Source of the DNA: Rothia mucilaginosa
Lineage (GTDB): Bacteria; Actinomycetota; Actinomycetes; Actinomycetales; Micrococcaceae
Strand: one strand, 5' to 3'
Assembly: GCF_963538455.1 (NCBI RefSeq)
Contig: NZ_CAUTHR010000011.1
DNA length: 64,000 nucleotides
Part shown: one piece after another, positions 1 through 64,000 of the stretch
How positions within the stretch are numbered: the stretch's first letter is position 1
Layout: each line of letters starts with the position of its first letter
The notes under the pieces: generated by a model
The model's input: the letters and a program-made list of their open reading frames with translations, nothing else
Told to the model about the DNA's origin: nothing
The model's database searches: none
Program-made: the position numbers and the translations under genes

Positions 1-1038
1 GGGTTGTTGGCTCAGCTCGGCATAGATTTTCTCCTGCACGCGGACCTCATTCTGCGCGTTTTGGTATTCCTCCTGAGCCTGCTCCTGCTTGCCGACGCGC
101 AGAACTCGAAGCTTCGCCGCCGCCTGCCGTGAGGCATCCTTGGCGAGGGCAAGAATCGTATCCGGCTGGTCGTCCTTCCACACCTGCGCCATGTTCTTCG
201 AAATAATCTCCTGCGCATGCACCCACTCACGGTGCGCAGAACGTACCCGGTTTTTCGCCTCGCTCACGCGACGCTGAGCTGCCTGCTGTTCGGTGTCCAG
301 CGCCTGGCGGTAGGTGCTGTAGTTGCCTTCGAAGAGGCGCAGATGAGCCAGCCCCTGCCGGTCGGCGTGAAGCTCCGCAATCACGTGCATGCGCTCCAAT
401 AGGTCGCGGTCGTGGCTAATAATGAGCGCCGGGCAGGGCAGCGCTTCCAGTGCCGTGAAGAGCTGAGCCTTCGCCGCAGAGTCTAGGTTATTGGTCGGCT
501 CGTCCAACAGAATGAACTCGGGGTCAGAAACCATCAGTGAGGCAAGTGCGGCAATAACCGCCTCGCCACCGGAGAAGCTGTGCATCTGGCGGGCAAAGAG
601 TGCGCGAACGGTATCGGGGTTATCGCGGTCCACCTGGGTCCCCGGGGTGAACCCGTAGGTGGCCAGGGCGGTGAGGGTGCGCTCCTCAACGTCCCAGTTA
701 TCGCCAATAGTGTCGTAGAGTTCGGGGGAGTATTCGCCGGATTCCACTGCCTGCAGTGCCCACAGAATCTCGGAGATTCCACAGAGCTCGGCGAGGGTCT
801 GTTCCCGATCCAGACCCAAATCCTGAGGTAGATACGCCATCTGCTCCGGTGCCGCCAAAGAACCGGAATCCGGGGTTAAATCACCCAAAATCAACCTCAT
901 GAGGGTTGTTTTTCCGCAACCATTGTCACCAATGAGTCCGGTCAGAGGTGCCGAAAACACCGCCGAAAGATCCGCAAAAAGCGGAGGTTGGGTCGGGTGC
1001 GCGTACGAAATATGGTCGAGTGTAATGTGGCGTGACAT
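1..1038 (-). CDS. ABC-F family ATPase, paralogue 1 (3' end runs off the window)
   Basis: Not in the ORF track; read manually from ATG 1038 (GAAGGA RBS) as MSRHITLDHISY..GDNGCGKTT..FSGGE..LLDEPTNNLD..QEKIYAELSQQP. Closely similar to 1437-3224 except in the interdomain linker. Confidence 0.9.
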   Translation of the reverse strand, partial: MSRHITLDHISYAHPTQPPLFADLSAVFSAPLTGLIGDNGCGKTTLMRLILGDLTPDSGSLAAPEQMAYLPQDLGLDREQTLAELCGISEILWALQAVESGEYSPELYDTIGDNWDVEERTLTALATYGFTPGTQVDRDNPDTVRALFARQMHSFSGGEAVIAALASLMVSDPEFILLDEPTNNLDSAAKAQLFTALEALPCPALIISHDRDLLERMHVIAELHADRQGLAHLRLFEGNYSTYRQALDTEQQAAQRRVSEAKNRVRSAHREWVHAQEIISKNMAQVWKDDQPDTILALAKDASRQAAAKLRVLRVGKQEQAQEEYQNAQNEVRVQEKIYAELSQQP

Positions 1039-1101
1039 GGGCCGAGTTCCTTCGAGTAGGTGCTCGGATTCCGGCCAGTGCACATGAGGTGTGCAGGCAT
1101 G

Positions 1102-1142
1102 AAGAAACCCGAGCGTAACGGTGGATGTACCTGTGCCCGGGT
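1102..1142 (-). terminator. Attenuator hairpin in ABC-F leader 1
   Basis: ACCCGGGC...GCTCGGGT followed by TTCTT, upstream of the start codon; conserved in leader 2. Confidence 0.6.
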
Positions 1143-1237
1143 GCGTGCTGACAGAAATAGGCAGGATAAAGCGACTATAGAGCTGTGCCTATAAAGCTGC
1201 TGCGTGAGCGCACGAAAAAATTCTGTGAGGTCCGGGC

Positions 1238-1255
1238 TTATGCTCGGTGGGTCAT
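1238..1255 (-). CDS. Leader peptide uORF MTHRA (copy 1)
   Basis: AGGAGG-N10-ATG ACC CAC CGA GCA TAA; identical in both ABC-F leaders while flanks diverge. Confidence 0.65.
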   Translation of the reverse strand: MTHRA

Positions 1256-1382
1256 TTCTTTGATGCCTCCTAGATTCCGAATACCGCCCCGGTCGCGCCT
1301 TGGGTGGCTTCGGTCAAACGATACGTTCAGCTCCGTAACTACCCCCACGATGGGGCAGCGTCGGAAGAGAGCTGAGGACTCC

Positions 1383-1412
1383 AGCATAGGAACTGACTGG
1401 GCGCTGAGTCAA
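1383..1412 (-). promoter_or_regulatory. SigA-like promoter of ABC-F paralogue 1
   Basis: TTGACT-N18-TATGCT; same boxes and spacing at 3557-3586. Confidence 0.65.
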
Positions 1413-1436
1413 ACACCTTCCCATGTAGGAGAAGAT

Positions 1437-3224
1437 TCAGCGTGCTGATTCCCAGAATGGTTCCTTCCCGAGAGTTTTTGTTGAAAGGTTGAGTGTGCGG
1501 TCAATGCGGATGCGGCGGCAAAAATCCTCGTCGTGGCTCACGACGATGAGCGCGCCGGTATACGCATTGAGCGCCTGCACTAGCCAATCCACCGAAGAAA
1601 TATCGAGGTTGTTCGTCGGCTCATCCAGCATGAGTAGCTGCGGTACCGGATCAGCCAGAAGCACCTGCGCCACCGCTGCACGGAAACGCTCACCGCCGGA
1701 AAGGTCGCCGGTCTTGCGGTGCACGCTCTCGCGACGGAAAAGTAGCCGCGCCAGCTGATCGCGCAGGCGTTGCTCGCTCACCCCAGGGTTTGCCTGTTGT
1801 ACGCACTGCAGGAGGGTTAGTCGCGGGTCGAGACTAATGCGCTGAGGAACGTACGCTCCCTCGATGCAATAGTCGACGCGGTAGGCGGGCTGCACGGGGG
1901 AGAGGTAGCCCGGGTCGCCGGAGTGGGCAATGGCTTTAAGGAGGGTGGTTTTGCCGCTGCCGTTTGCACCGGTGATGCGCAGGTGTTCGGGCCCGCTGAG
2001 AATCAGATGTTCGGGGTGCTCGGTCGGGGTTTCCCTCTGAGATTTACCGCCCGTAGTATTGGGCGGCAAATGTGGAGAATCAACCTTGGCAGGTTGCTGA
2101 ACAGTAAATGTTTCACGTGAAACCTGGGCAGAATCAACCCTGCTCAGCTCCAGCACCTTACGTCCCGCGGGTAGGGGCTGCTGGCTCAGCTCGGCATAGA
2201 TTTTCTCCTGCACGCGCAGGCTCTTTTGGGCTTCTCCAACTGCTGCACGTGCATCCGCCACCATGCTTTCGTGGGCTGTGTGAAGTTTCCCGGCAGAGCG
2301 CTCTGAACTATTTTTATCCAGGCCCATAGCCATGCCAGGTTTCCGCTTTGACCGTTCAAATTCGCGGCCTCGGCGGGCGTTGCGATCGAGCTTAATCTGG
2401 TTCTCGGCGCGCTCACGAACAGCCTTACGCGCCTCATTCTTCGCCTCGGTCACGCGCCGCTGAGCGGCCTGCTGTTCGGTCTCCAATGCTTGCCGGTATG
2501 TGCTGTAGTTGCCCTCGAAGAGGCGCAGATGAGCCAGTCCCTGACGGTCCGCGTGAAGCTCCGCAACCACGTTCACACGCTCCAGCAGGTCGCGGTCGTG
2601 ACTAATAATCAGCGCCGGGCAGGGCAGTGCCTCCAGCGCGGTGAAGAGCTGAGCCTTCGCCACGGAGTCCAGGTTGTTGGTCGGCTCATCTAGCAGGATG
2701 AATTCGGGTTCGGAGGTTATGAGTGCGGCAAGTGCGGCAGTGACCGTCTGACCGCCTGAGAAGGTGCTGAGCGGGCGCATCAGAAGCTCACGAATGGCAT
2801 GCGGGATGGCGGTATCCGTGGCAAGCCCAGGGCCAAAACCGTACTCAGCGAGGGTCGCAAGGGTGCGTTCCTCAACATCCCAGTTGTCCCCGATAATCTC
2901 GTAGAGTTCGGGGGAGTAGTTGCCTGATTCCAGCGCATCGAGCGCCCGCAGAATTTTTGTAATTCCAAAAATATCGGCAAGATGCTGATGTTCACTCAAC
3001 CCTAAATCTTGCGGCAGATACGCTATACGTGGCGGGGTGCTGATTGTGCCCTGACTAGGCTTTATCTCGCCAAGAATAAGCCTGAAGAGGGTTGTTTTTC
3101 CGCAACCATTGTCGCCAATGAGTCCGGTCAGAGGCGCCGAAAACACCGCCGAAAGATCCTCAAAAAGCGGAGGCTGGCTCGGGTGTGCGTACGAAATATG
3201 GTCGAGTGTAATGTGGCGTGACAT
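1437..3224 (-). CDS. ABC-F family ATPase, paralogue 2 (ribosome-associated, possibly antibiotic target protection)
   Basis: Two NBDs (GDNGCGKTT/FSGGQ/LLDEPTNNLD and GANGSGKTT/LSGGE/MLDEPTNNLD), helical linker, no TM segments. Start moved to ATG 3224 with GAAGGA RBS. Confidence 0.92.
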   Translation of the reverse strand: MSRHITLDHISYAHPSQPPLFEDLSAVFSAPLTGLIGDNGCGKTTLFRLILGEIKPSQGTISTPPRIAYLPQDLGLSEHQHLADIFGITKILRALDALESGNYSPELYEIIGDNWDVEERTLATLAEYGFGPGLATDTAIPHAIRELLMRPLSTFSGGQTVTAALAALITSEPEFILLDEPTNNLDSVAKAQLFTALEALPCPALIISHDRDLLERVNVVAELHADRQGLAHLRLFEGNYSTYRQALETEQQAAQRRVTEAKNEARKAVRERAENQIKLDRNARRGREFERSKRKPGMAMGLDKNSSERSAGKLHTAHESMVADARAAVGEAQKSLRVQEKIYAELSQQPLPAGRKVLELSRVDSAQVSRETFTVQQPAKVDSPHLPPNTTGGKSQRETPTEHPEHLILSGPEHLRITGANGSGKTTLLKAIAHSGDPGYLSPVQPAYRVDYCIEGAYVPQRISLDPRLTLLQCVQQANPGVSEQRLRDQLARLLFRRESVHRKTGDLSGGERFRAAVAQVLLADPVPQLLMLDEPTNNLDISSVDWLVQALNAYTGALIVVSHDEDFCRRIRIDRTLNLSTKTLGKEPFWESAR

Positions 3225-3287
3225 GGGCCGAGTTCCTTCGAGTAGGTGCTCGGATTCTGACCAGTGCACATGAGGCGTGAAGGCATG

Positions 3288-3328
3288 AAAAAACCCGAGC
3301 GTAACGGTGGATAAACCTATGCCCGGGT
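3288..3328 (-). terminator. Attenuator hairpin in ABC-F leader 2
   Basis: ACCCGGGC...GCTCGGG followed by TTTTTT. Confidence 0.65.
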
Positions 3329-3410
3329 GTGCGCGCTGATGGAAATACGCAGGTCAAGATGCCTGCACATATAGTTGCGTGGGCGCGCGAAAATTCTGTG
3401 AGGTCCGGGC

Positions 3411-3428
3411 TTATGCTCGGTGGGTCAT
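3411..3428 (-). CDS. Leader peptide uORF MTHRA (copy 2)
   Basis: AGGAGG-N10-ATGACCCACCGAGCATAA. Confidence 0.65.
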   Translation of the reverse strand: MTHRA

Positions 3429-3556
3429 TTCTTTGATGCCTCCTAGATTCCGAAGGGCACCCCGGTCGCGCCTTGGGTGGCTTCGGTTCAACAATGCGAT
3501 CAGCTCTGTAGGTTACCCCCGCGGCGGGGCAACACGGATAGAGAGCTGATGAATCC

Positions 3557-3586
3557 AGCATAGGAACTATGTGAGCGGCGGGTCAA
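3557..3586 (-). promoter_or_regulatory. SigA-like promoter of ABC-F paralogue 2
   Basis: TTGACC-N18-TATGCT. Confidence 0.65.
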
Positions 3587-3750
3587 GTACCCTCCTATAA
3601 AACCTTCTAATAAGCACTGATACTCCCTAGAGAGCACTAGAGGGCACTAGAGAACACAAAAAGAGAGGCGACACCATTCGGTGCCGCCCCTCCTTTAGGC
3701 ATTAAATCTGCGCGCGTAAAAACGCGGCTCATGCCTGAAAATAAAAGCTA

Positions 3751-4563
3751 TTACGCCTCGTGGCGCTCACGGTACATGCCCAGCGGGCCCGCATCCGCGT
3801 ACGCCTGGGCATCGTTGTAACGGTACAGGCGCGGCGGGCGGTGGCGGGTGCCCTCCACACGGCGGCCGGTGTCAATAATCGACTTCGATGCCGCAATCTG
3901 GCGGCGGAAGTTCGCCGGATCCAGGGTACGACCCAGAATCGCCTCGTACACCTCACGCAGCTGCGCCAGGGTGAACTCCTCACCCAGGAAAGAGTGTGCA
4001 ATACGCGAGTACTCCACCTTGTTCTGCAGGCGGTAAAGCGCGTACTCAATGATCTCGTTGTGGTCGAAGGCGAGCTCGGGCAGCTCATCCACCGGGAACC
4101 AGCGGATGTTCTCGTGCACGCGAGTGTTCGCAACCTCGGTGGCGGGAATCGACGCCCAGTACACCACGGAAACCACGCGCTCGTGATCAGCGCCGGGTAC
4201 CGGGTCGGGCTCGCCCACAACGCGGGCGGCACGCGCCTCGGGGGTGCGCAGAACGTCACCGAATGCGTAGAGCTGCTCCAGGTAGCCGGGCTGCAGGTTG
4301 GTTGCGCGCTTCAGCGTCGAAGCTGCAGCCTCTTCGAGGGAAAGATTCGGGTTGAGCGGGCCGCCGGGCAGCGCCCACTGGCCCTTATAGGGCTCGCGGA
4401 GGCGGCGAACCAGCGGCAGCCACAGGGTCGGGTGGGTTTCGTTTTCCTTGGGGCGCAGGGCCAGAATAACGGTCGATACAGCGAGGGATACAGAGGTGTG
4501 GTCCACGTCGTGGTGCTCTTCAACGGCAACTGCGCCGGGAAGAGGCTGGGATGCGATGCTCAT
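3751..4563 (-). CDS. NrtR-like regulator (NUDIX domain + winged helix)
   Basis: GQWALPGG..SLEEAA degenerate Nudix box, LAFDH, FTLAQLREVYEAILG..DPANFRR..RPPRLY. Confidence 0.85.
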   Translation of the reverse strand: MSIASQPLPGAVAVEEHHDVDHTSVSLAVSTVILALRPKENETHPTLWLPLVRRLREPYKGQWALPGGPLNPNLSLEEAAASTLKRATNLQPGYLEQLYAFGDVLRTPEARAARVVGEPDPVPGADHERVVSVVYWASIPATEVANTRVHENIRWFPVDELPELAFDHNEIIEYALYRLQNKVEYSRIAHSFLGEEFTLAQLREVYEAILGRTLDPANFRRQIAASKSIIDTGRRVEGTRHRPPRLYRYNDAQAYADAGPLGMYRERHEA

Positions 4564-4824
4564 TCAGGCCTCCTGTGCGAATGGGTATCGATAGGTGTGC
4601 ATACCCTACCCATTTTAAGGGGTTAATAGGGTAAAAATGCACGCAAGGCACCCGCCGAGCCGAAAACCGGTGCCCTCCGCGTCGTGTCAAGGGGAAAAAG
4701 TTCAGGTACCGGACACGCAAAGCACCCCTCCGCACTGCTCAAAAGGCAGAGGGGAGGGGCGCTCCAGCGTCTAACTATGCAACGTCTAACTATGCAATTT
4801 TAGGGTGCATGCCGGGGGTGCAGA

Positions 4825-5145
4825 CTAGTCGATCTGCAGCTCGCCCATAGCATCCCAGTCATCGCCGTCAATCAGGCGAGAAATAATCTTCGGGGTTGCG
4901 GTCAGCAGCGGACGCATGTCCTTCATAGCCTGCTGGAAGTGGTCAGAGTTCACGTGCGGGCCAGCTGCGTCATCGTTGAAAGCCTCGAGCAGAACGAACT
5001 CGTTCGGATCCTCAACGCTGCGGGACCACTCGAAGAACTTGTTGCCTTCCTCGGCGCGGGTTGCCTCGGTGAAAGCACGGGTCTTCTCGATCCACTGGTC
5101 AGCGTATTCGGGCTTGACGGGGAACTTTACAGCAATGAAAATCAT
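4825..5145 (-). CDS. Putative quinol monooxygenase (ABM/YgiN family)
   Basis: 106 aa; TRAEEGN..FVLLEAF..HVNSDHF pattern. Confidence 0.85.
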   Translation of the reverse strand: MIFIAVKFPVKPEYADQWIEKTRAFTEATRAEEGNKFFEWSRSVEDPNEFVLLEAFNDDAAGPHVNSDHFQQAMKDMRPLLTATPKIISRLIDGDDWDAMGELQID

Positions 5146-5282
5146 TGGAACTCCTTGATGGAAGGGTAGATATGTACCCTCCCAGTTTAAGGCCTGGGCG
5201 CTTTCCGGCGCTGGAGAATGCGGTGTGAGGCGGCGGTTTTAGCTTGTGGCTTTACCCGCCGTGTCGAGTGGCTTTCGTGGTT

Positions 5283-5861
5283 TTAATGAGCCGCCGCCTT
5301 AAGCACCTGCAGGGCGCGTTCCAGCGCCGCACGGTCTGCCGTGATGGCGGCTGCCCTCTGCGGGTTGGCGGAGTCGCCTCCGAACGCCGCGTTGTAGTAC
5401 ATGCCGTCACCCAGAAGCAGTACGGCGCGGGCAATCTGCTCGTCACCAATCTCCGCGAGGACGAGCGCATGCCAGCCGTCCTGTACGCGCGCCATGGTCT
5501 GCTGGGCAAGCTCGTTATTGCTCTGCGCCAGGCGACTCAGGGCAATCAGGGAGCGGTCGAACGGCGAATTATCGGGCGTGGAGGAATTGATGTAGTAGGC
5601 GCTTGCACCTTCGGGTGCCTGCTTCATTGCCGCGAAGTCCTCTTCTGCCAGGGCGAGGGTGCGTTCTGCGAGCGCCTCCAGCAGTGCCTTCTTGGAGGAG
5701 AAATGGTAGAGTAGCCCGCCCTTGGAAACCTTGGCGGCGGTGGCGACGGCGTCGAGGGTTGCGGCGCGTTCTCCCGAGCGAATCAGCAGGTCGACGTAGG
5801 TGTCGAGGATGTGTTCGCGGGAGTTGTTGGCGCGCTGTTTTCGGTGGTTGGGGATGGTCAT
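5283..5861 (-). CDS. TetR/AcrR family regulator
   Basis: HTH TLDAVATAAKVSKGGLLYHFSSKKAL; divergent from the MFS gene. Confidence 0.92.
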   Translation of the reverse strand: MTIPNHRKQRANNSREHILDTYVDLLIRSGERAATLDAVATAAKVSKGGLLYHFSSKKALLEALAERTLALAEEDFAAMKQAPEGASAYYINSSTPDNSPFDRSLIALSRLAQSNNELAQQTMARVQDGWHALVLAEIGDEQIARAVLLLGDGMYYNAAFGGDSANPQRAAAITADRAALERALQVLKAAAH

Positions 5862-5883
5862 GGTTACCAGTCTAACCGCTTGA

Positions 5884-5909
5884 AACTATACCGTCCAGTT
5901 GGTATAGTT
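5884..5909. promoter_or_regulatory. Probable TetR operator
   Basis: Perfect inverted repeat AACTATACC-N8-GGTATAGTT between the divergent TetR and MFS genes. Confidence 0.8.
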
Positions 5910-6058
5910 AATCTTCGTTTGTGGACCCGCCCGGCCCCCTAAAACCTCCGGGCAAGCCCCGAAGCCACACTAAAAACCCTAGTCCAAAAGATAGGCCGAG
6001 CTGATGCCGCCACATCCGCCGTATCAGCCGAAACCCCATAGACGCACGAAAACAACCC

Positions 6059-7624
6059 ATGACGAATCACAATCCGCACACCACGGCTCTGCCCATTCAC
6101 GCCCCCGACCAGAAGACCAAGCGCTGGGCGGCACTCGGCGTGCTCATGCTCCCGGTGCTCCTGGTCTCCATCGACAACACGGTGCTCGCCTTCGCGGTGC
6201 CCGCAATCGCTAAGACGCTGAGCCCCTCCTCCGCGGAGCAGCTGTGGATTGTTGACTCCTACCCGCTGGTGCTCTCCGCCCTGCTCGTGCCCATGGGCGC
6301 TATTGGTGACCGTATCGGCCGCCGCAAGCTGCTGCTCATCGGTTCGACCGGCTTCGCGGCGATTTCTGCGCTCGCGGCATTCGCGCCCTCCGCGCTGATG
6401 CTCGTGGTTGCCCGTGCCCTGCTCGGTATTTTTGGTGCCATGCTCATGCCGGCAACCCTGTCGATTATTCGCAATATCTTTGTGGATGCGACCGAGCGCC
6501 GCATCGCTATTGCTGTGTGGGCTTCGGGATTCTCGGCGGGTGCGGCGCTGGGCCCGATTGTGGGTGGTTTCCTGCTGGAGCACTTCGAGTGGGGTTCGGT
6601 GTTCCTGCTCGCTGTGCCGATTCTGATTCCTCTGCTGATTCTCGCCCCGATCATGGTGCCCGAGTCGAAGGACCCGAACCCCAGCCCGGTGGATCCGCTG
6701 AGCATCCTGCTGATTATGACCGGCATGACCGGCATTACCTTCGGTCTGACTCACACCTCCGAAACCGGTTTCGATGCGGTGGCTATTAGCACCATCCTTG
6801 CCGGCCTGTGCTTCATCGTCCTGTTCGTGCTGCGTCAGCTCAACCGCGAGAAGAATGATATTCAGCCCATGCTGGATGTGCGCCTCTTCCGCAATACCGT
6901 GTTCACCGGTGCGATTACCGCAAACCTCATCTCCATGATGGTGGATGTTGGCTTCATCTACTTCGCCTCCCAGCACCTGCAGCTGGTCTCCGGCCTGCCG
7001 CCCATGTACGCCGGTATGCTGCTGATTCCCGGTACCCTGGCGACCATTATTGCCGGTCTGGTGATTGCGCGCGTGGCGGTGCACTTCCACCCGGCGCAGG
7101 TGGTGTCCTTCGGTCTGGCACTTAACGCTGCCGCGTTCGCGGTGCTCGCCATCCTGGGTGCGCACAGTGACGTGGTCATTATCCTGATCTTCATCGTGCT
7201 CGGTACCGGTATCGGTATTGCGCAGACCATTTCGAACGACCTGATGCTCTCCAGCGTGCCGCCGCGTAAGGCGGGTGCGGCATCCGCGATTTCTGAGACC
7301 TCCTACGAGACGGGTGCGGTGCTCGGCACCGTCATCATTGGCGGTATGCTCACCGCCATCTACCGCGCAAACGTCGTCATGCCTGCCGGCATGGATGAGA
7401 CCCTTGCCGACCACGCTCACGAAACCCTCGGCGGTGCCGTAACGGTCGCACACCATGTGGGTGGCGAGCAGGCAAACCAGCTGCTCTCCTCCGCATTCGC
7501 CGCCTTCGACTCCGGCGTGGTGGTTAGCTCCGCGTTCAGCGCCGTGCTCATGGGTGTTATGGCTGTTATCAGCTACCTCATGATCCGCAAGGCACCGCGT
7601 GAAATGAAGCCCGCTGAGCATTAA
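6059..7624 (+). CDS. MFS drug:H+ antiporter (DHA2, 14-TM, LfrA/SmvA-like)
   Basis: IDNTVL motif D1, GDRIGRRK motif A, LGPIVGGFLL motif C, many TM helices. Confidence 0.92.
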   Translation: MTNHNPHTTALPIHAPDQKTKRWAALGVLMLPVLLVSIDNTVLAFAVPAIAKTLSPSSAEQLWIVDSYPLVLSALLVPMGAIGDRIGRRKLLLIGSTGFAAISALAAFAPSALMLVVARALLGIFGAMLMPATLSIIRNIFVDATERRIAIAVWASGFSAGAALGPIVGGFLLEHFEWGSVFLLAVPILIPLLILAPIMVPESKDPNPSPVDPLSILLIMTGMTGITFGLTHTSETGFDAVAISTILAGLCFIVLFVLRQLNREKNDIQPMLDVRLFRNTVFTGAITANLISMMVDVGFIYFASQHLQLVSGLPPMYAGMLLIPGTLATIIAGLVIARVAVHFHPAQVVSFGLALNAAAFAVLAILGAHSDVVIILIFIVLGTGIGIAQTISNDLMLSSVPPRKAGAASAISETSYETGAVLGTVIIGGMLTAIYRANVVMPAGMDETLADHAHETLGGAVTVAHHVGGEQANQLLSSAFAAFDSGVVVSSAFSAVLMGVMAVISYLMIRKAPREMKPAEH

Positions 7625-7648
7625 CCCAGTGCACTAATTCGGAATACG

Positions 7649-7695
7649 TAAGCCCCGCCTCCTGACGCTACCGTAGCATCGGGAGGCGGGGCTTA
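7649..7695 (+). terminator. Intrinsic terminator after MFS
   Basis: TAAGCCCCGCCTCC...GGAGGCGGGGCTTA stem. Confidence 0.75.
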
Positions 7696-7839
7696 TTCTC
7701 TTACGCACCCACCTGTGCGTTTAAAGGTTCAGCACAGGTGCCGGTGGTACCGTAAAAACAGTAGGCTCACGCCCGAAAAAGACACCCCGAAAAAGACCGA
7801 GAAACCAGCGGCTCCACGCACTCAAGGAGGAACGCCACC

Positions 7840-9198
7840 ATGGGACTCAAAGACTGGGTAGCACCCTTTATCACGCTACTCATCGGTGCCAGCACCATCT
7901 TCATCTCCTACAAGAACTACCAGGCGCAGGCGGCGGCAAAACCCTCCGAACTGGCACGCCTGGAGCTGTGGAGCAAGCTCCTCACCGAAGCCGGCATGGA
8001 CGTCAGCGCGCTCCCCAACCCGGAGAGCCTCACCTCCGACCAGCGCGTCGTCCTGGAGAACTACCGGGTCTTCCTCAAACGTGCCTCCCTCGAATCGAAG
8101 TTGCGTAAAGTCGGTATCGACAGCAACCGCGTGTTCAGCCTGCTCATGAAGCGTGCGCACTCCTCCGTGAAGCCCACACCCATCCCCATTGGTGACTCGG
8201 TACGCTACTACCGCCTGATTCTGCGCGGCCTGCTGTACATTTGGACGCCTCTCGCCGTGGTGTTTATTGGCGTGCCGATTATCGTAGCAACCATCGCCTA
8301 CCTGGTGCGTATCTTCACCGGCCAGCCGGTGGACTGGAGCAGCTACAGCCTGCCGCCCATCGCGGTGGTTCTGCTGCTGGTGGGCGCCGGTGCGGTGGGT
8401 TCCCTCGTGTACCTGCAGAACCGCATTATCTCCGCGATTATCGCGAACAACGTGTACTTCTACTTCTGGGATATTTACGGCTCCAAGAAGGGTGCCCGCG
8501 ATTCGAAGCACGCCTACAGCGAGCGCCTGGCGGCTAAAACCTACGCCGACCAGCTGTTCCTGGGTCAGCAAGAGTTCGCGCACCAGTTCCGTGAAAATAT
8601 GTACATGGCGGGTATCCAGGAGATTGACGAGTACCCGCGCGTGCTCAGCGACGCCGGGATGCTGCCGCGTAACTACCGGGTCGTGGAAACCACCGAGGGT
8701 GAGGACCGTATCGACCGGGCGGTGAACTGGGTGCGCTCCAAGATTGGTTTTGAGCGTCTGGAACCGCGCATTATCTACACGCTCGAACATAAGGACGCGC
8801 ACAGGGACGCGCACAAGGATGAGCATAAGGACTCCGCGCACGGTGAGCCGGTAGCTACCGGGCAGCCCGTAGAGACTCCAGCTCAGGATAAGCAGGAGGA
8901 TGTGCAGAAGGCTCCGGAGGGGCCTGTTTCGGAGGAGCCCATCGTTGCGGAGGTGCCCGTTGAAGCACCTGCCGATCATCCTACTGACGTGCTTACTGAT
9001 GTACTTGCCGGGGATCTAGCAGATGCACCCACCGAGCCCGTCACCGGAGGCGCTACCGAACCTTCCCTCGCATCTGGTGTATTTGCTGCATCCGGCGCGG
9101 ACGACCCCACGGAGGTGTTCAACCCCATCCCCCATGATGCCGCTAGTTATGAGAAGAGCGGCGATGATAAAGCCGCCGGCGAGAAACCCAAAAACTAA
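7840..9198 (+). CDS. Hypothetical membrane protein with acidic disordered tail
   Basis: AAGGAGG RBS, host-like codon use, about 3 TM segments, Pro/Glu/Ala-rich C-terminus. Confidence 0.8.
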   Translation: MGLKDWVAPFITLLIGASTIFISYKNYQAQAAAKPSELARLELWSKLLTEAGMDVSALPNPESLTSDQRVVLENYRVFLKRASLESKLRKVGIDSNRVFSLLMKRAHSSVKPTPIPIGDSVRYYRLILRGLLYIWTPLAVVFIGVPIIVATIAYLVRIFTGQPVDWSSYSLPPIAVVLLLVGAGAVGSLVYLQNRIISAIIANNVYFYFWDIYGSKKGARDSKHAYSERLAAKTYADQLFLGQQEFAHQFRENMYMAGIQEIDEYPRVLSDAGMLPRNYRVVETTEGEDRIDRAVNWVRSKIGFERLEPRIIYTLEHKDAHRDAHKDEHKDSAHGEPVATGQPVETPAQDKQEDVQKAPEGPVSEEPIVAEVPVEAPADHPTDVLTDVLAGDLADAPTEPVTGGATEPSLASGVFAASGADDPTEVFNPIPHDAASYEKSGDDKAAGEKPKN

Positions 9199-9232
9199 AT
9201 AGCCCGCCCGGGGCGCCAAAAATCCGGGCATG

Positions 9233-9288
9233 AGAAAAGGGTCGCAGCCTACGAATCGCCATTGAATCGTAAGCGTGCGACCCTTTTC
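9233..9288. terminator. Bidirectional terminator-like hairpin
   Basis: GAAAAGGGTCGCA...TGCGACCCTTTTC. Confidence 0.7.
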
Positions 9289-9602
9289 CTTTCCCTTCAA
9301 GGAGGAGCAGAATCGGAGGTACCGCCCGACCAAGAAGAGCCAAATGATGCGCCCCTCCACCAGTAGAGGTTGCCTGGCAGAAGAACCCGCAAGAGCGGGT
9401 CGGCAGAGCGCCCGGCGGAGGAGGCATCACGCCCTAGAAGCTGTTCCCCTTACAGGGGGTGATTCGCGCTCCGGGTGGGACCTACCCTCTCCCACCCGGA
9501 GGCGAATCCTAGGGATGTTCGCAGTGTCATGAATACATCCCACTGAAATCCCTAACGAACGTTCGGGGTTTCAGTATGAGCGGTATATGAGCCTACCGCA
9601 GT

Positions 9603-10673
9603 CTATGCCGCAACCTCGGGGTTACGGGAGATAACAACCTTCACCACGTTGTGCTCCGCAGCGTGGGTGAACAGGTCGTATGCTTCCTCGAACTGGTCGA
9701 AGGTGAAGTAGTGGGTTGCCATGGCCTTAGCGTTCAGGCGACCCGAGCGGACCATGTTCAGCAGGTTACCGACGGTGTTGCAGTTGACCAGACCCATGTT
9801 GATGCGAACGTTAGAGATCCACATGGTGTTCAGGGGCAGCTCAACGGGCTTGCCGTGCACGCCAGCGTTAGCGATGTTGCCGTAGGGGCGAACAATCTTG
9901 GTGCAGGTCTCGAAGGTCTGCGGAACACCCACAGCCTCGATGGCCACGTCCACGCCCAGGCCGTCGGGGGAGAGAGCCTTAATCTTCTCGATGAAGTCCG
10001 GATCGCCCGCGTTGACCTTGTCGGTTGCGCCCAGCTCCAGTGCCTTGTTCATGCGGTTCTCGTCGAAGTCGACGGTGATGACGCGGCCAGCACCGCAGAG
10101 GTTAGCGGTCATAATCGCGCCCAGACCCACGGGGCCCGCACCCACGACAGCGACGGTGTCGCCGGGCTTAGTGTTGCCGTTCAGAATACCGATTTCGAAG
10201 CCGGTGGGCAGTGCGTCGGTGAGGAAGAGGACGTCCTCATCGGTCAGGCCCTCCGGAACCAGGTGAACCGAGGTCTCTGCGTAGGGAACACGCACGTACT
10301 CCGCCTGGGTGCCGTCAATCATGTAACCGAAAATCCAGCCGACACCACCAACGGTCTGGCAGTGCGAAGGCTGGTTCGCCTTACAGTAGGAGCACTTACC
10401 GCAGCTGGTCACGGCGGGGATGATAATGCGGTCGCCGACCTTCAGGTCAGTCACCGCGGAGCCAACCTCGGTAATGGTACCGACAGCCTCGTGGCCGAGG
10501 ATGCGTCCGTGGTCCACCTCGGGGCAGTCGCCCTTCAGGATGTGCAGGTCAGTACCGCAAATGGTGGTGGTGTCGACGCGGGCGATAACGTCCGTGGGCT
10601 CAAGAATGGTGGGGTTCGGGACTTCCTCCCAGGCGCCCTTCTGATCGGGACCGTGGTACACATATGCCTTCAT
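9603..10673 (-). CDS. Zinc-dependent alcohol dehydrogenase (MDR family)
   Basis: ICGTDLH, GHEAVG, CGKCSYC..C Zn ligands, GAGPVG; start at MKAYVY (ATG 10673, GAAGGA RBS). Confidence 0.95.
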   Translation of the reverse strand: MKAYVYHGPDQKGAWEEVPNPTILEPTDVIARVDTTTICGTDLHILKGDCPEVDHGRILGHEAVGTITEVGSAVTDLKVGDRIIIPAVTSCGKCSYCKANQPSHCQTVGGVGWIFGYMIDGTQAEYVRVPYAETSVHLVPEGLTDEDVLFLTDALPTGFEIGILNGNTKPGDTVAVVGAGPVGLGAIMTANLCGAGRVITVDFDENRMNKALELGATDKVNAGDPDFIEKIKALSPDGLGVDVAIEAVGVPQTFETCTKIVRPYGNIANAGVHGKPVELPLNTMWISNVRINMGLVNCNTVGNLLNMVRSGRLNAKAMATHYFTFDQFEEAYDLFTHAAEHNVVKVVISRNPEVAA

Positions 10674-10870
10674 GGTGACTCCTTCATTGAAGCTCTGATG
10701 AGGGTGCAGTGACTGCTTTATCACTACATGTATCAACCCATAAGAAATATTTGATAGGTTGTATTTTCATTAAACCCGACGTGTTGAATTAAGCGCTTTT
10801 ATTACGCGGAGTGTATCTTTTAGTTCTTTAAACATGAACATGGTTCATTTTGGGTGTTTAAGACCTGTAA

Positions 10871-10918
10871 AAAACGCACGAGGCGCACCCCCAAAACAGG
10901 GATGCGCCTCGTGCGTTT
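10871..10918 (-). terminator. Terminator of ABC uptake operon
   Basis: AAACGCACGAGGCGCA...TGCGCCTCGTGCGTTT with a T-run on the minus strand. Confidence 0.7.
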
Positions 10919-10970
10919 ACTTGTGTATTTACTCGTTCGTTTAGCCGAGAAAAATTGGGTTGAGCTGGGC

Positions 10971-11825
10971 TTAATTCTTCAGCTGGGCACGCGCTCGCGA
11001 ACGAACCGCCGTCACCGCCCACACCAGCACAAAAGCCGCCACCATCGACAGCACAATCGTGCCACCGGTCGGCAGATTAAACGCCCACGACAGGTACAGG
11101 CCAACAATCGAACAGATACCGCCAAACACCGGCGAGAACACCATCATCGACCCCAGTCGGCGGCACGCCAACCGGGCAGCCGACGCCGGAATCACCAGAA
11201 GCGCCAACACCAGTACATTACCGAGTGTCTGCAGACCCAGAACCACAGAAATGGTCACCAGAACGTACAGCACAATATCCAGGGCAAGCACCGGCAGACC
11301 CATCGCGCGGGCACTCTCACGGTCCAGGCTGACCGTCACAATCTGGCGGTGGAACAGCCACAACACCAGCAGAATAACGGCACCCATGATCGCGGCCTGG
11401 GTAATGTCCTCATTCGAAACGCCCACAATCGAGCCGAACAAGAAATCCTGCACCGACCCCGAATAGCCCGGCGCCAATGAAATAATCACAATACCCAACG
11501 CAAAGGATGCCGCGAAGAAAATACCGATCACGGAATCCTCGCGTAGCCGCTGATTCTGGCTAAAAATAGCCACCAGAATAGCCGTCACCACGCCCGCGGT
11601 CAGACCGCCCATCACCAGGTTGCCGCCCAGCACGAATGCCACCGCAAGACCCGGGAACACCGAGTGCGCCACCGCATCGCCAATGAAGACCATGCCGCGC
11701 ATCAGCACGTGGCAGCCCACTACACCGGTAACCACCGACGCGAGCAGCACAGCCGCCAGGGCGCGCGGAAGGAACGCTAGAGACGGGTTGAACAGGTCGG
11801 CAAGAAAATCGATAGGAGTAATCAA
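10971..11825 (-). CDS. Anchored-repeat-type metal ABC transporter permease (ZnuB/MntB-like, TIGR03770 type)
   Basis: MRGMVFIGDAVAHSVFPG ABC-3 signature; operon context. Confidence 0.9.
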   Translation of the reverse strand: MITPIDFLADLFNPSLAFLPRALAAVLLASVVTGVVGCHVLMRGMVFIGDAVAHSVFPGLAVAFVLGGNLVMGGLTAGVVTAILVAIFSQNQRLREDSVIGIFFAASFALGIVIISLAPGYSGSVQDFLFGSIVGVSNEDITQAAIMGAVILLVLWLFHRQIVTVSLDRESARAMGLPVLALDIVLYVLVTISVVLGLQTLGNVLVLALLVIPASAARLACRRLGSMMVFSPVFGGICSIVGLYLSWAFNLPTGGTIVLSMVAAFVLVWAVTAVRSRARAQLKN

Positions 11826-12703
11826 CGGGCACCCCCGGTAGAAGTAGAAGTATCAGCGGGGGAGAGGGAAGAGCCAGAAGCACAGGAATCAGTCAACTCG
11901 TGGCCGTACTCATCCAACGCACCACCGGCACAGGTGAAGCCCGTGCGGGCGTGGCCCTGCGCCTCCTCAATATCGTGACCGTGCAACCACGTATGCAACT
12001 GCTCCAAGCTAAAGGAGTCCGCCGGACCATCCAGGTGAATATTGCCGCGCACACCGCACAGACGCGAGCAGGACTCACGCGCCGCCAGCATGTCGTGCGT
12101 AGACATCAGGATCGTGATGCCCTCCGACGCCAACTCACGGTACAGGCGAGTCAGAGTGGTCTGAGTCGGCGCATCCACGCCCGTAAACGGCTCATCCAAT
12201 AGCAGCAGGGAGGGGTTCGCCGCCAAAGCGCGTGCCAAAAGAACCCTCTGACGCTGACCGCCGGAAAGCTCCGCAATGGAAGCGTCCTGCAGGTGCAGAA
12301 CATCGGTGCGTTCCATCGCCGAAAACACCTGCACCCAATCCTTCTTCGCCGGGCGGCGGAAGAACCCAATCTCACGCACGCGACCGGTCATCACCGTATC
12401 CTTGACGGTCAGCGGAAAATCCCACTGGAACTGGTGCTTCTGCGGCACATAACCAATATGCGCACGTGCCACACGCGGCGACTCACCCAACACCCGAACC
12501 TGACCGGACGCCGGGCGAATCAGACCTAAAATAGTGCGCAGCAGCGTGGTCTTACCGGCACCATTAGCACCAATCAGACCCGCAAACTCGCCGCGCTCCA
12601 GGGTCAGGGACAGATCCTTGAGGATGGAACGGCGCGCGTAGCCGGCGTACAGGTTTGAAATCTCAAGAACGGGCTCGGTACCCGCTGTTACCGACGCGCT
12701 CAC
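11822..12703 (-). CDS. Anchored-repeat-type ABC transporter ATPase (TIGR03771 type)
   Basis: GANGAGKTT, LSGGQRQR, LLLDEPF; His/Cys-containing tail; 4-nt overlaps with neighbours. Confidence 0.92.
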   Translation of the reverse strand: MSASVTAGTEPVLEISNLYAGYARRSILKDLSLTLERGEFAGLIGANGAGKTTLLRTILGLIRPASGQVRVLGESPRVARAHIGYVPQKHQFQWDFPLTVKDTVMTGRVREIGFFRRPAKKDWVQVFSAMERTDVLHLQDASIAELSGGQRQRVLLARALAANPSLLLLDEPFTGVDAPTQTTLTRLYRELASEGITILMSTHDMLAARESCSRLCGVRGNIHLDGPADSFSLEQLHTWLHGHDIEEAQGHARTGFTCAGGALDEYGHELTDSCASGSSLSPADTSTSTGGAR

Positions 12704-13788
12704 GAACGGTCACCGCGCACTTCATCCAGCGCCTCACGCTGCGCGGAGGAGCGGCGGCGGAACGAAAGGAAGGCGCCTACCGCAATGACAGCTAGAACGC
12801 CGATAACAATAGAAGTCGAAATCGTGAACTCAGCACGGAAACCACCCTTGTCGCTCGCAGCGGCGGCAGAAGAAGAACCGGATGCCTGAGTTTCGGCGGC
12901 CTGAGAAGCAGAGCCAGACGAAGCATCGGAGGAAGAAGCCGAACCCGAGGACGCCGTACCGCGAGCCTGCGCCTCCATCGCGTACAGGGCATCGGCGCTC
13001 GCAGAATCGCCCACCGCAAACTTCAGGTAGCGGGTATCAGACACGGTCGAACCATCAGAGAGCTCAGCGCTCGCGGTGACCTTCAGCAGGTACTCGCCGG
13101 GGGCGGTGAACACCCAGTTCGCGTGGGTGTGAGTGTTCTTCTCCACCCACAGCTTCTGCGGCTCGCTCTTGGTCGAGGACCACAGCACCTGCGGCGCCGA
13201 GAAGTTACCGTTCTCCAGGTACAGGCTGAACGTGCCGGGGCCGCTCACCTGCTCCAGGGTCAGGTTCACGCCGCGGTTCAGCTTGGATACCAGCTGCGGA
13301 TCCTGAGTGTTCCAGCCCGGCCAGATCACACCCTTGGTTTCGGTCTGCGGAATCACGTACACCTTCGAGCCGGCGGGCGCACCCACGAAGGAGTAGCGCG
13401 GGTCGTTCGGCACCTCAAGGATCGCCTTATCGCTACCGCGGTAGATGACCTCGTCCAGGCTGCGCCAGACGGGGGTTTCACCGTGGTCATCGTGGAGCAT
13501 GAGCTCGAACTTGCCGTTGTTGAAACGAGGACCCATATCCACGTGGCCGGCGGAAATTTCGGTGCGGCCGGATGCGACCGGCTGCTCCGCCGACAGGGTC
13601 TGGGTGAGGGCGCGCTCGCCGCGGCTGAGGTTGCTGTCGCCCGGCTGTGCGGAGGCGCTCTCTGCGGTTGCCGGGGTGGTCTCCGCGTGTGCCACGCCCA
13701 GGGGTGCGAGCATCAGGCTGGCGCCCAGAGCCAGGGCGGGCAGGGCGCGGCTACGCGAGGGGCGGGAGGGGGTGGTTGAGTTCATCAT
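12700..13788 (-). CDS. Surface protein with one actinobacterial anchored-repeat domain (TIGR03769 type)
   Basis: Signal peptide, GHVD..YVIPQT..WPGWNT..NTHTHANWVFTAPGEY, C-terminal TM plus basic tail. Confidence 0.85.
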   Translation of the reverse strand: MMNSTTPSRPSRSRALPALALGASLMLAPLGVAHAETTPATAESASAQPGDSNLSRGERALTQTLSAEQPVASGRTEISAGHVDMGPRFNNGKFELMLHDDHGETPVWRSLDEVIYRGSDKAILEVPNDPRYSFVGAPAGSKVYVIPQTETKGVIWPGWNTQDPQLVSKLNRGVNLTLEQVSGPGTFSLYLENGNFSAPQVLWSSTKSEPQKLWVEKNTHTHANWVFTAPGEYLLKVTASAELSDGSTVSDTRYLKFAVGDSASADALYAMEAQARGTASSGSASSSDASSGSASQAAETQASGSSSAAAASDKGGFRAEFTISTSIVIGVLAVIAVGAFLSFRRRSSAQREALDEVRGDRS

Positions 13789-13882
13789 GAGGACTTCCTT
13801 GGATCATGACCGAAACGGTGTGTGAAAGATTGTCTATATGCTGATATGGCTATATGAGCTTGTGGGGAGCTTAAAAGCCGGG

Positions 13883-15634
13883 TTACGAGGTACTTGCCTC
13901 CGAGCAGCTAGCGCCCGAAGAATCGCCGCCGGAACTGTTCCCCGAGCACAGCGCAATCGTGTGAGCATTCGCCAGCATCATCTGCGCGTAGTGGGGGGCC
14001 TGCGCATCCAGAGTATCCGAATAGAGCACCCCGGTACGCACCCGCGCCTCCCGAGCCAGCTCCGTGAGAACCGGTGAACGCATCGCCGTGGACTTATCCA
14101 GATAAATCGCTGGAACCTTCAAATCCTCGACCGTTCGACGCAAACGCTGACGCTGCTGAATACTCGGCTCGCCGCTGGCGCTGGCACTCACAAAACCGGC
14201 AATATGCAGCCCGTAGGTGCTCGCCAGGTAGCGGTAGCCGTCGTGCGTGGTGACCAGGTTGCGTGCCGACTCCGGCAGGGCTCCGTACACCTGACGCAGC
14301 TGAGTATCCAGGGCATCAAGCTCCTTCATCACCTGCTCGGTGCGGGTCGCGTACTCGCTCGCACCCGTCGGATCAGCGGAGGTGAGCGCGTCGCGAATGA
14401 CCTGCACGCTCGCCTTCGCGTTCGGCACCGAATGCCAAATGTGCGGGTCGATTTCGCCGTGCACGTGCTTGCCCAGAACGGCCTGCGCTAGCAGGTACAC
14501 CTGGCCGCGATGCTCCGAAGCACCCGACCGCAGGAAACGGTAGCTGCCGCCAGCGGGCACCTCCTGCAGGGTGCGGGAGGGGACCGCGACCACGGTGCGG
14601 TTCAGTTCGTACTCGACGGCGCCCTGGGAGGAATCCGCGCGAAGTACGAGCCTGCCGTCGCCGGTGCGTGCCGTAATATCGGCGTGACCTGCGGAAAGAA
14701 CCTTGATGTCCGAGGCGGAAACGTTCTGTTCCTTCGCCAGGCGGTCCACCAGCTCCTGCGGGTCACGACCGACCGCGCAGTACAGGGTACCGCGCGAAGA
14801 ACGCACCGACTCCGGCGCATTGACCGCGGTGGCGCTCAGCTCAATCGCGTACTCGCCGGCATCACTAAACGCCCATGACAGGTGCGTATGCGCCTGCAAC
14901 GGAAGCTCCAGCGAACCCATATCGCCGGTACGGATCGCGGTGTCCCCCTCACGGGTGAGGTTCACGCCGCGCGCATGCGAATCGCACAGCATCTCGACCG
15001 CGCCGAAGGTCTGCGTAATGAATGCCGCCAGCTGCGCATTTGACGAATCCGTAGAGGTGCGCGCCCGCACGCTCTGCACCTCAAAGCGCATGCCTGCATC
15101 CGAAGAGTCGGTGGGGGCAGACTCGTTCTGCCCGCCCTCTTCAACACGCAAACCCAGCCAGATGGAGTCCAGGGAGGCATCCTCAACAATGGCTTCCAGC
15201 TTGCCGCCGTACTGCTCAATCTTCTCCGCAACCGCCACGGACACAACCCCGGCGGGTAGGTTCGCCTCAACCATTTTGCTGAGCTTACGCTGCTCCAGCA
15301 GCAGACCGTTCGTCAGGGCGCAGCGAGCGTAGGCGACATCGCGGATATCGCGCAGGCTCGGCTCATACGAGTGCGGGTCAGCACCGGCAGGCACCAGAGA
15401 GTGCACGCTGGCGCGCTCCCCGGCAATCTGCTGCGCCAAATCCGCCAGAATCGGGGTCGTGGCGACCACACGCATCCGGTCGGAGGAAGCGTTCACGGTG
15501 CTGGCGCATCCGCTCAGTGCGAAGGCACCAGCCCCCACCCCCGCACCCACCGCGATACGGGAGGCGAGGGTGAGGGCGGTACGCCGACTATATGCTTGCG
15601 CGCGGTTGCCGGTATGCCCGCTATGCGGTGTCAC
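13883..15634 (-). CDS. Metal-binding ABC substrate lipoprotein (ZnuA-like with inserted anchored repeat, TIGR03772 type)
   Basis: SRR Tat-like signal and LSGC lipobox, DPHSYEP, DPHIW, TTHDGY, inserted HTHLSWAF repeat. Confidence 0.9.
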   Translation of the reverse strand: MTPHSGHTGNRAQAYSRRTALTLASRIAVGAGVGAGAFALSGCASTVNASSDRMRVVATTPILADLAQQIAGERASVHSLVPAGADPHSYEPSLRDIRDVAYARCALTNGLLLEQRKLSKMVEANLPAGVVSVAVAEKIEQYGGKLEAIVEDASLDSIWLGLRVEEGGQNESAPTDSSDAGMRFEVQSVRARTSTDSSNAQLAAFITQTFGAVEMLCDSHARGVNLTREGDTAIRTGDMGSLELPLQAHTHLSWAFSDAGEYAIELSATAVNAPESVRSSRGTLYCAVGRDPQELVDRLAKEQNVSASDIKVLSAGHADITARTGDGRLVLRADSSQGAVEYELNRTVVAVPSRTLQEVPAGGSYRFLRSGASEHRGQVYLLAQAVLGKHVHGEIDPHIWHSVPNAKASVQVIRDALTSADPTGASEYATRTEQVMKELDALDTQLRQVYGALPESARNLVTTHDGYRYLASTYGLHIAGFVSASASGEPSIQQRQRLRRTVEDLKVPAIYLDKSTAMRSPVLTELAREARVRTGVLYSDTLDAQAPHYAQMMLANAHTIALCSGNSSGGDSSGASCSEASTS

Positions 15635-17957
15635 CGCTGCGGACCTTTCGGCGTGCCGAACGCAGAATCATGGCACCGAGAGCCAGCGCCAGAATGGAGG
15701 TGCTGACCATAAACGGGTCGATGACCACACCGGTGTTCGGCAGCTTACCTGCCGCGGCTGCCTTCTGGGCGTTGGCGAGTTCCTGGCTGGTCAGGGCGCA
15801 ATCCTCACCGGAGGCGGTCTTGCCGACGATGCGCACCTTGGATCCGTCGGGCTTGGTGACGATGCCGGTGGCTTCGTCTACGGTGCCGTTGACGGGGTTC
15901 TTTGCGGTGCTCTTCTCGCCGCCGGTGGTGCCGTTAGCGCCGTTAGCGTTGTTGCCGCCGTCCTGCTTGGTGCCCGCCGCGCCCTGCGCGTTGTTGCTTG
16001 CCGGGGCGTTATCGGGGTTGCCGACGGTGAAGTGCAGAACCGATTCGCTGCTGACCTGCTGGCCGTTCTTCAGGCGTGCCGTCCAGCCGATAGTCACGGT
16101 GTAGCGACCCTCGGCGGTGAACACCCAGTTGCTGTGCTGGTGGGTGTTCGCGGGCACCTGGAAGGAGCCGCCGCTACGCGAATCGAAGACCTTCTGACCG
16201 GCGGAACCGAAGTTACCGGAGAGGAAGGTGGACATGGTGCCGGGACCCTCAAAACCGTTGAGGCTCATGGTGACGGGGCCGTCGAGCTGCTTGAGCAGTT
16301 CGGGATCCTGGGTGCTCCAGCCGAGCCAGGGCACGCCCTGCTGCTGGGTTGCACCAATCATGTGCACGGGGGTGCCCGCCGGGGCGATATTCTCCATGCC
16401 TGCGGGCAGGTTGAGCTTCGCGGCGTCATTGAGCACGAACTCGAGGGCGCCGGGGGAGACGTGGCGGGCGGGGCTGGTGCGGTCGTCCTTCACGCTACTG
16501 GTGAGGGTGCCGCCGTTGAGGATCGGGCCCACGTCAAAGTGGCCGTGGGTGACTTCTTCACGGCCGCTGTGCTCGGCGGTGTTGACCACGGCGAGGGTGG
16601 GGATGCTGGTCGGTGCCTGGGCTGCCTGGTTGCTCTGCTTGTTGTCCTTCTGAGCGTCCTTGGAATCCTTGGAGTTCTTGGCGTCTTCGGCGGGGACCTC
16701 GGTGGCGATGCACTGCTGGTTCAGGCTACCGGGCAGACCGGAAGACAGCACACCGCTACCGGTAATGCCGCCGCCGTTGCTGGGTGCGCTGACGTTCTGG
16801 GCGTTGGAGCCCTTCACGCTGCTGCGGGAGTTACCGTCCTTGCTTTCGCCCTTGTCGGAGCCGTTATTGGTGTTGTCGGTGCCGCTGATAGCGGTAACAC
16901 CGGATCCGCCCTGGGACGCCTGCTCACCATTCGCCGCTGCCTTCGCGCCGTTCGGGTCGGTCACCTGCGCGGCGTTCTGGCCGTTCACGGATCCATCCAC
17001 GCGGCGAATGCCGGTGGATGCGCTCGCCTCCGCAGATGCACTCGCCTCAGCACTTGCGGAGGCAGAAGCGGAAGCAGATGCGCTGGGGGTGCCGGTGGCA
17101 CTCTCGGTTGCGGTGGCGCTCGCCTCGGGGGTAGTGGTTGCCTCGCTCGTCGCCTCGCTTGCGCTCTCCTTCGCGGCGTTCTGCGCGTTCAGGAGCTTGA
17201 AGCCGTCCTCAGCGTTAGTGCCCACGGCGATGGTGTAGGTCGCCTCGGAGCTGACCGGGGTGCCGTCGGCAAGGGTTGCGGTGGCGCGGAACGTCAGCTG
17301 GTAGATGCCTGCGCGGGTGAATGCCCAGCTGAGGTGCTCGTGGCCGCCAGAGGTGATGGTGTGCGGTGCGAGCTGGTCGTTGGTGCTGAAGACACGCGGG
17401 TTGTCGCGACCGGATTCGGTGAAGACTTCGGCGCGGCCGCCTTCGGGTACGCTGCTGCGCACGAGTTCAAGTTTGATGGTGTTGTCCTTGAGTGCGCCGG
17501 GGCGGATTCCTTCCGCACCGAGGCCGGGGTAGAGCAGACCGCGGGTGCGGGTGGAGGGAATGTAGAAGATGTCGGTGCCTTCGGGGGCAATGTAGTCGTA
17601 GCCTGCTACGACTTTGGTGTGTGCATCCTCGACGTCGGGCAGGTGGAAGACGGTGCGGGCGGGGTTGAATCGTCCCTGCTGGCCGGGGGCGGTGTCTGCG
17701 AGGGTGCCGAGGGTGAATTGGTTGCCGTCGAGGAAGGCGTTGAGCATTTCGGTGTGTACGCCCGCGATGACGTAGTCACCTTCGTAGTTGACGTAGGCGC
17801 GCGACTCGGTGCCTGCCTGGGTGCCGGTCTGGTTTTCCTGCGCCTGTGCGGCGGTGAAGGTGCCGACCTGGGGGAGGGCGAGGGGCGCCCCGAGTGCGAG
17901 GGTGCATCCGAGGGTGGTTGCGCTGAGTAGGCTCAGGGGTTTGGTGCGTCCTTGCAT
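15621..17957 (-). CDS. LPNTG-anchored surface protein with two anchored-repeat domains
   Basis: Signal peptide; GHEHLSWAF and THQHSNWVF repeats; Ser/Ala-rich linker; LPNTG-TM-basic tail. Confidence 0.87.
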   Translation of the reverse strand: MQGRTKPLSLLSATTLGCTLALGAPLALPQVGTFTAAQAQENQTGTQAGTESRAYVNYEGDYVIAGVHTEMLNAFLDGNQFTLGTLADTAPGQQGRFNPARTVFHLPDVEDAHTKVVAGYDYIAPEGTDIFYIPSTRTRGLLYPGLGAEGIRPGALKDNTIKLELVRSSVPEGGRAEVFTESGRDNPRVFSTNDQLAPHTITSGGHEHLSWAFTRAGIYQLTFRATATLADGTPVSSEATYTIAVGTNAEDGFKLLNAQNAAKESASEATSEATTTPEASATATESATGTPSASASASASASAEASASAEASASTGIRRVDGSVNGQNAAQVTDPNGAKAAANGEQASQGGSGVTAISGTDNTNNGSDKGESKDGNSRSSVKGSNAQNVSAPSNGGGITGSGVLSSGLPGSLNQQCIATEVPAEDAKNSKDSKDAQKDNKQSNQAAQAPTSIPTLAVVNTAEHSGREEVTHGHFDVGPILNGGTLTSSVKDDRTSPARHVSPGALEFVLNDAAKLNLPAGMENIAPAGTPVHMIGATQQQGVPWLGWSTQDPELLKQLDGPVTMSLNGFEGPGTMSTFLSGNFGSAGQKVFDSRSGGSFQVPANTHQHSNWVFTAEGRYTVTIGWTARLKNGQQVSSESVLHFTVGNPDNAPASNNAQGAAGTKQDGGNNANGANGTTGGEKSTAKNPVNGTVDEATGIVTKPDGSKVRIVGKTASGEDCALTSQELANAQKAAAAGKLPNTGVVIDPFMVSTSILALALGAMILRSARRKVRSGDTA

Positions 17958-18199
17958 GGTGGCTCCTTGGATGACTGCTCGTTGGCAGGCACACTGCCCG
18001 ATGCTTTCGGGGTTTGCCCGGTGCGGGGCCCAGTACTGGGTCCGGTGTTAGATCCGGCGACCTGTTGCCGGTTTCTCCCTTGCGTCCGGGGTGTGCTCTG
18101 CCGTGTTTTTCTCTTTGTGGATGTGCGTGGTGTGCGTTTTTGGGCGCGCCTCTGCGCACACGTATTTCTGAGAATCACTATACTCACTTAGGTTCAAAA

Positions 18200-18256
18200 T
18201 GACAATTATTTGCAAAAGAGCTACCCTAGAGGATAGAAAAATGAGAAAGGTTGTCA
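18200..18256. promoter_or_regulatory. Two Zur/Fur-family-like boxes
   Basis: TGACAATTATTTGCA (18200-18214) and TGAGAAAGGTTGTCA (18242-18256) resemble TGAnAAnnnTTnTCA, between divergent metal-uptake genes. Confidence 0.6.
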
Positions 18257-21255
18257 TGAGCTCTCAGAAGCAGACCCAGCGTCGGGTCACCACACACACC
18301 CCCACGCTCTTCATCCCCGGCGGCAAGCCCGCCCTCCGCCGCGCCGCCGCATTCCTCTCCGCCGCAGCACTGCTCGCGCTCGCAGGCGCAGCCCCCTCCC
18401 TGCCCGCAGCCGCAGGCCCCGACGACGGCAAAATCGTCACCACCAAGGGTCACGTTGACGCCCCCAAGGCATACTGGGACGAGCAGAACGGCACCTTCGT
18501 CCTCATGAACGAGGCGAACCCCTACAAGACCGGCGCAGACACCTACGAACTGGATAAGACCGTCAACTGGGTCGGCAAGGGCTACAGCACCCGGGACGGT
18601 AAGTCGCAGTACACCATGACCCTGGGCGAATCGCCCTCCCTGGCGTTCCTCGGCGAACCCGGCCAGACCCTCTACATGGCACCGCACCTGACCTACGGCA
18701 ACCAGGACCCCATCTGGGCGGGTCTGGGCGCATCCACGAAGGTACCCACCGAGCGTTTCCGTGACGGCGTGTTCGCTACCGACATCCTCTCCGTTGAGGG
18801 TCCCGGCCGCATGGAACTCTTCCGCTACAACCCGGATGACGCGCCCGCCGACGTGTACCGCATGCTTTCCAGCAGCTCCACCGGCTGGCATTCCTGGCTG
18901 CTCGACAAGGGTAGCCACACCCACAACACCACGACCTTCACCCGCCCCGGCCGCTACGTGGTCACCTACCGTACCGTGGCGCGCTCCACCGACGGCCGCA
19001 TCATCAGCTCCAAGCCGTCGAAGCTGGTCTGGCAGGTTGGCGGCATGCAGCCCGTGCTCGGTGACGGCACCCCCACCGCCGTGCCCACCGTTGACCGCTA
19101 CAATGCGGCACCCGTCGGTGACCTGGACACTGCGAAGTATGCACTCTCCGTGGCACCGCACCGCCTGGATGCCGACCCGGCAAAGAACAAGGACGCTGAC
19201 GACAAGCTCAGCGACATCACCTTCACCGCCGCGAACAAGAACCTCAAGGGCACCCTGACCCTGTACAACAACGGCTACTTCCTCACTGACCTGCCGGTCG
19301 TGAACGGTACCGCCACCTGGTCTGAAATGCTCGGTAGCGAAGGCTCGCAGCTGCAGGCGGTCTTCACCCCCGACACCTCCGACGCGAATAGCGCCGAGGC
19401 GTCCCGCTGGATCTCGCACAAGCTCACCTACGAGCCCGGCCGTGCCGAGAGCGTCTACAGCGACGACGGTAACGGCTCCTGGCCCGAAGAAATCCCGGAT
19501 CAGGCGAACACCGTGCTCAGCACCGAGCAGTACACGCCGACCAGCATGGACTACGACGTGACCGTCACCCCGAACGGCAACGGCTTCAGCACCGTTGAAG
19601 TCCGCTTCAAGGACCCGAAGGTGCGCGGCTTCCTGCGCGGCGGCTTCTACGCCCAGGATGACCCGGTATACCCCTACCTCGATTTGGAAGGCTCCATCGA
19701 GGATGGTGTGGCGCGCTTTACCTTCCGTGACGAGTCCTTCTACAAGGGCACCGCTCTGCGCGTGAAGATGCTGACCCACCCGGACATGAATGCTTCCGCC
19801 TCCACCACTGAGGTTGCGGCGAAGTACGAGCCGGGCACCAAGTACACCGCGCACGGCGCGCTGGCACCGGATAGCGCACCCATTGGCGATGCGCCCAAGC
19901 CTGCCCCGGTGGACCCGGCACCTTCCGCTGAGCCCACCGTCGCGCCGACTGAAGCTCCTTCCGCTGAGCCGAGCGATGCTCCCTCCGAGGCTCCGACCGC
20001 TGAGCCCAGCAACGCTCCGTCGGTATCCCCCAGCGAGGTTCCGACCGTGCCTGCGGTGCCTACCGCCTCCGCAGAGCCGAGTGCACCTGCCCCGGCGCCT
20101 TCTACTCCGGCACCGTCTAGCCCCGCGCCCGCGAACCCGACCCCGAGCGCTCCTGCTCCGACTAGCCCGGCGCCGTCTGCGCAGCCGTCCACCCCCGGAA
20201 CTCCGGGTCACCAGTGCGTGCCCGGCAAGATTGACGGCCGCACTAAGATCTCGCACGGCCACCTGGACATCCAGGCGACCTTGAAGGACCGCCAGCTGTC
20301 CGTGGGTCTGCGTGACGACAGCGGCATCATTGACGCTGATTCGACCGTGCGCCCGCTCGATTCGGTCGTGTGGACCGTCAGCGAGAACGCCCGCCGTGTA
20401 CGCACCGAACGTATGGCTGACGAGAAGCTGAACTTCATGGGCCCGGTCGGCACCGCCTTCTACGGCCTGCCGCAGACCCAGCAGAGCGGCCTGCCTTGGC
20501 CCGGCTACAACACGCAGGACATTGACTACTCGCAGCTGCGTGGCCCGGTGCGCTTGCACGTGGTTCCGAAGGTCATGCCTGAGGGTGCACGCTTCGGCAT
20601 GTTTACCGAGTCGCTGAACGGTGCGGATGTGCTGCTGGATTCGACGACCGGCAAGACCACGATCGACATTGATTACGCAACGCACGCGCACGCGAACTGG
20701 GTGTTCTCTGAGCCCGGCCAGTACATGTTTGACGTGCACTATTCCGCGACCCTGGCTGATGGTACTGAGGTGAACAGCCCGGTGCAGCAGCTTGCGGTTG
20801 CTGTGGGTAAGAAGGCGTCGGATGCGTGCTCGTTTGAGACTGCCGTGCCGAAGGACCCGAACGCTGCCGCGGACGATTTTAGTGGTGTGCGCCGTGTGGA
20901 TTCGGCAACTCCGGGCGGTACCGCTGGCGCTAACCAGCCCGGTTCCGCACAGTCTGGTGCTGCGCAGGCTGGCTCCGGTCAGGTTGGTGCTTCCGGTGCT
21001 GCCGGTGACGTGAACGCTCAGGGTTCGGCTGATGGTTCTGCTGGCGGTGTGTACCCGGGTGGTATCTCCGGTGGCGGTGCTGGTGGCGGCTCCCTGGGTC
21101 AGTCTGGTGTGTCTGCTGCGTCGGGTGGCGCTAGTGCCCAGCAGGGCGGCCTTGCCCGCACTGGTTTCGGTGCGGTGTCTGTGGCTGTGGGTGGCGCACT
21201 GGTGCTTGGTGCGGGCACCGTGATGGTGCTGCGTTCCCGCCGCCGCGCTTCGTAG
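18256..21255 (+). CDS. Sortase-anchored surface protein with two anchored-repeat domains (LARTG)
   Basis: GHVD..SHTHNTTTF and GHLD..THAHANWVF repeats, Pro/Ser/Ala linker, LARTG-TM-RSRRR. Start at ATG 18256 chosen from GAAAGG RBS (18241 is an alternative). Confidence 0.87.
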   Translation: MSSQKQTQRRVTTHTPTLFIPGGKPALRRAAAFLSAAALLALAGAAPSLPAAAGPDDGKIVTTKGHVDAPKAYWDEQNGTFVLMNEANPYKTGADTYELDKTVNWVGKGYSTRDGKSQYTMTLGESPSLAFLGEPGQTLYMAPHLTYGNQDPIWAGLGASTKVPTERFRDGVFATDILSVEGPGRMELFRYNPDDAPADVYRMLSSSSTGWHSWLLDKGSHTHNTTTFTRPGRYVVTYRTVARSTDGRIISSKPSKLVWQVGGMQPVLGDGTPTAVPTVDRYNAAPVGDLDTAKYALSVAPHRLDADPAKNKDADDKLSDITFTAANKNLKGTLTLYNNGYFLTDLPVVNGTATWSEMLGSEGSQLQAVFTPDTSDANSAEASRWISHKLTYEPGRAESVYSDDGNGSWPEEIPDQANTVLSTEQYTPTSMDYDVTVTPNGNGFSTVEVRFKDPKVRGFLRGGFYAQDDPVYPYLDLEGSIEDGVARFTFRDESFYKGTALRVKMLTHPDMNASASTTEVAAKYEPGTKYTAHGALAPDSAPIGDAPKPAPVDPAPSAEPTVAPTEAPSAEPSDAPSEAPTAEPSNAPSVSPSEVPTVPAVPTASAEPSAPAPAPSTPAPSSPAPANPTPSAPAPTSPAPSAQPSTPGTPGHQCVPGKIDGRTKISHGHLDIQATLKDRQLSVGLRDDSGIIDADSTVRPLDSVVWTVSENARRVRTERMADEKLNFMGPVGTAFYGLPQTQQSGLPWPGYNTQDIDYSQLRGPVRLHVVPKVMPEGARFGMFTESLNGADVLLDSTTGKTTIDIDYATHAHANWVFSEPGQYMFDVHYSATLADGTEVNSPVQQLAVAVGKKASDACSFETAVPKDPNAAADDFSGVRRVDSATPGGTAGANQPGSAQSGAAQAGSGQVGASGAAGDVNAQGSADGSAGGVYPGGISGGGAGGGSLGQSGVSAASGGASAQQGGLARTGFGAVSVAVGGALVLGAGTVMVLRSRRRAS

Positions 21256-21286
21256 CGCTCGCTGCGTGAGGACACGCTGATACGAT

Positions 21287-21331
21287 AAAGCCCCCGCGGC
21301 TGAGAGGATGACTCTCGGCTGCGGGGGCTTT
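21287..21331. terminator. Palindromic terminator of the island repeat family
   Basis: AAAGCCCCCGCGGCTGAGAG-N-CTCTCGGCTGCGGGGGCTTT between convergent genes. Confidence 0.8.
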
Positions 21332-21351
21332 ATTTTTAATTTATGAGGTTG

Positions 21352-21744
21352 TTATTCTTTGATTTCTTCAAAGCGGGTCGTATCAAAATCCCGATCTTTT
21401 TTAGTGGATAAGTTTAATACGTGGAATAGGTACTTTTTTCCAGGCTGTGCGGTTTTAACATATTCGGAAATCTTCCAGCCCTCGGGAGCTGCGTACATCG
21501 TGAGAGTGCCGCATTCCTCCGTCTCGAAGACGCCTTTTAACCCGGTGTCAGTCATTCCACTAACATCCGTGCCGCGACGCTCTTGCGCATATGCCTTCGT
21601 TACGGTGCAGGTGGCAGTGATACCGTCGCTGTCATCGCGTGCATTTTGAGGAATGACAAAAAGTATATATGCGCTCAGCAGAGTTAAAGCAATTACTAGA
21701 ATTCTTTCCCGCAATTTATAATTAACTTCCATTGATTCCCTCAT
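21352..21744 (-). CDS. Hypothetical single-TM protein, family C (paralogue of 48250-48780)
   Basis: TM, then CTVT..G.FETEECG..GKKY..RFEEIKE shared with 48250; AT-rich. Confidence 0.75.
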   Translation of the reverse strand: MRESMEVNYKLRERILVIALTLLSAYILFVIPQNARDDSDGITATCTVTKAYAQERRGTDVSGMTDTGLKGVFETEECGTLTMYAAPEGWKISEYVKTAQPGKKYLFHVLNLSTKKDRDFDTTRFEEIKE

Positions 21745-21756
21745 TTCTTGATCGAT

Positions 21757-22413
21757 TTACATGTCGACGTCGGCAAGGCCAGTGACCTTCTCACGACTCC
21801 TGAAATAAGGAATGGTCATATAGCCATTGTCCAGCTTATCTACCTGAGCTACATCAGCGGGATTATTCATGTCAGGCCAACGTTCTTGCTCAATCCTGAA
21901 CCGCACAATTGCCAAAAGCCGGTAACTCTTGTGAGTCATGGGACCAAAAGCAGCAATCAGCTCACCTGATCGGGTGTAAAACCCCACCGTATCCTGGTCT
22001 TCAACATTCAGCGTTTCGTAATACACGATACTGTCTATCGCGTTAATAGGGTAGCGGGTCGGATTAGCTGACCAGACGCGCTGCTCAATACCTTCAGGGG
22101 AGAGCTTCACGTAAGCGACAAAAACATAACGGGCATAAAGATAGCAGAAAAATACAAAAATAATATTTGCTAAATTCAACCAGATATTCACATTTTCACT
22201 TTGAATATTTGCTAGATAAGCTATAAATGGCAGTATTGGAATAAATATACAGAGTAGTGTCTCGGCGCGAGTTACTCGCTTAATATAAATTCCCTGTGCT
22301 TCTTTTTTCTTATCTTGGCGTCGATTAATCTCATACCTAATAATGATGTAGACAGCAGAGATAAAGGACAGCACGAAAATAATTCCGGAGAAAATAATCA
22401 GGAAAATACGCAT
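21757..22413 (-). CDS. Putative immunity membrane protein, family A copy 1
   Basis: 3 TM plus soluble domain ending RFRIEQERWPDM..TGLADVDM; start trimmed to MRIFLI by alignment with paralogues. Confidence 0.8.
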   Translation of the reverse strand: MRIFLIIFSGIIFVLSFISAVYIIIRYEINRRQDKKKEAQGIYIKRVTRAETLLCIFIPILPFIAYLANIQSENVNIWLNLANIIFVFFCYLYARYVFVAYVKLSPEGIEQRVWSANPTRYPINAIDSIVYYETLNVEDQDTVGFYTRSGELIAAFGPMTHKSYRLLAIVRFRIEQERWPDMNNPADVAQVDKLDNGYMTIPYFRSREKVTGLADVDM

Positions 22414-22487
22414 GGTGGGTTCTCGTTTCGTGTGGTTGGTGAATGGGGTTCGGTGTTTGGGTCTATCGTATCGGCTGCCGTGCGGCG

Positions 22488-23177
22488 CTACATCTTGATA
22501 TCCGCTAGGCCGGTGATTTTGTTGCGTCGTCTGTACAGCTTCCTGAACAGGGGTCGGGTCCACTCGAGGCTATCCCACGTATCAACATACGCCAGATCCT
22601 GCGAGTCCCGCAGGTCAGGCCAGCGCTCAAACTCGAGCCGGAACCGTACGATTGCCAGCAGTCGGTGGTTCCTTCCAACGGGGTCTAGCTTGGCGATTTG
22701 CTTGCCTTTCTTGGTGTAGAAGGTGGCGCTGTCGGTCGCTTCCCCATCCCAATCTTCCGCCTCCGCCGTACCTTGGAAGTAGAAAACCTGGTCGATAGCC
22801 CTAATCGGGTAGGGGGTCACGGTAGCGAACGGTGAGAGTTTCTGTTCCACAGTGTCTGGCGTGATTTTCGTGTACACCAGGTGAACGTGCAGAAGGTGGT
22901 AGAGGAAGACCAGCAGCAGGATGAACATCAGCAGGTTGAAGAGGATACCGAGCTCTGCCTGCGTGTAGAGGTAGAACGCGAAGAAACCTGCCGGGAGTGT
23001 GGGCGTGAGGAGGCTTATGAGTGCTTCACGGCGGGGCACGCGCGTAATGTAGATGCCTTCGTCGCGGAGCTCCATGTCCTGGCGCAGGTGCCTATCATGC
23101 AGGATAACGACAATGATGGCGCCGATGATTGATGCGAGGGTGCAGGTGCCCCAGAGTAGAAGGAAAAAGGTGTGCAT
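22488..23177 (-). CDS. Putative immunity membrane protein, family A copy 2 (divergent)
   Basis: EGIYITRV, LLAIVRFRLEFERWPDL, TGLADIKM; GAGGAG RBS. Confidence 0.8.
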   Translation of the reverse strand: MHTFFLLLWGTCTLASIIGAIIVVILHDRHLRQDMELRDEGIYITRVPRREALISLLTPTLPAGFFAFYLYTQAELGILFNLLMFILLLVFLYHLLHVHLVYTKITPDTVEQKLSPFATVTPYPIRAIDQVFYFQGTAEAEDWDGEATDSATFYTKKGKQIAKLDPVGRNHRLLAIVRFRLEFERWPDLRDSQDLAYVDTWDSLEWTRPLFRKLYRRRNKITGLADIKM

Positions 23178-23266
23178 GATGCGTGCTCCTCTTTCGCGGT
23201 GTTGGTGGTGTTCGTGCCGGTCGTGGCTCTTTGGATGTAGGGGGTAGTCGGCGCTTATCGAGCGGG

Positions 23267-23926
23267 CTACATGTCGACGTCGGCGAGGCTAGTTACCTTC
23301 TCACGGCCCCTGAAATAAAGAATGGTCATACCCCTATCGTCCAACTCATTCACCCTCGCCACATCATCCGAATTATTCATATCAGGCCAACGCTCATTCT
23401 CAATCCTGAACCGCACAATCGCCAAGATTCGATAGTTATTGTGGGTAGTCGGACCGAAGGCAGCAATCTGCTTGCCAGAGCGGGTATAGAAGCCCACCAT
23501 ATCCTGGTCTTCAACATTCAGCGTTTCGTAATACACGATGCTGTCTATCGCGTTAATAGGGTAGCGGGTTGGGTTGGCTGACCAGACGCGCTGCTCAATA
23601 CCCTCGGGGGAGAGCTTCACATATGCAACAAGAGTATAGCGACTACAAAGGAAGAAAAATAATACAAGGCCAACACATAGCAAGTTATACCAGATGCCCA
23701 TATTTCCACTATGACTATTGGCCATATAAGCACTAAAAGGGAGTAATGGATTAAATATACAAATCCATACCTCAAAGCGATTTACTCGCCTAATGTAAAT
23801 TCCTTCTGCTTCTTTTTTCTTATCTTGGTGCCGATTAATCTCATACCTAATAATGATGTAGGGGATAGAGAGAATGGACAGCACTAAGATAATTCCCCAG
23901 AAGATACTAAAGATAATATCTAGCAT
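23267..23926 (-). CDS. Putative immunity membrane protein, family A copy 3
   Basis: C-terminal half differs from 33180-33842 at one residue. Confidence 0.82.
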   Translation of the reverse strand: MLDIIFSIFWGIILVLSILSIPYIIIRYEINRHQDKKKEAEGIYIRRVNRFEVWICIFNPLLPFSAYMANSHSGNMGIWYNLLCVGLVLFFFLCSRYTLVAYVKLSPEGIEQRVWSANPTRYPINAIDSIVYYETLNVEDQDMVGFYTRSGKQIAAFGPTTHNNYRILAIVRFRIENERWPDMNNSDDVARVNELDDRGMTILYFRGREKVTSLADVDM

Positions 23927-23929
23927 GCT

Positions 23930-24805
23930 TTACTCAGCCTCCTGAACGCTAGCATGAGAAGAGGAATCCACTTCTTCCTCCTCGGGAATAGAAATACCCA
24001 CGGTGACGTACTTTTTCACCGACCACCCATTCATCGCCACCGAGGTAGCAAAGAACAGCGCAGGCAACCACTCCAGGCGAACCAGCGAATAGCCCAGGTA
24101 CCCGAGCGCGATACACCCCGCCAGGCCAGCCACGCCAATACACACGGCACGCAAGGTGCGGTACCCCTCAGACCCCTCCTCAAAGCGGGTGCCCTGCAGG
24201 TAGAAGAGGCCCTCACGCACAACACGCAGGAACCCCGGGGCCAGGAAAAGTGCAACCGCCAGAGCCGCCGGATCATAGCCTGCAGTTATGAAACTGGTCA
24301 GAGGAACCACGAGGCACAGAACCGTGAAAATAGCCGCTGATATAACGCCCACGCGGGTTGAGCGCCTGTCCATCTGCTCCATGCGCTGCAGGTCGGGAAT
24401 ATCGTCGTTAGGTTCGGTCGGCTGAATGAGGAAGTAGGTAATGAATATTCCGCCAGCCATGTACCAGGAGGCGAAGTTCGTCTCAGGGGTCCACAGCACT
24501 GCATCCGCAGTGCGTAGTACCCCAAAAGCGGTCAGAGCCGTCAAGATAATCAAGCCTACCGCGCTGATGGAGTGAACGAAGATAAAGAAGTGGTGGAAGA
24601 GACCGCCATTTGATTCATAGCCAATACCTCCCTTGAGTACTGTATCTATGGCTGAGAGGCCTATAGGACCTGCAACGAAGAACATTGCGCCCCACGGCCA
24701 GCCCCCAAAAATGCACGATAACAACGACACAAGAATCATGAAGCTAAAGCAGAACCATAGGAAGATTAGCCATAAGATTCTGAAGGTTTCAGAGATAGCG
24801 TTCAT
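23930..24805 (-). CDS. Multi-TM hypothetical protein, family B (paralogue of 47320-48222)
   Basis: About 8 TM; shares P.D.IP.L.RME, SF.TAGY.P, FEEG..GY..LR, YVTVG..IPE with 47320. Confidence 0.8.
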   Translation of the reverse strand: MNAISETFRILWLIFLWFCFSFMILVSLLSCIFGGWPWGAMFFVAGPIGLSAIDTVLKGGIGYESNGGLFHHFFIFVHSISAVGLIILTALTAFGVLRTADAVLWTPETNFASWYMAGGIFITYFLIQPTEPNDDIPDLQRMEQMDRRSTRVGVISAAIFTVLCLVVPLTSFITAGYDPAALAVALFLAPGFLRVVREGLFYLQGTRFEEGSEGYRTLRAVCIGVAGLAGCIALGYLGYSLVRLEWLPALFFATSVAMNGWSVKKYVTVGISIPEEEEVDSSSHASVQEAE

Positions 24806-24821
24806 GCTATTTCCCTTTCAA

Positions 24822-25493
24822 CTATTTGGACTCTGCCGCAGCACGGTCGAGGATGCGCTGTAGATGTTCCGGGATCTGTCGGTACTCCCCAGCCTCGGGG
24901 GAGCCAATTTCGTACTTGCGGGCGTAGCAGATGACTTTGATCAGGGCGTCCATGTCCTCGTAATCGCCGAACTCTACGAAGAGCTCGGGGATGTACTTGG
25001 GCGGCCAAACGCCGTAGCGCTCACGGAATAGGATCATGTGGTAGATGTAGGTGGCGTCAAAGAAGACCGGACTAAACGCCAGGCGGCGCTTACCCATCTG
25101 GCTACTACTAATTACGAGGTAGCCGCCTTTACCATTAGCTTGCATGTGTATTTTGGTGATGCTGCTGTAGTCGAACTCGCGGGTTTTAAACCGCCAGTTC
25201 CGCCATCTCACGGAGGTCTCATTCTGCTGGACGTAGAAGGAATTGGTGTGAATAGCTAAGAACCAAAAGAACAAACCGACAATATTTGAAAATACAAACA
25301 TAGAAATCAGTTCTTCCGTATCACGTGAGATTTCTAATGGCAGCAAGAAGCACACTATCAATACAAAGGAATCTGCAGCTAGTACAGCCAGCAGCGGCTT
25401 TTTCTGCCGCTGCCCTAGGGGAATGTAGCCTTTGGGGCGATTGAGGCCGATGGAGCCGTTGGTGACGGTTTCGGCAAGGAATTTTCTGAACAT
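24822..25493 (-). CDS. 2-TM protein with PH-like soluble domain (possibly distant relative of family A)
   Basis: Two TMs, then YVQQNETSVRWRN..EFDYSSI..ILFRERYGVWP, echoing the family A layout. Confidence 0.7.
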   Translation of the reverse strand: MFRKFLAETVTNGSIGLNRPKGYIPLGQRQKKPLLAVLAADSFVLIVCFLLPLEISRDTEELISMFVFSNIVGLFFWFLAIHTNSFYVQQNETSVRWRNWRFKTREFDYSSITKIHMQANGKGGYLVISSSQMGKRRLAFSPVFFDATYIYHMILFRERYGVWPPKYIPELFVEFGDYEDMDALIKVICYARKYEIGSPEAGEYRQIPEHLQRILDRAAAESK

Positions 25494-25659
25494 TCGCTGT
25501 CCTAGCGTGGTTGGTGAATAGAGGCTGCGCAGCCATCGCGCAGGGTGGAGGCGGCGCCTCCAGAAGATATGGTTGAGGGGCGCCCGCAGGTGCGGCGACT
25601 GCCGCGTGAACGAACGCCCCCACCCATCACATCATCGGTCGATAAACCAGACGGTTGGT

Positions 25660-26142
25660 CTACTTGTCGTTGTCTACAGGGTAGAGCCAGCCGCCGTATG
25701 CGCAGTAACGCTTACCGTCCTTCTCGGTGTAGTAGGCGCCCACGAATTCCTTGCTCTCACACTTCTGGATTGCTTCGCGAGCCATCTGCTCACGCTCCGC
25801 ACGCTTCTGAGCGCGCACATTGTTACCCAGAACGAAGGTGGCCATCGCAACCGCGACCAGTACGAGCGAAATGATGGCCATGACCTTGCCCTTGCCGGTG
25901 CCGCGCTTGACCATGACTAGGGCAATAATCGCGAAAATAACGGTCGGGATTGCGGTGAATGCGCCCAGGATAATGATGCCGGTCAGGGCGGAGATAATGC
26001 CCAGGACTAGTGCGGTTACTGCCGCCCACTTCTTCTTTTTCGGTGCTTCGACGGGTGCGCCGTGTGCGGGCTGTGCGGCGGGTGCTTGCTGGGTGAACTG
26101 CGGCTGCTGCGGTGCAGCCGGCTGCAGGGTGTTGTCAGACAT
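25660..26142 (-). CDS. DUF4190-like small membrane protein
   Basis: Gln/Pro-rich N-terminus, AVTALVLGIIS..IIAL..GKGKVMAIISLVL; start trimmed to ATG 26142 (AGAGGA RBS). Confidence 0.7.
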   Translation of the reverse strand: MSDNTLQPAAPQQPQFTQQAPAAQPAHGAPVEAPKKKKWAAVTALVLGIISALTGIIILGAFTAIPTVIFAIIALVMVKRGTGKGKVMAIISLVLVAVAMATFVLGNNVRAQKRAEREQMAREAIQKCESKEFVGAYYTEKDGKRYCAYGGWLYPVDNDK

Positions 26143-26444
26143 GAAAGTCCTCTTTTCGTGTGTGGTTGGTGATTCTATTGATGGGGTGCCACCCCGAGTG
26201 GGCTGGCATTTCCTAAGGATACCGTAGCGAGAGAAATCCCTTGATGAGAGTAGATAAATGTATATGCACGCACTGTTGTGCAATGTCTACTATGAGAAAT
26301 TTTTCTCACAACAGGGCGCAGAGGGTGCGCTTTGCCGCGAAATAGTGTAATGTTCGAAGTGGTGCAAAGCACTAACGGTGCGTATTTGATATTCGCGTAT
26401 CTAATGCACATCTTCCGGCAACTCAACGACGAAAGAGGAACATC

Positions 26445-26729
26445 GTGTCCGATCGCGTACTCTCATCGCAGGCAGCCAAGGATGCCATTACTGCTCTCCA
26501 GAACATCATCAATGGCGGTCTGCAGAACGAAATTAACAACCTCAACCAGCAGGGTAACCAGCTGAAGGACCCCAACAACTGGGACGGCCCCCTGGCTGAG
26601 CGTTTCCGCAATGACACCTGGCCCGGTGTAGAAAACACCCTGCGTAACCTGACTCAGGAACTGACTGACCTGCGCGAGCAGCTCAACCAGATTTCTACCG
26701 ATATCTTCCAGGCAGGTGGCGGCTCCTAA
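26445..26729 (+). CDS. WXG100/EsxA-like secreted protein
   Basis: 94 aa, helix-W-D-G-helix (NNWDGPLAERF), GAGGA RBS, directly upstream of Rhs. Confidence 0.85.
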   Translation: MSDRVLSSQAAKDAITALQNIINGGLQNEINNLNQQGNQLKDPNNWDGPLAERFRNDTWPGVENTLRNLTQELTDLREQLNQISTDIFQAGGGS

Positions 26730-26740
26730 GCCTTCCCTGG

Positions 26741-26802
26741 TAAACGCCGTTTACCGCCCCGCTCCCCGGCTACGGGGCGGTGAGCGGTAGGCGGCGTTTT
26801 CT
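26741..26802 (+). terminator. Hairpin between WXG100 and Rhs genes
   Basis: AAACGCCG..TACCGC..GCGGTA..CGGCGTTTT long stem with T-run. Confidence 0.65.
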
Positions 26803-26909
26803 GTTATTCGGTTATACCCACGTTGTTTTCCAGGCATGGTGTACATGTCTGTCTACATCTGTTTAATCACCACACTTCCGAACCAATCACACCCGAAAGG
26901 CGGCAGAGC

Positions 26910-29900
26910 ATGGATGCGCCCGATTCAACTAATGTGAGCACTGAAAGAGTTAAGTTTGATGATGCAACATCTGATGCTTTTGCGAATGCCTGCCGTGGCG
27001 TAGCGCAGAACATTGATAATGCTCTTCCCGGCCTCAAGTCCTCTTTGACGAAGGCTCTTGAGGATTTTGAAGGTCACTACGCAGAGATTACGGCAGCCAA
27101 TATTGACACTGCAGTCAGTGATGGTCGTGATATTGCGAATATTCTGCGCCAGCTGGCAACGGTGGTGGACCGCCTCAAGGAAGCTGCTCATAAGGAAAAT
27201 GAGAACCGCGACCGTATGTACCACTATGAGACTGACTTGGGCGGTTTCCGTAAATGGTGGAATGAAACGTTCGGAGGTGATCCTCCGAAGGCTGAGCATT
27301 ACGTACCTGACACCAATATTGATACTGCGTCGTTAGGTCATCGTGAGAGCACTGAGACTCGTTCATCGGGTATGCCTGTTTCTTCAGCGCGCCCTTCAAC
27401 CGTGCGTGCTCTTTCTGGTACTTTGGCGAACCTTGGTACTAGCTTTGACGCTGAGCCCGGTAAGCTCCGTAGCCTTGCTTCTGAATTTGCAGCTAAGTGC
27501 CAGTGGGGAACCATTGATGCTGAAAATCTCATCAGCACGTTTGAAGCGTGGAATAAGTCGAACGCTAATGATAAGACTTGGCTGGGCGTTGTAGCCGCTA
27601 CTTTTGAAAAGTACGGTAGCTCAGGCCAGATTGTTGCCGTTGCTGATTCTGTTCTGGATGGCGCCATTAGTGCAGCTGGAGTTAGCACCGAGCGTCACGA
27701 TTTGGAAGTTCCGACTCCGGCTATTGTGGGTAAGTCTACGACCAGCGGTTACGTGAACGACCCCGTGAACGTTGCGACCGGTAACTTCATTGAAGAAGAA
27801 ACCGATATGGCGTTTGCTGGTGTGGTTTCTGCTTGCTCTGTAACTCGCATGTACAACAGTGTGGCTGTCTTTGGTCAGCACGCTGTATCCGGTGTGTTCG
27901 GTGCCGGCTGGTCTTCGAATATTGAGAGCCGTGTGCAGCTGAACGTTGAGAATGCTGTCTGGACGATGGCTGACGGTCGTGAGGTCACCTTCGACCGAAT
28001 GATTCGTGAGGATGGTACCCACGGCTATGCGCGTGCCCCGCGTGAAGCGTGGTGGCTTGAAGAACTGCCCCTTACCCAGCTGATGGGTGAAGAGGGTTCT
28101 ATTGCTGACCCCTCTCTGCGTTATATTTTGCAGGCGACGGGCTACGATGCCTCGTCCCTGCTGCGTATCTCCGACAACGCTGGAACCCAGCACATTTTTA
28201 GCCTCACCGGTGTTTACCTGGGCATGAGCGCTGGAGCAGGTACTGCTGTCGCGTACCTGCGCGATGAAGAGGGCCGCGTTGGTGCTATCGTGCATCAGCG
28301 CGGTGCACGTATCAACGTGGAGTACACCGAAGGCGGCCTTGTCGGTGCTATTCACTCTTCACGCGGTCAGTCTGTGCGTTACGAGTACGTCACCCTTGAC
28401 GGTCGTACTCACCTGTGCGCTGTGCACGGTGACGCCGGTACCCGCCGTTATGAACATGACGCTGCCGGTCTGATTTACCGCGTGGTGGCTAGTACCGGCA
28501 CCGTTGAGGTGACGAACTACTACGACCCTGCCGGTCGCATTACCGAGCAGGACACCGAATACGGTCGTCGTGTTCGTTACCGCTACCTGCCGAACGGCAT
28601 TACTGACGTTTCGAACGAAGACGCCTCCTATACGAACCTGTGGGTTAGCGACCAGTACGCACGCCTGACCGCCATTGTTGACGCGGAAGGTGGGCGTGCT
28701 AGCTATGCCTACGATGACTTTGGTAACCGTGTGAGTGTGGTGGACCGCGATGGTTCCCGCATCACTCGCTATAGCGATGAGCGCGGCCGTATTATTCGTG
28801 AGGTCACTGATGAGGGCGCTGAAACCCTCTTCGCGTATGACGAGCAGGACCGCGTAGTTTCTATGACGGTGAGTGCTATTGAGACGGATCCGCGCGCTCG
28901 CCGTGCCGCCCGTCTGGCTCGCCGTGCTCGCCTGGAGGCTGAGGCTCAGGGTTGCACCCTCGATGAGGCTACTTTGGGGCAGGAGTCTGCCCAGAGCCCT
29001 GCCGTAAGCCCGATGACTACGGTGACTTACGAGTACGCGAATGATTTTGAGCGTAACCCCTCTTCTATGACCGATGGTAACGGTCATGTGACCCGTTTTG
29101 AGTGGGCTGACGGCCTGCTGCAGCGTGTGGTGAGCCCTGAAGGTGTTACCGTCTCCCTGGAGTATGACGATTTTGGCCTGCTGACCGGTATTCGTAATGC
29201 TGAGCAGCAGCTGACCCGTTGTGAGTACTCTGCTGCGGGTCACCTGGTGAAGATTGTTTCTGCTCTTGGGCTGGAGACTGAGTTCACCTATGATTCTGCC
29301 GGTCACATGGTGTGCTGTCAGGACCCGGATGGTTCCCGCTGGCGTTTTGAGTACGCTGCTGGCGGTCGCCTGGTGGCATCGGTGGACCCTGCTGGTGCTC
29401 GCACCGAGTACGAGTACGGTCCGAGCGGTGACATTGTGGCAATGGTTGACCCGCTGGGTCGCCGCATGGAGCGTTCCTTTGATACAAACGGCAATATTGA
29501 TCGCATTACCCTGCCTGGTGGTGCGCAGTTCAGCTACGCCTACGATGGCTTGATGCGCCTGGTCCGCACCATTGACCCTGCCGGTGGCGTGTGGACTCGC
29601 GAGTATGATGCCGCAAGCACCCTGACCGCGTTGATCGACCCGACCGGTGTAAGTGTACGTACTTCTGTTGATTCCTCGCGCAAGACCTTCACCACTAACG
29701 ATGGTGTTGACCGCGTGCGTATCTCGTGCGACCACCTGGGCCGCCCGGTGCGTACCGAGGTTCTCCCCGAGGATTCTGGTCCGCAGGTTAGTGCAGATGC
29801 TGACGACCCGACTGTCTCCACGATGGTTTATGACGGCGCGGGTAACCCCGTGCAGGTTCTGGACGCTGAGGGCGGTCTGAGCCGCTACGAGTACAACGGT

Positions 29901-32900
29901 TCGAACCAGATGGTGCGCATGATTTCCCCTGCGGGTCGTGTGACCGAGTACAGCTACGATGCGTGCGGTCGACTGGCTGCAACCTATGAGGCTGCCGGTA
30001 CTGCTGAGCAGTCTGTGACTCGTTACGAGTACGACGCTGATTCCCGTCTGATTCGCCAGGTGTATGGTGATGGTTCTGAGGCACGCGTTCGCTATGATGC
30101 GTGCGGTCGTGTGCTGTCCATTACCGGTTCCGGTGTGGCTTCTCCGGTGTTCTATACCTGGGATTCTTGTGGCCGTGTGAAGAGCATCCGCGATAACAAG
30201 TGGGGTACCCGTTCGTTCACCTATGATGCCGCTTCTCAGGTGGTTGCGGTGACTAATGGCGCCGGTGGCGTGACCCATTACCGTTATGACGAGGCGGGTA
30301 ACGTTACCTCCGTGATGGACCCTGCCGGTCGCATTACCAGCTACGAGTATGACCTGATGGGCAATGTTCTGGCGGTCACCAATCCGCTGGGTGCGCGCAC
30401 TACCTCTACCTATGATGCTGCCGGTCGTCTGCTGACCAGCACTGACGGTAATGGTGCTGTACATTCCTTCGGCTATGACCGTGACGGTGTTCCCTGCTCC
30501 CATTCGGTGAACGGCTCTTTGTTATACCGTATGGAGCGTGATTCTGCGCGCCGTACGATGACGACCTATGACCATGCGGGCGTTGATGCGTTTGGTGCTC
30601 CCGTAGTGACCGTCGAGTCGTATGACCGTTTGGGTCGTCTGGTTCGTCAGCGCCGTGAATTCGGTGCACAGATTCCGGAGTCTTTCCGCACCGCGTACAT
30701 GGACGAGACCGGCGGCTATGAGCTCTCCTACGCATACGATGCTGATGGTCTGCGCACTGAGTTTGTGCACCCTCTGGGTTCGAGCGCTTATGCGTATGAT
30801 GCTGCTGGCCGTATGGTCAAGCAGACTGATATTACCGCGTACCGTCTGGATGGAACCGCCGTTACCTCTGAGTCTCGTGTGGAGTCTTCCTTCGAGTACA
30901 ACGCGGTAGATGCGCTGGTGCGTGCGCAGGTGTCTGATCTGGCGGGTACTTGGGTTCGTGAGTTTGGTTACCGTGGCGCACACATGACCTCTGTGACTGA
31001 GGGCCCTGTTGAGGCAGACTCGGCTGTGGCAGACTCTTCTGAGGCTCTGCACACTGAGATTATTCGTGATGATTTGGGCCGTATTAGCGGTGTGGATTCG
31101 CCCGCTGGTCTGGTCATGTACACCTACACTGATGCCCAGATGCTCTCTTCTGCCGTTCGCGGTACCGAGACTCTGCGTTGGACCTATGATGCTGCTGGCG
31201 CGCTGGTGCGTGTTGAGTACTTTGATAGCGCCCAGCCTGAGAATGCTTGGGTGAAGGTGCTGGTCACTGATGAGGGTGCCCGCGTTCGCGCAGTATGCCT
31301 CTACGGCGTGCAGGATGAGGCGAAGACCGACTCCCAGTCGGCTGAGTTTGCTCCTGCTGTTGAGGATGCTCAGGCGTGGCTTCCGCAGTGCCCGGAGTCT
31401 GTGGAACTTGAGGGCGTTACCCTGGTGCCGGTTTCGACGAGCGTGTTCTCGTATGACGGTAATGATTCGCGTCTTCTGCAGGTTTCTTCGGATGGTTCTG
31501 GCTCGTCGCTGAACTATGGTGCGGCTGGGTTTGTGAATTCGGTGGCGTCGTGGGGTTCTGCTGAGGATTCGGCTGTGTCCTTCTCGCTGCTGTGTGCTTC
31601 TACTGATGGTCGTGTGCTTGCTGCCGGTGGTGTGCTTGCTGCCGGTGGTGTGCCTGCTGGTGTGCCCGAGTTTGGCGTACCCTCAACCGGTGCTCACGCC
31701 GGTGCGGGTTCTGTGGCTGGTTTTGATGCTTCGGTGATGCACCCGCTGGTGTGGGATGAGAATTCTTTTGTTCCGCGTGTGCTGGGTGTGGGCGGCTCGT
31801 CGTTGCCTTCTGTGGGTTCGTTGGTTCCTGGTGCTGGTTCTGGTGCCGGTCTGTTGGATCCGTATGGTTGGGCTTCTTTGGGTGTTGCTGCGCCTGCTGT
31901 GCCGTCTGCTCAGGGGGCTGGTGTTGCGCCTGTGTTGCCGGATTTGCTGGTTGGTGTTTCTGCGGCTTCGGGTGTGGTGCTGGGTTCTTCTGGTTTTGAG
32001 GTGTTGGGTGCCCGTGTGGTGGATTCGCGTGTGGCTCGCTTTACTGCGCCTGATCCTTTGGCGGCTCCTGTGGGTGCTGGTTGGGGTGCTGATCCGTTCT
32101 CGCTGGTGGGTGGTAATCCGGTTTCTTTGGTGGATCCGTGGGGTTTGTCGCCGATTTCGTTTGAGGAGTATGAGCAGTATCGTCAGGATCGCATCAAGAG
32201 TAAGGGTGCGATTATGGCGGCTCGTTGGTTGCAGGTGGCTGCTGTTGCGGTAGTGGTTGCGTCTGTATTTTTGGGTGGTCCTCTTATTGCGGCTATTGCT
32301 TGGGGTGCTTTTGCTGGTGGGTTGGAAGGTATGGCAACTGGTCTGGAAAAGACTAAGAACGGCCAGATTGATTGGAATCAGGTGCTCCTGGAAGGAGGGT
32401 ATGGCGCGGCAAAGGGTGCTATAACTGGTGGCGTTGCGAAGGTATTTACTCATGCTCAAGTTTTCGCTAAGGTGCCGGTAAATGGTGCGACGGAGTGGAT
32501 TGCTTCTAAGGCTGGTTCTAGTAGGTTCGTGCCTTCAATCATTCAGAAGCCTGCTCAGAAGGCTGCTTCATTTATTAGCGCCCGTAGAGATTCCGTGAGT
32601 AAGGTTAGTTGGAAGACTAAGGACCCTGTGCCTTGGGTGAGGATGCAGAATATAGCTGGTAAGTATGCTCCGGAGATTGCGGGTGAGTCATTGTCTGCTG
32701 GTGTGGGATCCGTAATGGATTACACGAAGAAGGCCGAGAATTTTAAGGCTGAGGATGCTGCAGCAAGTTTTCTGTCTGGTACAGTGACTGGGTTCCATAA
32801 GAGTCTTATAACAGTTCCTGTGAAGGCTAAGTACTCGGCGAAGGATACTAAAAAGACTTCAGTGTATAATTTTGCGAAGCGGACTGTTGCTAATGATATG

Positions 32901-33170
32901 GCATCGCGTGCAGCAAATGTTTCCTTTGATTGGATAGATAAGGGGTTTCAGCGCCGGTTGTTGAATGACTCTGCCCGGAATCCGAAGCCTGTCTCTGAGC
33001 GTCAAGCTGAGCGCTTGTTGGTAAAGGACTTCCAAGACGCTGTTATGGGTAATTCGAAGAGTAATTTCAAGTCTGCGGCCAGTGGGCTTAAAGGCGGCTG
33101 GGATGATGCGAAGGATCAGGCTAAGATGGGTGCGAATTCTGTGACTAGCACTGATACCCATGAGGAGTAG
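26910..33170 (+). CDS. Rhs/YD-repeat polymorphic toxin with helical T7SS-type N-terminus and DUF6531-like domain
   Basis: Helical N-terminus with FEG and QWG, DPVNVATGNF, many YD repeats, core end RFTAPDP..GGNPVSLVDPWGL, ~340-aa C-terminus. Start at ATG 26910 (GAAAGG RBS). Confidence 0.92.
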   Translation: MDAPDSTNVSTERVKFDDATSDAFANACRGVAQNIDNALPGLKSSLTKALEDFEGHYAEITAANIDTAVSDGRDIANILRQLATVVDRLKEAAHKENENRDRMYHYETDLGGFRKWWNETFGGDPPKAEHYVPDTNIDTASLGHRESTETRSSGMPVSSARPSTVRALSGTLANLGTSFDAEPGKLRSLASEFAAKCQWGTIDAENLISTFEAWNKSNANDKTWLGVVAATFEKYGSSGQIVAVADSVLDGAISAAGVSTERHDLEVPTPAIVGKSTTSGYVNDPVNVATGNFIEEETDMAFAGVVSACSVTRMYNSVAVFGQHAVSGVFGAGWSSNIESRVQLNVENAVWTMADGREVTFDRMIREDGTHGYARAPREAWWLEELPLTQLMGEEGSIADPSLRYILQATGYDASSLLRISDNAGTQHIFSLTGVYLGMSAGAGTAVAYLRDEEGRVGAIVHQRGARINVEYTEGGLVGAIHSSRGQSVRYEYVTLDGRTHLCAVHGDAGTRRYEHDAAGLIYRVVASTGTVEVTNYYDPAGRITEQDTEYGRRVRYRYLPNGITDVSNEDASYTNLWVSDQYARLTAIVDAEGGRASYAYDDFGNRVSVVDRDGSRITRYSDERGRIIREVTDEGAETLFAYDEQDRVVSMTVSAIETDPRARRAARLARRARLEAEAQGCTLDEATLGQESAQSPAVSPMTTVTYEYANDFERNPSSMTDGNGHVTRFEWADGLLQRVVSPEGVTVSLEYDDFGLLTGIRNAEQQLTRCEYSAAGHLVKIVSALGLETEFTYDSAGHMVCCQDPDGSRWRFEYAAGGRLVASVDPAGARTEYEYGPSGDIVAMVDPLGRRMERSFDTNGNIDRITLPGGAQFSYAYDGLMRLVRTIDPAGGVWTREYDAASTLTALIDPTGVSVRTSVDSSRKTFTTNDGVDRVRISCDHLGRPVRTEVLPEDSGPQVSADADDPTVSTMVYDGAGNPVQVLDAEGGLSRYEYNGSNQMVRMISPAGRVTEYSYDACGRLAATYEAAGTAEQSVTRYEYDADSRLIRQVYGDGSEARVRYDACGRVLSITGSGVASPVFYTWDSCGRVKSIRDNKWGTRSFTYDAASQVVAVTNGAGGVTHYRYDEAGNVTSVMDPAGRITSYEYDLMGNVLAVTNPLGARTTSTYDAAGRLLTSTDGNGAVHSFGYDRDGVPCSHSVNGSLLYRMERDSARRTMTTYDHAGVDAFGAPVVTVESYDRLGRLVRQRREFGAQIPESFRTAYMDETGGYELSYAYDADGLRTEFVHPLGSSAYAYDAAGRMVKQTDITAYRLDGTAVTSESRVESSFEYNAVDALVRAQVSDLAGTWVREFGYRGAHMTSVTEGPVEADSAVADSSEALHTEIIRDDLGRISGVDSPAGLVMYTYTDAQMLSSAVRGTETLRWTYDAAGALVRVEYFDSAQPENAWVKVLVTDEGARVRAVCLYGVQDEAKTDSQSAEFAPAVEDAQAWLPQCPESVELEGVTLVPVSTSVFSYDGNDSRLLQVSSDGSGSSLNYGAAGFVNSVASWGSAEDSAVSFSLLCASTDGRVLAAGGVLAAGGVPAGVPEFGVPSTGAHAGAGSVAGFDASVMHPLVWDENSFVPRVLGVGGSSLPSVGSLVPGAGSGAGLLDPYGWASLGVAAPAVPSAQGAGVAPVLPDLLVGVSAASGVVLGSSGFEVLGARVVDSRVARFTAPDPLAAPVGAGWGADPFSLVGGNPVSLVDPWGLSPISFEEYEQYRQDRIKSKGAIMAARWLQVAAVAVVVASVFLGGPLIAAIAWGAFAGGLEGMATGLEKTKNGQIDWNQVLLEGGYGAAKGAITGGVAKVFTHAQVFAKVPVNGATEWIASKAGSSRFVPSIIQKPAQKAASFISARRDSVSKVSWKTKDPVPWVRMQNIAGKYAPEIAGESLSAGVGSVMDYTKKAENFKAEDAAASFLSGTVTGFHKSLITVPVKAKYSAKDTKKTSVYNFAKRTVANDMASRAANVSFDWIDKGFQRRLLNDSARNPKPVSERQAERLLVKDFQDAVMGNSKSNFKSAASGLKGGWDDAKDQAKMGANSVTSTDTHEE

Positions 33171-33179
33171 TGTATTTAA

Positions 33180-33842
33180 ATGATATCGGATATATTTTAT
33201 AGTGTTTTCTGGGGAATTATCTTAGTACTGTCCATCATCTCTGTTCCCTACATTATTATTAGGTATGAGATTAATCGACGCCAAGATAAGAAAAAAGAAG
33301 AACAGGGAATTTACATTAGGCGAGTAAATCGCTTTGAGGTATGGGCTTGTATATTTAATCCGATGTTTCCTTTTTTGGGTTATATGGCTAATAGTCAGAC
33401 TGGAAATACGGGCATTTGGCTGAATCTATTTAATATTGTTATTGTGTTTTTCAGCTATCTTTATTCCCGCTACGTTCTCACCGCTTATGTGAAGCTCTCC
33501 CCTGAAGGTATTGAGCAGCGCGTCTGGTCAGCCAACCCGACCCGCTACCCTATTAACGCGATAGACAGCATCGTGTATTACGAAACGCTGAATGTTGAAG
33601 ACCAGGATATGGTGGGCTTCTATACCCGCTCTGGCAAGCAGATTGCTGCCTTCGGTCCGACTACCCACAATAACTATCGAATCTTGGCGATTGTGCGGTT
33701 CAGGATTGAGAATGAGCGTTGGCCTGATATGAATAATTCGGATGATGTGGCGAGGGTGAATGAGTTGGACGATAGGGGTATGACTATTCTTTATTTCAGG
33801 GGCCGTGAGAAGGTTACTGGCCTTGCCGACGTTGATATGTAG
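33180..33842 (+). CDS. Probable cognate immunity protein, family A copy 4
   Basis: Starts 9 nt after the Rhs stop; 3 TM plus conserved soluble domain; AT-rich. Confidence 0.82.
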   Translation: MISDIFYSVFWGIILVLSIISVPYIIIRYEINRRQDKKKEEQGIYIRRVNRFEVWACIFNPMFPFLGYMANSQTGNTGIWLNLFNIVIVFFSYLYSRYVLTAYVKLSPEGIEQRVWSANPTRYPINAIDSIVYYETLNVEDQDMVGFYTRSGKQIAAFGPTTHNNYRILAIVRFRIENERWPDMNNSDDVARVNELDDRGMTILYFRGREKVTGLADVDM

Positions 33843-33852
33843 CACCGTATAG

Positions 33853-33899
33853 AGAAAGCCTCTGGGTTGAGAGATTACCTCTCAGCCCAGGGGCTTTCT
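33853..33899 (+). terminator. Repeated palindromic terminator (cassette 1)
   Basis: AGAAAGCCTCTGGGTTGAGAG-N-CTCTCAGCCCAGGGGCTTTCT. Confidence 0.8.
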
Positions 33900-34152
33900 G
33901 TATACCTAGGGTCAGCCGAGAAACTTGGGTGGATACGGGCCCAAGCCCACCCGCTGGTGAATGGTCGCCCAGTCTTCACCCGAGCCTTGCACCGAGTTAA
34001 CCTTCTGGTCGATTAGCCCATAGAGCATCATATTGATCTATATTTCCGCTTATCAAAGCTTTCAAGTACATAGAGTATCCTTGGGAAGAGTACGCCACCT
34101 GCAGGTGGTGCCCTTCCGGATATTCACCAACCATACGAAATGAGAACCCGTC

Positions 34153-34812
34153 ATGCGCAATTTCTTGATTATCTTCTGGGGTATCTTCGCTGCGTTCACA
34201 ACAGTTGCGACATTTTATGTCCTCATCAATTACGAGGTGCAGCGTTGGAAAGATAAGCAACGGCTACGTGAGGGTATTTATATTCGACGAGTTAATCAGG
34301 CTGAAGCTCTCATTATGATATTTACCCCCGCCTTCCCCTGTCTTTCGTTTGTAGCCCATATATACAGCCCTGATTCAATAAATACAGGGACTGAAATATT
34401 GGTCTTTTTGCTATCGGCTATGTTCATTGCCTTTTTGCGTTATGTGCATGTCGCTTATGTGAAGCTTTCTCCTGAAGGTATCGAGCAGCGTGTCTGGTCA
34501 GCTAACCCAACGGTCTACCCGATAGGTGCGATTGATAGCGTTACCTACTACAAGACCGTGGATGTTGAAGATCAGGATATGGTGGGTTTTTATACTAAGT
34601 CGGGTAAGCAGATTGCTGCTTTTGGTCCGATGACTCATAACAATTACCGGATTCTGGCGATTGTGCGGTTCAGGATTGAGAACGAGCGTTGGCCTGATAT
34701 GGATAATCCGGATGATGTGGTGCAGGTGGACGCGTTTGATAAGAGGGGTATGACAATTTCTTATTTCAGGGATCTGGAGAAGGTTACTGGTCTTGCTGAC
34801 GTGGATATGTAG
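34153..34812 (+). CDS. Putative immunity membrane protein, family A copy 5
   Basis: Same motifs; tandem duplicate. Confidence 0.82.
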   Translation: MRNFLIIFWGIFAAFTTVATFYVLINYEVQRWKDKQRLREGIYIRRVNQAEALIMIFTPAFPCLSFVAHIYSPDSINTGTEILVFLLSAMFIAFLRYVHVAYVKLSPEGIEQRVWSANPTVYPIGAIDSVTYYKTVDVEDQDMVGFYTKSGKQIAAFGPMTHNNYRILAIVRFRIENERWPDMDNPDDVVQVDAFDKRGMTISYFRDLEKVTGLADVDM

Positions 34813-34822
34813 CACCGTATAG

Positions 34823-34869
34823 AGAGAGCCCCTGGGCTGAGAGATGATCTCTCAGCCCAGGGGTTTTCT
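34823..34869 (+). terminator. Repeated palindromic terminator (cassette 2)
   Basis: CCCCTGGGCTGAGAG-N-CTCTCAGCCCAGGGG followed by TTTT. Confidence 0.8.
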
Positions 34870-35102
34870 GTGTACCAGCGGCTGCTCACCTGAGTGCCAC
34901 CCGCTGGTGAATGGCCGCCCAGTCTTTACCCGAGCCTTGCGCCTAGTTATCCTTCTGGTCGATTAGCCCATAGAGCATCATATTGCTCTGTATTTCCACT
35001 TATCAGAGCTTTCAAGCACATAGAGTATCCTTGGGGAAGGTACGTCACCTGCCGGTGGTGCGCTTCCGGATATTCACCAACCACACGAAACGAGAACCTA
35101 CC

Positions 35103-35762
35103 ATGCTTAGTCTCCCCCTGATTTTCTGGAGCACTGTTACTTTACTTACAACAGTTGCGATGTTTTATGTCCTCATCAATTATGAGGTGCAGCGTTGGAA
35201 AGATAAGCAACGGCTACGTGAGGGTATTTATATCCGACGGGTTACTCAGCTCGAAGCTTTAGTAATAATAATATTGCCCATTTTTCCAGCTCTTATGGTT
35301 ATATACCATATATACGAACCTGGTATAGATGATGTGGTGTTTGAGATACTGGCTTTATTGCTACCACTACTAGGTACTGCATACTTACGGTATGTGCATG
35401 TGGCCTACGTGAAAACCTCCGCCGACGGCATTGAGCAGCGCATCTGGTTCTCCAACCCGACCCGTTACCCTTTCACCGCGATTAACCGCGTCGTGTTCTA
35501 CAAAGCAGCAAAATATGAAGACGAAGATACGGTGGGATTCTACGCTAAGTCAGGTACTCAGATTGCGCTGTTTAGCCCGTTGCCTCATAAAAATTACCGG
35601 CTTTTGGCGATTGTGCGGTTCAGGATTGAGAACGAGCGTTGGCCTGATATGGATAATCCTGATGATATGGCTCAGGTGGACCGTTTGGATTGTGCTGGGA
35701 AGACGATGCGTTACTTTGAGAATTTGGGGAAGGTTACTGGTCTTGCCGACGTCTACATGTAG
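35103..35762 (+). CDS. Putative immunity membrane protein, family A copy 6
   Basis: Start trimmed to MLSLPL by alignment; shares FYVLINYEVQRWKDKQRLREGIYIRRV with copy 5. Confidence 0.82.
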   Translation: MLSLPLIFWSTVTLLTTVAMFYVLINYEVQRWKDKQRLREGIYIRRVTQLEALVIIILPIFPALMVIYHIYEPGIDDVVFEILALLLPLLGTAYLRYVHVAYVKTSADGIEQRIWFSNPTRYPFTAINRVVFYKAAKYEDEDTVGFYAKSGTQIALFSPLPHKNYRLLAIVRFRIENERWPDMDNPDDMAQVDRLDCAGKTMRYFENLGKVTGLADVYM

Positions 35763-35790
35763 CACTGCACGGCGTTAGTTTCGAATATAG

Positions 35791-35837
35791 AGAAAGCCCT
35801 TGGGCTGAGAGATTGCCTCTCAGCCCAGGGGCTTTCT
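35791..35837. terminator. Repeated palindromic terminator (cassette 3; also serves convergent kinase)
   Basis: AGAAAGCCCTTGGGCTGAGAG-N-CTCTCAGCCCAGGGGCTTTCT. Confidence 0.8.
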
Positions 35838-35871
35838 GCATGCCGGTGGCAGCTAGCCTAGAGTGCCACCG

Positions 35872-37896
35872 TTAGCGGGTGATAATCGCGAAGTCGCTGC
35901 TGGACAGGTTCGTGAAATTACCAATCTGCGCGTTCAGGCGGCACTTAGACGTCACCGACAGCGCCGTCACCACCCGCTGATCCTCAGACACCAACACATG
36001 CCCCGAACAACCATCCGAAAAACTAATCAACTGCGCATCCGGAGAAATCGCCTGAACCAGCGTCGAAAACTCACCCGTACGCGGCAAAACCATCAACGGA
36101 TTTAACTCATCCGCACCACTGGGCCACACCGGAACCACCGTCACAGGCAAAACACTCTGATTCACCACACGAGAAGGAACCCGCAACTCAATCGACCGCA
36201 AGCGCTGAATCGGGTACGCCGTCGAACGAACCTCCCGGTCAGAAATAGCCTTCGACGTCTCAGAATCAATACGGTTCACCCACTCCTCAAAAGCACGCGA
36301 ATCCTTAAACTCAGCAGACACATTCGCCCGGACCTGCACCACACCATTAGCCGGGATACTCACCCCAGACAGATTCCACGAACACGGAACATCCACCGCA
36401 GTCACACTCGACTGATTCTTCGACACACCAGAAGACGCCTGACCGGCATCCCACGTCACCGAAGCACACGAACCACCCTCAACACCGGGAAGCACCTGCA
36501 AAATATCACCCCGAAGAGCCGACTTCTGCGAGGAAAACTCAAAAGTTAGGCGGGCACTCTTATCCCTCGGGTTATACGTACCCTCAATACGGGTACCCAA
36601 ACCACTCGGCAAAGACGCCGAACTACGGCTCGACGCAGACCACGACTCAGCCGTCTTAGACGAACCCTTACCGCCGCTCAAACCCACAAAAGCGAGCACA
36701 CCCACAAGAATCAAAGAACCCAGAATAGCGCCCCACACCAGCGGGCGGCGCAACGGCGAACGGGCAGGCTCCTCTTCCTCAACAACCTCGTCAGGCACAT
36801 ATACCGGCTGCTCCACCACAAAAGGAGCGCGGATAACCGTCTCATTCTGCGCCTGACCCAGCGACGGCATGCCCGCACCATACAGCTCCGTAACATTCTG
36901 CCCAGGCACCGAAGAAACCGCAGGCTCAGCACCATGAACCACCGTAGGCGTGTACCCCACAGCACCCGAAGACACCTCAACCCAGCGAGGAAGCACCGTA
37001 TCAGCCGTGAAACCCTCAGCTAAAAGACGCAACTTAGCGGCAGCCTCAGCCGCACCAGGACGCTGAACCGGGTTCTCCGCCAACATCCCGTGAAGAACCT
37101 CAGCCACCTCAGCCGGAATCTGCGGCGACACCTGCACCGCACCACCGCGAGCCGGAAGAGGACGCGCCGCCACCAACAACTCATGAAGAGTCACCGCGCA
37201 CGCATAAACATCCACCGCCGGAGTAGCCACACCATGCGCAGAACGCTCCGGAGCCATATACCCCGGAGTACCAGAAAACGAACGAGAAGAACCCGAACCC
37301 GCAGAGCCAGTAAAAGAAGCAATACCGAAATCAGCAACACGAACCTGCTGATCCAGAGACTCCCCCAAAACACCGCTCAGAAGAACATTCTCCGGCTTAA
37401 TATCCAGATGCATCACGCCCTGACGGTGAGCAAACTCCACCGCATTCAGAACCTGAACCATCAGACTCAACGCCAAACGAACCGGCAGCGGACCCTCAGA
37501 ATCCAGCTTCTGACGCAACGAACCGCCATGCTGAAACTCCGTCACCAGAGCCAGCACGCCACCCTCAACCACCATGTCCGTCAACGGCACAATATGAGGA
37601 TGCGACAGCGCCAACAACACCGAACGCTCACGCACAAAAGACTCAAGAACCACAGGGTTCTCCGCAAGCTCCGGACGCAAAACCTTCGCCGCATACAGAG
37701 CCCACGAGCCGCTCATCGTAGCAGCCCACACCTCACCGACCGCACCAGAACCCACCCGGCGCACCAAACGATACGAAGAGCCAAGGGGAGCGCCTGCAGC
37801 CAAGCCCCCCACAGACTGACCAGCGGCCTGCGGGGCAGGATGAGCATCACGACGCTCCGAGCCGGAGTACTGCGGCGAACCAGCAGGTACAGTCAC
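35872..37896 (-). CDS. Transmembrane Hanks-type Ser/Thr protein kinase
   Basis: GSGAVGEV, AAK, HLDIKPEN, DFG, GTPGYMAPE; one TM; ~260-aa Cys-containing extracellular domain without evident PASTA repeats. Confidence 0.93.
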   Translation of the reverse strand: MTVPAGSPQYSGSERRDAHPAPQAAGQSVGGLAAGAPLGSSYRLVRRVGSGAVGEVWAATMSGSWALYAAKVLRPELAENPVVLESFVRERSVLLALSHPHIVPLTDMVVEGGVLALVTEFQHGGSLRQKLDSEGPLPVRLALSLMVQVLNAVEFAHRQGVMHLDIKPENVLLSGVLGESLDQQVRVADFGIASFTGSAGSGSSRSFSGTPGYMAPERSAHGVATPAVDVYACAVTLHELLVAARPLPARGGAVQVSPQIPAEVAEVLHGMLAENPVQRPGAAEAAAKLRLLAEGFTADTVLPRWVEVSSGAVGYTPTVVHGAEPAVSSVPGQNVTELYGAGMPSLGQAQNETVIRAPFVVEQPVYVPDEVVEEEEPARSPLRRPLVWGAILGSLILVGVLAFVGLSGGKGSSKTAESWSASSRSSASLPSGLGTRIEGTYNPRDKSARLTFEFSSQKSALRGDILQVLPGVEGGSCASVTWDAGQASSGVSKNQSSVTAVDVPCSWNLSGVSIPANGVVQVRANVSAEFKDSRAFEEWVNRIDSETSKAISDREVRSTAYPIQRLRSIELRVPSRVVNQSVLPVTVVPVWPSGADELNPLMVLPRTGEFSTLVQAISPDAQLISFSDGCSGHVLVSEDQRVVTALSVTSKCRLNAQIGNFTNLSSSDFAIITR

Positions 37897-38013
37897 GGGC
37901 TAACTCCTTAACATCAACTTCACAACAAGCAGGGCGACTCCCCAGACGGGGCGACCCCCACAGCAAAATAGCCGGTAAAGTTACACGATACCTCACCACA
38001 CGCCAGACAAGCC

Positions 38014-41000
38014 CTACAGCCCGCCACGGTGCTGAGAATCCTCAGGGCTCATCAGCTGCACCAGAACCGGCGACCCGGCAAGGAACGCATAACCACGACC
38101 AACACTCAGCTGAACCGGGGCGCGCCTCGGAATAGAACCGAACATGTCCATATCCGTATCAACATTCGGCTGAACCACAGCACCAGTACGGAACTTACGA
38201 ATAGCCTTCGTCCAATGGCTATACAAAGGACGCAAATCAGTCGGCTTACCCGTAGCAATAATGTGAACGTCCGGGAAGTCACCCTTCACAATGGCATCAA
38301 AAACGTTCATCGGGTCATCCACACGGTCACCATCATCAATCAGCAACAGCACCGGGCCCGCGGCATCCTGCAAAGCCGCCTGCACCTGAGCAGAAGCATT
38401 CTTGCTCTCAAACACCCGGTCAAAAACGCCCTCCGGCGCATTCACCAGACCGGAACGCTGATCGAAGACAGCCCAAACCTCCGGAACCTCCGCGGCATCC
38501 ATGCGTGCGTTCTCTGCCGCGGTGGCATCACCAGACGCCAACGCGGCAGACACCGCTTGCTCCGCCGCAGCCCTTGCCCGAGAAACCAGACGAGCAAACG
38601 CAACCAGCAGAGAAGACTTACCCGAACGCGGATTACCCGCAACCATGGCGTGCTCACCCTCATACAGTTCGAAAGCACAAGCCTCCAACGTAGCCTCCGC
38701 AATACCCACAGGGATACGCCACAGGCTCGGAGAAAACTCAGCAGCAGGCATGCTCTCCCACGAAACCCACGTCGGCAGCTGACCAATCACATCACGCTTA
38801 GCAGGAGCCTGCGGGAATCGCTCACGAATCATAGAGACCGCCTCCTCCACGCCAACAGCGGGAGTAGCCACCTGCATCTGACGCAGACGCTTCGGATCAA
38901 CACAACGCCCAGGAACCGCAGCCGGAACATTTGTACCGCGAATACCGTGCGAGGAATAATCGTGGATATCGCTCAGCTGGAAGAACCACGTCTGCAACGA
39001 AGCATCAAGAATCTGCGAGGGAATATTCTTCGCGCGACTCGTCGACACCACGCAGTGAATACCAACAGCAGGACCATCCGCATACACGCGGTAGAAATTC
39101 GCCAACAAATCCATGCTCACAGCGTCAGAGAACTCATCACGCAGCGTCGCAAAACCATCCAAAACAATGAAAAGAGGCTTACGGCGTGACGCGTCAGCAC
39201 GGCGAGCATCAAGCTCCGACTTCACAAAACGCAAGAAGCGAGCCTGACGTTCCCTAGCGCCCTGACCGGTACCCACAGCAGAAACAACATGCGGCAAAGA
39301 GCCCAACGGCAACAAGCCATCAGCGCCCATATCCACCAGAACAATATCGATGTCCTCCGGCGAATAATGCTGAGCCAAACCCAGCACCACAGACTGAATC
39401 GTCGTGGTGGTACCACTACCGGCAACACCCACCAACAGCAGGTTGCTCATCTCAATATTCCAGCCCATAGGCACCTGACGCTGCAGCTCAGGCTCATCAC
39501 CCAGAGTGCACATCAGAACACCGTCCTGGACGCCCCCCACAGTGGGAAGATCCGGGTCCGGGAAGCCACGAACACCAAAATCAGCCAAATCAACATACGA
39601 ACCCAACGGCTTAGGCCACACCTTACGAGGAGCAACCGCACCACGAGCCGCATGAGCCGCCACAACAGCATCAATCAGCAGATCCAGGTCATTCGCATCG
39701 CTCGACGACACCTTCGGGCGCGCACGCTCCGAACGAGGAATACCGATACTATCGGTCGCACGAACCTCCAGAGAAGTCACCACCTCAGTGCCACTCTGAC
39801 CCGTCACCAGGGCAGTCTGCACCGGCGAAATATCATTCTGGCCCAGCTTCACATAGGCGCGACCCATCTGCGAACGCGAAATCTCCGAAGCATCCGGAAC
39901 ACCAATCACGTTCGAAGAATCCTCACGGCTCTGCACACGCAACGCCACACGCAAGTTCGTATTCGCCAGAATGTCATCATTCACCACGCCGGCAGGACGC
40001 TGAGTCGCCAAAATCATGTGCACACCCAGGGTACGACCCACCGCACCAATGCTCACCAGCGACGACAGGACATCAGGGAAGTCCTTCGCCAGCATCGCAA
40101 ACTCGTCAATCACCAGCAGTAAGCGAGGCATCGGCTCCGGCGGGTTCGTCGCCAAATAATCCTTAATGTTGTCCACGCCCTCGCCAGCAGCCGCGAACAG
40201 GCGCTGACGACGGTCCATCTCCGCCTCCAACGACTCAATAGCGCGGTGAGCCAACTGAGCATCCAAGTTGCTCAAAGTACCAATCGTATGCGGCAGACGC
40301 TCACACGTCTTAAACGCCGCACCACCCTTAAAGTCAACCAGAATAAAGTTCAAACGGCTCGGATCATGGTGCGCAGCCAAACCCGCCACCAACGAACGCA
40401 AAAACTCACTCTTACCCGAACCAGTGGTACCACCCACCAGACCGTGAGGGCCGTCCTTCACCAAGTCCAGGGCGAACGCGCCAGAGTCGCCCACACCAAT
40501 CTCTGTGCTGAAACCATTAGCCTGCGACCAAAACGCCTCAATATCCTCAGCGCCCGGAGGGGTCGGCAAACCAACCAGCTCAGGTAGCTTCACCAGCTGC
40601 GGCAAACCGCCACCCAACAGCAGACGCTCAGGGTCCTCATGATGCGCCAAAGTACGCGCCACATGAAGAGCATCCTCAGCGCTCACACCGGCGAGCACAC
40701 CGTCAGTGACCGTGTAACGGCGGCGAGGCTCCGAATAGGTGATGGAAGCCTCCTCACCAATCTCCACGACCGAAGTACACGACGCAGGAAGACGGTCAAC
40801 AGAAGAAGCCAGCACAATACCGGCAACACGGCGAGCACCCGCAGCGGCAGTCTTATTCGCCATCAGACGCACTTCATCGCCATACGCCAAAAGGTCGCGT
40901 GCCGGCGACTCACGGCCCTCAGTGAGGGTATCCGAATCAACGACCACGCACAGGCCGCGGGTCGGAAGAGACTCAATGTCGTTGTATAGAGAGCGCAGCA

Positions 41001-42402
41001 TCTGATCCGACTGCTCCTTACCAGAAGCAAACCAACGCATCTGCTGGTTCTGCGCCATATGCATGTGCGGAAGCCACGACGTCCACACCCAGTCCTGCGA
41101 GCGCGCCGAATCAGCACAGACCGCAATCGTCATATCAGCAGGACCCGTGTGGGTCGCCGCCTGCAGCACCAGGCTACGCGCCAAGGCAAGAGACTGCTCA
41201 CGCGGACCCACAATACCGATAGCGCCGCCCTCACGCAGGTCAGCAACCAGCGGGGCATCCCACAGGGTATTGTGCTCAAGAATATGCTGAACCTCAGGCT
41301 CAGGATTGCTCGGCTTCGTCAGTTCAGGAGCCCAATGAATATGCCCAGTACCCACATGGAAAGTCAACAGGTCAGGGCTGGTGCTCCGGCGACGCCACAG
41401 CGTCATTGCAGGAAGAAGCGCCCGCAGCTGAACGGCATCCGGTGCCGGGGCAAGGTCGTGAAGACGCTCAATTTCCTCACGGTTACTCAGAGCGATACGT
41501 TCCTTAAACTTCTCCATTTCCTGCTCAAAACGCACACGCTCCTTCACCTTATCCTTAGCATGACGACGTTTCTGCTCCACCCACATGCCAATACTCAGAA
41601 TGGGGCTGAGCATCGCGAAAAGGGCGTAACGAATCTCCTGCATAATCGCGACCATCGCCGCCGCCATAATAATCGGACCCACCGCCATCGCAAGATTGAA
41701 CTTAGGCGGATCAGAAACATTCTTGCGGGTAGGCGCCTCCACCTTATCCGGGGCGCTCAACGCACCCTGACGCGGCGGACGGTTAAACGGTGCGGTACCC
41801 GACGCACTCACGTTCGGGGCGCTACCGGGGCGCGGCGCAGCCTTCTCCTGAGGCGCAGGCTGCAGAGTCAGCACACAATCACCAACATGGATAGTGGTGC
41901 TCTCAGAAACAGTCAGACCCTCCTCAGGGATTTTCTGACCGTCCACAAAACTACCGTTCGTAGAACCCGGATCAGTGATACGCACCTTCTGAGTATTCGT
42001 TGACTCATCATGAACCACCTGCAGGTGCAGATGCTCCCACGACGCGCTCGCCGTGGGCAGCACAATGTCGGCGTACGGGGAACGACCCGCCACCAGAGGA
42101 CGTGAAGAAGGGATAGGGTGCGGCAGGGTAACCGTCGAACCGCCGCTCAAACAGACGCTCCAGCCCTGCACCAGGGAAGGGTAGGAGAGCGGTGCCCTAG
42201 AGATGCGCATACCTTCCATCGGCTTGACCTCCGCCAGGGTGGAGGATGCCGTCACCGGGCGGTTATCGCAATACAGCGGCTCGTCTGCGGGCAGGGAGGG
42301 GCCACCGGTCGCCTGGATGAGATCAGCGATGGTCGTCTCAGGCTGCCAGGAGTCTAGTTCATAGCTCCCGTTATGCTCTTCAAGATCAAGGAAAAAGCGC
42401 AT
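38014..42402 (-). CDS. EssC/EccC-type FtsK/SpoIIIE secretion ATPase with N-terminal ubiquitin-like and FHA domains
   Basis: FHA (GRS..SWEH..GSTNG), TM hairpin, LWRRR..GTG, Walker A motifs GTTGSGKS, GVAGSGTT and GNPRSGKS, VDFKGG, IDEFA, ATQRP. Confidence 0.92.
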   Translation of the reverse strand: MRFFLDLEEHNGSYELDSWQPETTIADLIQATGGPSLPADEPLYCDNRPVTASSTLAEVKPMEGMRISRAPLSYPSLVQGWSVCLSGGSTVTLPHPIPSSRPLVAGRSPYADIVLPTASASWEHLHLQVVHDESTNTQKVRITDPGSTNGSFVDGQKIPEEGLTVSESTTIHVGDCVLTLQPAPQEKAAPRPGSAPNVSASGTAPFNRPPRQGALSAPDKVEAPTRKNVSDPPKFNLAMAVGPIIMAAAMVAIMQEIRYALFAMLSPILSIGMWVEQKRRHAKDKVKERVRFEQEMEKFKERIALSNREEIERLHDLAPAPDAVQLRALLPAMTLWRRRSTSPDLLTFHVGTGHIHWAPELTKPSNPEPEVQHILEHNTLWDAPLVADLREGGAIGIVGPREQSLALARSLVLQAATHTGPADMTIAVCADSARSQDWVWTSWLPHMHMAQNQQMRWFASGKEQSDQMLRSLYNDIESLPTRGLCVVVDSDTLTEGRESPARDLLAYGDEVRLMANKTAAAGARRVAGIVLASSVDRLPASCTSVVEIGEEASITYSEPRRRYTVTDGVLAGVSAEDALHVARTLAHHEDPERLLLGGGLPQLVKLPELVGLPTPPGAEDIEAFWSQANGFSTEIGVGDSGAFALDLVKDGPHGLVGGTTGSGKSEFLRSLVAGLAAHHDPSRLNFILVDFKGGAAFKTCERLPHTIGTLSNLDAQLAHRAIESLEAEMDRRQRLFAAAGEGVDNIKDYLATNPPEPMPRLLLVIDEFAMLAKDFPDVLSSLVSIGAVGRTLGVHMILATQRPAGVVNDDILANTNLRVALRVQSREDSSNVIGVPDASEISRSQMGRAYVKLGQNDISPVQTALVTGQSGTEVVTSLEVRATDSIGIPRSERARPKVSSSDANDLDLLIDAVVAAHAARGAVAPRKVWPKPLGSYVDLADFGVRGFPDPDLPTVGGVQDGVLMCTLGDEPELQRQVPMGWNIEMSNLLLVGVAGSGTTTTIQSVVLGLAQHYSPEDIDIVLVDMGADGLLPLGSLPHVVSAVGTGQGARERQARFLRFVKSELDARRADASRRKPLFIVLDGFATLRDEFSDAVSMDLLANFYRVYADGPAVGIHCVVSTSRAKNIPSQILDASLQTWFFQLSDIHDYSSHGIRGTNVPAAVPGRCVDPKRLRQMQVATPAVGVEEAVSMIRERFPQAPAKRDVIGQLPTWVSWESMPAAEFSPSLWRIPVGIAEATLEACAFELYEGEHAMVAGNPRSGKSSLLVAFARLVSRARAAAEQAVSAALASGDATAAENARMDAAEVPEVWAVFDQRSGLVNAPEGVFDRVFESKNASAQVQAALQDAAGPVLLLIDDGDRVDDPMNVFDAIVKGDFPDVHIIATGKPTDLRPLYSHWTKAIRKFRTGAVVQPNVDTDMDMFGSIPRRAPVQLSVGRGYAFLAGSPVLVQLMSPEDSQHRGGL

Positions 42403-42521
42403 AAGGTGTTCTCCAAAATAGATAAATCGTGAGCCCTGCTGGTGAACGGACTAGGAGGGAAACCCCGAAAACCGGGGTGTGATGGGCTGGTTCTGTACGG
42501 ATGAGGCTTTACTCAGAAAAG

Positions 42522-43946
42522 CTAGTCGCGAGATTCTGAGGTGAACGTGCGAAGCATCCACACCGGCGGATTCACCGCATCCGTTGAAGAAGACCCACCC
42601 TGAATCATCGAAGCTTCTGCGGTCGGGTAAAGAAGACCCACCTGCCCGCCAGCGGCGTAAGAAGACGAAAAATCCAACGGATACGCGACCGTAGAATCTT
42701 TAGAGTCCAACCGGAGAGTTCCTAGCACCCGTCGAACTGCCTCAGGAGTGTATTCACGAACTTGGCTTGTGGCATACGCAAAAGCCAAGAGCGCGTTATG
42801 GGAGGGCGCGTCCGCCCACGCTGCCGATTTCGAGAACGCCTGTTCGCCGGACAAATCCTTAAGCGAAGAATCATTCTTCATACGCTCAACCGTTGACACA
42901 AACGCCGAAGAAGCACGACCGGCATCATCAGCATTCAACGCCGCAGCGCGTGCCTGCACACGCCCCACAACGCGAATATTGTCAGTCAGGGAACCACCGT
43001 TCTCCAGAAGAAGACGAATAAAAGGCTCCGTCAAAGCTTCCTCACCCGCAATCACCGGAGAAGTAATACCCGCCCTCTGAAGAGAACGAAGCACCTTCGC
43101 CTGTGTCGACGCCGAACCCGTCAAAACCAGAACAGGAGAAGAGCCCGAAGACTTATCACCCAGAAGGCGCGTCAGCTCCTTGAGAGTGTCCTTCATGCTG
43201 TCTTCATCAGCAGAAACCTGAACCCGATTCGTATAGGGAAGGTCCGGCGCAGAGCCCTCGCCCGCATCCAACAGGATGGTGCGCACACCATCAAGCTGCT
43301 GCGAAGAACCCGCGCTAGACACACCGGCAAGCGAACGAATAGCAGCCGTATAGGCCTGCTTCTCCTGCTCAGGGTCCAGGGCAAAACTCCACACCCCATC
43401 GCCAGCATCTACCCGGTCATACGCCTCAATCACCGCAACATTGCGTTCCTTAGCAGCAGCCGTAGCACCCCGAAGATGCTCACCCCGAGAGGCAAGCACA
43501 ATACCCAAAGCGCCCTCAGACGAGAGCTTCTCTACCGCCTCACGGGCACCCTGCTCCGTTCCCTTATCGTTCGCATAAAGAACCTTCACAGAAGAATTAC
43601 CCAGAGCCAGACGGTACTGGGCAACACGAGCACCCTGAGCATTCAGACGCCACGCAGACCCCTCAGCATCATCACCAAAAGTAGCGACAACACCAATAAC
43701 AGGCTCACGACCAGACGCAGGAAGAGAAATAGCCTGCTGAACCGTCACCGCAGACGCAGGGTTCGTACCCGTACCAAGCGGCAAAGGCTGAGGAGTCACA
43801 GCGCGCACGCCATACCAGATCCCCACCACCGCAAGACTAAACAGCACACACAGACTGACACACCACACCACGGTGCGCTGAGTGAGCCGCCTGCCCTCGC
43901 GGCGGTGAGGACCTGAATCAGAACCCAAATGAGGGGAAAACCCCAC
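42522..43946 (-). CDS. Membrane-anchored type 1 periplasmic-binding-fold (LivJ/LivK-like) protein
   Basis: N-terminal TM, IGVV..GARVA..LYANDKGT..AREAVEKL..GIV pattern; begins 2 nt after upstream stop; no permease nearby. Confidence 0.7.
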   Translation of the reverse strand: MGFSPHLGSDSGPHRREGRRLTQRTVVWCVSLCVLFSLAVVGIWYGVRAVTPQPLPLGTGTNPASAVTVQQAISLPASGREPVIGVVATFGDDAEGSAWRLNAQGARVAQYRLALGNSSVKVLYANDKGTEQGAREAVEKLSSEGALGIVLASRGEHLRGATAAAKERNVAVIEAYDRVDAGDGVWSFALDPEQEKQAYTAAIRSLAGVSSAGSSQQLDGVRTILLDAGEGSAPDLPYTNRVQVSADEDSMKDTLKELTRLLGDKSSGSSPVLVLTGSASTQAKVLRSLQRAGITSPVIAGEEALTEPFIRLLLENGGSLTDNIRVVGRVQARAAALNADDAGRASSAFVSTVERMKNDSSLKDLSGEQAFSKSAAWADAPSHNALLAFAYATSQVREYTPEAVRRVLGTLRLDSKDSTVAYPLDFSSSYAAGGQVGLLYPTAEASMIQGGSSSTDAVNPPVWMLRTFTSESRD

Positions 43947-43948
43947 GG

Positions 43949-46900
43949 CTAATCACCAATCTGGAAGGTGTACACCGTCTTCACCTCTGCACTGCCAGCA
44001 TTCGACAGATGGAAGGTCGGCAACGAACGCAGACGCTGCAGCGACGCCTTGAACTGCGCCTGACGCTTCTGCAGAGCAGCAATATCCTCAGAACGGAGGT
44101 TCGTGTAACCCTGAGCATTCTGCATCGCCAAAGCAAGCTGGTAATCAGCCGCACCAGCCTTTGCGCTATTGCTCTTGAGTGCGCCCAAGAGGCCAGCACC
44201 CTCAGCGTTGCTATCGCCCAAATCAAGCATGAGCTTCGACAGGTCGTTATTCAGCTGAACGGACGCACCAGCCAAATCTCGGGTAGCGTTCTCAGCGCGG
44301 GTGCTCAGAGCAACCAGAGAACGCTCAGTCACCGAATCCAGAGACTGGCGCAGACCCTCAATACGATCATTCATATCCTTGTGCTGAACCTCGATGGATT
44401 CACCAGCCACCTGAACCACAGTATTCGCGGTATCAGTAATGCCAGCAATCGAAGCAGAGAACGCCGCCTTAGCAGCCGAAGCGCTAGAAGAACCATCGCT
44501 CGAAACCTTACGAATCTCCTCGCTAATCATGCTCGTCAGGCTCTCACGAGTCTCATCGGCAGACTCCTTGAACGCTTCCTTAATAGCGGTGGAGAGGTCA
44601 GACTGCATGTTCGTCATATCCTCAAGGTTCTTACCCAAAGCATTGACGGCATCCGAAGCCGAATGGATACGATCGCGCAGAGAAACCTTAGCCTGATCAG
44701 TAGGTTCTTCCCTCTTCTCCGCATCCTGGTTCTGCGCGTTTGCGGCATCATTCAGGGTCTTTTCAACCTCGCCCAGGGCACCATCTACCGCGTTCACAGC
44801 ATCGTTAAGGTCCTTAGCGTCGCGAGCCAGACCCTCCTTGGGGTCATCCATCGAAGTAGCGGCAAGAACCTCATCCCACGCAGCTACCGCGGCAGCAATA
44901 CGCTGCTCCATCGGAGTACGTGCGGCAGGAGTGTTCGACGTGTAGGTACGCTCGTTCGCGTTCTCCACCGTAATGACGCGAGTATTACCTTCCGTAGCAG
45001 TAGGCTCGGCGGAAGGCGCCTCAGAAGAGGGAGCGGCGGAAGGCGCCTCAACCTTCTTCGACGGCTCCTCAGAAGGAGCCACAGAAGCAGACTCAGACGG
45101 CGCAGGGCTAGGAGCCTCAGACGGCGCAGGGCTAGGAGCCTCAGACGGCGCCTCAGAAGACGGGGCAGCAGACGGCGAAGCCGCGGCACCACAAGAAGAA
45201 GCCGTCAAGTATCCACGCAGATGCTCAACCTGCTCAGCAGACAGAGAACCGCCACGCTCAGTAGACAGAGCACAAAGCTGCTCCGCCAGTTCCTTATTCT
45301 GAGCGCTCATAGAACCAGAACCGTCCACCAGCTCCGCACGAGCAGAAGCCGCACGAGAATGAACGTTCTTGATGCTCTCAATTAGACGACTCGACGTTTC
45401 CTTCATCTGATTCACACTCTGACGAGCTGCACTAACCTTCTCACTCAAAGAACGCACAGCATCACCATCAAGAGAAGACGGGTCCTTCTCCACCTGTTCA
45501 ACAAGCTCATCCATCTGACGCTTCAACGCCGAATAGTTGTTGTTTGCACCCTTCAAATATTCCGGCTGCAGGTGATCCACAATCTTCTCACCGGTAGCAA
45601 CCAGTGCAATCAAAGAACTCTGCACGGTCACCGACGCACCAAACAGGGCACAGGTCACCGAACCGTTAGAAGAGCAAGTCTCAGCGGTCGGGTGCTCCGG
45701 GCCAACAATCTCACGAATCGAAGCTGTAAGATCCTGCTGACAATCCGAGCTTGCCTCCGCATATGCATTCAGAACAGCAGACAGCTGAACCAAATTACCG
45801 TACACACTGCGGCTATTCGCACTCTCCTCACGATGCACAACACAACGACCGCCGCTATGCGAAACAGACACATTGGGGCGCGCCGTCGTATCACCCAACA
45901 TCGAGTGAAGAGTAGCAACAGTACGCTCCAACTGAGAAATCAGCTGAGAATTGTTAGTACGCGAAGCCTCAGAAAGATCCTTCTGCAGGCTCTCAATATT
46001 CGCCTGCAGACCCTGCATGGTCTTCGTCAACGATTCATTCTGAGTCTTCAGATGCTCGGCAGTGTCCTTACCCAAAGTCGCGGACGTATCATCCAGGCTC
46101 TGACGTACCTGAGCAACCTGCGAACTAGCGCTAGTCAACGTCGTATTAACCTCGTTGACCGTATCAATAGTGCGCTGCAGGAGCGCCACCTGAGACGCAT
46201 CCTGAGAGGTGAAACCGTTAGTAATGATTCCCGCACCAGACAAATCAGAAGCAAAACCAGGCTGCACCGAAATGTTGAAGGTAGGCGCACTAAAATCCTT
46301 CGCCTTGACCTTCAACACAAAAGAAGAGGAACTACCAGTCACCGGAGGCGCCGAAATAGCACCCCACTGAACAACAGCCTTACCTTCATCATTGGTGCTC
46401 ACCACACCATTCGTCGACGAATCAGCCGCATCGGGGGTCGTAATAACCTGAGTAGGAGAACCAGAAAGAACAGTAGAAGCAGCAATAGAGAACGGAGTAC
46501 CAACCGGTGCAGGGCTAGTACGGCTAGTACCGGATGCATCATAGGTGACGTCCTCAGTCTTCACCGTCAGGTTCTCAACCGTAACCTTAATCGTGATTTC
46601 GCCACTGTAACCGTTCAAATCATTCAGGTTAGTGCCGCTACCGCGCTCAGTAGAATACTGCAGGCTCACACGCACAGGAAGGTCATTGACGACATCCTTC
46701 GGCTTGAACTGCACATTGCTCGAGGAGCTCGTACGATCCTTGTCATTAACGTAAATGTTGGTCGACTCAATCGACGAAACCTCGCCGTCACGGCCCATCT
46801 GAACATTCACGTTCTGCAGAACATTAGTAGCGTTCTCCACCTGGCGGGGGCTCTGAGAAGTAACAGTGCCCTTATCGGAAGGGGTGCTGTTATTGTTCGT

Positions 46901-46996
46901 GCCCGTGGAGCATGACGAGAAAATGAGTGCCGTCGTGACACCCAAAATCAAAGGGAAGCGGAGTAGACGCTGACGCGCTGTGGTGTGGTTGGTCAT
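43949..46996 (-). CDS. Large coiled-coil lipoprotein, YhgE/Pip/EsaA-like ectodomain
   Basis: Lipobox-like IFSSC, LPVRVSLQY..LNGYSGEITIKVTVEN beta domain, long heptad helices, central SEAPSPAP repeats, terminal strand VKTVYTFQIG. Confidence 0.7.
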   Translation of the reverse strand: MTNHTTARQRLLRFPLILGVTTALIFSSCSTGTNNNSTPSDKGTVTSQSPRQVENATNVLQNVNVQMGRDGEVSSIESTNIYVNDKDRTSSSSNVQFKPKDVVNDLPVRVSLQYSTERGSGTNLNDLNGYSGEITIKVTVENLTVKTEDVTYDASGTSRTSPAPVGTPFSIAASTVLSGSPTQVITTPDAADSSTNGVVSTNDEGKAVVQWGAISAPPVTGSSSSFVLKVKAKDFSAPTFNISVQPGFASDLSGAGIITNGFTSQDASQVALLQRTIDTVNEVNTTLTSASSQVAQVRQSLDDTSATLGKDTAEHLKTQNESLTKTMQGLQANIESLQKDLSEASRTNNSQLISQLERTVATLHSMLGDTTARPNVSVSHSGGRCVVHREESANSRSVYGNLVQLSAVLNAYAEASSDCQQDLTASIREIVGPEHPTAETCSSNGSVTCALFGASVTVQSSLIALVATGEKIVDHLQPEYLKGANNNYSALKRQMDELVEQVEKDPSSLDGDAVRSLSEKVSAARQSVNQMKETSSRLIESIKNVHSRAASARAELVDGSGSMSAQNKELAEQLCALSTERGGSLSAEQVEHLRGYLTASSCGAAASPSAAPSSEAPSEAPSPAPSEAPSPAPSESASVAPSEEPSKKVEAPSAAPSSEAPSAEPTATEGNTRVITVENANERTYTSNTPAARTPMEQRIAAAVAAWDEVLAATSMDDPKEGLARDAKDLNDAVNAVDGALGEVEKTLNDAANAQNQDAEKREEPTDQAKVSLRDRIHSASDAVNALGKNLEDMTNMQSDLSTAIKEAFKESADETRESLTSMISEEIRKVSSDGSSSASAAKAAFSASIAGITDTANTVVQVAGESIEVQHKDMNDRIEGLRQSLDSVTERSLVALSTRAENATRDLAGASVQLNNDLSKLMLDLGDSNAEGAGLLGALKSNSAKAGAADYQLALAMQNAQGYTNLRSEDIAALQKRQAQFKASLQRLRSLPTFHLSNAGSAEVKTVYTFQIGD

Positions 46997-47274
46997 GATG
47001 ATCTTTTCGTTGAGTTACATACCGTGCAGACACATAACAGTGGAAAGTTTGAAACGCCACTGATAGTGCCCACCTGAGTGGAAAGGGTCAGGGGCAAAGC
47101 CGGAAAGAGAAAAAGCCCCGTACCACTTTATCAGTCCAATATGGGAAGGTTGATATTTTTTCCTCCTAGTCGGTGCCTCATCAGGATATTCAATTCAACC
47201 TTGAGGTGATAGTTAAAGGTATTTTTCATTTCGTTTCAGTCTAGTGCACTTACCGAACTCTATTCGACATAGAA

Positions 47275-47312
47275 AACCCCGCGGCTGAGGTCATCTCTCA
47301 GCCCGCGGGGTT
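47275..47312 (-). terminator. Palindromic terminator of the island repeat family
   Basis: AACCCCGCGGCTGAG-N-CTCAGCCCGCGGGGTT. Confidence 0.7.
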
Positions 47313-47319
47313 CCACGGT

Positions 47320-48222
47320 TTAGCTGGCCGCAGGTTCAGCCTCCGGCTCCTCCTCATCTTCCTTCTCGGGGATAGCAACACCCACGGTCACGTACCTCTT
47401 CGCCAGCAAGTACGAGGCGATAACCGGCACCACGTACACCAGCGACAATCCACTACCGGACTGCACAACATCAGCGGCAAGACGGGCCGCCGCCAAACAT
47501 CCACCCAAACCCACTAGGGCTACGCAGAAGCCGCGCAACACGCCATACCCGGCAGTGCCCTCCTCAAAGGTCGACGCCCACAGCTTGAATAGGGTGCGGC
47601 GCACAAAAATTAGGAAAACCGGCACCAGGCACAGCACCACCGAAACACCCACAGGCTCATAACCGGCAGTAGCGAACGAAACCACCGGAATCAGCAGGCA
47701 GAAGAGCACCATCAGGGCGCTCACACCCAGCACCACCGCGCGCACATACCGGTTGATGCGCTCCATACGGCGCAGGTTGGGGATCTCATCGCTCGGCTGC
47801 GCGGCATTGTAGAAGAACAGCAGCAGAATCAGCGCGGACGCCGCCACATACCAGGGCACAAAATTGATGCCGTCCACCTGCGGGGTGAAAGCAACCGGCG
47901 GGACACCCGCCAGGGAGAGAGCAGCGAGCAGAACAATCGCGGCAACGCAGAGCGTGCCCACTGTCAGCAGAAAGTAATGGTACGCGCCGCCGTTCTTGGT
48001 GTTTTTCACGCAGTGCTCATGAGTGCCGTCAATCGTCACGACCGAAAACAGCATTATCGAGATGGATAGGATGCTCCACGCGTATTCACCCGTCACGACG
48101 GGGACGAGCATGAGAAGAATGGATATAGAGAAAAGAATCCACAGGAATATTCGCTGCAGGGTCGGTGAGGACGCGAGGGCCTCTCCAAAAAAGCCGATGA
48201 TAAAGTCACCGATAATGTCCAT
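47320..48222 (-). CDS. Multi-TM hypothetical protein, family B (paralogue of 23930-24805)
   Basis: AAAGGA RBS; shared motifs with 23930. Confidence 0.8.
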   Translation of the reverse strand: MDIIGDFIIGFFGEALASSPTLQRIFLWILFSISILLMLVPVVTGEYAWSILSISIMLFSVVTIDGTHEHCVKNTKNGGAYHYFLLTVGTLCVAAIVLLAALSLAGVPPVAFTPQVDGINFVPWYVAASALILLLFFYNAAQPSDEIPNLRRMERINRYVRAVVLGVSALMVLFCLLIPVVSFATAGYEPVGVSVVLCLVPVFLIFVRRTLFKLWASTFEEGTAGYGVLRGFCVALVGLGGCLAAARLAADVVQSGSGLSLVYVVPVIASYLLAKRYVTVGVAIPEKEDEEEPEAEPAAS

Positions 48223-48249
48223 GGTGGATTCCTTTCTGCGGAGGTGGGG

Positions 48250-48780
48250 TTACTCTTTGATCTCTTCAAAGCGGAGGACGCTGAAGTCGAATTCATCGTT
48301 TCGGGAATAGAAGGACTTGTATGCCCTGTATTTCTTGCCCGTCTCAAAGTTCTGGAGGTATTTGCGGATGGGTATACCATCAGGGGATTTGCTCGATGTG
48401 ATGATTCCGCACTCTTCCGTTTCGAATTCGCCGGAGATTGAGTAGGGGTCCTCATGCTCAATGATTTCGACGGAGGTGACAGTGCAGATAGCGGATTCAT
48501 TGCCCGGGTTGTAGTTGGTCATGAAATGTAAGGACGCAAGGAACCCTAGCATGACTGCCATGATTATGATGACGTCGCGTGCGCCCCATGTATCTTTTGC
48601 TATTTTGCGAAGATACTCTTTGAAATCGACTTTATTCTTCTTTTTCTTGACGTATCTCTTTTTGTTGGTCTTCTTCGTAGCCCCAGTTTCGGCAATGTAA
48701 TTTGCCTCTGGGTAACTCTTTTTCTTTGAGATGTTCCTTTTCTTTGAAGCGTTCTTTTTCCTCGGGGAGTTCTTCTTCAT
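48250..48780 (-). CDS. Single-TM protein, family C, with Lys-rich N-terminus
   Basis: CTVT..GEFETEECG..GKKY..RFEEIKE shared with 21352. Confidence 0.75.
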   Translation of the reverse strand: MKKNSPRKKNASKKRNISKKKSYPEANYIAETGATKKTNKKRYVKKKKNKVDFKEYLRKIAKDTWGARDVIIIMAVMLGFLASLHFMTNYNPGNESAICTVTSVEIIEHEDPYSISGEFETEECGIITSSKSPDGIPIRKYLQNFETGKKYRAYKSFYSRNDEFDFSVLRFEEIKE

Positions 48781-49145
48781 TGTTCTTCACCTTCTTTCTG
48801 AGCTGCGGGCTGTTATTCCGTGCTAGGTTTCTAGGCTTTCGTTGCCTTGTGTGCTTTGCGGCTTACTTCGGTTGTGCCCATGGTGTGTACGTCCTTGTGT
48901 GGTGGTTGGTGAATCGTTCCCGCCCCGGTGGTGGCGGGCACGTTCTTAGCCTATCGCACCCTATCTGGACGGGAGGTTAACTCGACGCAATGCTCGGGTG
49001 AAGACTCGGCAACCACTTCGCAGATAGCCCGAATCCGTGCCTAACCACCCGATTTCCTCGGCTACTCTGAGAACGAACCCGCACCCTCCGCACCGTTGCC
49101 GGAAGGCTGCGGGTCACCGATAAACAGAAAGGTTAGTGAACGGCC

Positions 49146-49808
49146 ATGATAATTACCTACACCATGACTGCCGTATGGGGCGTACTATGCCTTGGGCTGA
49201 TGTACAAAATCTGCCGCTCCGCTATCGCCCATGAAATGAGCCGCCACCACGACAAGAAGCTACGCGCCGAAAACATATACATCATCCGAGGCAAGCTTCG
49301 CATCATCATTCTGGCCAGCTTTGTAGCTCTCATATTTCCTATCGCAATGTTCCTAACGCACCTACTCGGCGACATGGGATTCCACCTTTTCTACGACATC
49401 GCAGCGTTCTGCGCCATGTGCATGGCTATCTGCTTCTTCTACGGACCTGTTGAGGATTACACCGAAATCTCGCCGGAAGGAATCGAAAGGGGCGAATCAT
49501 TTCTAGACACGGTCTTCTACCCGCTCAACGCAATCGACGCAGTCTCATACAGCCAGGCCTCTGATAGCGACGAGTCAGACAGCGTTACTTTTAAAACAAA
49601 ATCAGGCAAGACAATTACGAATTTCAGCCCCGGCGATGACGGTTACTACCTCCTCGCAATGACCCGATTCAGGATCGAAAACGACCGCTGGCCAGACATG
49701 AACAACCCCGAAGAAGCCGCCCAGGTTAAGGCATGGATGAACTGGAGCTCCACCATCCCGCACATCAAGGACAAGGAAATCACCGGTCTCGCCGAAGTGG
49801 ACATGTAG
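49146..49808 (+). CDS. Putative immunity membrane protein, family A copy 7 (orphan, divergent)
   Basis: ISPEGIE, YPLNAID, RFRIENDRWPDMNNP, TGLAEVDM; GAAAGG RBS. Confidence 0.8.
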   Translation: MIITYTMTAVWGVLCLGLMYKICRSAIAHEMSRHHDKKLRAENIYIIRGKLRIIILASFVALIFPIAMFLTHLLGDMGFHLFYDIAAFCAMCMAICFFYGPVEDYTEISPEGIERGESFLDTVFYPLNAIDAVSYSQASDSDESDSVTFKTKSGKTITNFSPGDDGYYLLAMTRFRIENDRWPDMNNPEEAAQVKAWMNWSSTIPHIKDKEITGLAEVDM

Positions 49809-50045
49809 CCCGCGATTCAGCCCGTATTGAGTGCGTGCACGGTGTGTTTCTCAACCAATATTTCCGCAATTTTTCTGCCGGAAAAACGTGGTCTAGCCCG
49901 CATTGTTTAAGCCTCAACTAGAAGGTGTACTCTGCACGTAAAAACATTAACGTTGAGGCTTACAATAAGAAATGGTCAATGCACAGCCGCACACCGTGCA
50001 CGCACCATGTCACTTCACAGAAACACCGACCCCGAAAGGCACATC

Positions 50046-50285
50046 ATGGCCACCAAGAAGCCCGCACGCCTCACCCGCCGCGCAGCACTCGCCGCCGCAG
50101 GCGCAGGCGCAGCAACCGCCCTCGGCGCACTGCTCACCCCCGCGCAGGCAACCACCTACCGCCCGACCGTGCGCCGCACCCCCTACAACGGCTACTACTC
50201 CAACCGTTACGGCCGCCGCGGCCGCGTCGTCATCAGCGACTACTACGGCAGCTCCTACAGCCACTACTACTATTACGGCGGCTAA
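50046..50285 (+). CDS. Small Tat-signal secreted Tyr/Arg/Gly-rich peptide
   Basis: GAAAGG RBS, LTRRAAL motif, h-region, AQA cleavage site, C-ending codons, hairpin at 50312-50348. Confidence 0.8.
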   Translation: MATKKPARLTRRAALAAAGAGAATALGALLTPAQATTYRPTVRRTPYNGYYSNRYGRRGRVVISDYYGSSYSHYYYYGG

Positions 50286-50413
50286 AGAATCCCAAACCAA
50301 AAAACATATACTGGAAGACGGCGCTACACTCGTGTAGTGCCGTCTTCCCGTTAGATGCCCCAGGCATCACCCGCACCGCGGTGCGGAAAATACACCACAG
50401 ATAGAGAGAACCC

Positions 50414-51160
50414 ATGAAGAACGTAACCCGCCGATCCGCCCTCGGCCTGCTCGCAGCAACCGGTGGTGCGACCCTCCTGGCAGCATGCGGTGCACAGCCC
50501 CAGGTAGCCAGCGGCTCTGCATCTGCATCCGGTAGCGCCTCTGCTTCCGCGGCGGCATCTAAGAGTGTTCGTAGCGACTACTCCGGTGTTGCAGTCCTGG
50601 ATGGTTACACCTCCAAGCCTGCTAACTACCAGCCCGCAACCCGTACCGAGCCGTCCAAGAACGCCCCCGTGCCGGTCAAGCCCGCTGTCGCTAACGAGAA
50701 CAGCGTGGAGGGACTGTACCAGTCCATCGCGTTCTTCGGCGCAGCCATGGAATACTACATGCGCACCGGTAAGACCGAACCGCTGCGTGAATGCGCGCTC
50801 GACAAGTCCGAGCTGAAGAGCATGATTGAGCCGGCAAGTGGCACCCTTGGCGAGAAACTGGTCAAGGGTGAAGCCTGGATGCACGACGCGTCCGTCACCA
50901 TCACCATGCTTTCCGCGCAGCCCGAACGTGAGGGTGACACCTACAACTGGAATATCCGCCTGACTATGGATCCCGGCGAGTTCATTGCAAGCAAGGACCG
51001 TGTGCAGGAAGCTCCCTCTGAATCGGATCGTAAGGACGAGGTGGAGCGCACCCTGCACGGCGTGTATGAGAACGGCGCGTGGAAGCTGACGGGTATGCGT
51101 GCTTCTTCCTCTTCGTCCTCGGCTTCTGCAGTAGCTTCAGCATCGGCTTCTGCTTCCTAA
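50414..51160 (+). CDS. Tat-signal lipoprotein (DUF6318-like)
   Basis: TRRSALG..LAAC, Ser/Ala linker, YQPAT..P.KNAPVPVKP..ENSVEGL. Confidence 0.7.
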   Translation: MKNVTRRSALGLLAATGGATLLAACGAQPQVASGSASASGSASASAAASKSVRSDYSGVAVLDGYTSKPANYQPATRTEPSKNAPVPVKPAVANENSVEGLYQSIAFFGAAMEYYMRTGKTEPLRECALDKSELKSMIEPASGTLGEKLVKGEAWMHDASVTITMLSAQPEREGDTYNWNIRLTMDPGEFIASKDRVQEAPSESDRKDEVERTLHGVYENGAWKLTGMRASSSSSSASAVASASASAS

Positions 51161-51195
51161 AAGCTTCAGCCTAGAAGCGTATAGCTTCTACACCT

Positions 51196-51243
51196 CAAAG
51201 GCGCCCGCTCCGTGGCTAGAAACCACGAGGCGGGCGCCTTTCT
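51196..51243. terminator. Bidirectional terminator
   Basis: AAAGGCGCCCGC...GCGGGCGCCTTT. Confidence 0.75.
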
Positions 51244-51279
51244 TATATACGCAATAAAGCATATACCCTTATCGGGGTG

Positions 51280-53262
51280 CTACCAGATGCGCACGCGCTC
51301 CTCCGGAGCCAAGTACAGTGCATCGCCCGCAGAGACATCAAACGCCTCATAGAACTCATCAATATTGCGCACCACACCGTTCACACGGAACTCATCCGGC
51401 GAATGTGGATCCACCGAAATCATCACCTCAGCATGCTGCGGGCGGGACTTCGTGCACCAGCCGCGAGCATTCGAGAAGAAGAAACGCTGAATACCGGTCA
51501 TGCCGTCAATCACCGGTGCGTCAGCCAGCGACTCAATGCCCTGCTTCTTCAAAGCCAGGCGGTACGCCTTCAATGCAATCGACATGCCGGACAAATCACC
51601 AATGTTCTCACCCAGAGTCAGCTCACCATTCACGTGGAACTTCGGGTCCAGACCCACCGGAACGTACGCGTTGTACTGCTCCACCAGCGCTGCGGTACGC
51701 TCCTTGAACTTCGCGTAATCCTCCTCAGTCCACCAGCTCTCCAGCTTGCCGTCACCGTCGTAGCGGGAACCCTGATCGTCAAAACCGTGGCCAATCTCGT
51801 GGCCAATAATCATGCCGATATTGCCGTAGTTCGCCGCATCGTCAGCATCCGGGTTGAAGTACGGGGGCTGCAGAATAGCCGCCGGGAACACAATCTCGTT
51901 TGCTGGGGGCATGTAGTACGCGTTCACGGTCTGCGGAGTCATCAGCCACTCCGACTTATCCACCGGCTGACCCTTACGGGCAATCAGCCAGTCAGCATCA
52001 AATGCGCCGGTGCGGCGCAGGTTCTCGAACAGGTCACCGGGCACCAGCTCCAGTGCGGAGAAGTCACGCCACTTATCGGGGTAACCAATCTTGGTGACGA
52101 ACTTCGACAGCTTCTCCAGCGCCTTCTCGCGGGTTGCCTCAGTCATCCAGTCCAGCGACTCGATGGACTCGCGGTACGCCTCCAGGAGGTTGCCGACCAG
52201 AACCAGCATCTTCTCCTTGTGTGCGGGTGGGAAGTGCACGGCCACGTACTCCTGGCCAATCTCCTCACCCAGAGCCTTCTCAACAGCGCCCACGCCGCGC
52301 TTCCAACGCTCACGAATCTGCTGAGTACCGGAGAGGGTCTTGCCGTAGAAGTTGAAGCTCTCCTGAACCAGCGCATCATACATGAACGGCGCGCGCGAAC
52401 GCAGAACAGTCCATACAGCCCACAGCTTCCAGCTCATCAGCGGGATGGAGGTGAACAGCTTAGCCGCACCCTCAAAGAAGGACGGCTGAGCCACAATAAC
52501 CTGGCCCAGGGTCTCCGGGTCAGCGCCGAGAGCCAGCAGCCACTGGGAGAACGGGAAGCCGGGGAACTTCTCGTCCAGCTCGGTCGCCTGGTACGGGTTG
52601 TAGGTTGCTTCAGCGTCGCGGTTCTCCACGACGTTCCAGTGCAGACGAGCCAGCTCAGACTCGTGAGTGAACACCAGCTGAGCCGCCTGCTCCGGGGTCA
52701 GGCCAAAGCCCTCAGCCAGACCGGTCAGCTCAAACATGCGGGCAATATGCTCAACATACGCCGCGCACGCCTGCTCGTGCTTCTCTTCACGGTAGTACGA
52801 CTCATCCGGCAGACCCAGACCCGACTGGTACAGGAAGAACGTGTAATTCTTCGGGTCCTTCGGGTCATTGCTGGTGTACCAGGCGAACAGCTGTGGCAGA
52901 CCCGCACGAGACAGCAGCGCCAGGGTCACAGCCAGGTGGGAGGGGGTTGCCGAGTTCAGAATCGGGGCGATTTCCTTCAGCAGCGGCTCCAGGCCGTCCG
53001 CCTCAATCTTCTCAACATCCATGAAGGAGTTGTACAGCGCGCCAATACGGGACTCCGGCTGCTCCTTCGCAATCTTCTCCACCAGCTCACGCACGTGCTT
53101 CTCTGCGTTATCGCGGAGGGTGTACAGGCCGCCGTCCTTGGGGCGATCCGCCGGGATTTCGTGGGTAACAAGCCACTTACCGTTGACGTGGCGGAAGAAA
53201 TCATCGCCCGGCTTGACGGTTTCATCCACCCATTCTTTAGTGATTCCAGAGTTAGTAGTCAT
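51280..53262 (-). CDS. pepO: M13 family zinc endopeptidase (PepO/Zmp1-like)
   Basis: PGDDFFRHVNG.W, VNAYY, HEIGHGFD, GENIGD, DPHSP..FRVN. Confidence 0.93.
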   Translation of the reverse strand: MTTNSGITKEWVDETVKPGDDFFRHVNGKWLVTHEIPADRPKDGGLYTLRDNAEKHVRELVEKIAKEQPESRIGALYNSFMDVEKIEADGLEPLLKEIAPILNSATPSHLAVTLALLSRAGLPQLFAWYTSNDPKDPKNYTFFLYQSGLGLPDESYYREEKHEQACAAYVEHIARMFELTGLAEGFGLTPEQAAQLVFTHESELARLHWNVVENRDAEATYNPYQATELDEKFPGFPFSQWLLALGADPETLGQVIVAQPSFFEGAAKLFTSIPLMSWKLWAVWTVLRSRAPFMYDALVQESFNFYGKTLSGTQQIRERWKRGVGAVEKALGEEIGQEYVAVHFPPAHKEKMLVLVGNLLEAYRESIESLDWMTEATREKALEKLSKFVTKIGYPDKWRDFSALELVPGDLFENLRRTGAFDADWLIARKGQPVDKSEWLMTPQTVNAYYMPPANEIVFPAAILQPPYFNPDADDAANYGNIGMIIGHEIGHGFDDQGSRYDGDGKLESWWTEEDYAKFKERTAALVEQYNAYVPVGLDPKFHVNGELTLGENIGDLSGMSIALKAYRLALKKQGIESLADAPVIDGMTGIQRFFFSNARGWCTKSRPQHAEVMISVDPHSPDEFRVNGVVRNIDEFYEAFDVSAGDALYLAPEERVRIW

Positions 53263-53369
53263 GGTTCCATTCTAGGTTCTTAACGTAAGAAGCCACACGA
53301 TTACCGACAAGCCACCATATGGTGACTCACCAGCAAACGTGTGGCTTCCTTACACGAAAGACCGGGCAA

Positions 53370-54818
53370 TTATGCCTGAGCCGCCAGCTTCTCTGCACGC
53401 TCAGCCATCAGACGCTTCTCAGCACCGTTGACCAGCCACAGGAACAGAACCGCCAGACCCGAGCACACAATCATGAAGACAAACGCGGTGCTCCAGCCCC
53501 AGTGGTCAACAATAATGCCGATACCGGCAGAAGCCAGAGTTGCACCCAGCGCGTAACCGAACAGACCGGTGAAGCCCGCCGCGGTACCCGCAACATGCGA
53601 AGGCGACAGGTCAATAGCCTGCAGACCAATCAGCATGACCGGGCCGTAAATCAGGCCACCAATCAGAGCCAACGCAACGTACGCAATCCACAGCGGCGCA
53701 TCCGAAGAAGGCAGCCAGTACAGCAGAATTGCGCCGACGGTCGCAACCAGGAACAGGATACCCGCGGGGGAGCGGCGACCCTTGAACATGCGGTCAGAAA
53801 CGTAACCGCACAGGACGGTACCGCCAATACCGGCAAGTTCCAGAATCGAGAAGCCCGCAATGCCGCCCTCAAGGGAAGCGTGACGCACATCGTGCAGGTA
53901 CTTCGGTGCCCACACCAGCACGCCGTAACGCAGGGTGTACACGAACACGTTCGCCAGAGCCAGGTACACCATGGTCGAGTTGGTCAGCACGTGCTTACGG
54001 ATGGTAGTCCACGTGGACTCTGCACGATCCTCAGCGGTGGATTCAACCTTGTGCGGGTCGTTGCGGTACACGTCAACGGTGGGCAGGCCCTCCGCCTCGG
54101 GGTTATCGCGAATCAGCAGCCACGCCACAAATGCGAGCACGAAGCTGATAACAGCGGGGAACCAGAAAGCAACTTCCCAGGTCTTGCCGAACATGGAGAA
54201 GCCCCACGCAACCAGCAGACCGGACAGCGCACCACCAACGTTGTGGGCGGTGTTCCACCAGGAAACCTTCGTGCCGCGCTCACTGGTGGAGAACCAGTTC
54301 ACGAGCACACGGCCGGAGGGCGGCCAACCCATGCCCTGGAAGATGCCGTTGAAGACCATAATGGTCGCCATGATGGAGGCGATAGCGGCAGCGTAGCCCG
54401 TCGCACCCGCGCCTTCACCCATGTAACCGGTCATTGCCAGCAGGATGTTTGCAACACCCGAGAGCACCAGACCAATTGGTAAGAAGAGACGCGCGTTGGA
54501 GCGGTCAGAAATCATTGCGGTGAAGAACTTGCTGAAGCCGTAAGCCAGCAGCAGTGCCGTGGACAGCGCACCAATCGCCGCGTTGCTGAAGCCCAGTTCC
54601 TTGGTCAGAATCGGGGTGACCAGCGGGACGTTGTTACGAATCAGGTAGAAGGTTGCGTAACCGATGAAAATACCCATGAAGACCTGTAGGCGCATGCGCG
54701 GGTACTTCGCATTAACTTCTGCTTCGCTGAGCTGAGGCTTGGGTGCCGGAATGGCGAGCCAGCGGGGTACAGAACCCTTCTTCTTCTTTGATGAAGTGGT
54801 AGTAGTCATATTTGGCAT
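53370..54818 (-). CDS. glpT: Organophosphate:Pi antiporter (GlpT/PgtP, MFS OPA family)
   Basis: GYATFYLIR.N, AYGFSKF, QGMGWPP, ERG..WNTAHNVGG, GTAAGFTGLFGY; PgtP specificity not excluded. Confidence 0.8.
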   Translation of the reverse strand: MPNMTTTTSSKKKKGSVPRWLAIPAPKPQLSEAEVNAKYPRMRLQVFMGIFIGYATFYLIRNNVPLVTPILTKELGFSNAAIGALSTALLLAYGFSKFFTAMISDRSNARLFLPIGLVLSGVANILLAMTGYMGEGAGATGYAAAIASIMATIMVFNGIFQGMGWPPSGRVLVNWFSTSERGTKVSWWNTAHNVGGALSGLLVAWGFSMFGKTWEVAFWFPAVISFVLAFVAWLLIRDNPEAEGLPTVDVYRNDPHKVESTAEDRAESTWTTIRKHVLTNSTMVYLALANVFVYTLRYGVLVWAPKYLHDVRHASLEGGIAGFSILELAGIGGTVLCGYVSDRMFKGRRSPAGILFLVATVGAILLYWLPSSDAPLWIAYVALALIGGLIYGPVMLIGLQAIDLSPSHVAGTAAGFTGLFGYALGATLASAGIGIIVDHWGWSTAFVFMIVCSGLAVLFLWLVNGAEKRLMAERAEKLAAQA

Positions 54819-55175
54819 TCTATAAGTGGGGCCTTATAAAAATGCTAATCTACTGGGCATGTTTTCACTAAATTGTTCAGTGTAGTGAACGAATATTCAG
54901 AGTGATTATTCTATAAATACTTGTTTTACCCCGGAATTGCAGGGAAGTATGAAATCCATGTGATGCACATCTGTCTACTGGGCAACATTGCCGTGCATAG
55001 CGTAACGAATATAAATACTTTCTTTGTTGAGCAAATGCATGTTTTGGTCAGACCACAACTAAATTTAGAGTAATTTATACCCTAAGTTCAAAAAGAAAAC
55101 CACTTAAACACCACTAAATCAGGACTCCACAAACACCCCGCAGGCACCCACCCGCTCAACCCAAAAACTGCACAG

Positions 55176-55220
55176 AAAAACCCGCCCGCACGGTGCAGAA
55201 GAATCCGTGCGGGCGGGCCC
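55176..55220 (-). terminator. Terminator after metE
   Basis: CCCGCCCGCACGG...CCGTGCGGGCGGG with a T-run on the minus strand. Confidence 0.7.
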
Positions 55221-55360
55221 GTTATCTATCCCCAAAAGCTCGGCATACAGTCGGTACGCATACCGGCACGAAGCCGAACAGCCGCCACCTGCCGCAGGTT
55301 ACCGCGAGCAAACCATCATCCGGTCAACCCGCAGCAGGCAGCGGAACCAATAGGCGCCTC

Positions 55361-57688
55361 CTAGAGGGACGCGCGGATCGCCTTGGTGGCATCCACCAGG
55401 TGACGCAGAGACTGCTTGGTCTCCTCGTAATCACGAGTCTTCAGACCACAGTCCGGGTTCACCCACAGGTCAGCAATGGTGCCGTAACCAATCGCAGCCT
55501 TCAGCAGGGACTCAATCTCCTCCTGAGAAGGAACACGCGGGGAGTGGATGTCCCACACGCCCGGGCCCAGACCGGAAACGAAGCTCTCCGGAATGTCAGC
55601 CAGCAGCTCCATGTGCGAACGAGCCGCCTCGATGCTGGTTACGTCGGCGTTCAGAGCGTTAATCGAGTCGATAATCTCGTTGAACTCCGAGTAGCACAGG
55701 TGGGTGTGAATCTGGGTGGAGTCCTTCACGCCGCTGGTTGCCAGGCGGAAGGAGTTCACCGACCAATCCAGGTACTGCGGCTGCTCATCGCGGCGCAGGG
55801 GCAGCAGCTCACGCAGAGCCGGCTCGTCCACCTGAATGATGCGGATGCCTGCCTCTTCCAGGTCGGCAATCTCGTCGGCCAGTGCCAGAGCCACCTGGTT
55901 AGCGGTCTCGCGGCGGGGCTGGTCGTCACGCACGAAGGACCATGCCAGAATCGTCACGGGGCCGGTGAGCATGCCCTTGACCGGCTTGTCGCTCAGCGAC
56001 TGTGCGTGGGAGCTCCACGGAACGGTGAACGCCTCACCGCGCAGGCCCTCACCGTGACGCTTCACGTCACCGAACAGGATCGAGGGGCGGGTGCAACGCG
56101 AACCGTAGGACTGAACCCAGCCGTGGCGGGTGGTTGCGAAGCCGTCGAAGTTCTCGGCGAAGTACTGAACCATGTCGTTACGCTCAGCCTCACCGTGAAC
56201 CAGCACGTCCAGGCCCAGATCCTCCTGCAGTGCGATGACCGAAGCAATCTCGTCACGCAGGAAGCCGTTCAGCTCCTCAGCGGAAATCTTGCCCGCACGA
56301 GCCTCCGCACGGTGGCGGCGAATCTCAGCGGTCTGCGGGAAGGAACCAATGGTGGTGGTCGGCAGCTTCGGCAGGTTCAGGTCAGCCTGAGCCGCACGGC
56401 GAACATCAATGGTCGGGCGGTCGAAGTCCTCGGGGGTCACAGCTGCGGCGCGGGCACGAATCTCCTCGTTGTGCTTACGCGGGTCAGCGGCGAAGCGAGC
56501 CAGCGCCTCATCAGCAGCCTTCAGCTCGGGCTCAATAGCGGCCTCACCCTCAGCCAGGCCGCGAGCCAGCAGAGCAATCTCGGCGACCTTCTGGTCAGCG
56601 AATGCCAGGCCGTCCACGGGAACCTCGGCGGGGTCTTCCAGAGCCAGGTCGTGCGGCACGTGCTGCAGGGAGGTCGAGGAGGAAACCGACACGGCACCCT
56701 CGGATGCGCCGGGCAGAGCCTCCAGAGTCTTCAGAGCCGCACGAACATCGGCACGCCACACGTTACGGCCGTTCACAACACCGGCAACCAGGTGCACGCC
56801 AGCGGCAGAAACGGACTCCAGCTCAGCCTTCGAGTACACGCCGTGCACCAGGTCAAGGTGCAGAGCCTCAACACCGGTACCCAGCAGCGCCGGCAGGTTC
56901 TCACGCAGGGAACCGTAGGGGCTGGTCACCAGAATCTGCGGGCGCTTCTCGCCAGCAGCCAGGGCACGGTAGGTGCGCTCAGCAAGTTCAGCCACCTTCG
57001 CGTTGTCGGCACGGTCCACGGCCAGGCCCGGCTCGTCCAGCTGAACCCACTCAACACCGCGCTCAGCCAGCTGCTCCAGCACCTGAGCGTATGCGGCAAC
57101 GAACTCATCCAGACGGTCGACGGGGGAGAAGTCCTCAGCGGAACCCTGCTCAGCCTTAGCGCCCAGCAGCAGGGTCAGCGGGCCAACAATCTGCGGGCGG
57201 ACCTTCACGCCAGCCTGCTTTGCGACCTCGAGCTGCTCGTCAATAGCCTCAAGGTTCAGCTTAATCTCGGTGCCGGCACCAATCTCGGGCACCAGGTAGT
57301 GGTAGTTGGTGTCGAACCACTTAGTCATCTCCAGCGGAGGCAGGGTCTCGGTACCGCGAGCCAGGGCGAAGTAGCCGGGCAGATCCAGCAGGCCGCGGCC
57401 GTCCTTAGCCTCAGCCAGACGCTCGGGAACCAGGGTGAACAGGCGAACCACATCGAGCACCTGGTCGTAGTAGGAGAAGGTTGCCGGAATCGAGTAGTTA
57501 TCAGCCTTCAGGCCCGCAGCGGTCACGCGCTCGAAGTAGGTGCGCTGCACGTCAGCGGCGGTGTCCTGCAGCTCCTGCAGGGTTGCCTTGCCCTTCCAGA
57601 AAGCCTCCTGAGCCTTCTTCAGTTCGCGGAAGCGGCCCACGCGGGGGTAACCAACAATGGTTGCGACGGGGAATGCGGTGTTCGACAT
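55361..57688 (-). CDS. metE: Cobalamin-independent methionine synthase
   Basis: GYPRVG..RELKKA, MTKWFDTNYHY, TTTIGSFPQT, HTHLC, WVNPDCGLKTR; start trimmed to MSNTAF. Confidence 0.97.
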   Translation of the reverse strand: MSNTAFPVATIVGYPRVGRFRELKKAQEAFWKGKATLQELQDTAADVQRTYFERVTAAGLKADNYSIPATFSYYDQVLDVVRLFTLVPERLAEAKDGRGLLDLPGYFALARGTETLPPLEMTKWFDTNYHYLVPEIGAGTEIKLNLEAIDEQLEVAKQAGVKVRPQIVGPLTLLLGAKAEQGSAEDFSPVDRLDEFVAAYAQVLEQLAERGVEWVQLDEPGLAVDRADNAKVAELAERTYRALAAGEKRPQILVTSPYGSLRENLPALLGTGVEALHLDLVHGVYSKAELESVSAAGVHLVAGVVNGRNVWRADVRAALKTLEALPGASEGAVSVSSSTSLQHVPHDLALEDPAEVPVDGLAFADQKVAEIALLARGLAEGEAAIEPELKAADEALARFAADPRKHNEEIRARAAAVTPEDFDRPTIDVRRAAQADLNLPKLPTTTIGSFPQTAEIRRHRAEARAGKISAEELNGFLRDEIASVIALQEDLGLDVLVHGEAERNDMVQYFAENFDGFATTRHGWVQSYGSRCTRPSILFGDVKRHGEGLRGEAFTVPWSSHAQSLSDKPVKGMLTGPVTILAWSFVRDDQPRRETANQVALALADEIADLEEAGIRIIQVDEPALRELLPLRRDEQPQYLDWSVNSFRLATSGVKDSTQIHTHLCYSEFNEIIDSINALNADVTSIEAARSHMELLADIPESFVSGLGPGVWDIHSPRVPSQEEIESLLKAAIGYGTIADLWVNPDCGLKTRDYEETKQSLRHLVDATKAIRASL

Positions 57689-57836
57689 AGTAATTTTTCC
57701 TTTACTGGGGATAGATGTGGGAGTCAGTTCCGGTGTTTCACCACCCAGCGGTGGGCGGTGAAACGGAGGTCGTAACTCCCGGAATATTTGTGGGGGAGAA
57801 AAGTGGAAACGCATCCGACAAGGAGCGTTATGGGGG

Positions 57837-58748
57837 TTAGGCGTATTCCAGTTCGCTCAGCGGCTGAGAGAAACGGTTGCTGTACCGCGGCAAATCCAGC
57901 TGATCCAGAACGTCCAGCACCGCCGCATGCTCGTTGAAGGTGAAGAAGTGTAGACCTGGTGCGCCCGCATCCATCACGGTGCGGCACTGGTTCAACGCAT
58001 ACTCAACACCGATGCGGTGCAACTCAGCGCTGCTGGTTGCTGTCTCCAGGGCGTACGCGAGGTCCGTCGGGACCGCCATGCCCGCCATCTGGCAGAGGTT
58101 CCGCAGGCGCTTCAGTGAGGTCACCGGCATGATGCCCGGAATAATCGGGATGTCCACACCTGCCAGGCGTGCCGAATCGACCAGGGCGCTGTAGCGTTCA
58201 TCCTCAAAGAACACCTGAGTGATCGCGAAGTCCGCGCCGGCACGTTGCTTGGACAGCAGAATCTCAATGTCCTGCAGCAGGGATGCGGACTCGGGGTGCT
58301 TCTGCGGGTATGCCGCCACACCAATAGACACCTTGCCAGCTGCCAGGTGGGCGAAATCTTCACGCTCAACGCGGCGAATGAGTTCCACCAGGTAGCGGGC
58401 GAAAGGAAGTTCAGAAACCTGACCCTCCTGAATGTCACCGCGAAGAGCCAGGAAGCCGCGCACGCCCAGGCCCAGAATCAGGCGGACTGCACGCTCCAGC
58501 TCGTGCACCGAATGGCCTGCACAAATCAGGTGAGCCAGCGGGGTGAGGGAGGTTTCGTGTACCAGGTGGTCGAGCAGCGCCAGGGTCTTCTGGCGGCGCT
58601 TCGCGTCACCGGAGTAGGTGACCGACACGTAGTCGGGGTTGGTGCCCTCAAGCTCCGCAATCGTGTGCATGAGCGACTCGCAGCTCGCGTGTGAGCGCGG
58701 AGGGAACAGCTCAAAAGAAAGAGCCGGGTGAACTGTCGTCATAACCAT
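57837..58748 (-). CDS. metF: 5,10-methylenetetrahydrofolate reductase
   Basis: SFELFPP, VSVTY, LALRGD, AAYP..H, AGADFAITQ, GLHFFT. Confidence 0.95.
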   Translation of the reverse strand: MVMTTVHPALSFELFPPRSHASCESLMHTIAELEGTNPDYVSVTYSGDAKRRQKTLALLDHLVHETSLTPLAHLICAGHSVHELERAVRLILGLGVRGFLALRGDIQEGQVSELPFARYLVELIRRVEREDFAHLAAGKVSIGVAAYPQKHPESASLLQDIEILLSKQRAGADFAITQVFFEDERYSALVDSARLAGVDIPIIPGIMPVTSLKRLRNLCQMAGMAVPTDLAYALETATSSAELHRIGVEYALNQCRTVMDAGAPGLHFFTFNEHAAVLDVLDQLDLPRYSNRFSQPLSELEYA

Positions 58749-58861
58749 CCTTCGTGTTCACCCGATAGATACGCACCGGCGGGGTGCGTGAATTCTTCTG
58801 CGGGATGTGCTGTACCGGTTTGCTGGTACGGCTCATCGTGGGGTGCCGAAGGGTATTCTTC

Positions 58862-58973
58862 TCTATCGGTCCTGGCGGGAGCACCTTGTCCGTACCCTGC
58901 ACCGTGACGGTGGGGATACTGGCGAGGTTGCTGCGACGTCGACGAGCCAGATCTCTCGGTCGCTCTTGATAGA
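58862..58973 (-). ncRNA. SAM-I (S-box) riboswitch
   Basis: TCTATCAAGAG..GAGAGATCTGGCTC..GCAACC..GGTGC..CCAG..GATAGA: P1 pairing and CTGG/CCAG pseudoknot, upstream of metF-metE. Confidence 0.88.
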
Positions 58974-59329
58974 TAACGCCTTCACTCTACCCACCGCATC
59001 CGAGGGTGTGCAAGGTGTGCGGCGGTTGATGTCCTAATATTTCTGGACATGACATTGGGGCGAAATATGAACTTAATATGACCGACTGTGACGAAGGGGG
59101 CTGGGGAGTGTTGCCGGTAGAGGTGTCGATTGACTCTTGGGTGTCCGGCACTATCACAGATATGTCTGCTTAATATTCTTGGACACGCGCGAATATGTGT
59201 GTTTTATCTTTCAGTGAGAGGTAGGGTAACTAATAACTAATGAGGCACCGGTAGTGTTTCGATGTCCGCTCATCGAGGAGTTTCAGGGCTCAAAGATGAG
59301 TTCAATACGACTTTGTGAGCGTGGTGAGA

Positions 59330-61132
59330 ATGAAAAATCTATTTTCCTCTATACTCTGGTCCTTCCGCCTAGCCTGGAAAACCTGTCCCGCGACCCTGGT
59401 GAGCACTGCCCTATCGCTAGCCATCATCGCCTGCATTCCCTTGAGCCAGTCCCTGCTGATCGGTAATACAGTATCAGCCTTGAGCGGTTCAAATGGTGGC
59501 GCAGCATGGATTTATATTATTGCTCTTGCCCTTGTTGTCGGAATTAATATCATTGCTCAACGCTGGGTAAGAAGTAACATGCTTATCCTCAAATCAAAGA
59601 TGAACTATCGGGTTCACTGCATGTTAAATACCAGGTTATCTACATTTTCGTTGTCTGATATAGGTAGCACAAAATCGCAGGAAGATATACGTGCTGCTAG
59701 AGAGGCAATATCGAAACAGGAATTGCAGGTTCACACCATGTCAGTTATGACACTGGTGAATTCCTTTGCGATGGTTTTCCTCCTCTGTTTTAATATTGCG
59801 AACGTCAGCATTGTGGCAGCAATTTTTGCGGCACTGTGTTCACTACCTCTATCTATTGCAATGGTAATCCTCGCTAAACGTGATTACGCTATATACACCC
59901 TAATGTACGAGGACTATCGGGTAGAGAACTACTATCTAGACAATCTGATGGCTCAAAGTCGCGCCCAAGAACTTCACCTCATGAGAGCCTCCCGATTTTT
60001 CTCGCAACGCGTAGCGTCCTGGCGACGCCGGGCAGCCGGTAGGGAATTGAGCCTTGAAAGTGTTAGAGGAATCATCTCCATAGTTGCAGGGCTACTCTGC
60101 TCTGTCTTACTTTTTGCGTCCCTGTACTTCCTTGTGGATTCAGGAGCCGATATATCGTATGTGGCCGGATCGCTGATTGGAATCATTGCCTGTGTTGCCG
60201 CGACCCAAGAGGTGGGATATTCATTTGGTCAGATTATTAATGGAGCATTATCTGTTCAGCAATTCCGAAGGGTGTGCGACTCTGATACTTACGACCATGC
60301 TTCTGAGATGAAAACTTCTAACCCTAACCATGAAAATATTTCAAAAATTATATGCAAAGATGTATCCGTTCAGTATGAGGGCGCGTCATCTTTTGCGCTT
60401 AAAGATATTAATCTTGAGCTGATGAATAATCAAATGATTGCAGTAGTTGGTGCCTCGGGCGCGGGAAAAACAACGCTAATAAATGCAATTCTTGGAATTA
60501 CACCAATTGCCCAGGGGAGCATAACGTATAAGGGTGCTTCTTCTGAGAGTAAATACAACATGTTGGCAAATGTTGGTTTGGTGAGTCAAGACTACGGCCG
60601 CTATGAACTGACTGTGCGTGAAAATCTTCTTCTGGGTTTGTCGCAGGAGGCGGTTGAGCGTCTTGGTGATGCTGATTTGTGGTCGGCTTTGTCGGTGGCT
60701 TGTGCTGATGATTTTGTGCGTGGTCTTGAGGGTGGTTTGGATGCTCAGTTGGGTGAGTCGTTTGGTGGTGTTGGTCTTTCGGGTGGTCAGTGGCAGCGTT
60801 TGGCGTTGGCGCGTGTGGTTCTTCGGGATGCGCCGGTGTGGGTGTTGGATGAGCCGACCAGTGCTGTGGATGCTGAGACTGAGGAGGAGATTTTTGCTCG
60901 GTTGAAGGTGGCTGCTGTTGGGCGTTTGGTGGTGTTGGTGTCTCATCGTGCGTGGACGTTGCGTGGTGTTGATTCTGTGGTGGTGTTGGATGGTGGGTGT
61001 GTGGTGGAGCAAGGAACCTACCGGGAGCTACTGAAGGCAGAGGGAAAGTTTATGGAAATTTTCAAAAATCAGATCTCTGAAGATTCTGCAGGGCGCAAAA
61101 CTTCTACTGAAAGGGGCTATAAAGATGCGTAA
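59330..61132 (+). CDS. ABC exporter half-transporter (TMD-NBD), subunit 1
   Basis: About 6 TM, GASGAGKTT, LSGGQWQR, LDEPT, SHR; AT-rich 5' part; start uncertain (59315 or 59330). Confidence 0.88.
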   Translation: MKNLFSSILWSFRLAWKTCPATLVSTALSLAIIACIPLSQSLLIGNTVSALSGSNGGAAWIYIIALALVVGINIIAQRWVRSNMLILKSKMNYRVHCMLNTRLSTFSLSDIGSTKSQEDIRAAREAISKQELQVHTMSVMTLVNSFAMVFLLCFNIANVSIVAAIFAALCSLPLSIAMVILAKRDYAIYTLMYEDYRVENYYLDNLMAQSRAQELHLMRASRFFSQRVASWRRRAAGRELSLESVRGIISIVAGLLCSVLLFASLYFLVDSGADISYVAGSLIGIIACVAATQEVGYSFGQIINGALSVQQFRRVCDSDTYDHASEMKTSNPNHENISKIICKDVSVQYEGASSFALKDINLELMNNQMIAVVGASGAGKTTLINAILGITPIAQGSITYKGASSESKYNMLANVGLVSQDYGRYELTVRENLLLGLSQEAVERLGDADLWSALSVACADDFVRGLEGGLDAQLGESFGGVGLSGGQWQRLALARVVLRDAPVWVLDEPTSAVDAETEEEIFARLKVAAVGRLVVLVSHRAWTLRGVDSVVVLDGGCVVEQGTYRELLKAEGKFMEIFKNQISEDSAGRKTSTERGYKDA

Positions 61133-62811
61133 GATTATGGCTAATACTGTTTGGTCCGTGGTTTATGCTTTCAGAAATCACCCCGTATGGACCGTCTCCT
61201 ATCTAGCGTCTGTTGTGTGCCTATCGCTATTCCCCGCTTTGCAGATGGAGGCTGTCACTAGGCTTGTTGAGCATTTGGGTCAGAGCCGGGATGAGGTGCT
61301 CCCACTAGCCCTGGGGGTTAGTTTTGTGCTGGCAGGATACATTGCCCTGGGGCAAGCATCAGATTCTCTGCGTATGATTCTAAATTCTCGAATGTCAAGT
61401 ACAGGTATTCAGAATGTATCTTCTCGTTTGGCGACTTGTTCTTCTCAGGAAATCGCGAGTGGTGATTATGCTCGCTCATCAAGGGCAGCTCATGATGCTG
61501 TGACAGGGGGGAGCCTAGGGTCTCAAGTTTCTACTATGGGTGCTCTGATATTCATCATTTTTTCGACGGGAGCCCTTAGTTATTCCGTAGGAAAGATCAA
61601 TGTATATGCTTCACTCTGCATGCTTGCAGGCATGATTCCTGTTGCCTTGATGTCACATCTCTATTCGAGTAAAAATGCTGAGGCAATGGAAAAAATATAT
61701 TCATATAGCTACAACGCATGGCATAGCACTAACCAGATTGCACAAATAACTACTGCTCGTGAGCTTGCAATTCTTAACGCTCGTTCATTCTTTGCGCATC
61801 GCGCTAATCAAGAACGGAAAAAATCTGGTGAGGAGGAAATTGGCCTAGCTCGTTACATCCTCAGAATACATACAATTGTTGGTTTTATAAGCGCTGCATT
61901 GCTAGCTTTAGCCCTTATTCTTCTAGCCACCTCGTCGCCGCCTCCCGGTGTTCTTGCTGGAGCTGTTATAGGTATTACCTCGGCTATAGTCTCGCTTGGC
62001 TCGATGGGAAGCGACCTTAGCTCGATGGCAGCGGGGTCAAACGCAATTGATATATATCGAAAGTTTATTTCTAGCGCACAACCCGGGCAGAAAAATCCGA
62101 TTGCCGATACCTACCCTGAAATCTCCAGCGTTTCCATTAGGAATCTTGCTATCCAGTATCCAAAAGCTGATTCTTTAGCTCTTAAAAACATCAATCTCAC
62201 TTTTGGTCCCGGGCAGATGATTGGTATTGTCGGGCCCAGCGGATCGGGAAAGACAACCCTAGTAAATGCACTCATGGGTATGCTTAAGCCCTCCAGTGGA
62301 GACATTCTCATTGGAGGTAAGTCGGTACAGGACATATCACCTGATGATTTGCTGGCGAATGTGGGTGTGGTGAGTCAAGACTACGGCCGCTATGAACTGA
62401 CTGTGCGTGAAAATCTTCTTCTGGGTTTGTCGCAGGAGGCGGTTGAGCGTCTTGGTGATGCTGATTTGTGGTCGGCTTTGTCGGTGGCTTGTGCTGATGA
62501 TTTTGTGCGTGGTCTTGAGGGTGGTTTGGATGCTCAGTTGGGTGAGTCGTTTGGTGGTGTTGGTCTTTCGGGTGGTCAGTGGCAGCGTTTGGCGTTGGCG
62601 CGTGTGGTTCTTCGGGATGCGCCGGTGTGGGTGTTGGATGAGCCGACCAGTGCTGTGGATGCTGAGACTGAGGAGGAGATTTTTGCTCGGTTGAAGGTGG
62701 CTGCTGTTGGGCGTTTGGTGGTGTTGGTGTCTCATCGTGCGTGGACGTTGCGTGGTGTTGATTCTGTGGTGGTGTTGGATGGTGGGTGTGTGGTGGAGCA
62801 AGGAACCTACC
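60579..62811 (+). repeat. 444-bp direct repeat (60579-61022 and 62368-62811)
   Basis: Appears identical by eye at offset 1789; alternative-frame ORFs 60618-60905 and 62407-62694 translate identically. Confidence 0.9.
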
Positions 62812-62879
62812 AAGACCTAACGACCGACCCTACATCACGTTTCAGGAAGCTCTTCGCCTCCCAACTGGAAGGGAAATAA
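61125..62879 (+). CDS. ABC exporter half-transporter (TMD-NBD), subunit 2
   Basis: Overlaps subunit 1 by 8 nt; GPSGSGKTT, LSGGQWQR. Confidence 0.88.
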   Translation: MRKIMANTVWSVVYAFRNHPVWTVSYLASVVCLSLFPALQMEAVTRLVEHLGQSRDEVLPLALGVSFVLAGYIALGQASDSLRMILNSRMSSTGIQNVSSRLATCSSQEIASGDYARSSRAAHDAVTGGSLGSQVSTMGALIFIIFSTGALSYSVGKINVYASLCMLAGMIPVALMSHLYSSKNAEAMEKIYSYSYNAWHSTNQIAQITTARELAILNARSFFAHRANQERKKSGEEEIGLARYILRIHTIVGFISAALLALALILLATSSPPPGVLAGAVIGITSAIVSLGSMGSDLSSMAAGSNAIDIYRKFISSAQPGQKNPIADTYPEISSVSIRNLAIQYPKADSLALKNINLTFGPGQMIGIVGPSGSGKTTLVNALMGMLKPSSGDILIGGKSVQDISPDDLLANVGVVSQDYGRYELTVRENLLLGLSQEAVERLGDADLWSALSVACADDFVRGLEGGLDAQLGESFGGVGLSGGQWQRLALARVVLRDAPVWVLDEPTSAVDAETEEEIFARLKVAAVGRLVVLVSHRAWTLRGVDSVVVLDGGCVVEQGTYQDLTTDPTSRFRKLFASQLEGK

Positions 62880-62915
62880 CCTCGCAACATACCCGCACAA
62901 CGTAGAGTTAAAAGC

Positions 62916-63917
62916 ATGGAACGTATTGAATCTCCCGTCTACCGCAGGCTCGGCAACTCCGGCCTCGTCGTACCCAGCGTCGGCATCGGCTGCAACAACC
63001 TCGGCCGCCCCGGCACCCCCACCCGCACCCAAGAAGGCACCAACGAAGTCATCGCCGCCGCAGTTGACGCCGGCATCAGCTTCTTCGACATTGCCGACCT
63101 CTACGGCGCCGAACCCGGCCTCTCCGAAACCATGTTCGGCACTGCCCTTACCCAGCTCGGCCTCGACCGCGACGAACTGACCATCGTCACCAAATTCGGT
63201 CTGCCCGTCGGTGACCTCAACGGCAACGACCGCAACGCCCGCGGATCCCGCCGCTACATCATGCGCGCCGTCGAAGGGTCCCTCCGCCGCCTCGGCACCG
63301 ACTACATCGACCTGTACTTCTACCACAGCCCCGACCCGAACACCCCCATCGAAGAGACCCTCAGCGCCCTCGACCAGCTCGTACGCGACGGCAAGGTCCG
63401 CTACCTGGGCCACTCGAACTTCTCCGGCTGGCAGCTCGCCCACGCCGAACACTGCGCCCGCGAACTCGGCACCGAACGGTTCATCGCCGCAGAAAATCAC
63501 TACAACCTGCTTGACCGCCGCGCAGAACTCGAAATCCTGCCCGCCGCACGACACTTCGGCATGGGTGTGCTGCCGTACTTCCCGCTCGCTAATGGCCTGC
63601 TGACCGGCAAGTATCGCCGCGATAACATTCCCGCCGGTTCGCGCCTGTCCCACTCCAAGAAGAACGTGCTCGACGCCGCCAACTGGGACCAGCTCGAAGC
63701 CTTCCACAGCTTCTGCACCGAGCGCGGCATCACCGAGGTGCAGGCGGCGTTCTCCTGGCTCGCGCAGCAGTCGCCGGTCACCTCCGTCATTGCCGGTGCG
63801 ACCAGCGCCGAACAGGTACGCGCCAACGCACAGGCCGCCTGCCTGCGCTTCGACGCTGAGGACCTCGCCGCCCTGGACGCCATCTTCCCGGCACCCGAGA
63901 AGATCGCGCTGTTCTAA
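62916..63917 (+). CDS. Aldo/keto reductase
   Basis: LGNSGL.V..VGIG, FFDIADLYG, TKFG, SLRRLGTDYIDLY, PYFPLANGLLTGKY. Confidence 0.95.
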   Translation: MERIESPVYRRLGNSGLVVPSVGIGCNNLGRPGTPTRTQEGTNEVIAAAVDAGISFFDIADLYGAEPGLSETMFGTALTQLGLDRDELTIVTKFGLPVGDLNGNDRNARGSRRYIMRAVEGSLRRLGTDYIDLYFYHSPDPNTPIEETLSALDQLVRDGKVRYLGHSNFSGWQLAHAEHCARELGTERFIAAENHYNLLDRRAELEILPAARHFGMGVLPYFPLANGLLTGKYRRDNIPAGSRLSHSKKNVLDAANWDQLEAFHSFCTERGITEVQAAFSWLAQQSPVTSVIAGATSAEQVRANAQAACLRFDAEDLAALDAIFPAPEKIALF

Positions 63918-64000
63918 ACGTCTAAACGCGGGCTCCCTCTCAAAGGGGCGCTCAGACGGTCGCACCAGGCGGCCGTAAAATATGCTGAAAAATGTCCGCA

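Follow-up and report, generated by a model that had tools for sequence, protein, structure and literature searches.

A conserved four-gene module of Rothia mucilaginosa and its relatives that may encode a kinase- and FHA-controlled type VII-like secretion machine

Which kind of secretion machine is encoded next to an Rhs toxin gene in Rothia mucilaginosa, and how might its activity be controlled? The question is raised by a stretch of 64,000 nt that was analyzed as a whole (the window). ORF calls placed four adjacent genes on its minus strand, between positions 35872 and 46996, in agreement with an earlier note on the same DNA. They encode a probable lipoprotein of 1015 aa (43949..46996), a bitopic PBP-like membrane protein of 474 aa (42522..43946), an FHA-bearing EssC/EccC-type translocase ATPase of 1462 aa (38014..42402) and a bitopic Hanks-type Ser/Thr protein kinase of 674 aa (35872..37896). 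A cluster on the plus strand faces this module and encodes a WXG100-family small protein of 94 aa (26445..26729), an Rhs/YD-repeat polymorphic toxin of up to 2115 aa (26823..33170) and three paralogous small proteins of 220, 219 and 259 aa (33180..35762). Two further minus-strand ORFs, for a polytopic membrane protein of 300 aa and a basic protein of 176 aa, are located upstream of the module and co-oriented with it (47320..48780). Family scans yielded no matches for this pair, and tblastn detected the two ORFs in 4 and 3 of 80 loci, respectively; all of these were Rothia loci, other Rothia loci had no match, and the identity was mostly just 29–37%. The pair probably does not belong to the core of the module.

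The conservation of the four genes was analyzed with two samples. Fourteen genomes were sampled via the PBP-like gene, which is present in 26 of 301 genomes of the family, and the respective loci were fetched. All four genes were present in all 14 genomes. The genes for the lipoprotein, the PBP-like protein and EssC were always syntenic, while the kinase gene was found inside the locus in 12 cases and on a contig other than that of essC in the remaining two. A search with the kinase ectodomain found 108 relatives, and 80 loci were kept. Within 10 kb of the ectodomain gene, EssC was encoded in 72, the PBP-like protein in 68 and the lipoprotein in 67 of the 80 loci, and several of the incomplete loci stop at a contig edge. 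The hosts include Micrococcaceae, Microbacteriaceae and Promicromonosporaceae; the set was found at 25–39% identity in two genomes of another family, and a third family contributed a single low-GC genome with it. When the ORFs of 42 loci were clustered, the four module families were the only ones to reach 30 or more loci. Because the same gene set recurs at 25–50% identity in dozens of genomes, the arrangement is far beyond chance, and the four genes form a conserved module. They also co-occur widely with WXG100 and Rhs genes, as was expected if the interpretation of the earlier note held. The clustering of the 42 loci revealed no conserved phosphatase, separate ubiquitin-like protein or polytopic membrane protein, and with the last of these missing, no channel component was recognized. 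The ATPase can persist without two of its partners: G1227, a 99% complete genome, contains an intact EssC of the clade (44–46% identity), WXG100 and Rhs, but homologues of the kinase ectodomain and the PBP-like protein were not detected anywhere in it. Both this genome and the missing channel component count against the interpretation favored below.

The interpretation that we favor, by a modest degree over its opposite, is that the four proteins form a kinase/FHA-controlled machine of the T7SS type that exports the Rhs protein. In family scans the ATPase matched FtsK_SpoIIIE (2.2e-47) and FHA (8.9e-09), which bears out its description as an FHA-FtsK ATPase, and it matched the EssC model TIGR03928 from position 6 to 1287 of 1296 (4.6e-152). 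The score of 508 bits is below the curated cut-off of 778, which counts against the favored interpretation. HMM searches of the whole genome (2.24 Mb, 46 contigs, 100% complete) did not yield any match for EccB, EccD or EssB, nor for YukD at E <= 1. Canonical ecc genes for EccB or EccD were thus not detected elsewhere in the genome either, and the combination of an EssC match with no EccB, EccD or EssB match supports the earlier assignment to a non-canonical T7SS-type cluster in an actinobacterium. As for MycP, mycosin-like S8 proteases exist, but they are encoded on other contigs beside unrelated neighbor genes, and none in the genome exceeds the cut-off (best 234.6 versus 278.75 bits). The cluster shares an EccC-type ATPase, a WXG100 substrate and the phylum with the ESX/T7SSa systems of mycobacteria and other Actinomycetota, but differs from them in that the genome yielded no match for EccB or EccD and none of its mycosin-like proteases passed the cut-off. 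A further difference is the FHA domain, which the EccC of T7SSa does not carry according to the main text of Garrett et al. (PMC11217815).

The EssC protein is composed of an N-terminal region of ~75 aa, a single FHA domain (about 100–180), a linker with the conserved motif T203-APFNRPPR, two transmembrane helices (about 235–275) and the FtsK-type ATPases. The N-terminal region may hold a ubiquitin-like/beta-grasp domain, for which Atlas FHA+YukD clusters at 0.77–0.78 and an SLBB match at E 0.088 are leads. In 27 EssC sequences G106, R107, S119–S121, H124 and S147-T148-N149-G150 of the FHA domain were invariant, and the GR, SxxH and NG positions among them are typical of phosphothreonine-binding FHA domains. 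The FHA profile also matched phosphothreonine-binding domains, i.e., 3gqs (1.4e-10), Rv1747 (4e-09), GarA (8e-08) and Rad53 FHA1 (8.5e-06), as well as Rv0020c. The domain is thus of the canonical phosphothreonine-binding type, and binding is predicted. T203 was invariant in the 27 sequences and is a candidate phospho-acceptor.

The kinase matched Pkinase (E 3e-44) and contains a cytoplasmic kinase domain (about 40–290), a juxtamembrane linker, a transmembrane helix (about 385–407) and an ectodomain. The glycine loop, K71, E90, D165, K167, N170, D189-F190-G191 and the GTPxYMxPE segment were invariant in 12 orthologues, so that the presence of all catalytic motifs, as noted earlier, was verified. 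The nearest solved relatives of the profile were PknA (4.8e-56) and PknB (3e-54), and from its motifs the kinase is predicted to be catalytically competent and PknA/PknB-like. The window kinase has HLD where its relatives show HRD, which counts against the favored interpretation. Non-RD kinases are often regulated differently. T318, T353 and R356 of the linker were invariant in 27 sequences, and the two threonines are candidate phospho-acceptors. The ectodomain was modeled as two beta-sandwich domains with four invariant cysteines (pLDDT 93). All 83 full-length representatives with this ectodomain also had a kinase domain with the H[R/L/Q]D..K..N loop, and DFG or DFS was kept in 76 of them.

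The proposal that the kinase stands in for EssB was upheld as far as the shared topology is concerned, but the likeness does not extend further: the protein is PknA/PknB-like, and fold searches with the ectodomain found no EssB chain. It could nevertheless be mainly a structural, EssB-like scaffold, with catalysis being incidental or serving another pathway, and the FHA domain could bind it independently of phosphorylation, like the FHA domains of EssC bind the pseudokinase EssB in T7SSb. The topology is indeed that of EssB, with a cytoplasmic kinase fold, one transmembrane helix and an ectodomain, as Garrett et al. (PMC11217815) point out for TscD in their main text, and the kinase co-occurs tightly with EssC in the absence of a conserved phosphatase nearby. 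However, nothing would keep a purely structural protein from losing its catalytic residues, which is what happened to EssB according to the text of PMC12599244. Here, K71, D165, N170, DFG and the glycine loop do not vary, and all 83 representatives have the catalytic loop. Furthermore, no EssB HMM match exists in the genome, and the FHA domain retains the phosphothreonine-type residues that are absent from the EssC of T7SSb in the account of Garrett et al. (PMC11217815, main text). We regard a mere scaffold as improbable.

Alternatively, the kinase, perhaps together with the PBP-like protein, could respond to cues from the envelope or from competitors by controlling the transcription of the locus or of a larger regulon, without post-translational gating. 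Precedents are IreK for the enterococcal T7SS (Garrett et al., PMC11217815, main text) and Esr1 in Schaalia (Wang et al. 2026, PMC13622651, main text). In line with this possibility, the kinase gene often lies outside the essC operon, either converging on essC or located on a different contig; its varying orientation and its location on a separate contig in two genomes show that it is not always co-transcribed with essC, a point that also counts against the favored interpretation. However, the 42 loci do not share a transcription factor or another DNA-binding output protein, and the sole conserved FHA domain is part of the ATPase protein, an indication of a direct target. In addition, the ectodomain family was found exclusively in the kinase architecture and almost always beside the EssC of the clade. 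Purely transcriptional control is therefore given a low probability as well.

The two remaining envelope proteins were less easily assigned. The 474-aa protein consists of an N-terminal transmembrane helix and an extracytoplasmic domain with a weak match to Peripla_BP_1 (E 0.0018, below cut-off). A profile of 15 sequences matched the HAAT-family amino-acid-binding protein 4nqr (4e-05) and the Leu/Ile/Val-binding protein 8wch (0.023) in the PDB, and an orthologue fragment from locus L215 matched Peripla_BP_6 (1.3e-04). The earlier description as a membrane-anchored LivJ-fold protein was thus correct for the anchor, while the ectodomain shows a weak resemblance to type-I periplasmic-binding proteins (LivJ/HAAT); that the fold assignment reaches E 4e-05 at best counts against the favored interpretation. 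Could the protein truly sense an extracellular ligand and thereby switch on the kinase on the other side of the membrane? The PBP-fold signal is weak but repeated, and the membrane-anchored protein is conserved together with the kinase and translationally coupled to the lipoprotein, with 4 nt shared between its start and the stop of the lipoprotein gene in 12 of 14 relatives (longest-ORF rule). On the other hand, the gene is split into two ORFs in genome G1124, which also counts against the favored interpretation, and it was not found in G1227. Its topology, bitopic with a large ectodomain, would suit a structural component just as well, and EccB has a comparable one. Ligand sensing is thus rather doubtful, and we lean toward a structural role, or that of a co-receptor at best.

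At its N-terminus, the 1015-aa protein carries a hydrophobic stretch that ends with FSSC. The cysteine of this motif, C29, is conserved to at least 90% among 37 orthologues, and the protein is probably a lipoprotein, as had been suggested. In contrast, the suggested EsaA/YhgE likeness was not recovered: no homology to EsaA/YhgE was detectable, the ORF had no EsaA HMM match, and no EsaA chain was present among the fold-search matches listed. C385, C419, C441, C449, C575 and C602 were invariant in the alignment of 37 sequences, and conserved cysteine pairs fit an extracytoplasmic location. The AlphaFold model (mean pLDDT 70) comprises about 700 residues in long alpha-helical hairpins, which form a stalk, a disordered Pro/Ser/Ala-rich insert (about 605–690) and a beta-rich domain (pLDDT about 90). 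The latter has a mu-homology-domain-like fold that is closed by the last C-terminal strand (Z 10–11, rmsd 3.3–3.6 A over about 168 residues).

The WXG100-family protein carries a WDG motif and remained below the cut-offs of both models, TIGR03930 (1.6e-06, 28 bits) and PF06013 (23.8 versus 27.3 bits), which counts against the favored interpretation. Orthologues with 52–58% identity adjoin the module in relatives, and the protein is presumed to be a core substrate or co-factor. The Rhs protein matched RHS_repeat (1e-89), DUF6531 and the Rhs core. It likely starts at the Met at residue 30, its N-terminus is helical and without a signal peptide, and its C-terminal 340 aa had no Pfam match at E <= 1. 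Rhs homologues follow WXG100 in most relatives with a long enough flank. The three ORFs downstream of Rhs had no family matches, but all three match the same ORFs in other Rothia loci and are thus paralogues. The converging WXG100-Rhs-immunity cluster described before is therefore real in its gene content, while the three paralogues are candidate immunity proteins by virtue of their position.

How does the module compare with known systems? Garrett, Higginson and Palmer (2024, microLife, PMC11217815) described T7SSc, T7SSd and T7SSe in their main text, with an active transmembrane kinase of EssB-like topology and a phosphothreonine-competent FHA domain on the ATPase, and proposed phosphorylation control as in T6SS. 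As kinase, FHA-ATPase and phospho-control have been proposed already, the interpretation is only partly new. The cluster might even be a plain member of T7SSd or of the Esr-Esx systems. According to the same text, T7SSd shares with it a WXG100 protein, an EssC-like ATPase with an N-terminal FHA domain of phosphothreonine consensus, a transmembrane kinase with an active site, two further envelope proteins, the lack of a separate ubiquitin-like gene, Rhs candidate substrates and the occurrence in Actinomycetota, and Micrococcales loci may figure in its supplementary lists. However, the accessory proteins described there are the small single-TM TsdH and the Ig-like TsdI of ~1650–1800 aa with a C-terminal TM helix, instead of a 474-aa PBP-like protein and a stalk lipoprotein of ~1000 aa, the TsdD ectodomain is described as helical instead of two beta-sandwiches, and the hosts are Olsenella and Bifidobacterium instead of Micrococcaceae, Microbacteriaceae and relatives. 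Two loci of another family (L216 and L217) do fit the published T7SSd description, yet they differ from the Rothia module. Next to a kinase whose C-terminus is helical, they encode a single-TM protein of 147 aa and an Ig-like protein of 1797 aa that has TM helices at both its N- and its C-terminus. Their ATPase is only 28% identical to the Rothia EssC, and they have no homologues of the kinase ectodomain, the PBP-like protein or the lipoprotein. Rothia, Arthrobacter, Micrococc-, lipoprotein and periplasmic binding all go unmentioned in the main text of Garrett et al. (PMC11217815).

The threat-sensing Esr-Esx systems, which occur in oral and other Actinomycetales, also link a Ser/Thr kinase and an FHA output to Esx; phosphorylation of Thr in an FHA protein was shown experimentally to control Esx in Schaalia, and an FHA domain fused to EccC was reported (Wang et al. 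2026 preprint, PMC13622651, main text). But Esr requires EsrA (a Big_9 filament with a beta-propeller), MoxR, a vWA/DUF58 protein, a transglutaminase and PP2C, and Esr loci encode MoxR, DUF58, transglutaminase, PP2C and Big_9 giants (supplement 3 of PMC13622651); none of these was found in the scanned window ORFs or in the families that many of the related loci share. The word 'Rothia' is absent from the main text of that preprint and from the searched part of its supplements. Simple membership in either group is very unlikely, and by comparison with the main texts the particular component set seems undescribed, a point on which the earlier note had been undecided.

The T7SSb systems of Bacillota (EssA, EssB, EssC, EsaA, EsaB, EsxA) resemble the module in the FHA-bearing EssC, for which the firmicute model was the best full-length HMM, in the single WXG100 gene, the bitopic kinase-fold protein, the large protein with an extracytoplasmic helical stalk and a toxin-immunity cargo for bacterial competition, for which the Rothia genes are candidates. 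In contrast to T7SSb, the Rothia EssC has one FHA domain with phosphothreonine-type residues instead of two FHA domains, the kinase-fold protein is catalytically intact, PknA/PknB-like and without an EssB HMM match, the stalk protein lacks TM helices as well as an EsaA match and is a probable lipoprotein, there is no YukD gene, and the PBP-like component is missing from T7SSb. Similarities to the threonine-phosphorylation pathway of T6SS (PpkA-PppA-Fha; TagE-Fha in Agrobacterium) are a membrane-bound Hanks kinase bearing a periplasmic domain, an FHA domain on the secretion apparatus and the proposed post-translational switching of an antibacterial machine. The T6SS is, however, an unrelated machine, and in Rothia the FHA domain is part of the ATPase polypeptide. 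A cognate phosphatase is not among the conserved genes of the locus, which counts against the favored interpretation; the comparison with PpkA-PppA-Fha is an analogy. The same analogy was drawn by Garrett et al. (PMC11217815, main text).

In the favored interpretation, an EssC-type triple-ATPase with one FHA domain, a Hanks kinase, a bitopic PBP-like protein and a stalk lipoprotein would form one machine, in which the kinase would take the place of the T7SSb pseudokinase EssB and the three extracytoplasmic domains would make up the envelope-facing part. The kinase may phosphorylate conserved threonines, either T318 and T353 of its own linker or T203 of the EssC linker, and binding of the phosphothreonine by the EssC FHA domain would gate assembly or ATPase activity, in parallel to PpkA-Fha control in T6SS and to the proposal for T7SSc, T7SSd and T7SSe. 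The Rhs toxin would be exported together with the adjacent WXG100 protein, while the three paralogues encoded downstream would protect the producer. The machine of R. mucilaginosa probably serves to fire the Rhs toxin at rival bacteria.

Four adjacent ORFs on the minus strand of the window make up the module, exactly where the earlier note had placed them. They encode the lipoprotein (1015 aa, 43949-46996), the PBP-like protein (474 aa, 42522-43946), the EssC-type ATPase (1462 aa, 38014-42402), and the kinase (674 aa, 35872-37896). As had been claimed, they converge on plus-strand ORFs between 26445 and 35762, which encode a WXG100-like protein (94 aa, 26445-26729), an Rhs protein (2115 aa, 26823-33170), and three further proteins (33180-35762). 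In family scans, strong matches were obtained for the Rhs protein (RHS_repeat, 1e-89) and the kinase (Pkinase, 3e-44). The WXG100-like protein contains a WDG motif and matched TIGR03930 (1.6e-06) and PF06013 (23.8 bits), in both cases below the cut-off. The PBP-like protein matched Peripla_BP_1 weakly (E 0.0018, below the cut-off), and there was no convincing match for the lipoprotein. Family searches with the toxin domain of the Rhs protein and with the three downstream ORFs, the candidate immunity genes, gave no match. Parts of the stretch occur in 13 sequencing runs, of which only one is recorded as RNA, and the stretch is found mostly in runs from people.

The ATPase contains FtsK_SpoIIIE matches and one FHA domain, and it was matched by the firmicute EssC model TIGR03928 nearly end to end (4.6e-152, model positions 6-1287 of 1296), with 508 bits versus an equivalog cut-off of 778. 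The scores for the EccCa (7.3e-115) and EccCb (1.4e-74) models were also below the curated equivalog cut-offs. Two FtsK_SpoIIIE stretches and a third P-loop represent the tandem NTPase domains expected of a T7SS ATPase. The window thus encodes an EssC/EccC-type membrane ATPase and an adjacent WXG100-family protein, the two general hallmarks of a T7SS.

Some further features of the surroundings were observed. The N-terminus of the Rhs protein (window 26910-27200) is helical and has an F-E-G turn between predicted helices, which recalls the WxG signal in its FxG form, as described for AesB (Wang et al. 2026, preprint, PMC13622651). Consecutive minus-strand ORFs of 130-291 aa (21352-26283), several of them hydrophobic, directly precede the WXG100 gene in a segment of lower GC content (49-55%). 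They gave no family match and may belong to the toxin island as orphan immunity genes or accessory genes. Both strands of the GC-rich region 15459-21255 (64-66%) contain very long ORFs, of 823 and 778 aa and further on of 1018 and 837 aa, and Pfam matched none of them.

The distribution of the module was analyzed from two sides. Of 41 genomes in a relatives sample, 5 had a gene for the PBP-like protein, and within the family it occurred in 26 out of 301 genomes, distributed over 9 of 38 genera. A k-mer homologue search retrieved only five near-identical proteins. Fourteen of the matches were fetched together with 20 kb around each. In all of these 14 loci, the genes for the lipoprotein, the PBP-like protein, and EssC were syntenic. 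A kinase with the same ectodomain was encoded within the locus in 12 cases and on another contig in the remaining two genomes. WXG100 and Rhs genes were found beside the module in most of the 14 loci, and the WXG100 orthologues of relatives were 52-58% identical. The reverse search, with the kinase ectodomain against one genome per species, yielded 108 encoding stretches, and 80 loci were kept. The numbers of these loci with a partner gene within 10 kb were 72 for EssC, 68 for the PBP-like protein, and 67 for the lipoprotein, and several of the incomplete loci end at a contig edge. When the ORFs of 42 loci were clustered, only four families occurred in at least 30 loci: EssC (37), the lipoprotein (36), the kinase (34), and the PBP-like protein (30). 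The next families were Rhs (11) and WXG100 (8). Their counts are too low, as both are missed when flanks are short and through the greedy choice of ORFs. A conserved phosphatase, a separate ubiquitin-like protein, or a polytopic membrane protein was not found by this clustering.

The hosts comprise Rothia, Arthrobacter, Paenarthrobacter, Pseudarthrobacter, Glutamicibacter, Paeniglutamicibacter, Enteractinococcus, Yaniella, Curtobacterium, Rathayibacter, Frigoribacterium, Microbacterium, Klugiella, Frondihabitans, Xylanimonas, and one Aeromicrobium MAG. According to a spot check, the families include Micrococcaceae, Microbacteriaceae, and Promicromonosporaceae, and the MAG belongs to the Nocardioidaceae. 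The kinase ectodomain of the window is 99-100% identical to records of Rothia mucilaginosa, a species of the Micrococcaceae. The whole set also occurs in two genomes of another family, at identities of 39% (EssC), about 30% (kinase), 26-30% (lipoprotein), and 25% (PBP-like protein), and in a third family, where one genome of low GC content has it. Relative to essC, the kinase gene is either co-oriented or convergent, depending on the genome.

Two genomes deviate from the general pattern. An intact EssC of the clade, 44-46% identical over its full length, is encoded together with WXG100 and Rhs in genome G1227 (99% complete; locus L214, C41:1-17000). Homologues of the kinase ectodomain and of the PBP-like protein were not detected in the whole genome, and no lipoprotein homologue was found in the locus, which represents a remnant or, alternatively, a minimal form. 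In the low-GC (45%) genome G1124 (locus L215, C16), the full module is present, and its PBP-like gene (about 12511-13753) is broken up into two ORFs, of 151 and 259 aa, which reflects either a frameshift or pseudogene, or an assembly error. The co-occurrence of the four genes, as considered in the earlier note, is thus widespread in the samples of 14 and 80 loci but not strict, with G1227 as a case of EssC lacking the kinase ectodomain and the PBP-like protein. Taken together, the four genes are a conserved module, and the cluster in the window is a real, well-conserved T7SS variant.

It had also been claimed that no EccB, EccD, EssB, or MycP gene is recognizable. This was analyzed for the whole genome (2.24 Mb, 46 contigs, rated 100% complete). 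HMM searches for EccB and EccD gave no match at E <= 0.01, and both were detected in a control genome (Corynebacterium). The model for the EssB/YukC pseudokinase (TIGR03926) had no match in the whole genome and detected its targets in the control genomes, and PF08817 for YukD/EsaB had no match at E <= 1. EccE also remained without a match, but this model was silent in every control genome as well. The best of the mycosin-like S8 proteases reached 234.6 bits versus a cut-off of 278.75, and its gene is located on contig C2 beside a Ppx/GppA gene, away from any T7SS gene. The sole match of the EsaA N-terminal HMM was an unrelated 872-aa ORF on contig C1, with 45 bits versus a cut-off of 122.

As the searches for EccB, EccD, EssB, and YukD gave no match, canonical genes elsewhere that could supply the channel were not found for the families tested. 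A candidate for a hidden canonical system was a second FtsK-like ATPase of 1514 aa (C7:65600-70144; L016:7601-12145). It was rejected, as the EssC/EccC models matched over one ATPase domain only and no ecc genes were present. Its gene is preceded by three ORFs without a family match (700, 431, and 133 aa), and TadA-like and Ssd/CpaE-like genes are nearby; the protein may be linked to a Tad pilus or be another secretion or DNA-transfer ATPase. A single WXG100 match in the genome exceeded the Pfam cut-off (62 bits), namely the C-terminal half of a 188-aa ORF (C1:165749-166315; L018:5750-6316), which adjoins a HAMP-HisKA histidine kinase gene and is far from the T7SS cluster.

The kinase was stated to have all catalytic motifs, and the comparison of orthologues fully confirmed this. 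No variation was seen in the glycine loop, K71, E90, D165, K167, N170, D189-F190-G191, or the GTPxYMxPE segment among 12 full-length orthologues, nor in a set of 27. The catalytic loop reads HLD in the window and HRD in relatives. With a 27-sequence profile of the cytoplasmic part, the nearest solved relatives were PknA (4.8e-56) and PknB (3e-54). Judged by its sequence, the kinase-fold protein of the window would therefore be catalytically intact, unlike the EssB pseudokinase. The ectodomain was compared with 1.84 billion representatives of 50% identity clusters, which yielded 169 matches at E <= 0.001. Among the 150 matches listed, 83 were at least 580 aa long, and a kinase domain was present in all 83. 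The H[R/L/Q]D..K..N catalytic loop was found in 83 of these full-length representatives, DFG in 63, and DFS in 13. The kinases with this ectodomain are thus predicted to be a family of active kinases and not of pseudokinases.

The ectodomain was modeled with high confidence (pLDDT 93) as two beta-sandwich domains. The best Foldseek match was phage T5 pb6 (E 2e-04, TM 0.27), and in the VIA-wide search it was a LigA Ig-like domain (Z 7.6), so that only generic Ig-, CBM-, or mu-homology-like matches were obtained. A profile search of the ectodomain sequence against the PDB gave nothing at E <= 1. An EssB-like ectodomain was also considered and rejected, as neither the Foldseek nor the VIA-wide list contained an EssB chain. 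The possibility that the ectodomain is homologous to the beta domain of the lipoprotein, as both recall mu-homology folds, was likewise rejected (hhalign probability 0.1).

The FHA domain of EssC was analyzed in 27 orthologues, and G106-R107, S119-A120-S121-W122, H124, and S147-T148-N149-G150 turned out to be invariant. Following the work on Rad53 and GarA, we take the Gly-Arg, Ser-x-x-His, and Asn-Gly positions to define phosphothreonine-binding FHA domains. The FHA profile matched GarA, Rv1747, Rv0020c, and Rad53 FHA1 with E values from 4e-09 to 8.5e-06. By its residues, the domain is predicted to be of the phosphothreonine-binding type. Candidate phospho-acceptors could be T203 of EssC, which is invariant and part of a TAPFNRPPR motif in the segment that links the FHA domain to the membrane, and T318 and T353 in the juxtamembrane linker of the kinase, which are also invariant and have a basic residue at +3 in most sequences. 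A complex prediction for the cytoplasmic part of the kinase and the EssC N-terminus was run without controls and had a score of 0.00, which speaks neither for nor against binding. A stretch of about 75 residues at the start of EssC, upstream of the FHA domain, is also conserved. Atlas scores of 0.77-0.82 are below the evidence level and SLBB was matched at E 0.088, and this stretch may be a fused ubiquitin-like or beta-grasp domain.

For the two envelope proteins, the earlier proposals were retained in part. The PBP-like protein, which had been described as a membrane-anchored protein with a LivJ fold, has one N-terminal hydrophobic helix, in agreement with the anchoring. Its fold was approached with a 15-sequence profile, which matched the HAAT-family amino-acid-binding protein 4nqr (4e-05, query positions 79-290) and the Leu/Ile/Val-binding protein 8wch (0.023), and an orthologue fragment matched Peripla_BP_6 at 1.3e-04. 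Together with the weak Peripla_BP_1 match, this makes a LivJ fold plausible but weakly supported. Under the longest-ORF rule, 12 of the 14 relatives have a 4-nt overlap between the stop of the lipoprotein gene and the start of the PBP-like gene, which suggests that the translation of the two genes is coupled.

The lipoprotein had been called EsaA/YhgE-like. Its model (mean pLDDT 70) includes a well-predicted beta domain (residues 58-246 and the last strand, 1004-1013), which aligns to mu-homology domains with Z 10-11, and otherwise consists of long helical hairpins and a disordered Pro/Ser/Ala-rich insert. There is no transmembrane helix after the signal sequence, nor at the C-terminus. No EsaA HMM matched the protein, and Foldseek and VIA (Foldseek's top 1000) listed mu-homology domains and helical bundles and no EsaA, although a 1015-residue model of medium confidence is a poor probe. 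The term EsaA-like is therefore at most a loose analogy, which refers to the long extracytoplasmic helical stalk.

The concept of a phosphorylation-controlled T7SS had been put forward as a possibly undescribed variant. Garrett, Higginson and Palmer (2024, PMC11217815) defined the subtypes T7SSc to T7SSj and reported that the respective clusters often contain kinases, phosphatases, and FHA proteins. TscD has an EssB-like topology with a conserved active site, and the phosphothreonine consensus of the FHA domain is absent from T7SSb EssC and kept in TsdC and TseC. It was proposed that threonine phosphorylation may control assembly or activity, as in the T6SS. With active kinases, phosphothreonine-type FHA domains, and the proposed phospho-control all in the main text of that study, the central idea is thus already in print. 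In addition, it was shown experimentally for Schaalia that Esx is under the control of the Esr kinase pathway, which phosphorylates an FHA protein, and FHA-EccC fusions were also reported (Wang et al. 2026, PMC13622651).

The closest published subtype is the actinobacterial T7SSd, which consists of TsdA, TsdC, TsdD, the small single-TM protein TsdH, and TsdI, a protein of about 1650 aa with a Sec signal, Ig-like domains, and a C-terminal TM helix (PMC11217815). The window shares with it an ATPase with an N-terminal FHA domain of the phosphothreonine consensus, like TsdC, and a transmembrane Ser/Thr kinase, like TsdD. In contrast, it encodes the 474-aa PBP-like protein and the lipoprotein instead of TsdH and TsdI, and its kinase ectodomain is a beta-sandwich, whereas TsdD has a helical C-terminal region. 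Two loci of another family of the same order fit T7SSd (L216, G514:C7; L217, G1203:C12). These loci encode first a kinase (577 aa) whose C-terminal region is helical, then a single-TM protein of 147 aa, an Ig-like protein of 1797 aa that has a TM helix at either end, and the ATPase. Directly downstream of the ATPase gene, they encode a separate FHA protein (171 aa), a protein of 93 aa, and a protein of 515 aa in which Pfam recognizes a T7SS_signal domain. The ATPase of these loci and EssC of the window share 28% identity, and tblastn searches of both loci at E <= 1e-3 gave no match to the kinase ectodomain, the lipoprotein, or the PBP-like protein. Therefore, the system in the window follows the logic of T7SSd with other accessory parts. 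The Ig-like protein and the kinase of these two loci recall the EsrA/EsrE pairs of Bifidobacterium in the supplement of Wang et al. (PMC13622651).

Esr loci contain the Big_9 filament protein EsrA, a MoxR ATPase, a vWA/DUF58 protein, a transglutaminase, and PP2C beside the kinase and the FHA protein (PMC13622651). In contrast, none of the Big_9, MoxR, DUF58, transglutaminase, and PP2C components was found by Pfam scans of the larger ORFs of the window or among the widely shared families of the 42 loci. FHA-containing N-termini of EccC-like ATPases were matched in 197 of 401 genomes of the order. Related EssCs of 31-37% identity occur in other classes, in a tally that includes one genome flagged as unpublished, and a kinase adjoins in 3 of 6 fetched loci, without the envelope parts of the module. 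At another locus (L183, G344:C1:3321000-3340999), a gene for an 1834-aa FHA-FtsK-type ATPase lies beside a tellurite-type stress cluster (TerD, vWA-TerF, StiP, PRTase); FHA-bearing ATPases of the EccC-like type occur in many different settings across the order. The terms Rothia, Arthrobacter, Micrococc-, lipoprotein, and periplasmic binding are absent from the main text of Garrett et al. (PMC11217815), and Micrococcales accessions may be listed in its supplement. No description of the four-protein set was found among the papers listed by literature searches, that study being covered by its main text. In summary, the observation of the earlier note is confirmed and its interpretation supported in part; the concept has been published, and the component set appears to be undescribed in the texts covered.

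In the mechanism that we propose, the four proteins would form a membrane complex that exports the WXG100 protein and the Rhs toxin, and the three paralogous ORFs downstream of the Rhs gene would encode immunity proteins. The kinase would phosphorylate T318 and T353 or T203, and the FHA domain of EssC would bind the phosphothreonine mark and thereby gate assembly or activity. The PBP-like domain would act either as a sensor or as a structural part. A more far-reaching joint reading, which as a whole we regard as rather unlikely, is that the cluster represents an unnamed T7SS subtype outside the a-j set, as described in the main text of Garrett et al., that is largely confined to Actinomycetales. 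An active kinase would occupy the position of EssB, the PBP-fold protein and the stalk lipoprotein would replace EccB/EccD or EsaA, and a possible ubiquitin-like domain would be fused to the ATPase. An extracellular cue would be passed via the ectodomains to threonine phosphorylation, the FHA domain of the ATPase would read the mark, and the Rhs toxin would be fired. This would be the ancestral catalytic state, from which the EssB pseudokinase of firmicutes and its phospho-blind FHA partners degenerated.

The T7SSs of non-mycobacterial actinobacteria are poorly understood, and post-translational switching of any T7SS is an open question. As the module includes no conserved polytopic membrane protein, the question of which component forms the channel becomes more pressing. 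With four conserved proteins and WXG100, the module is a compact test system, and it is naturally replicated, with 108 encoding stretches in the genome scan and 169 ectodomain clusters at 50% identity. The carriers include a common commensal of the human mouth and also soil and plant-associated genera such as Arthrobacter and Curtobacterium, in which genetic manipulation is easier than in Rothia. Because the kinase, the FHA reader, and the ATPase are genetically linked and the candidate phospho-sites are invariant, the phospho-switch idea of Garrett et al. is directly testable in these organisms.
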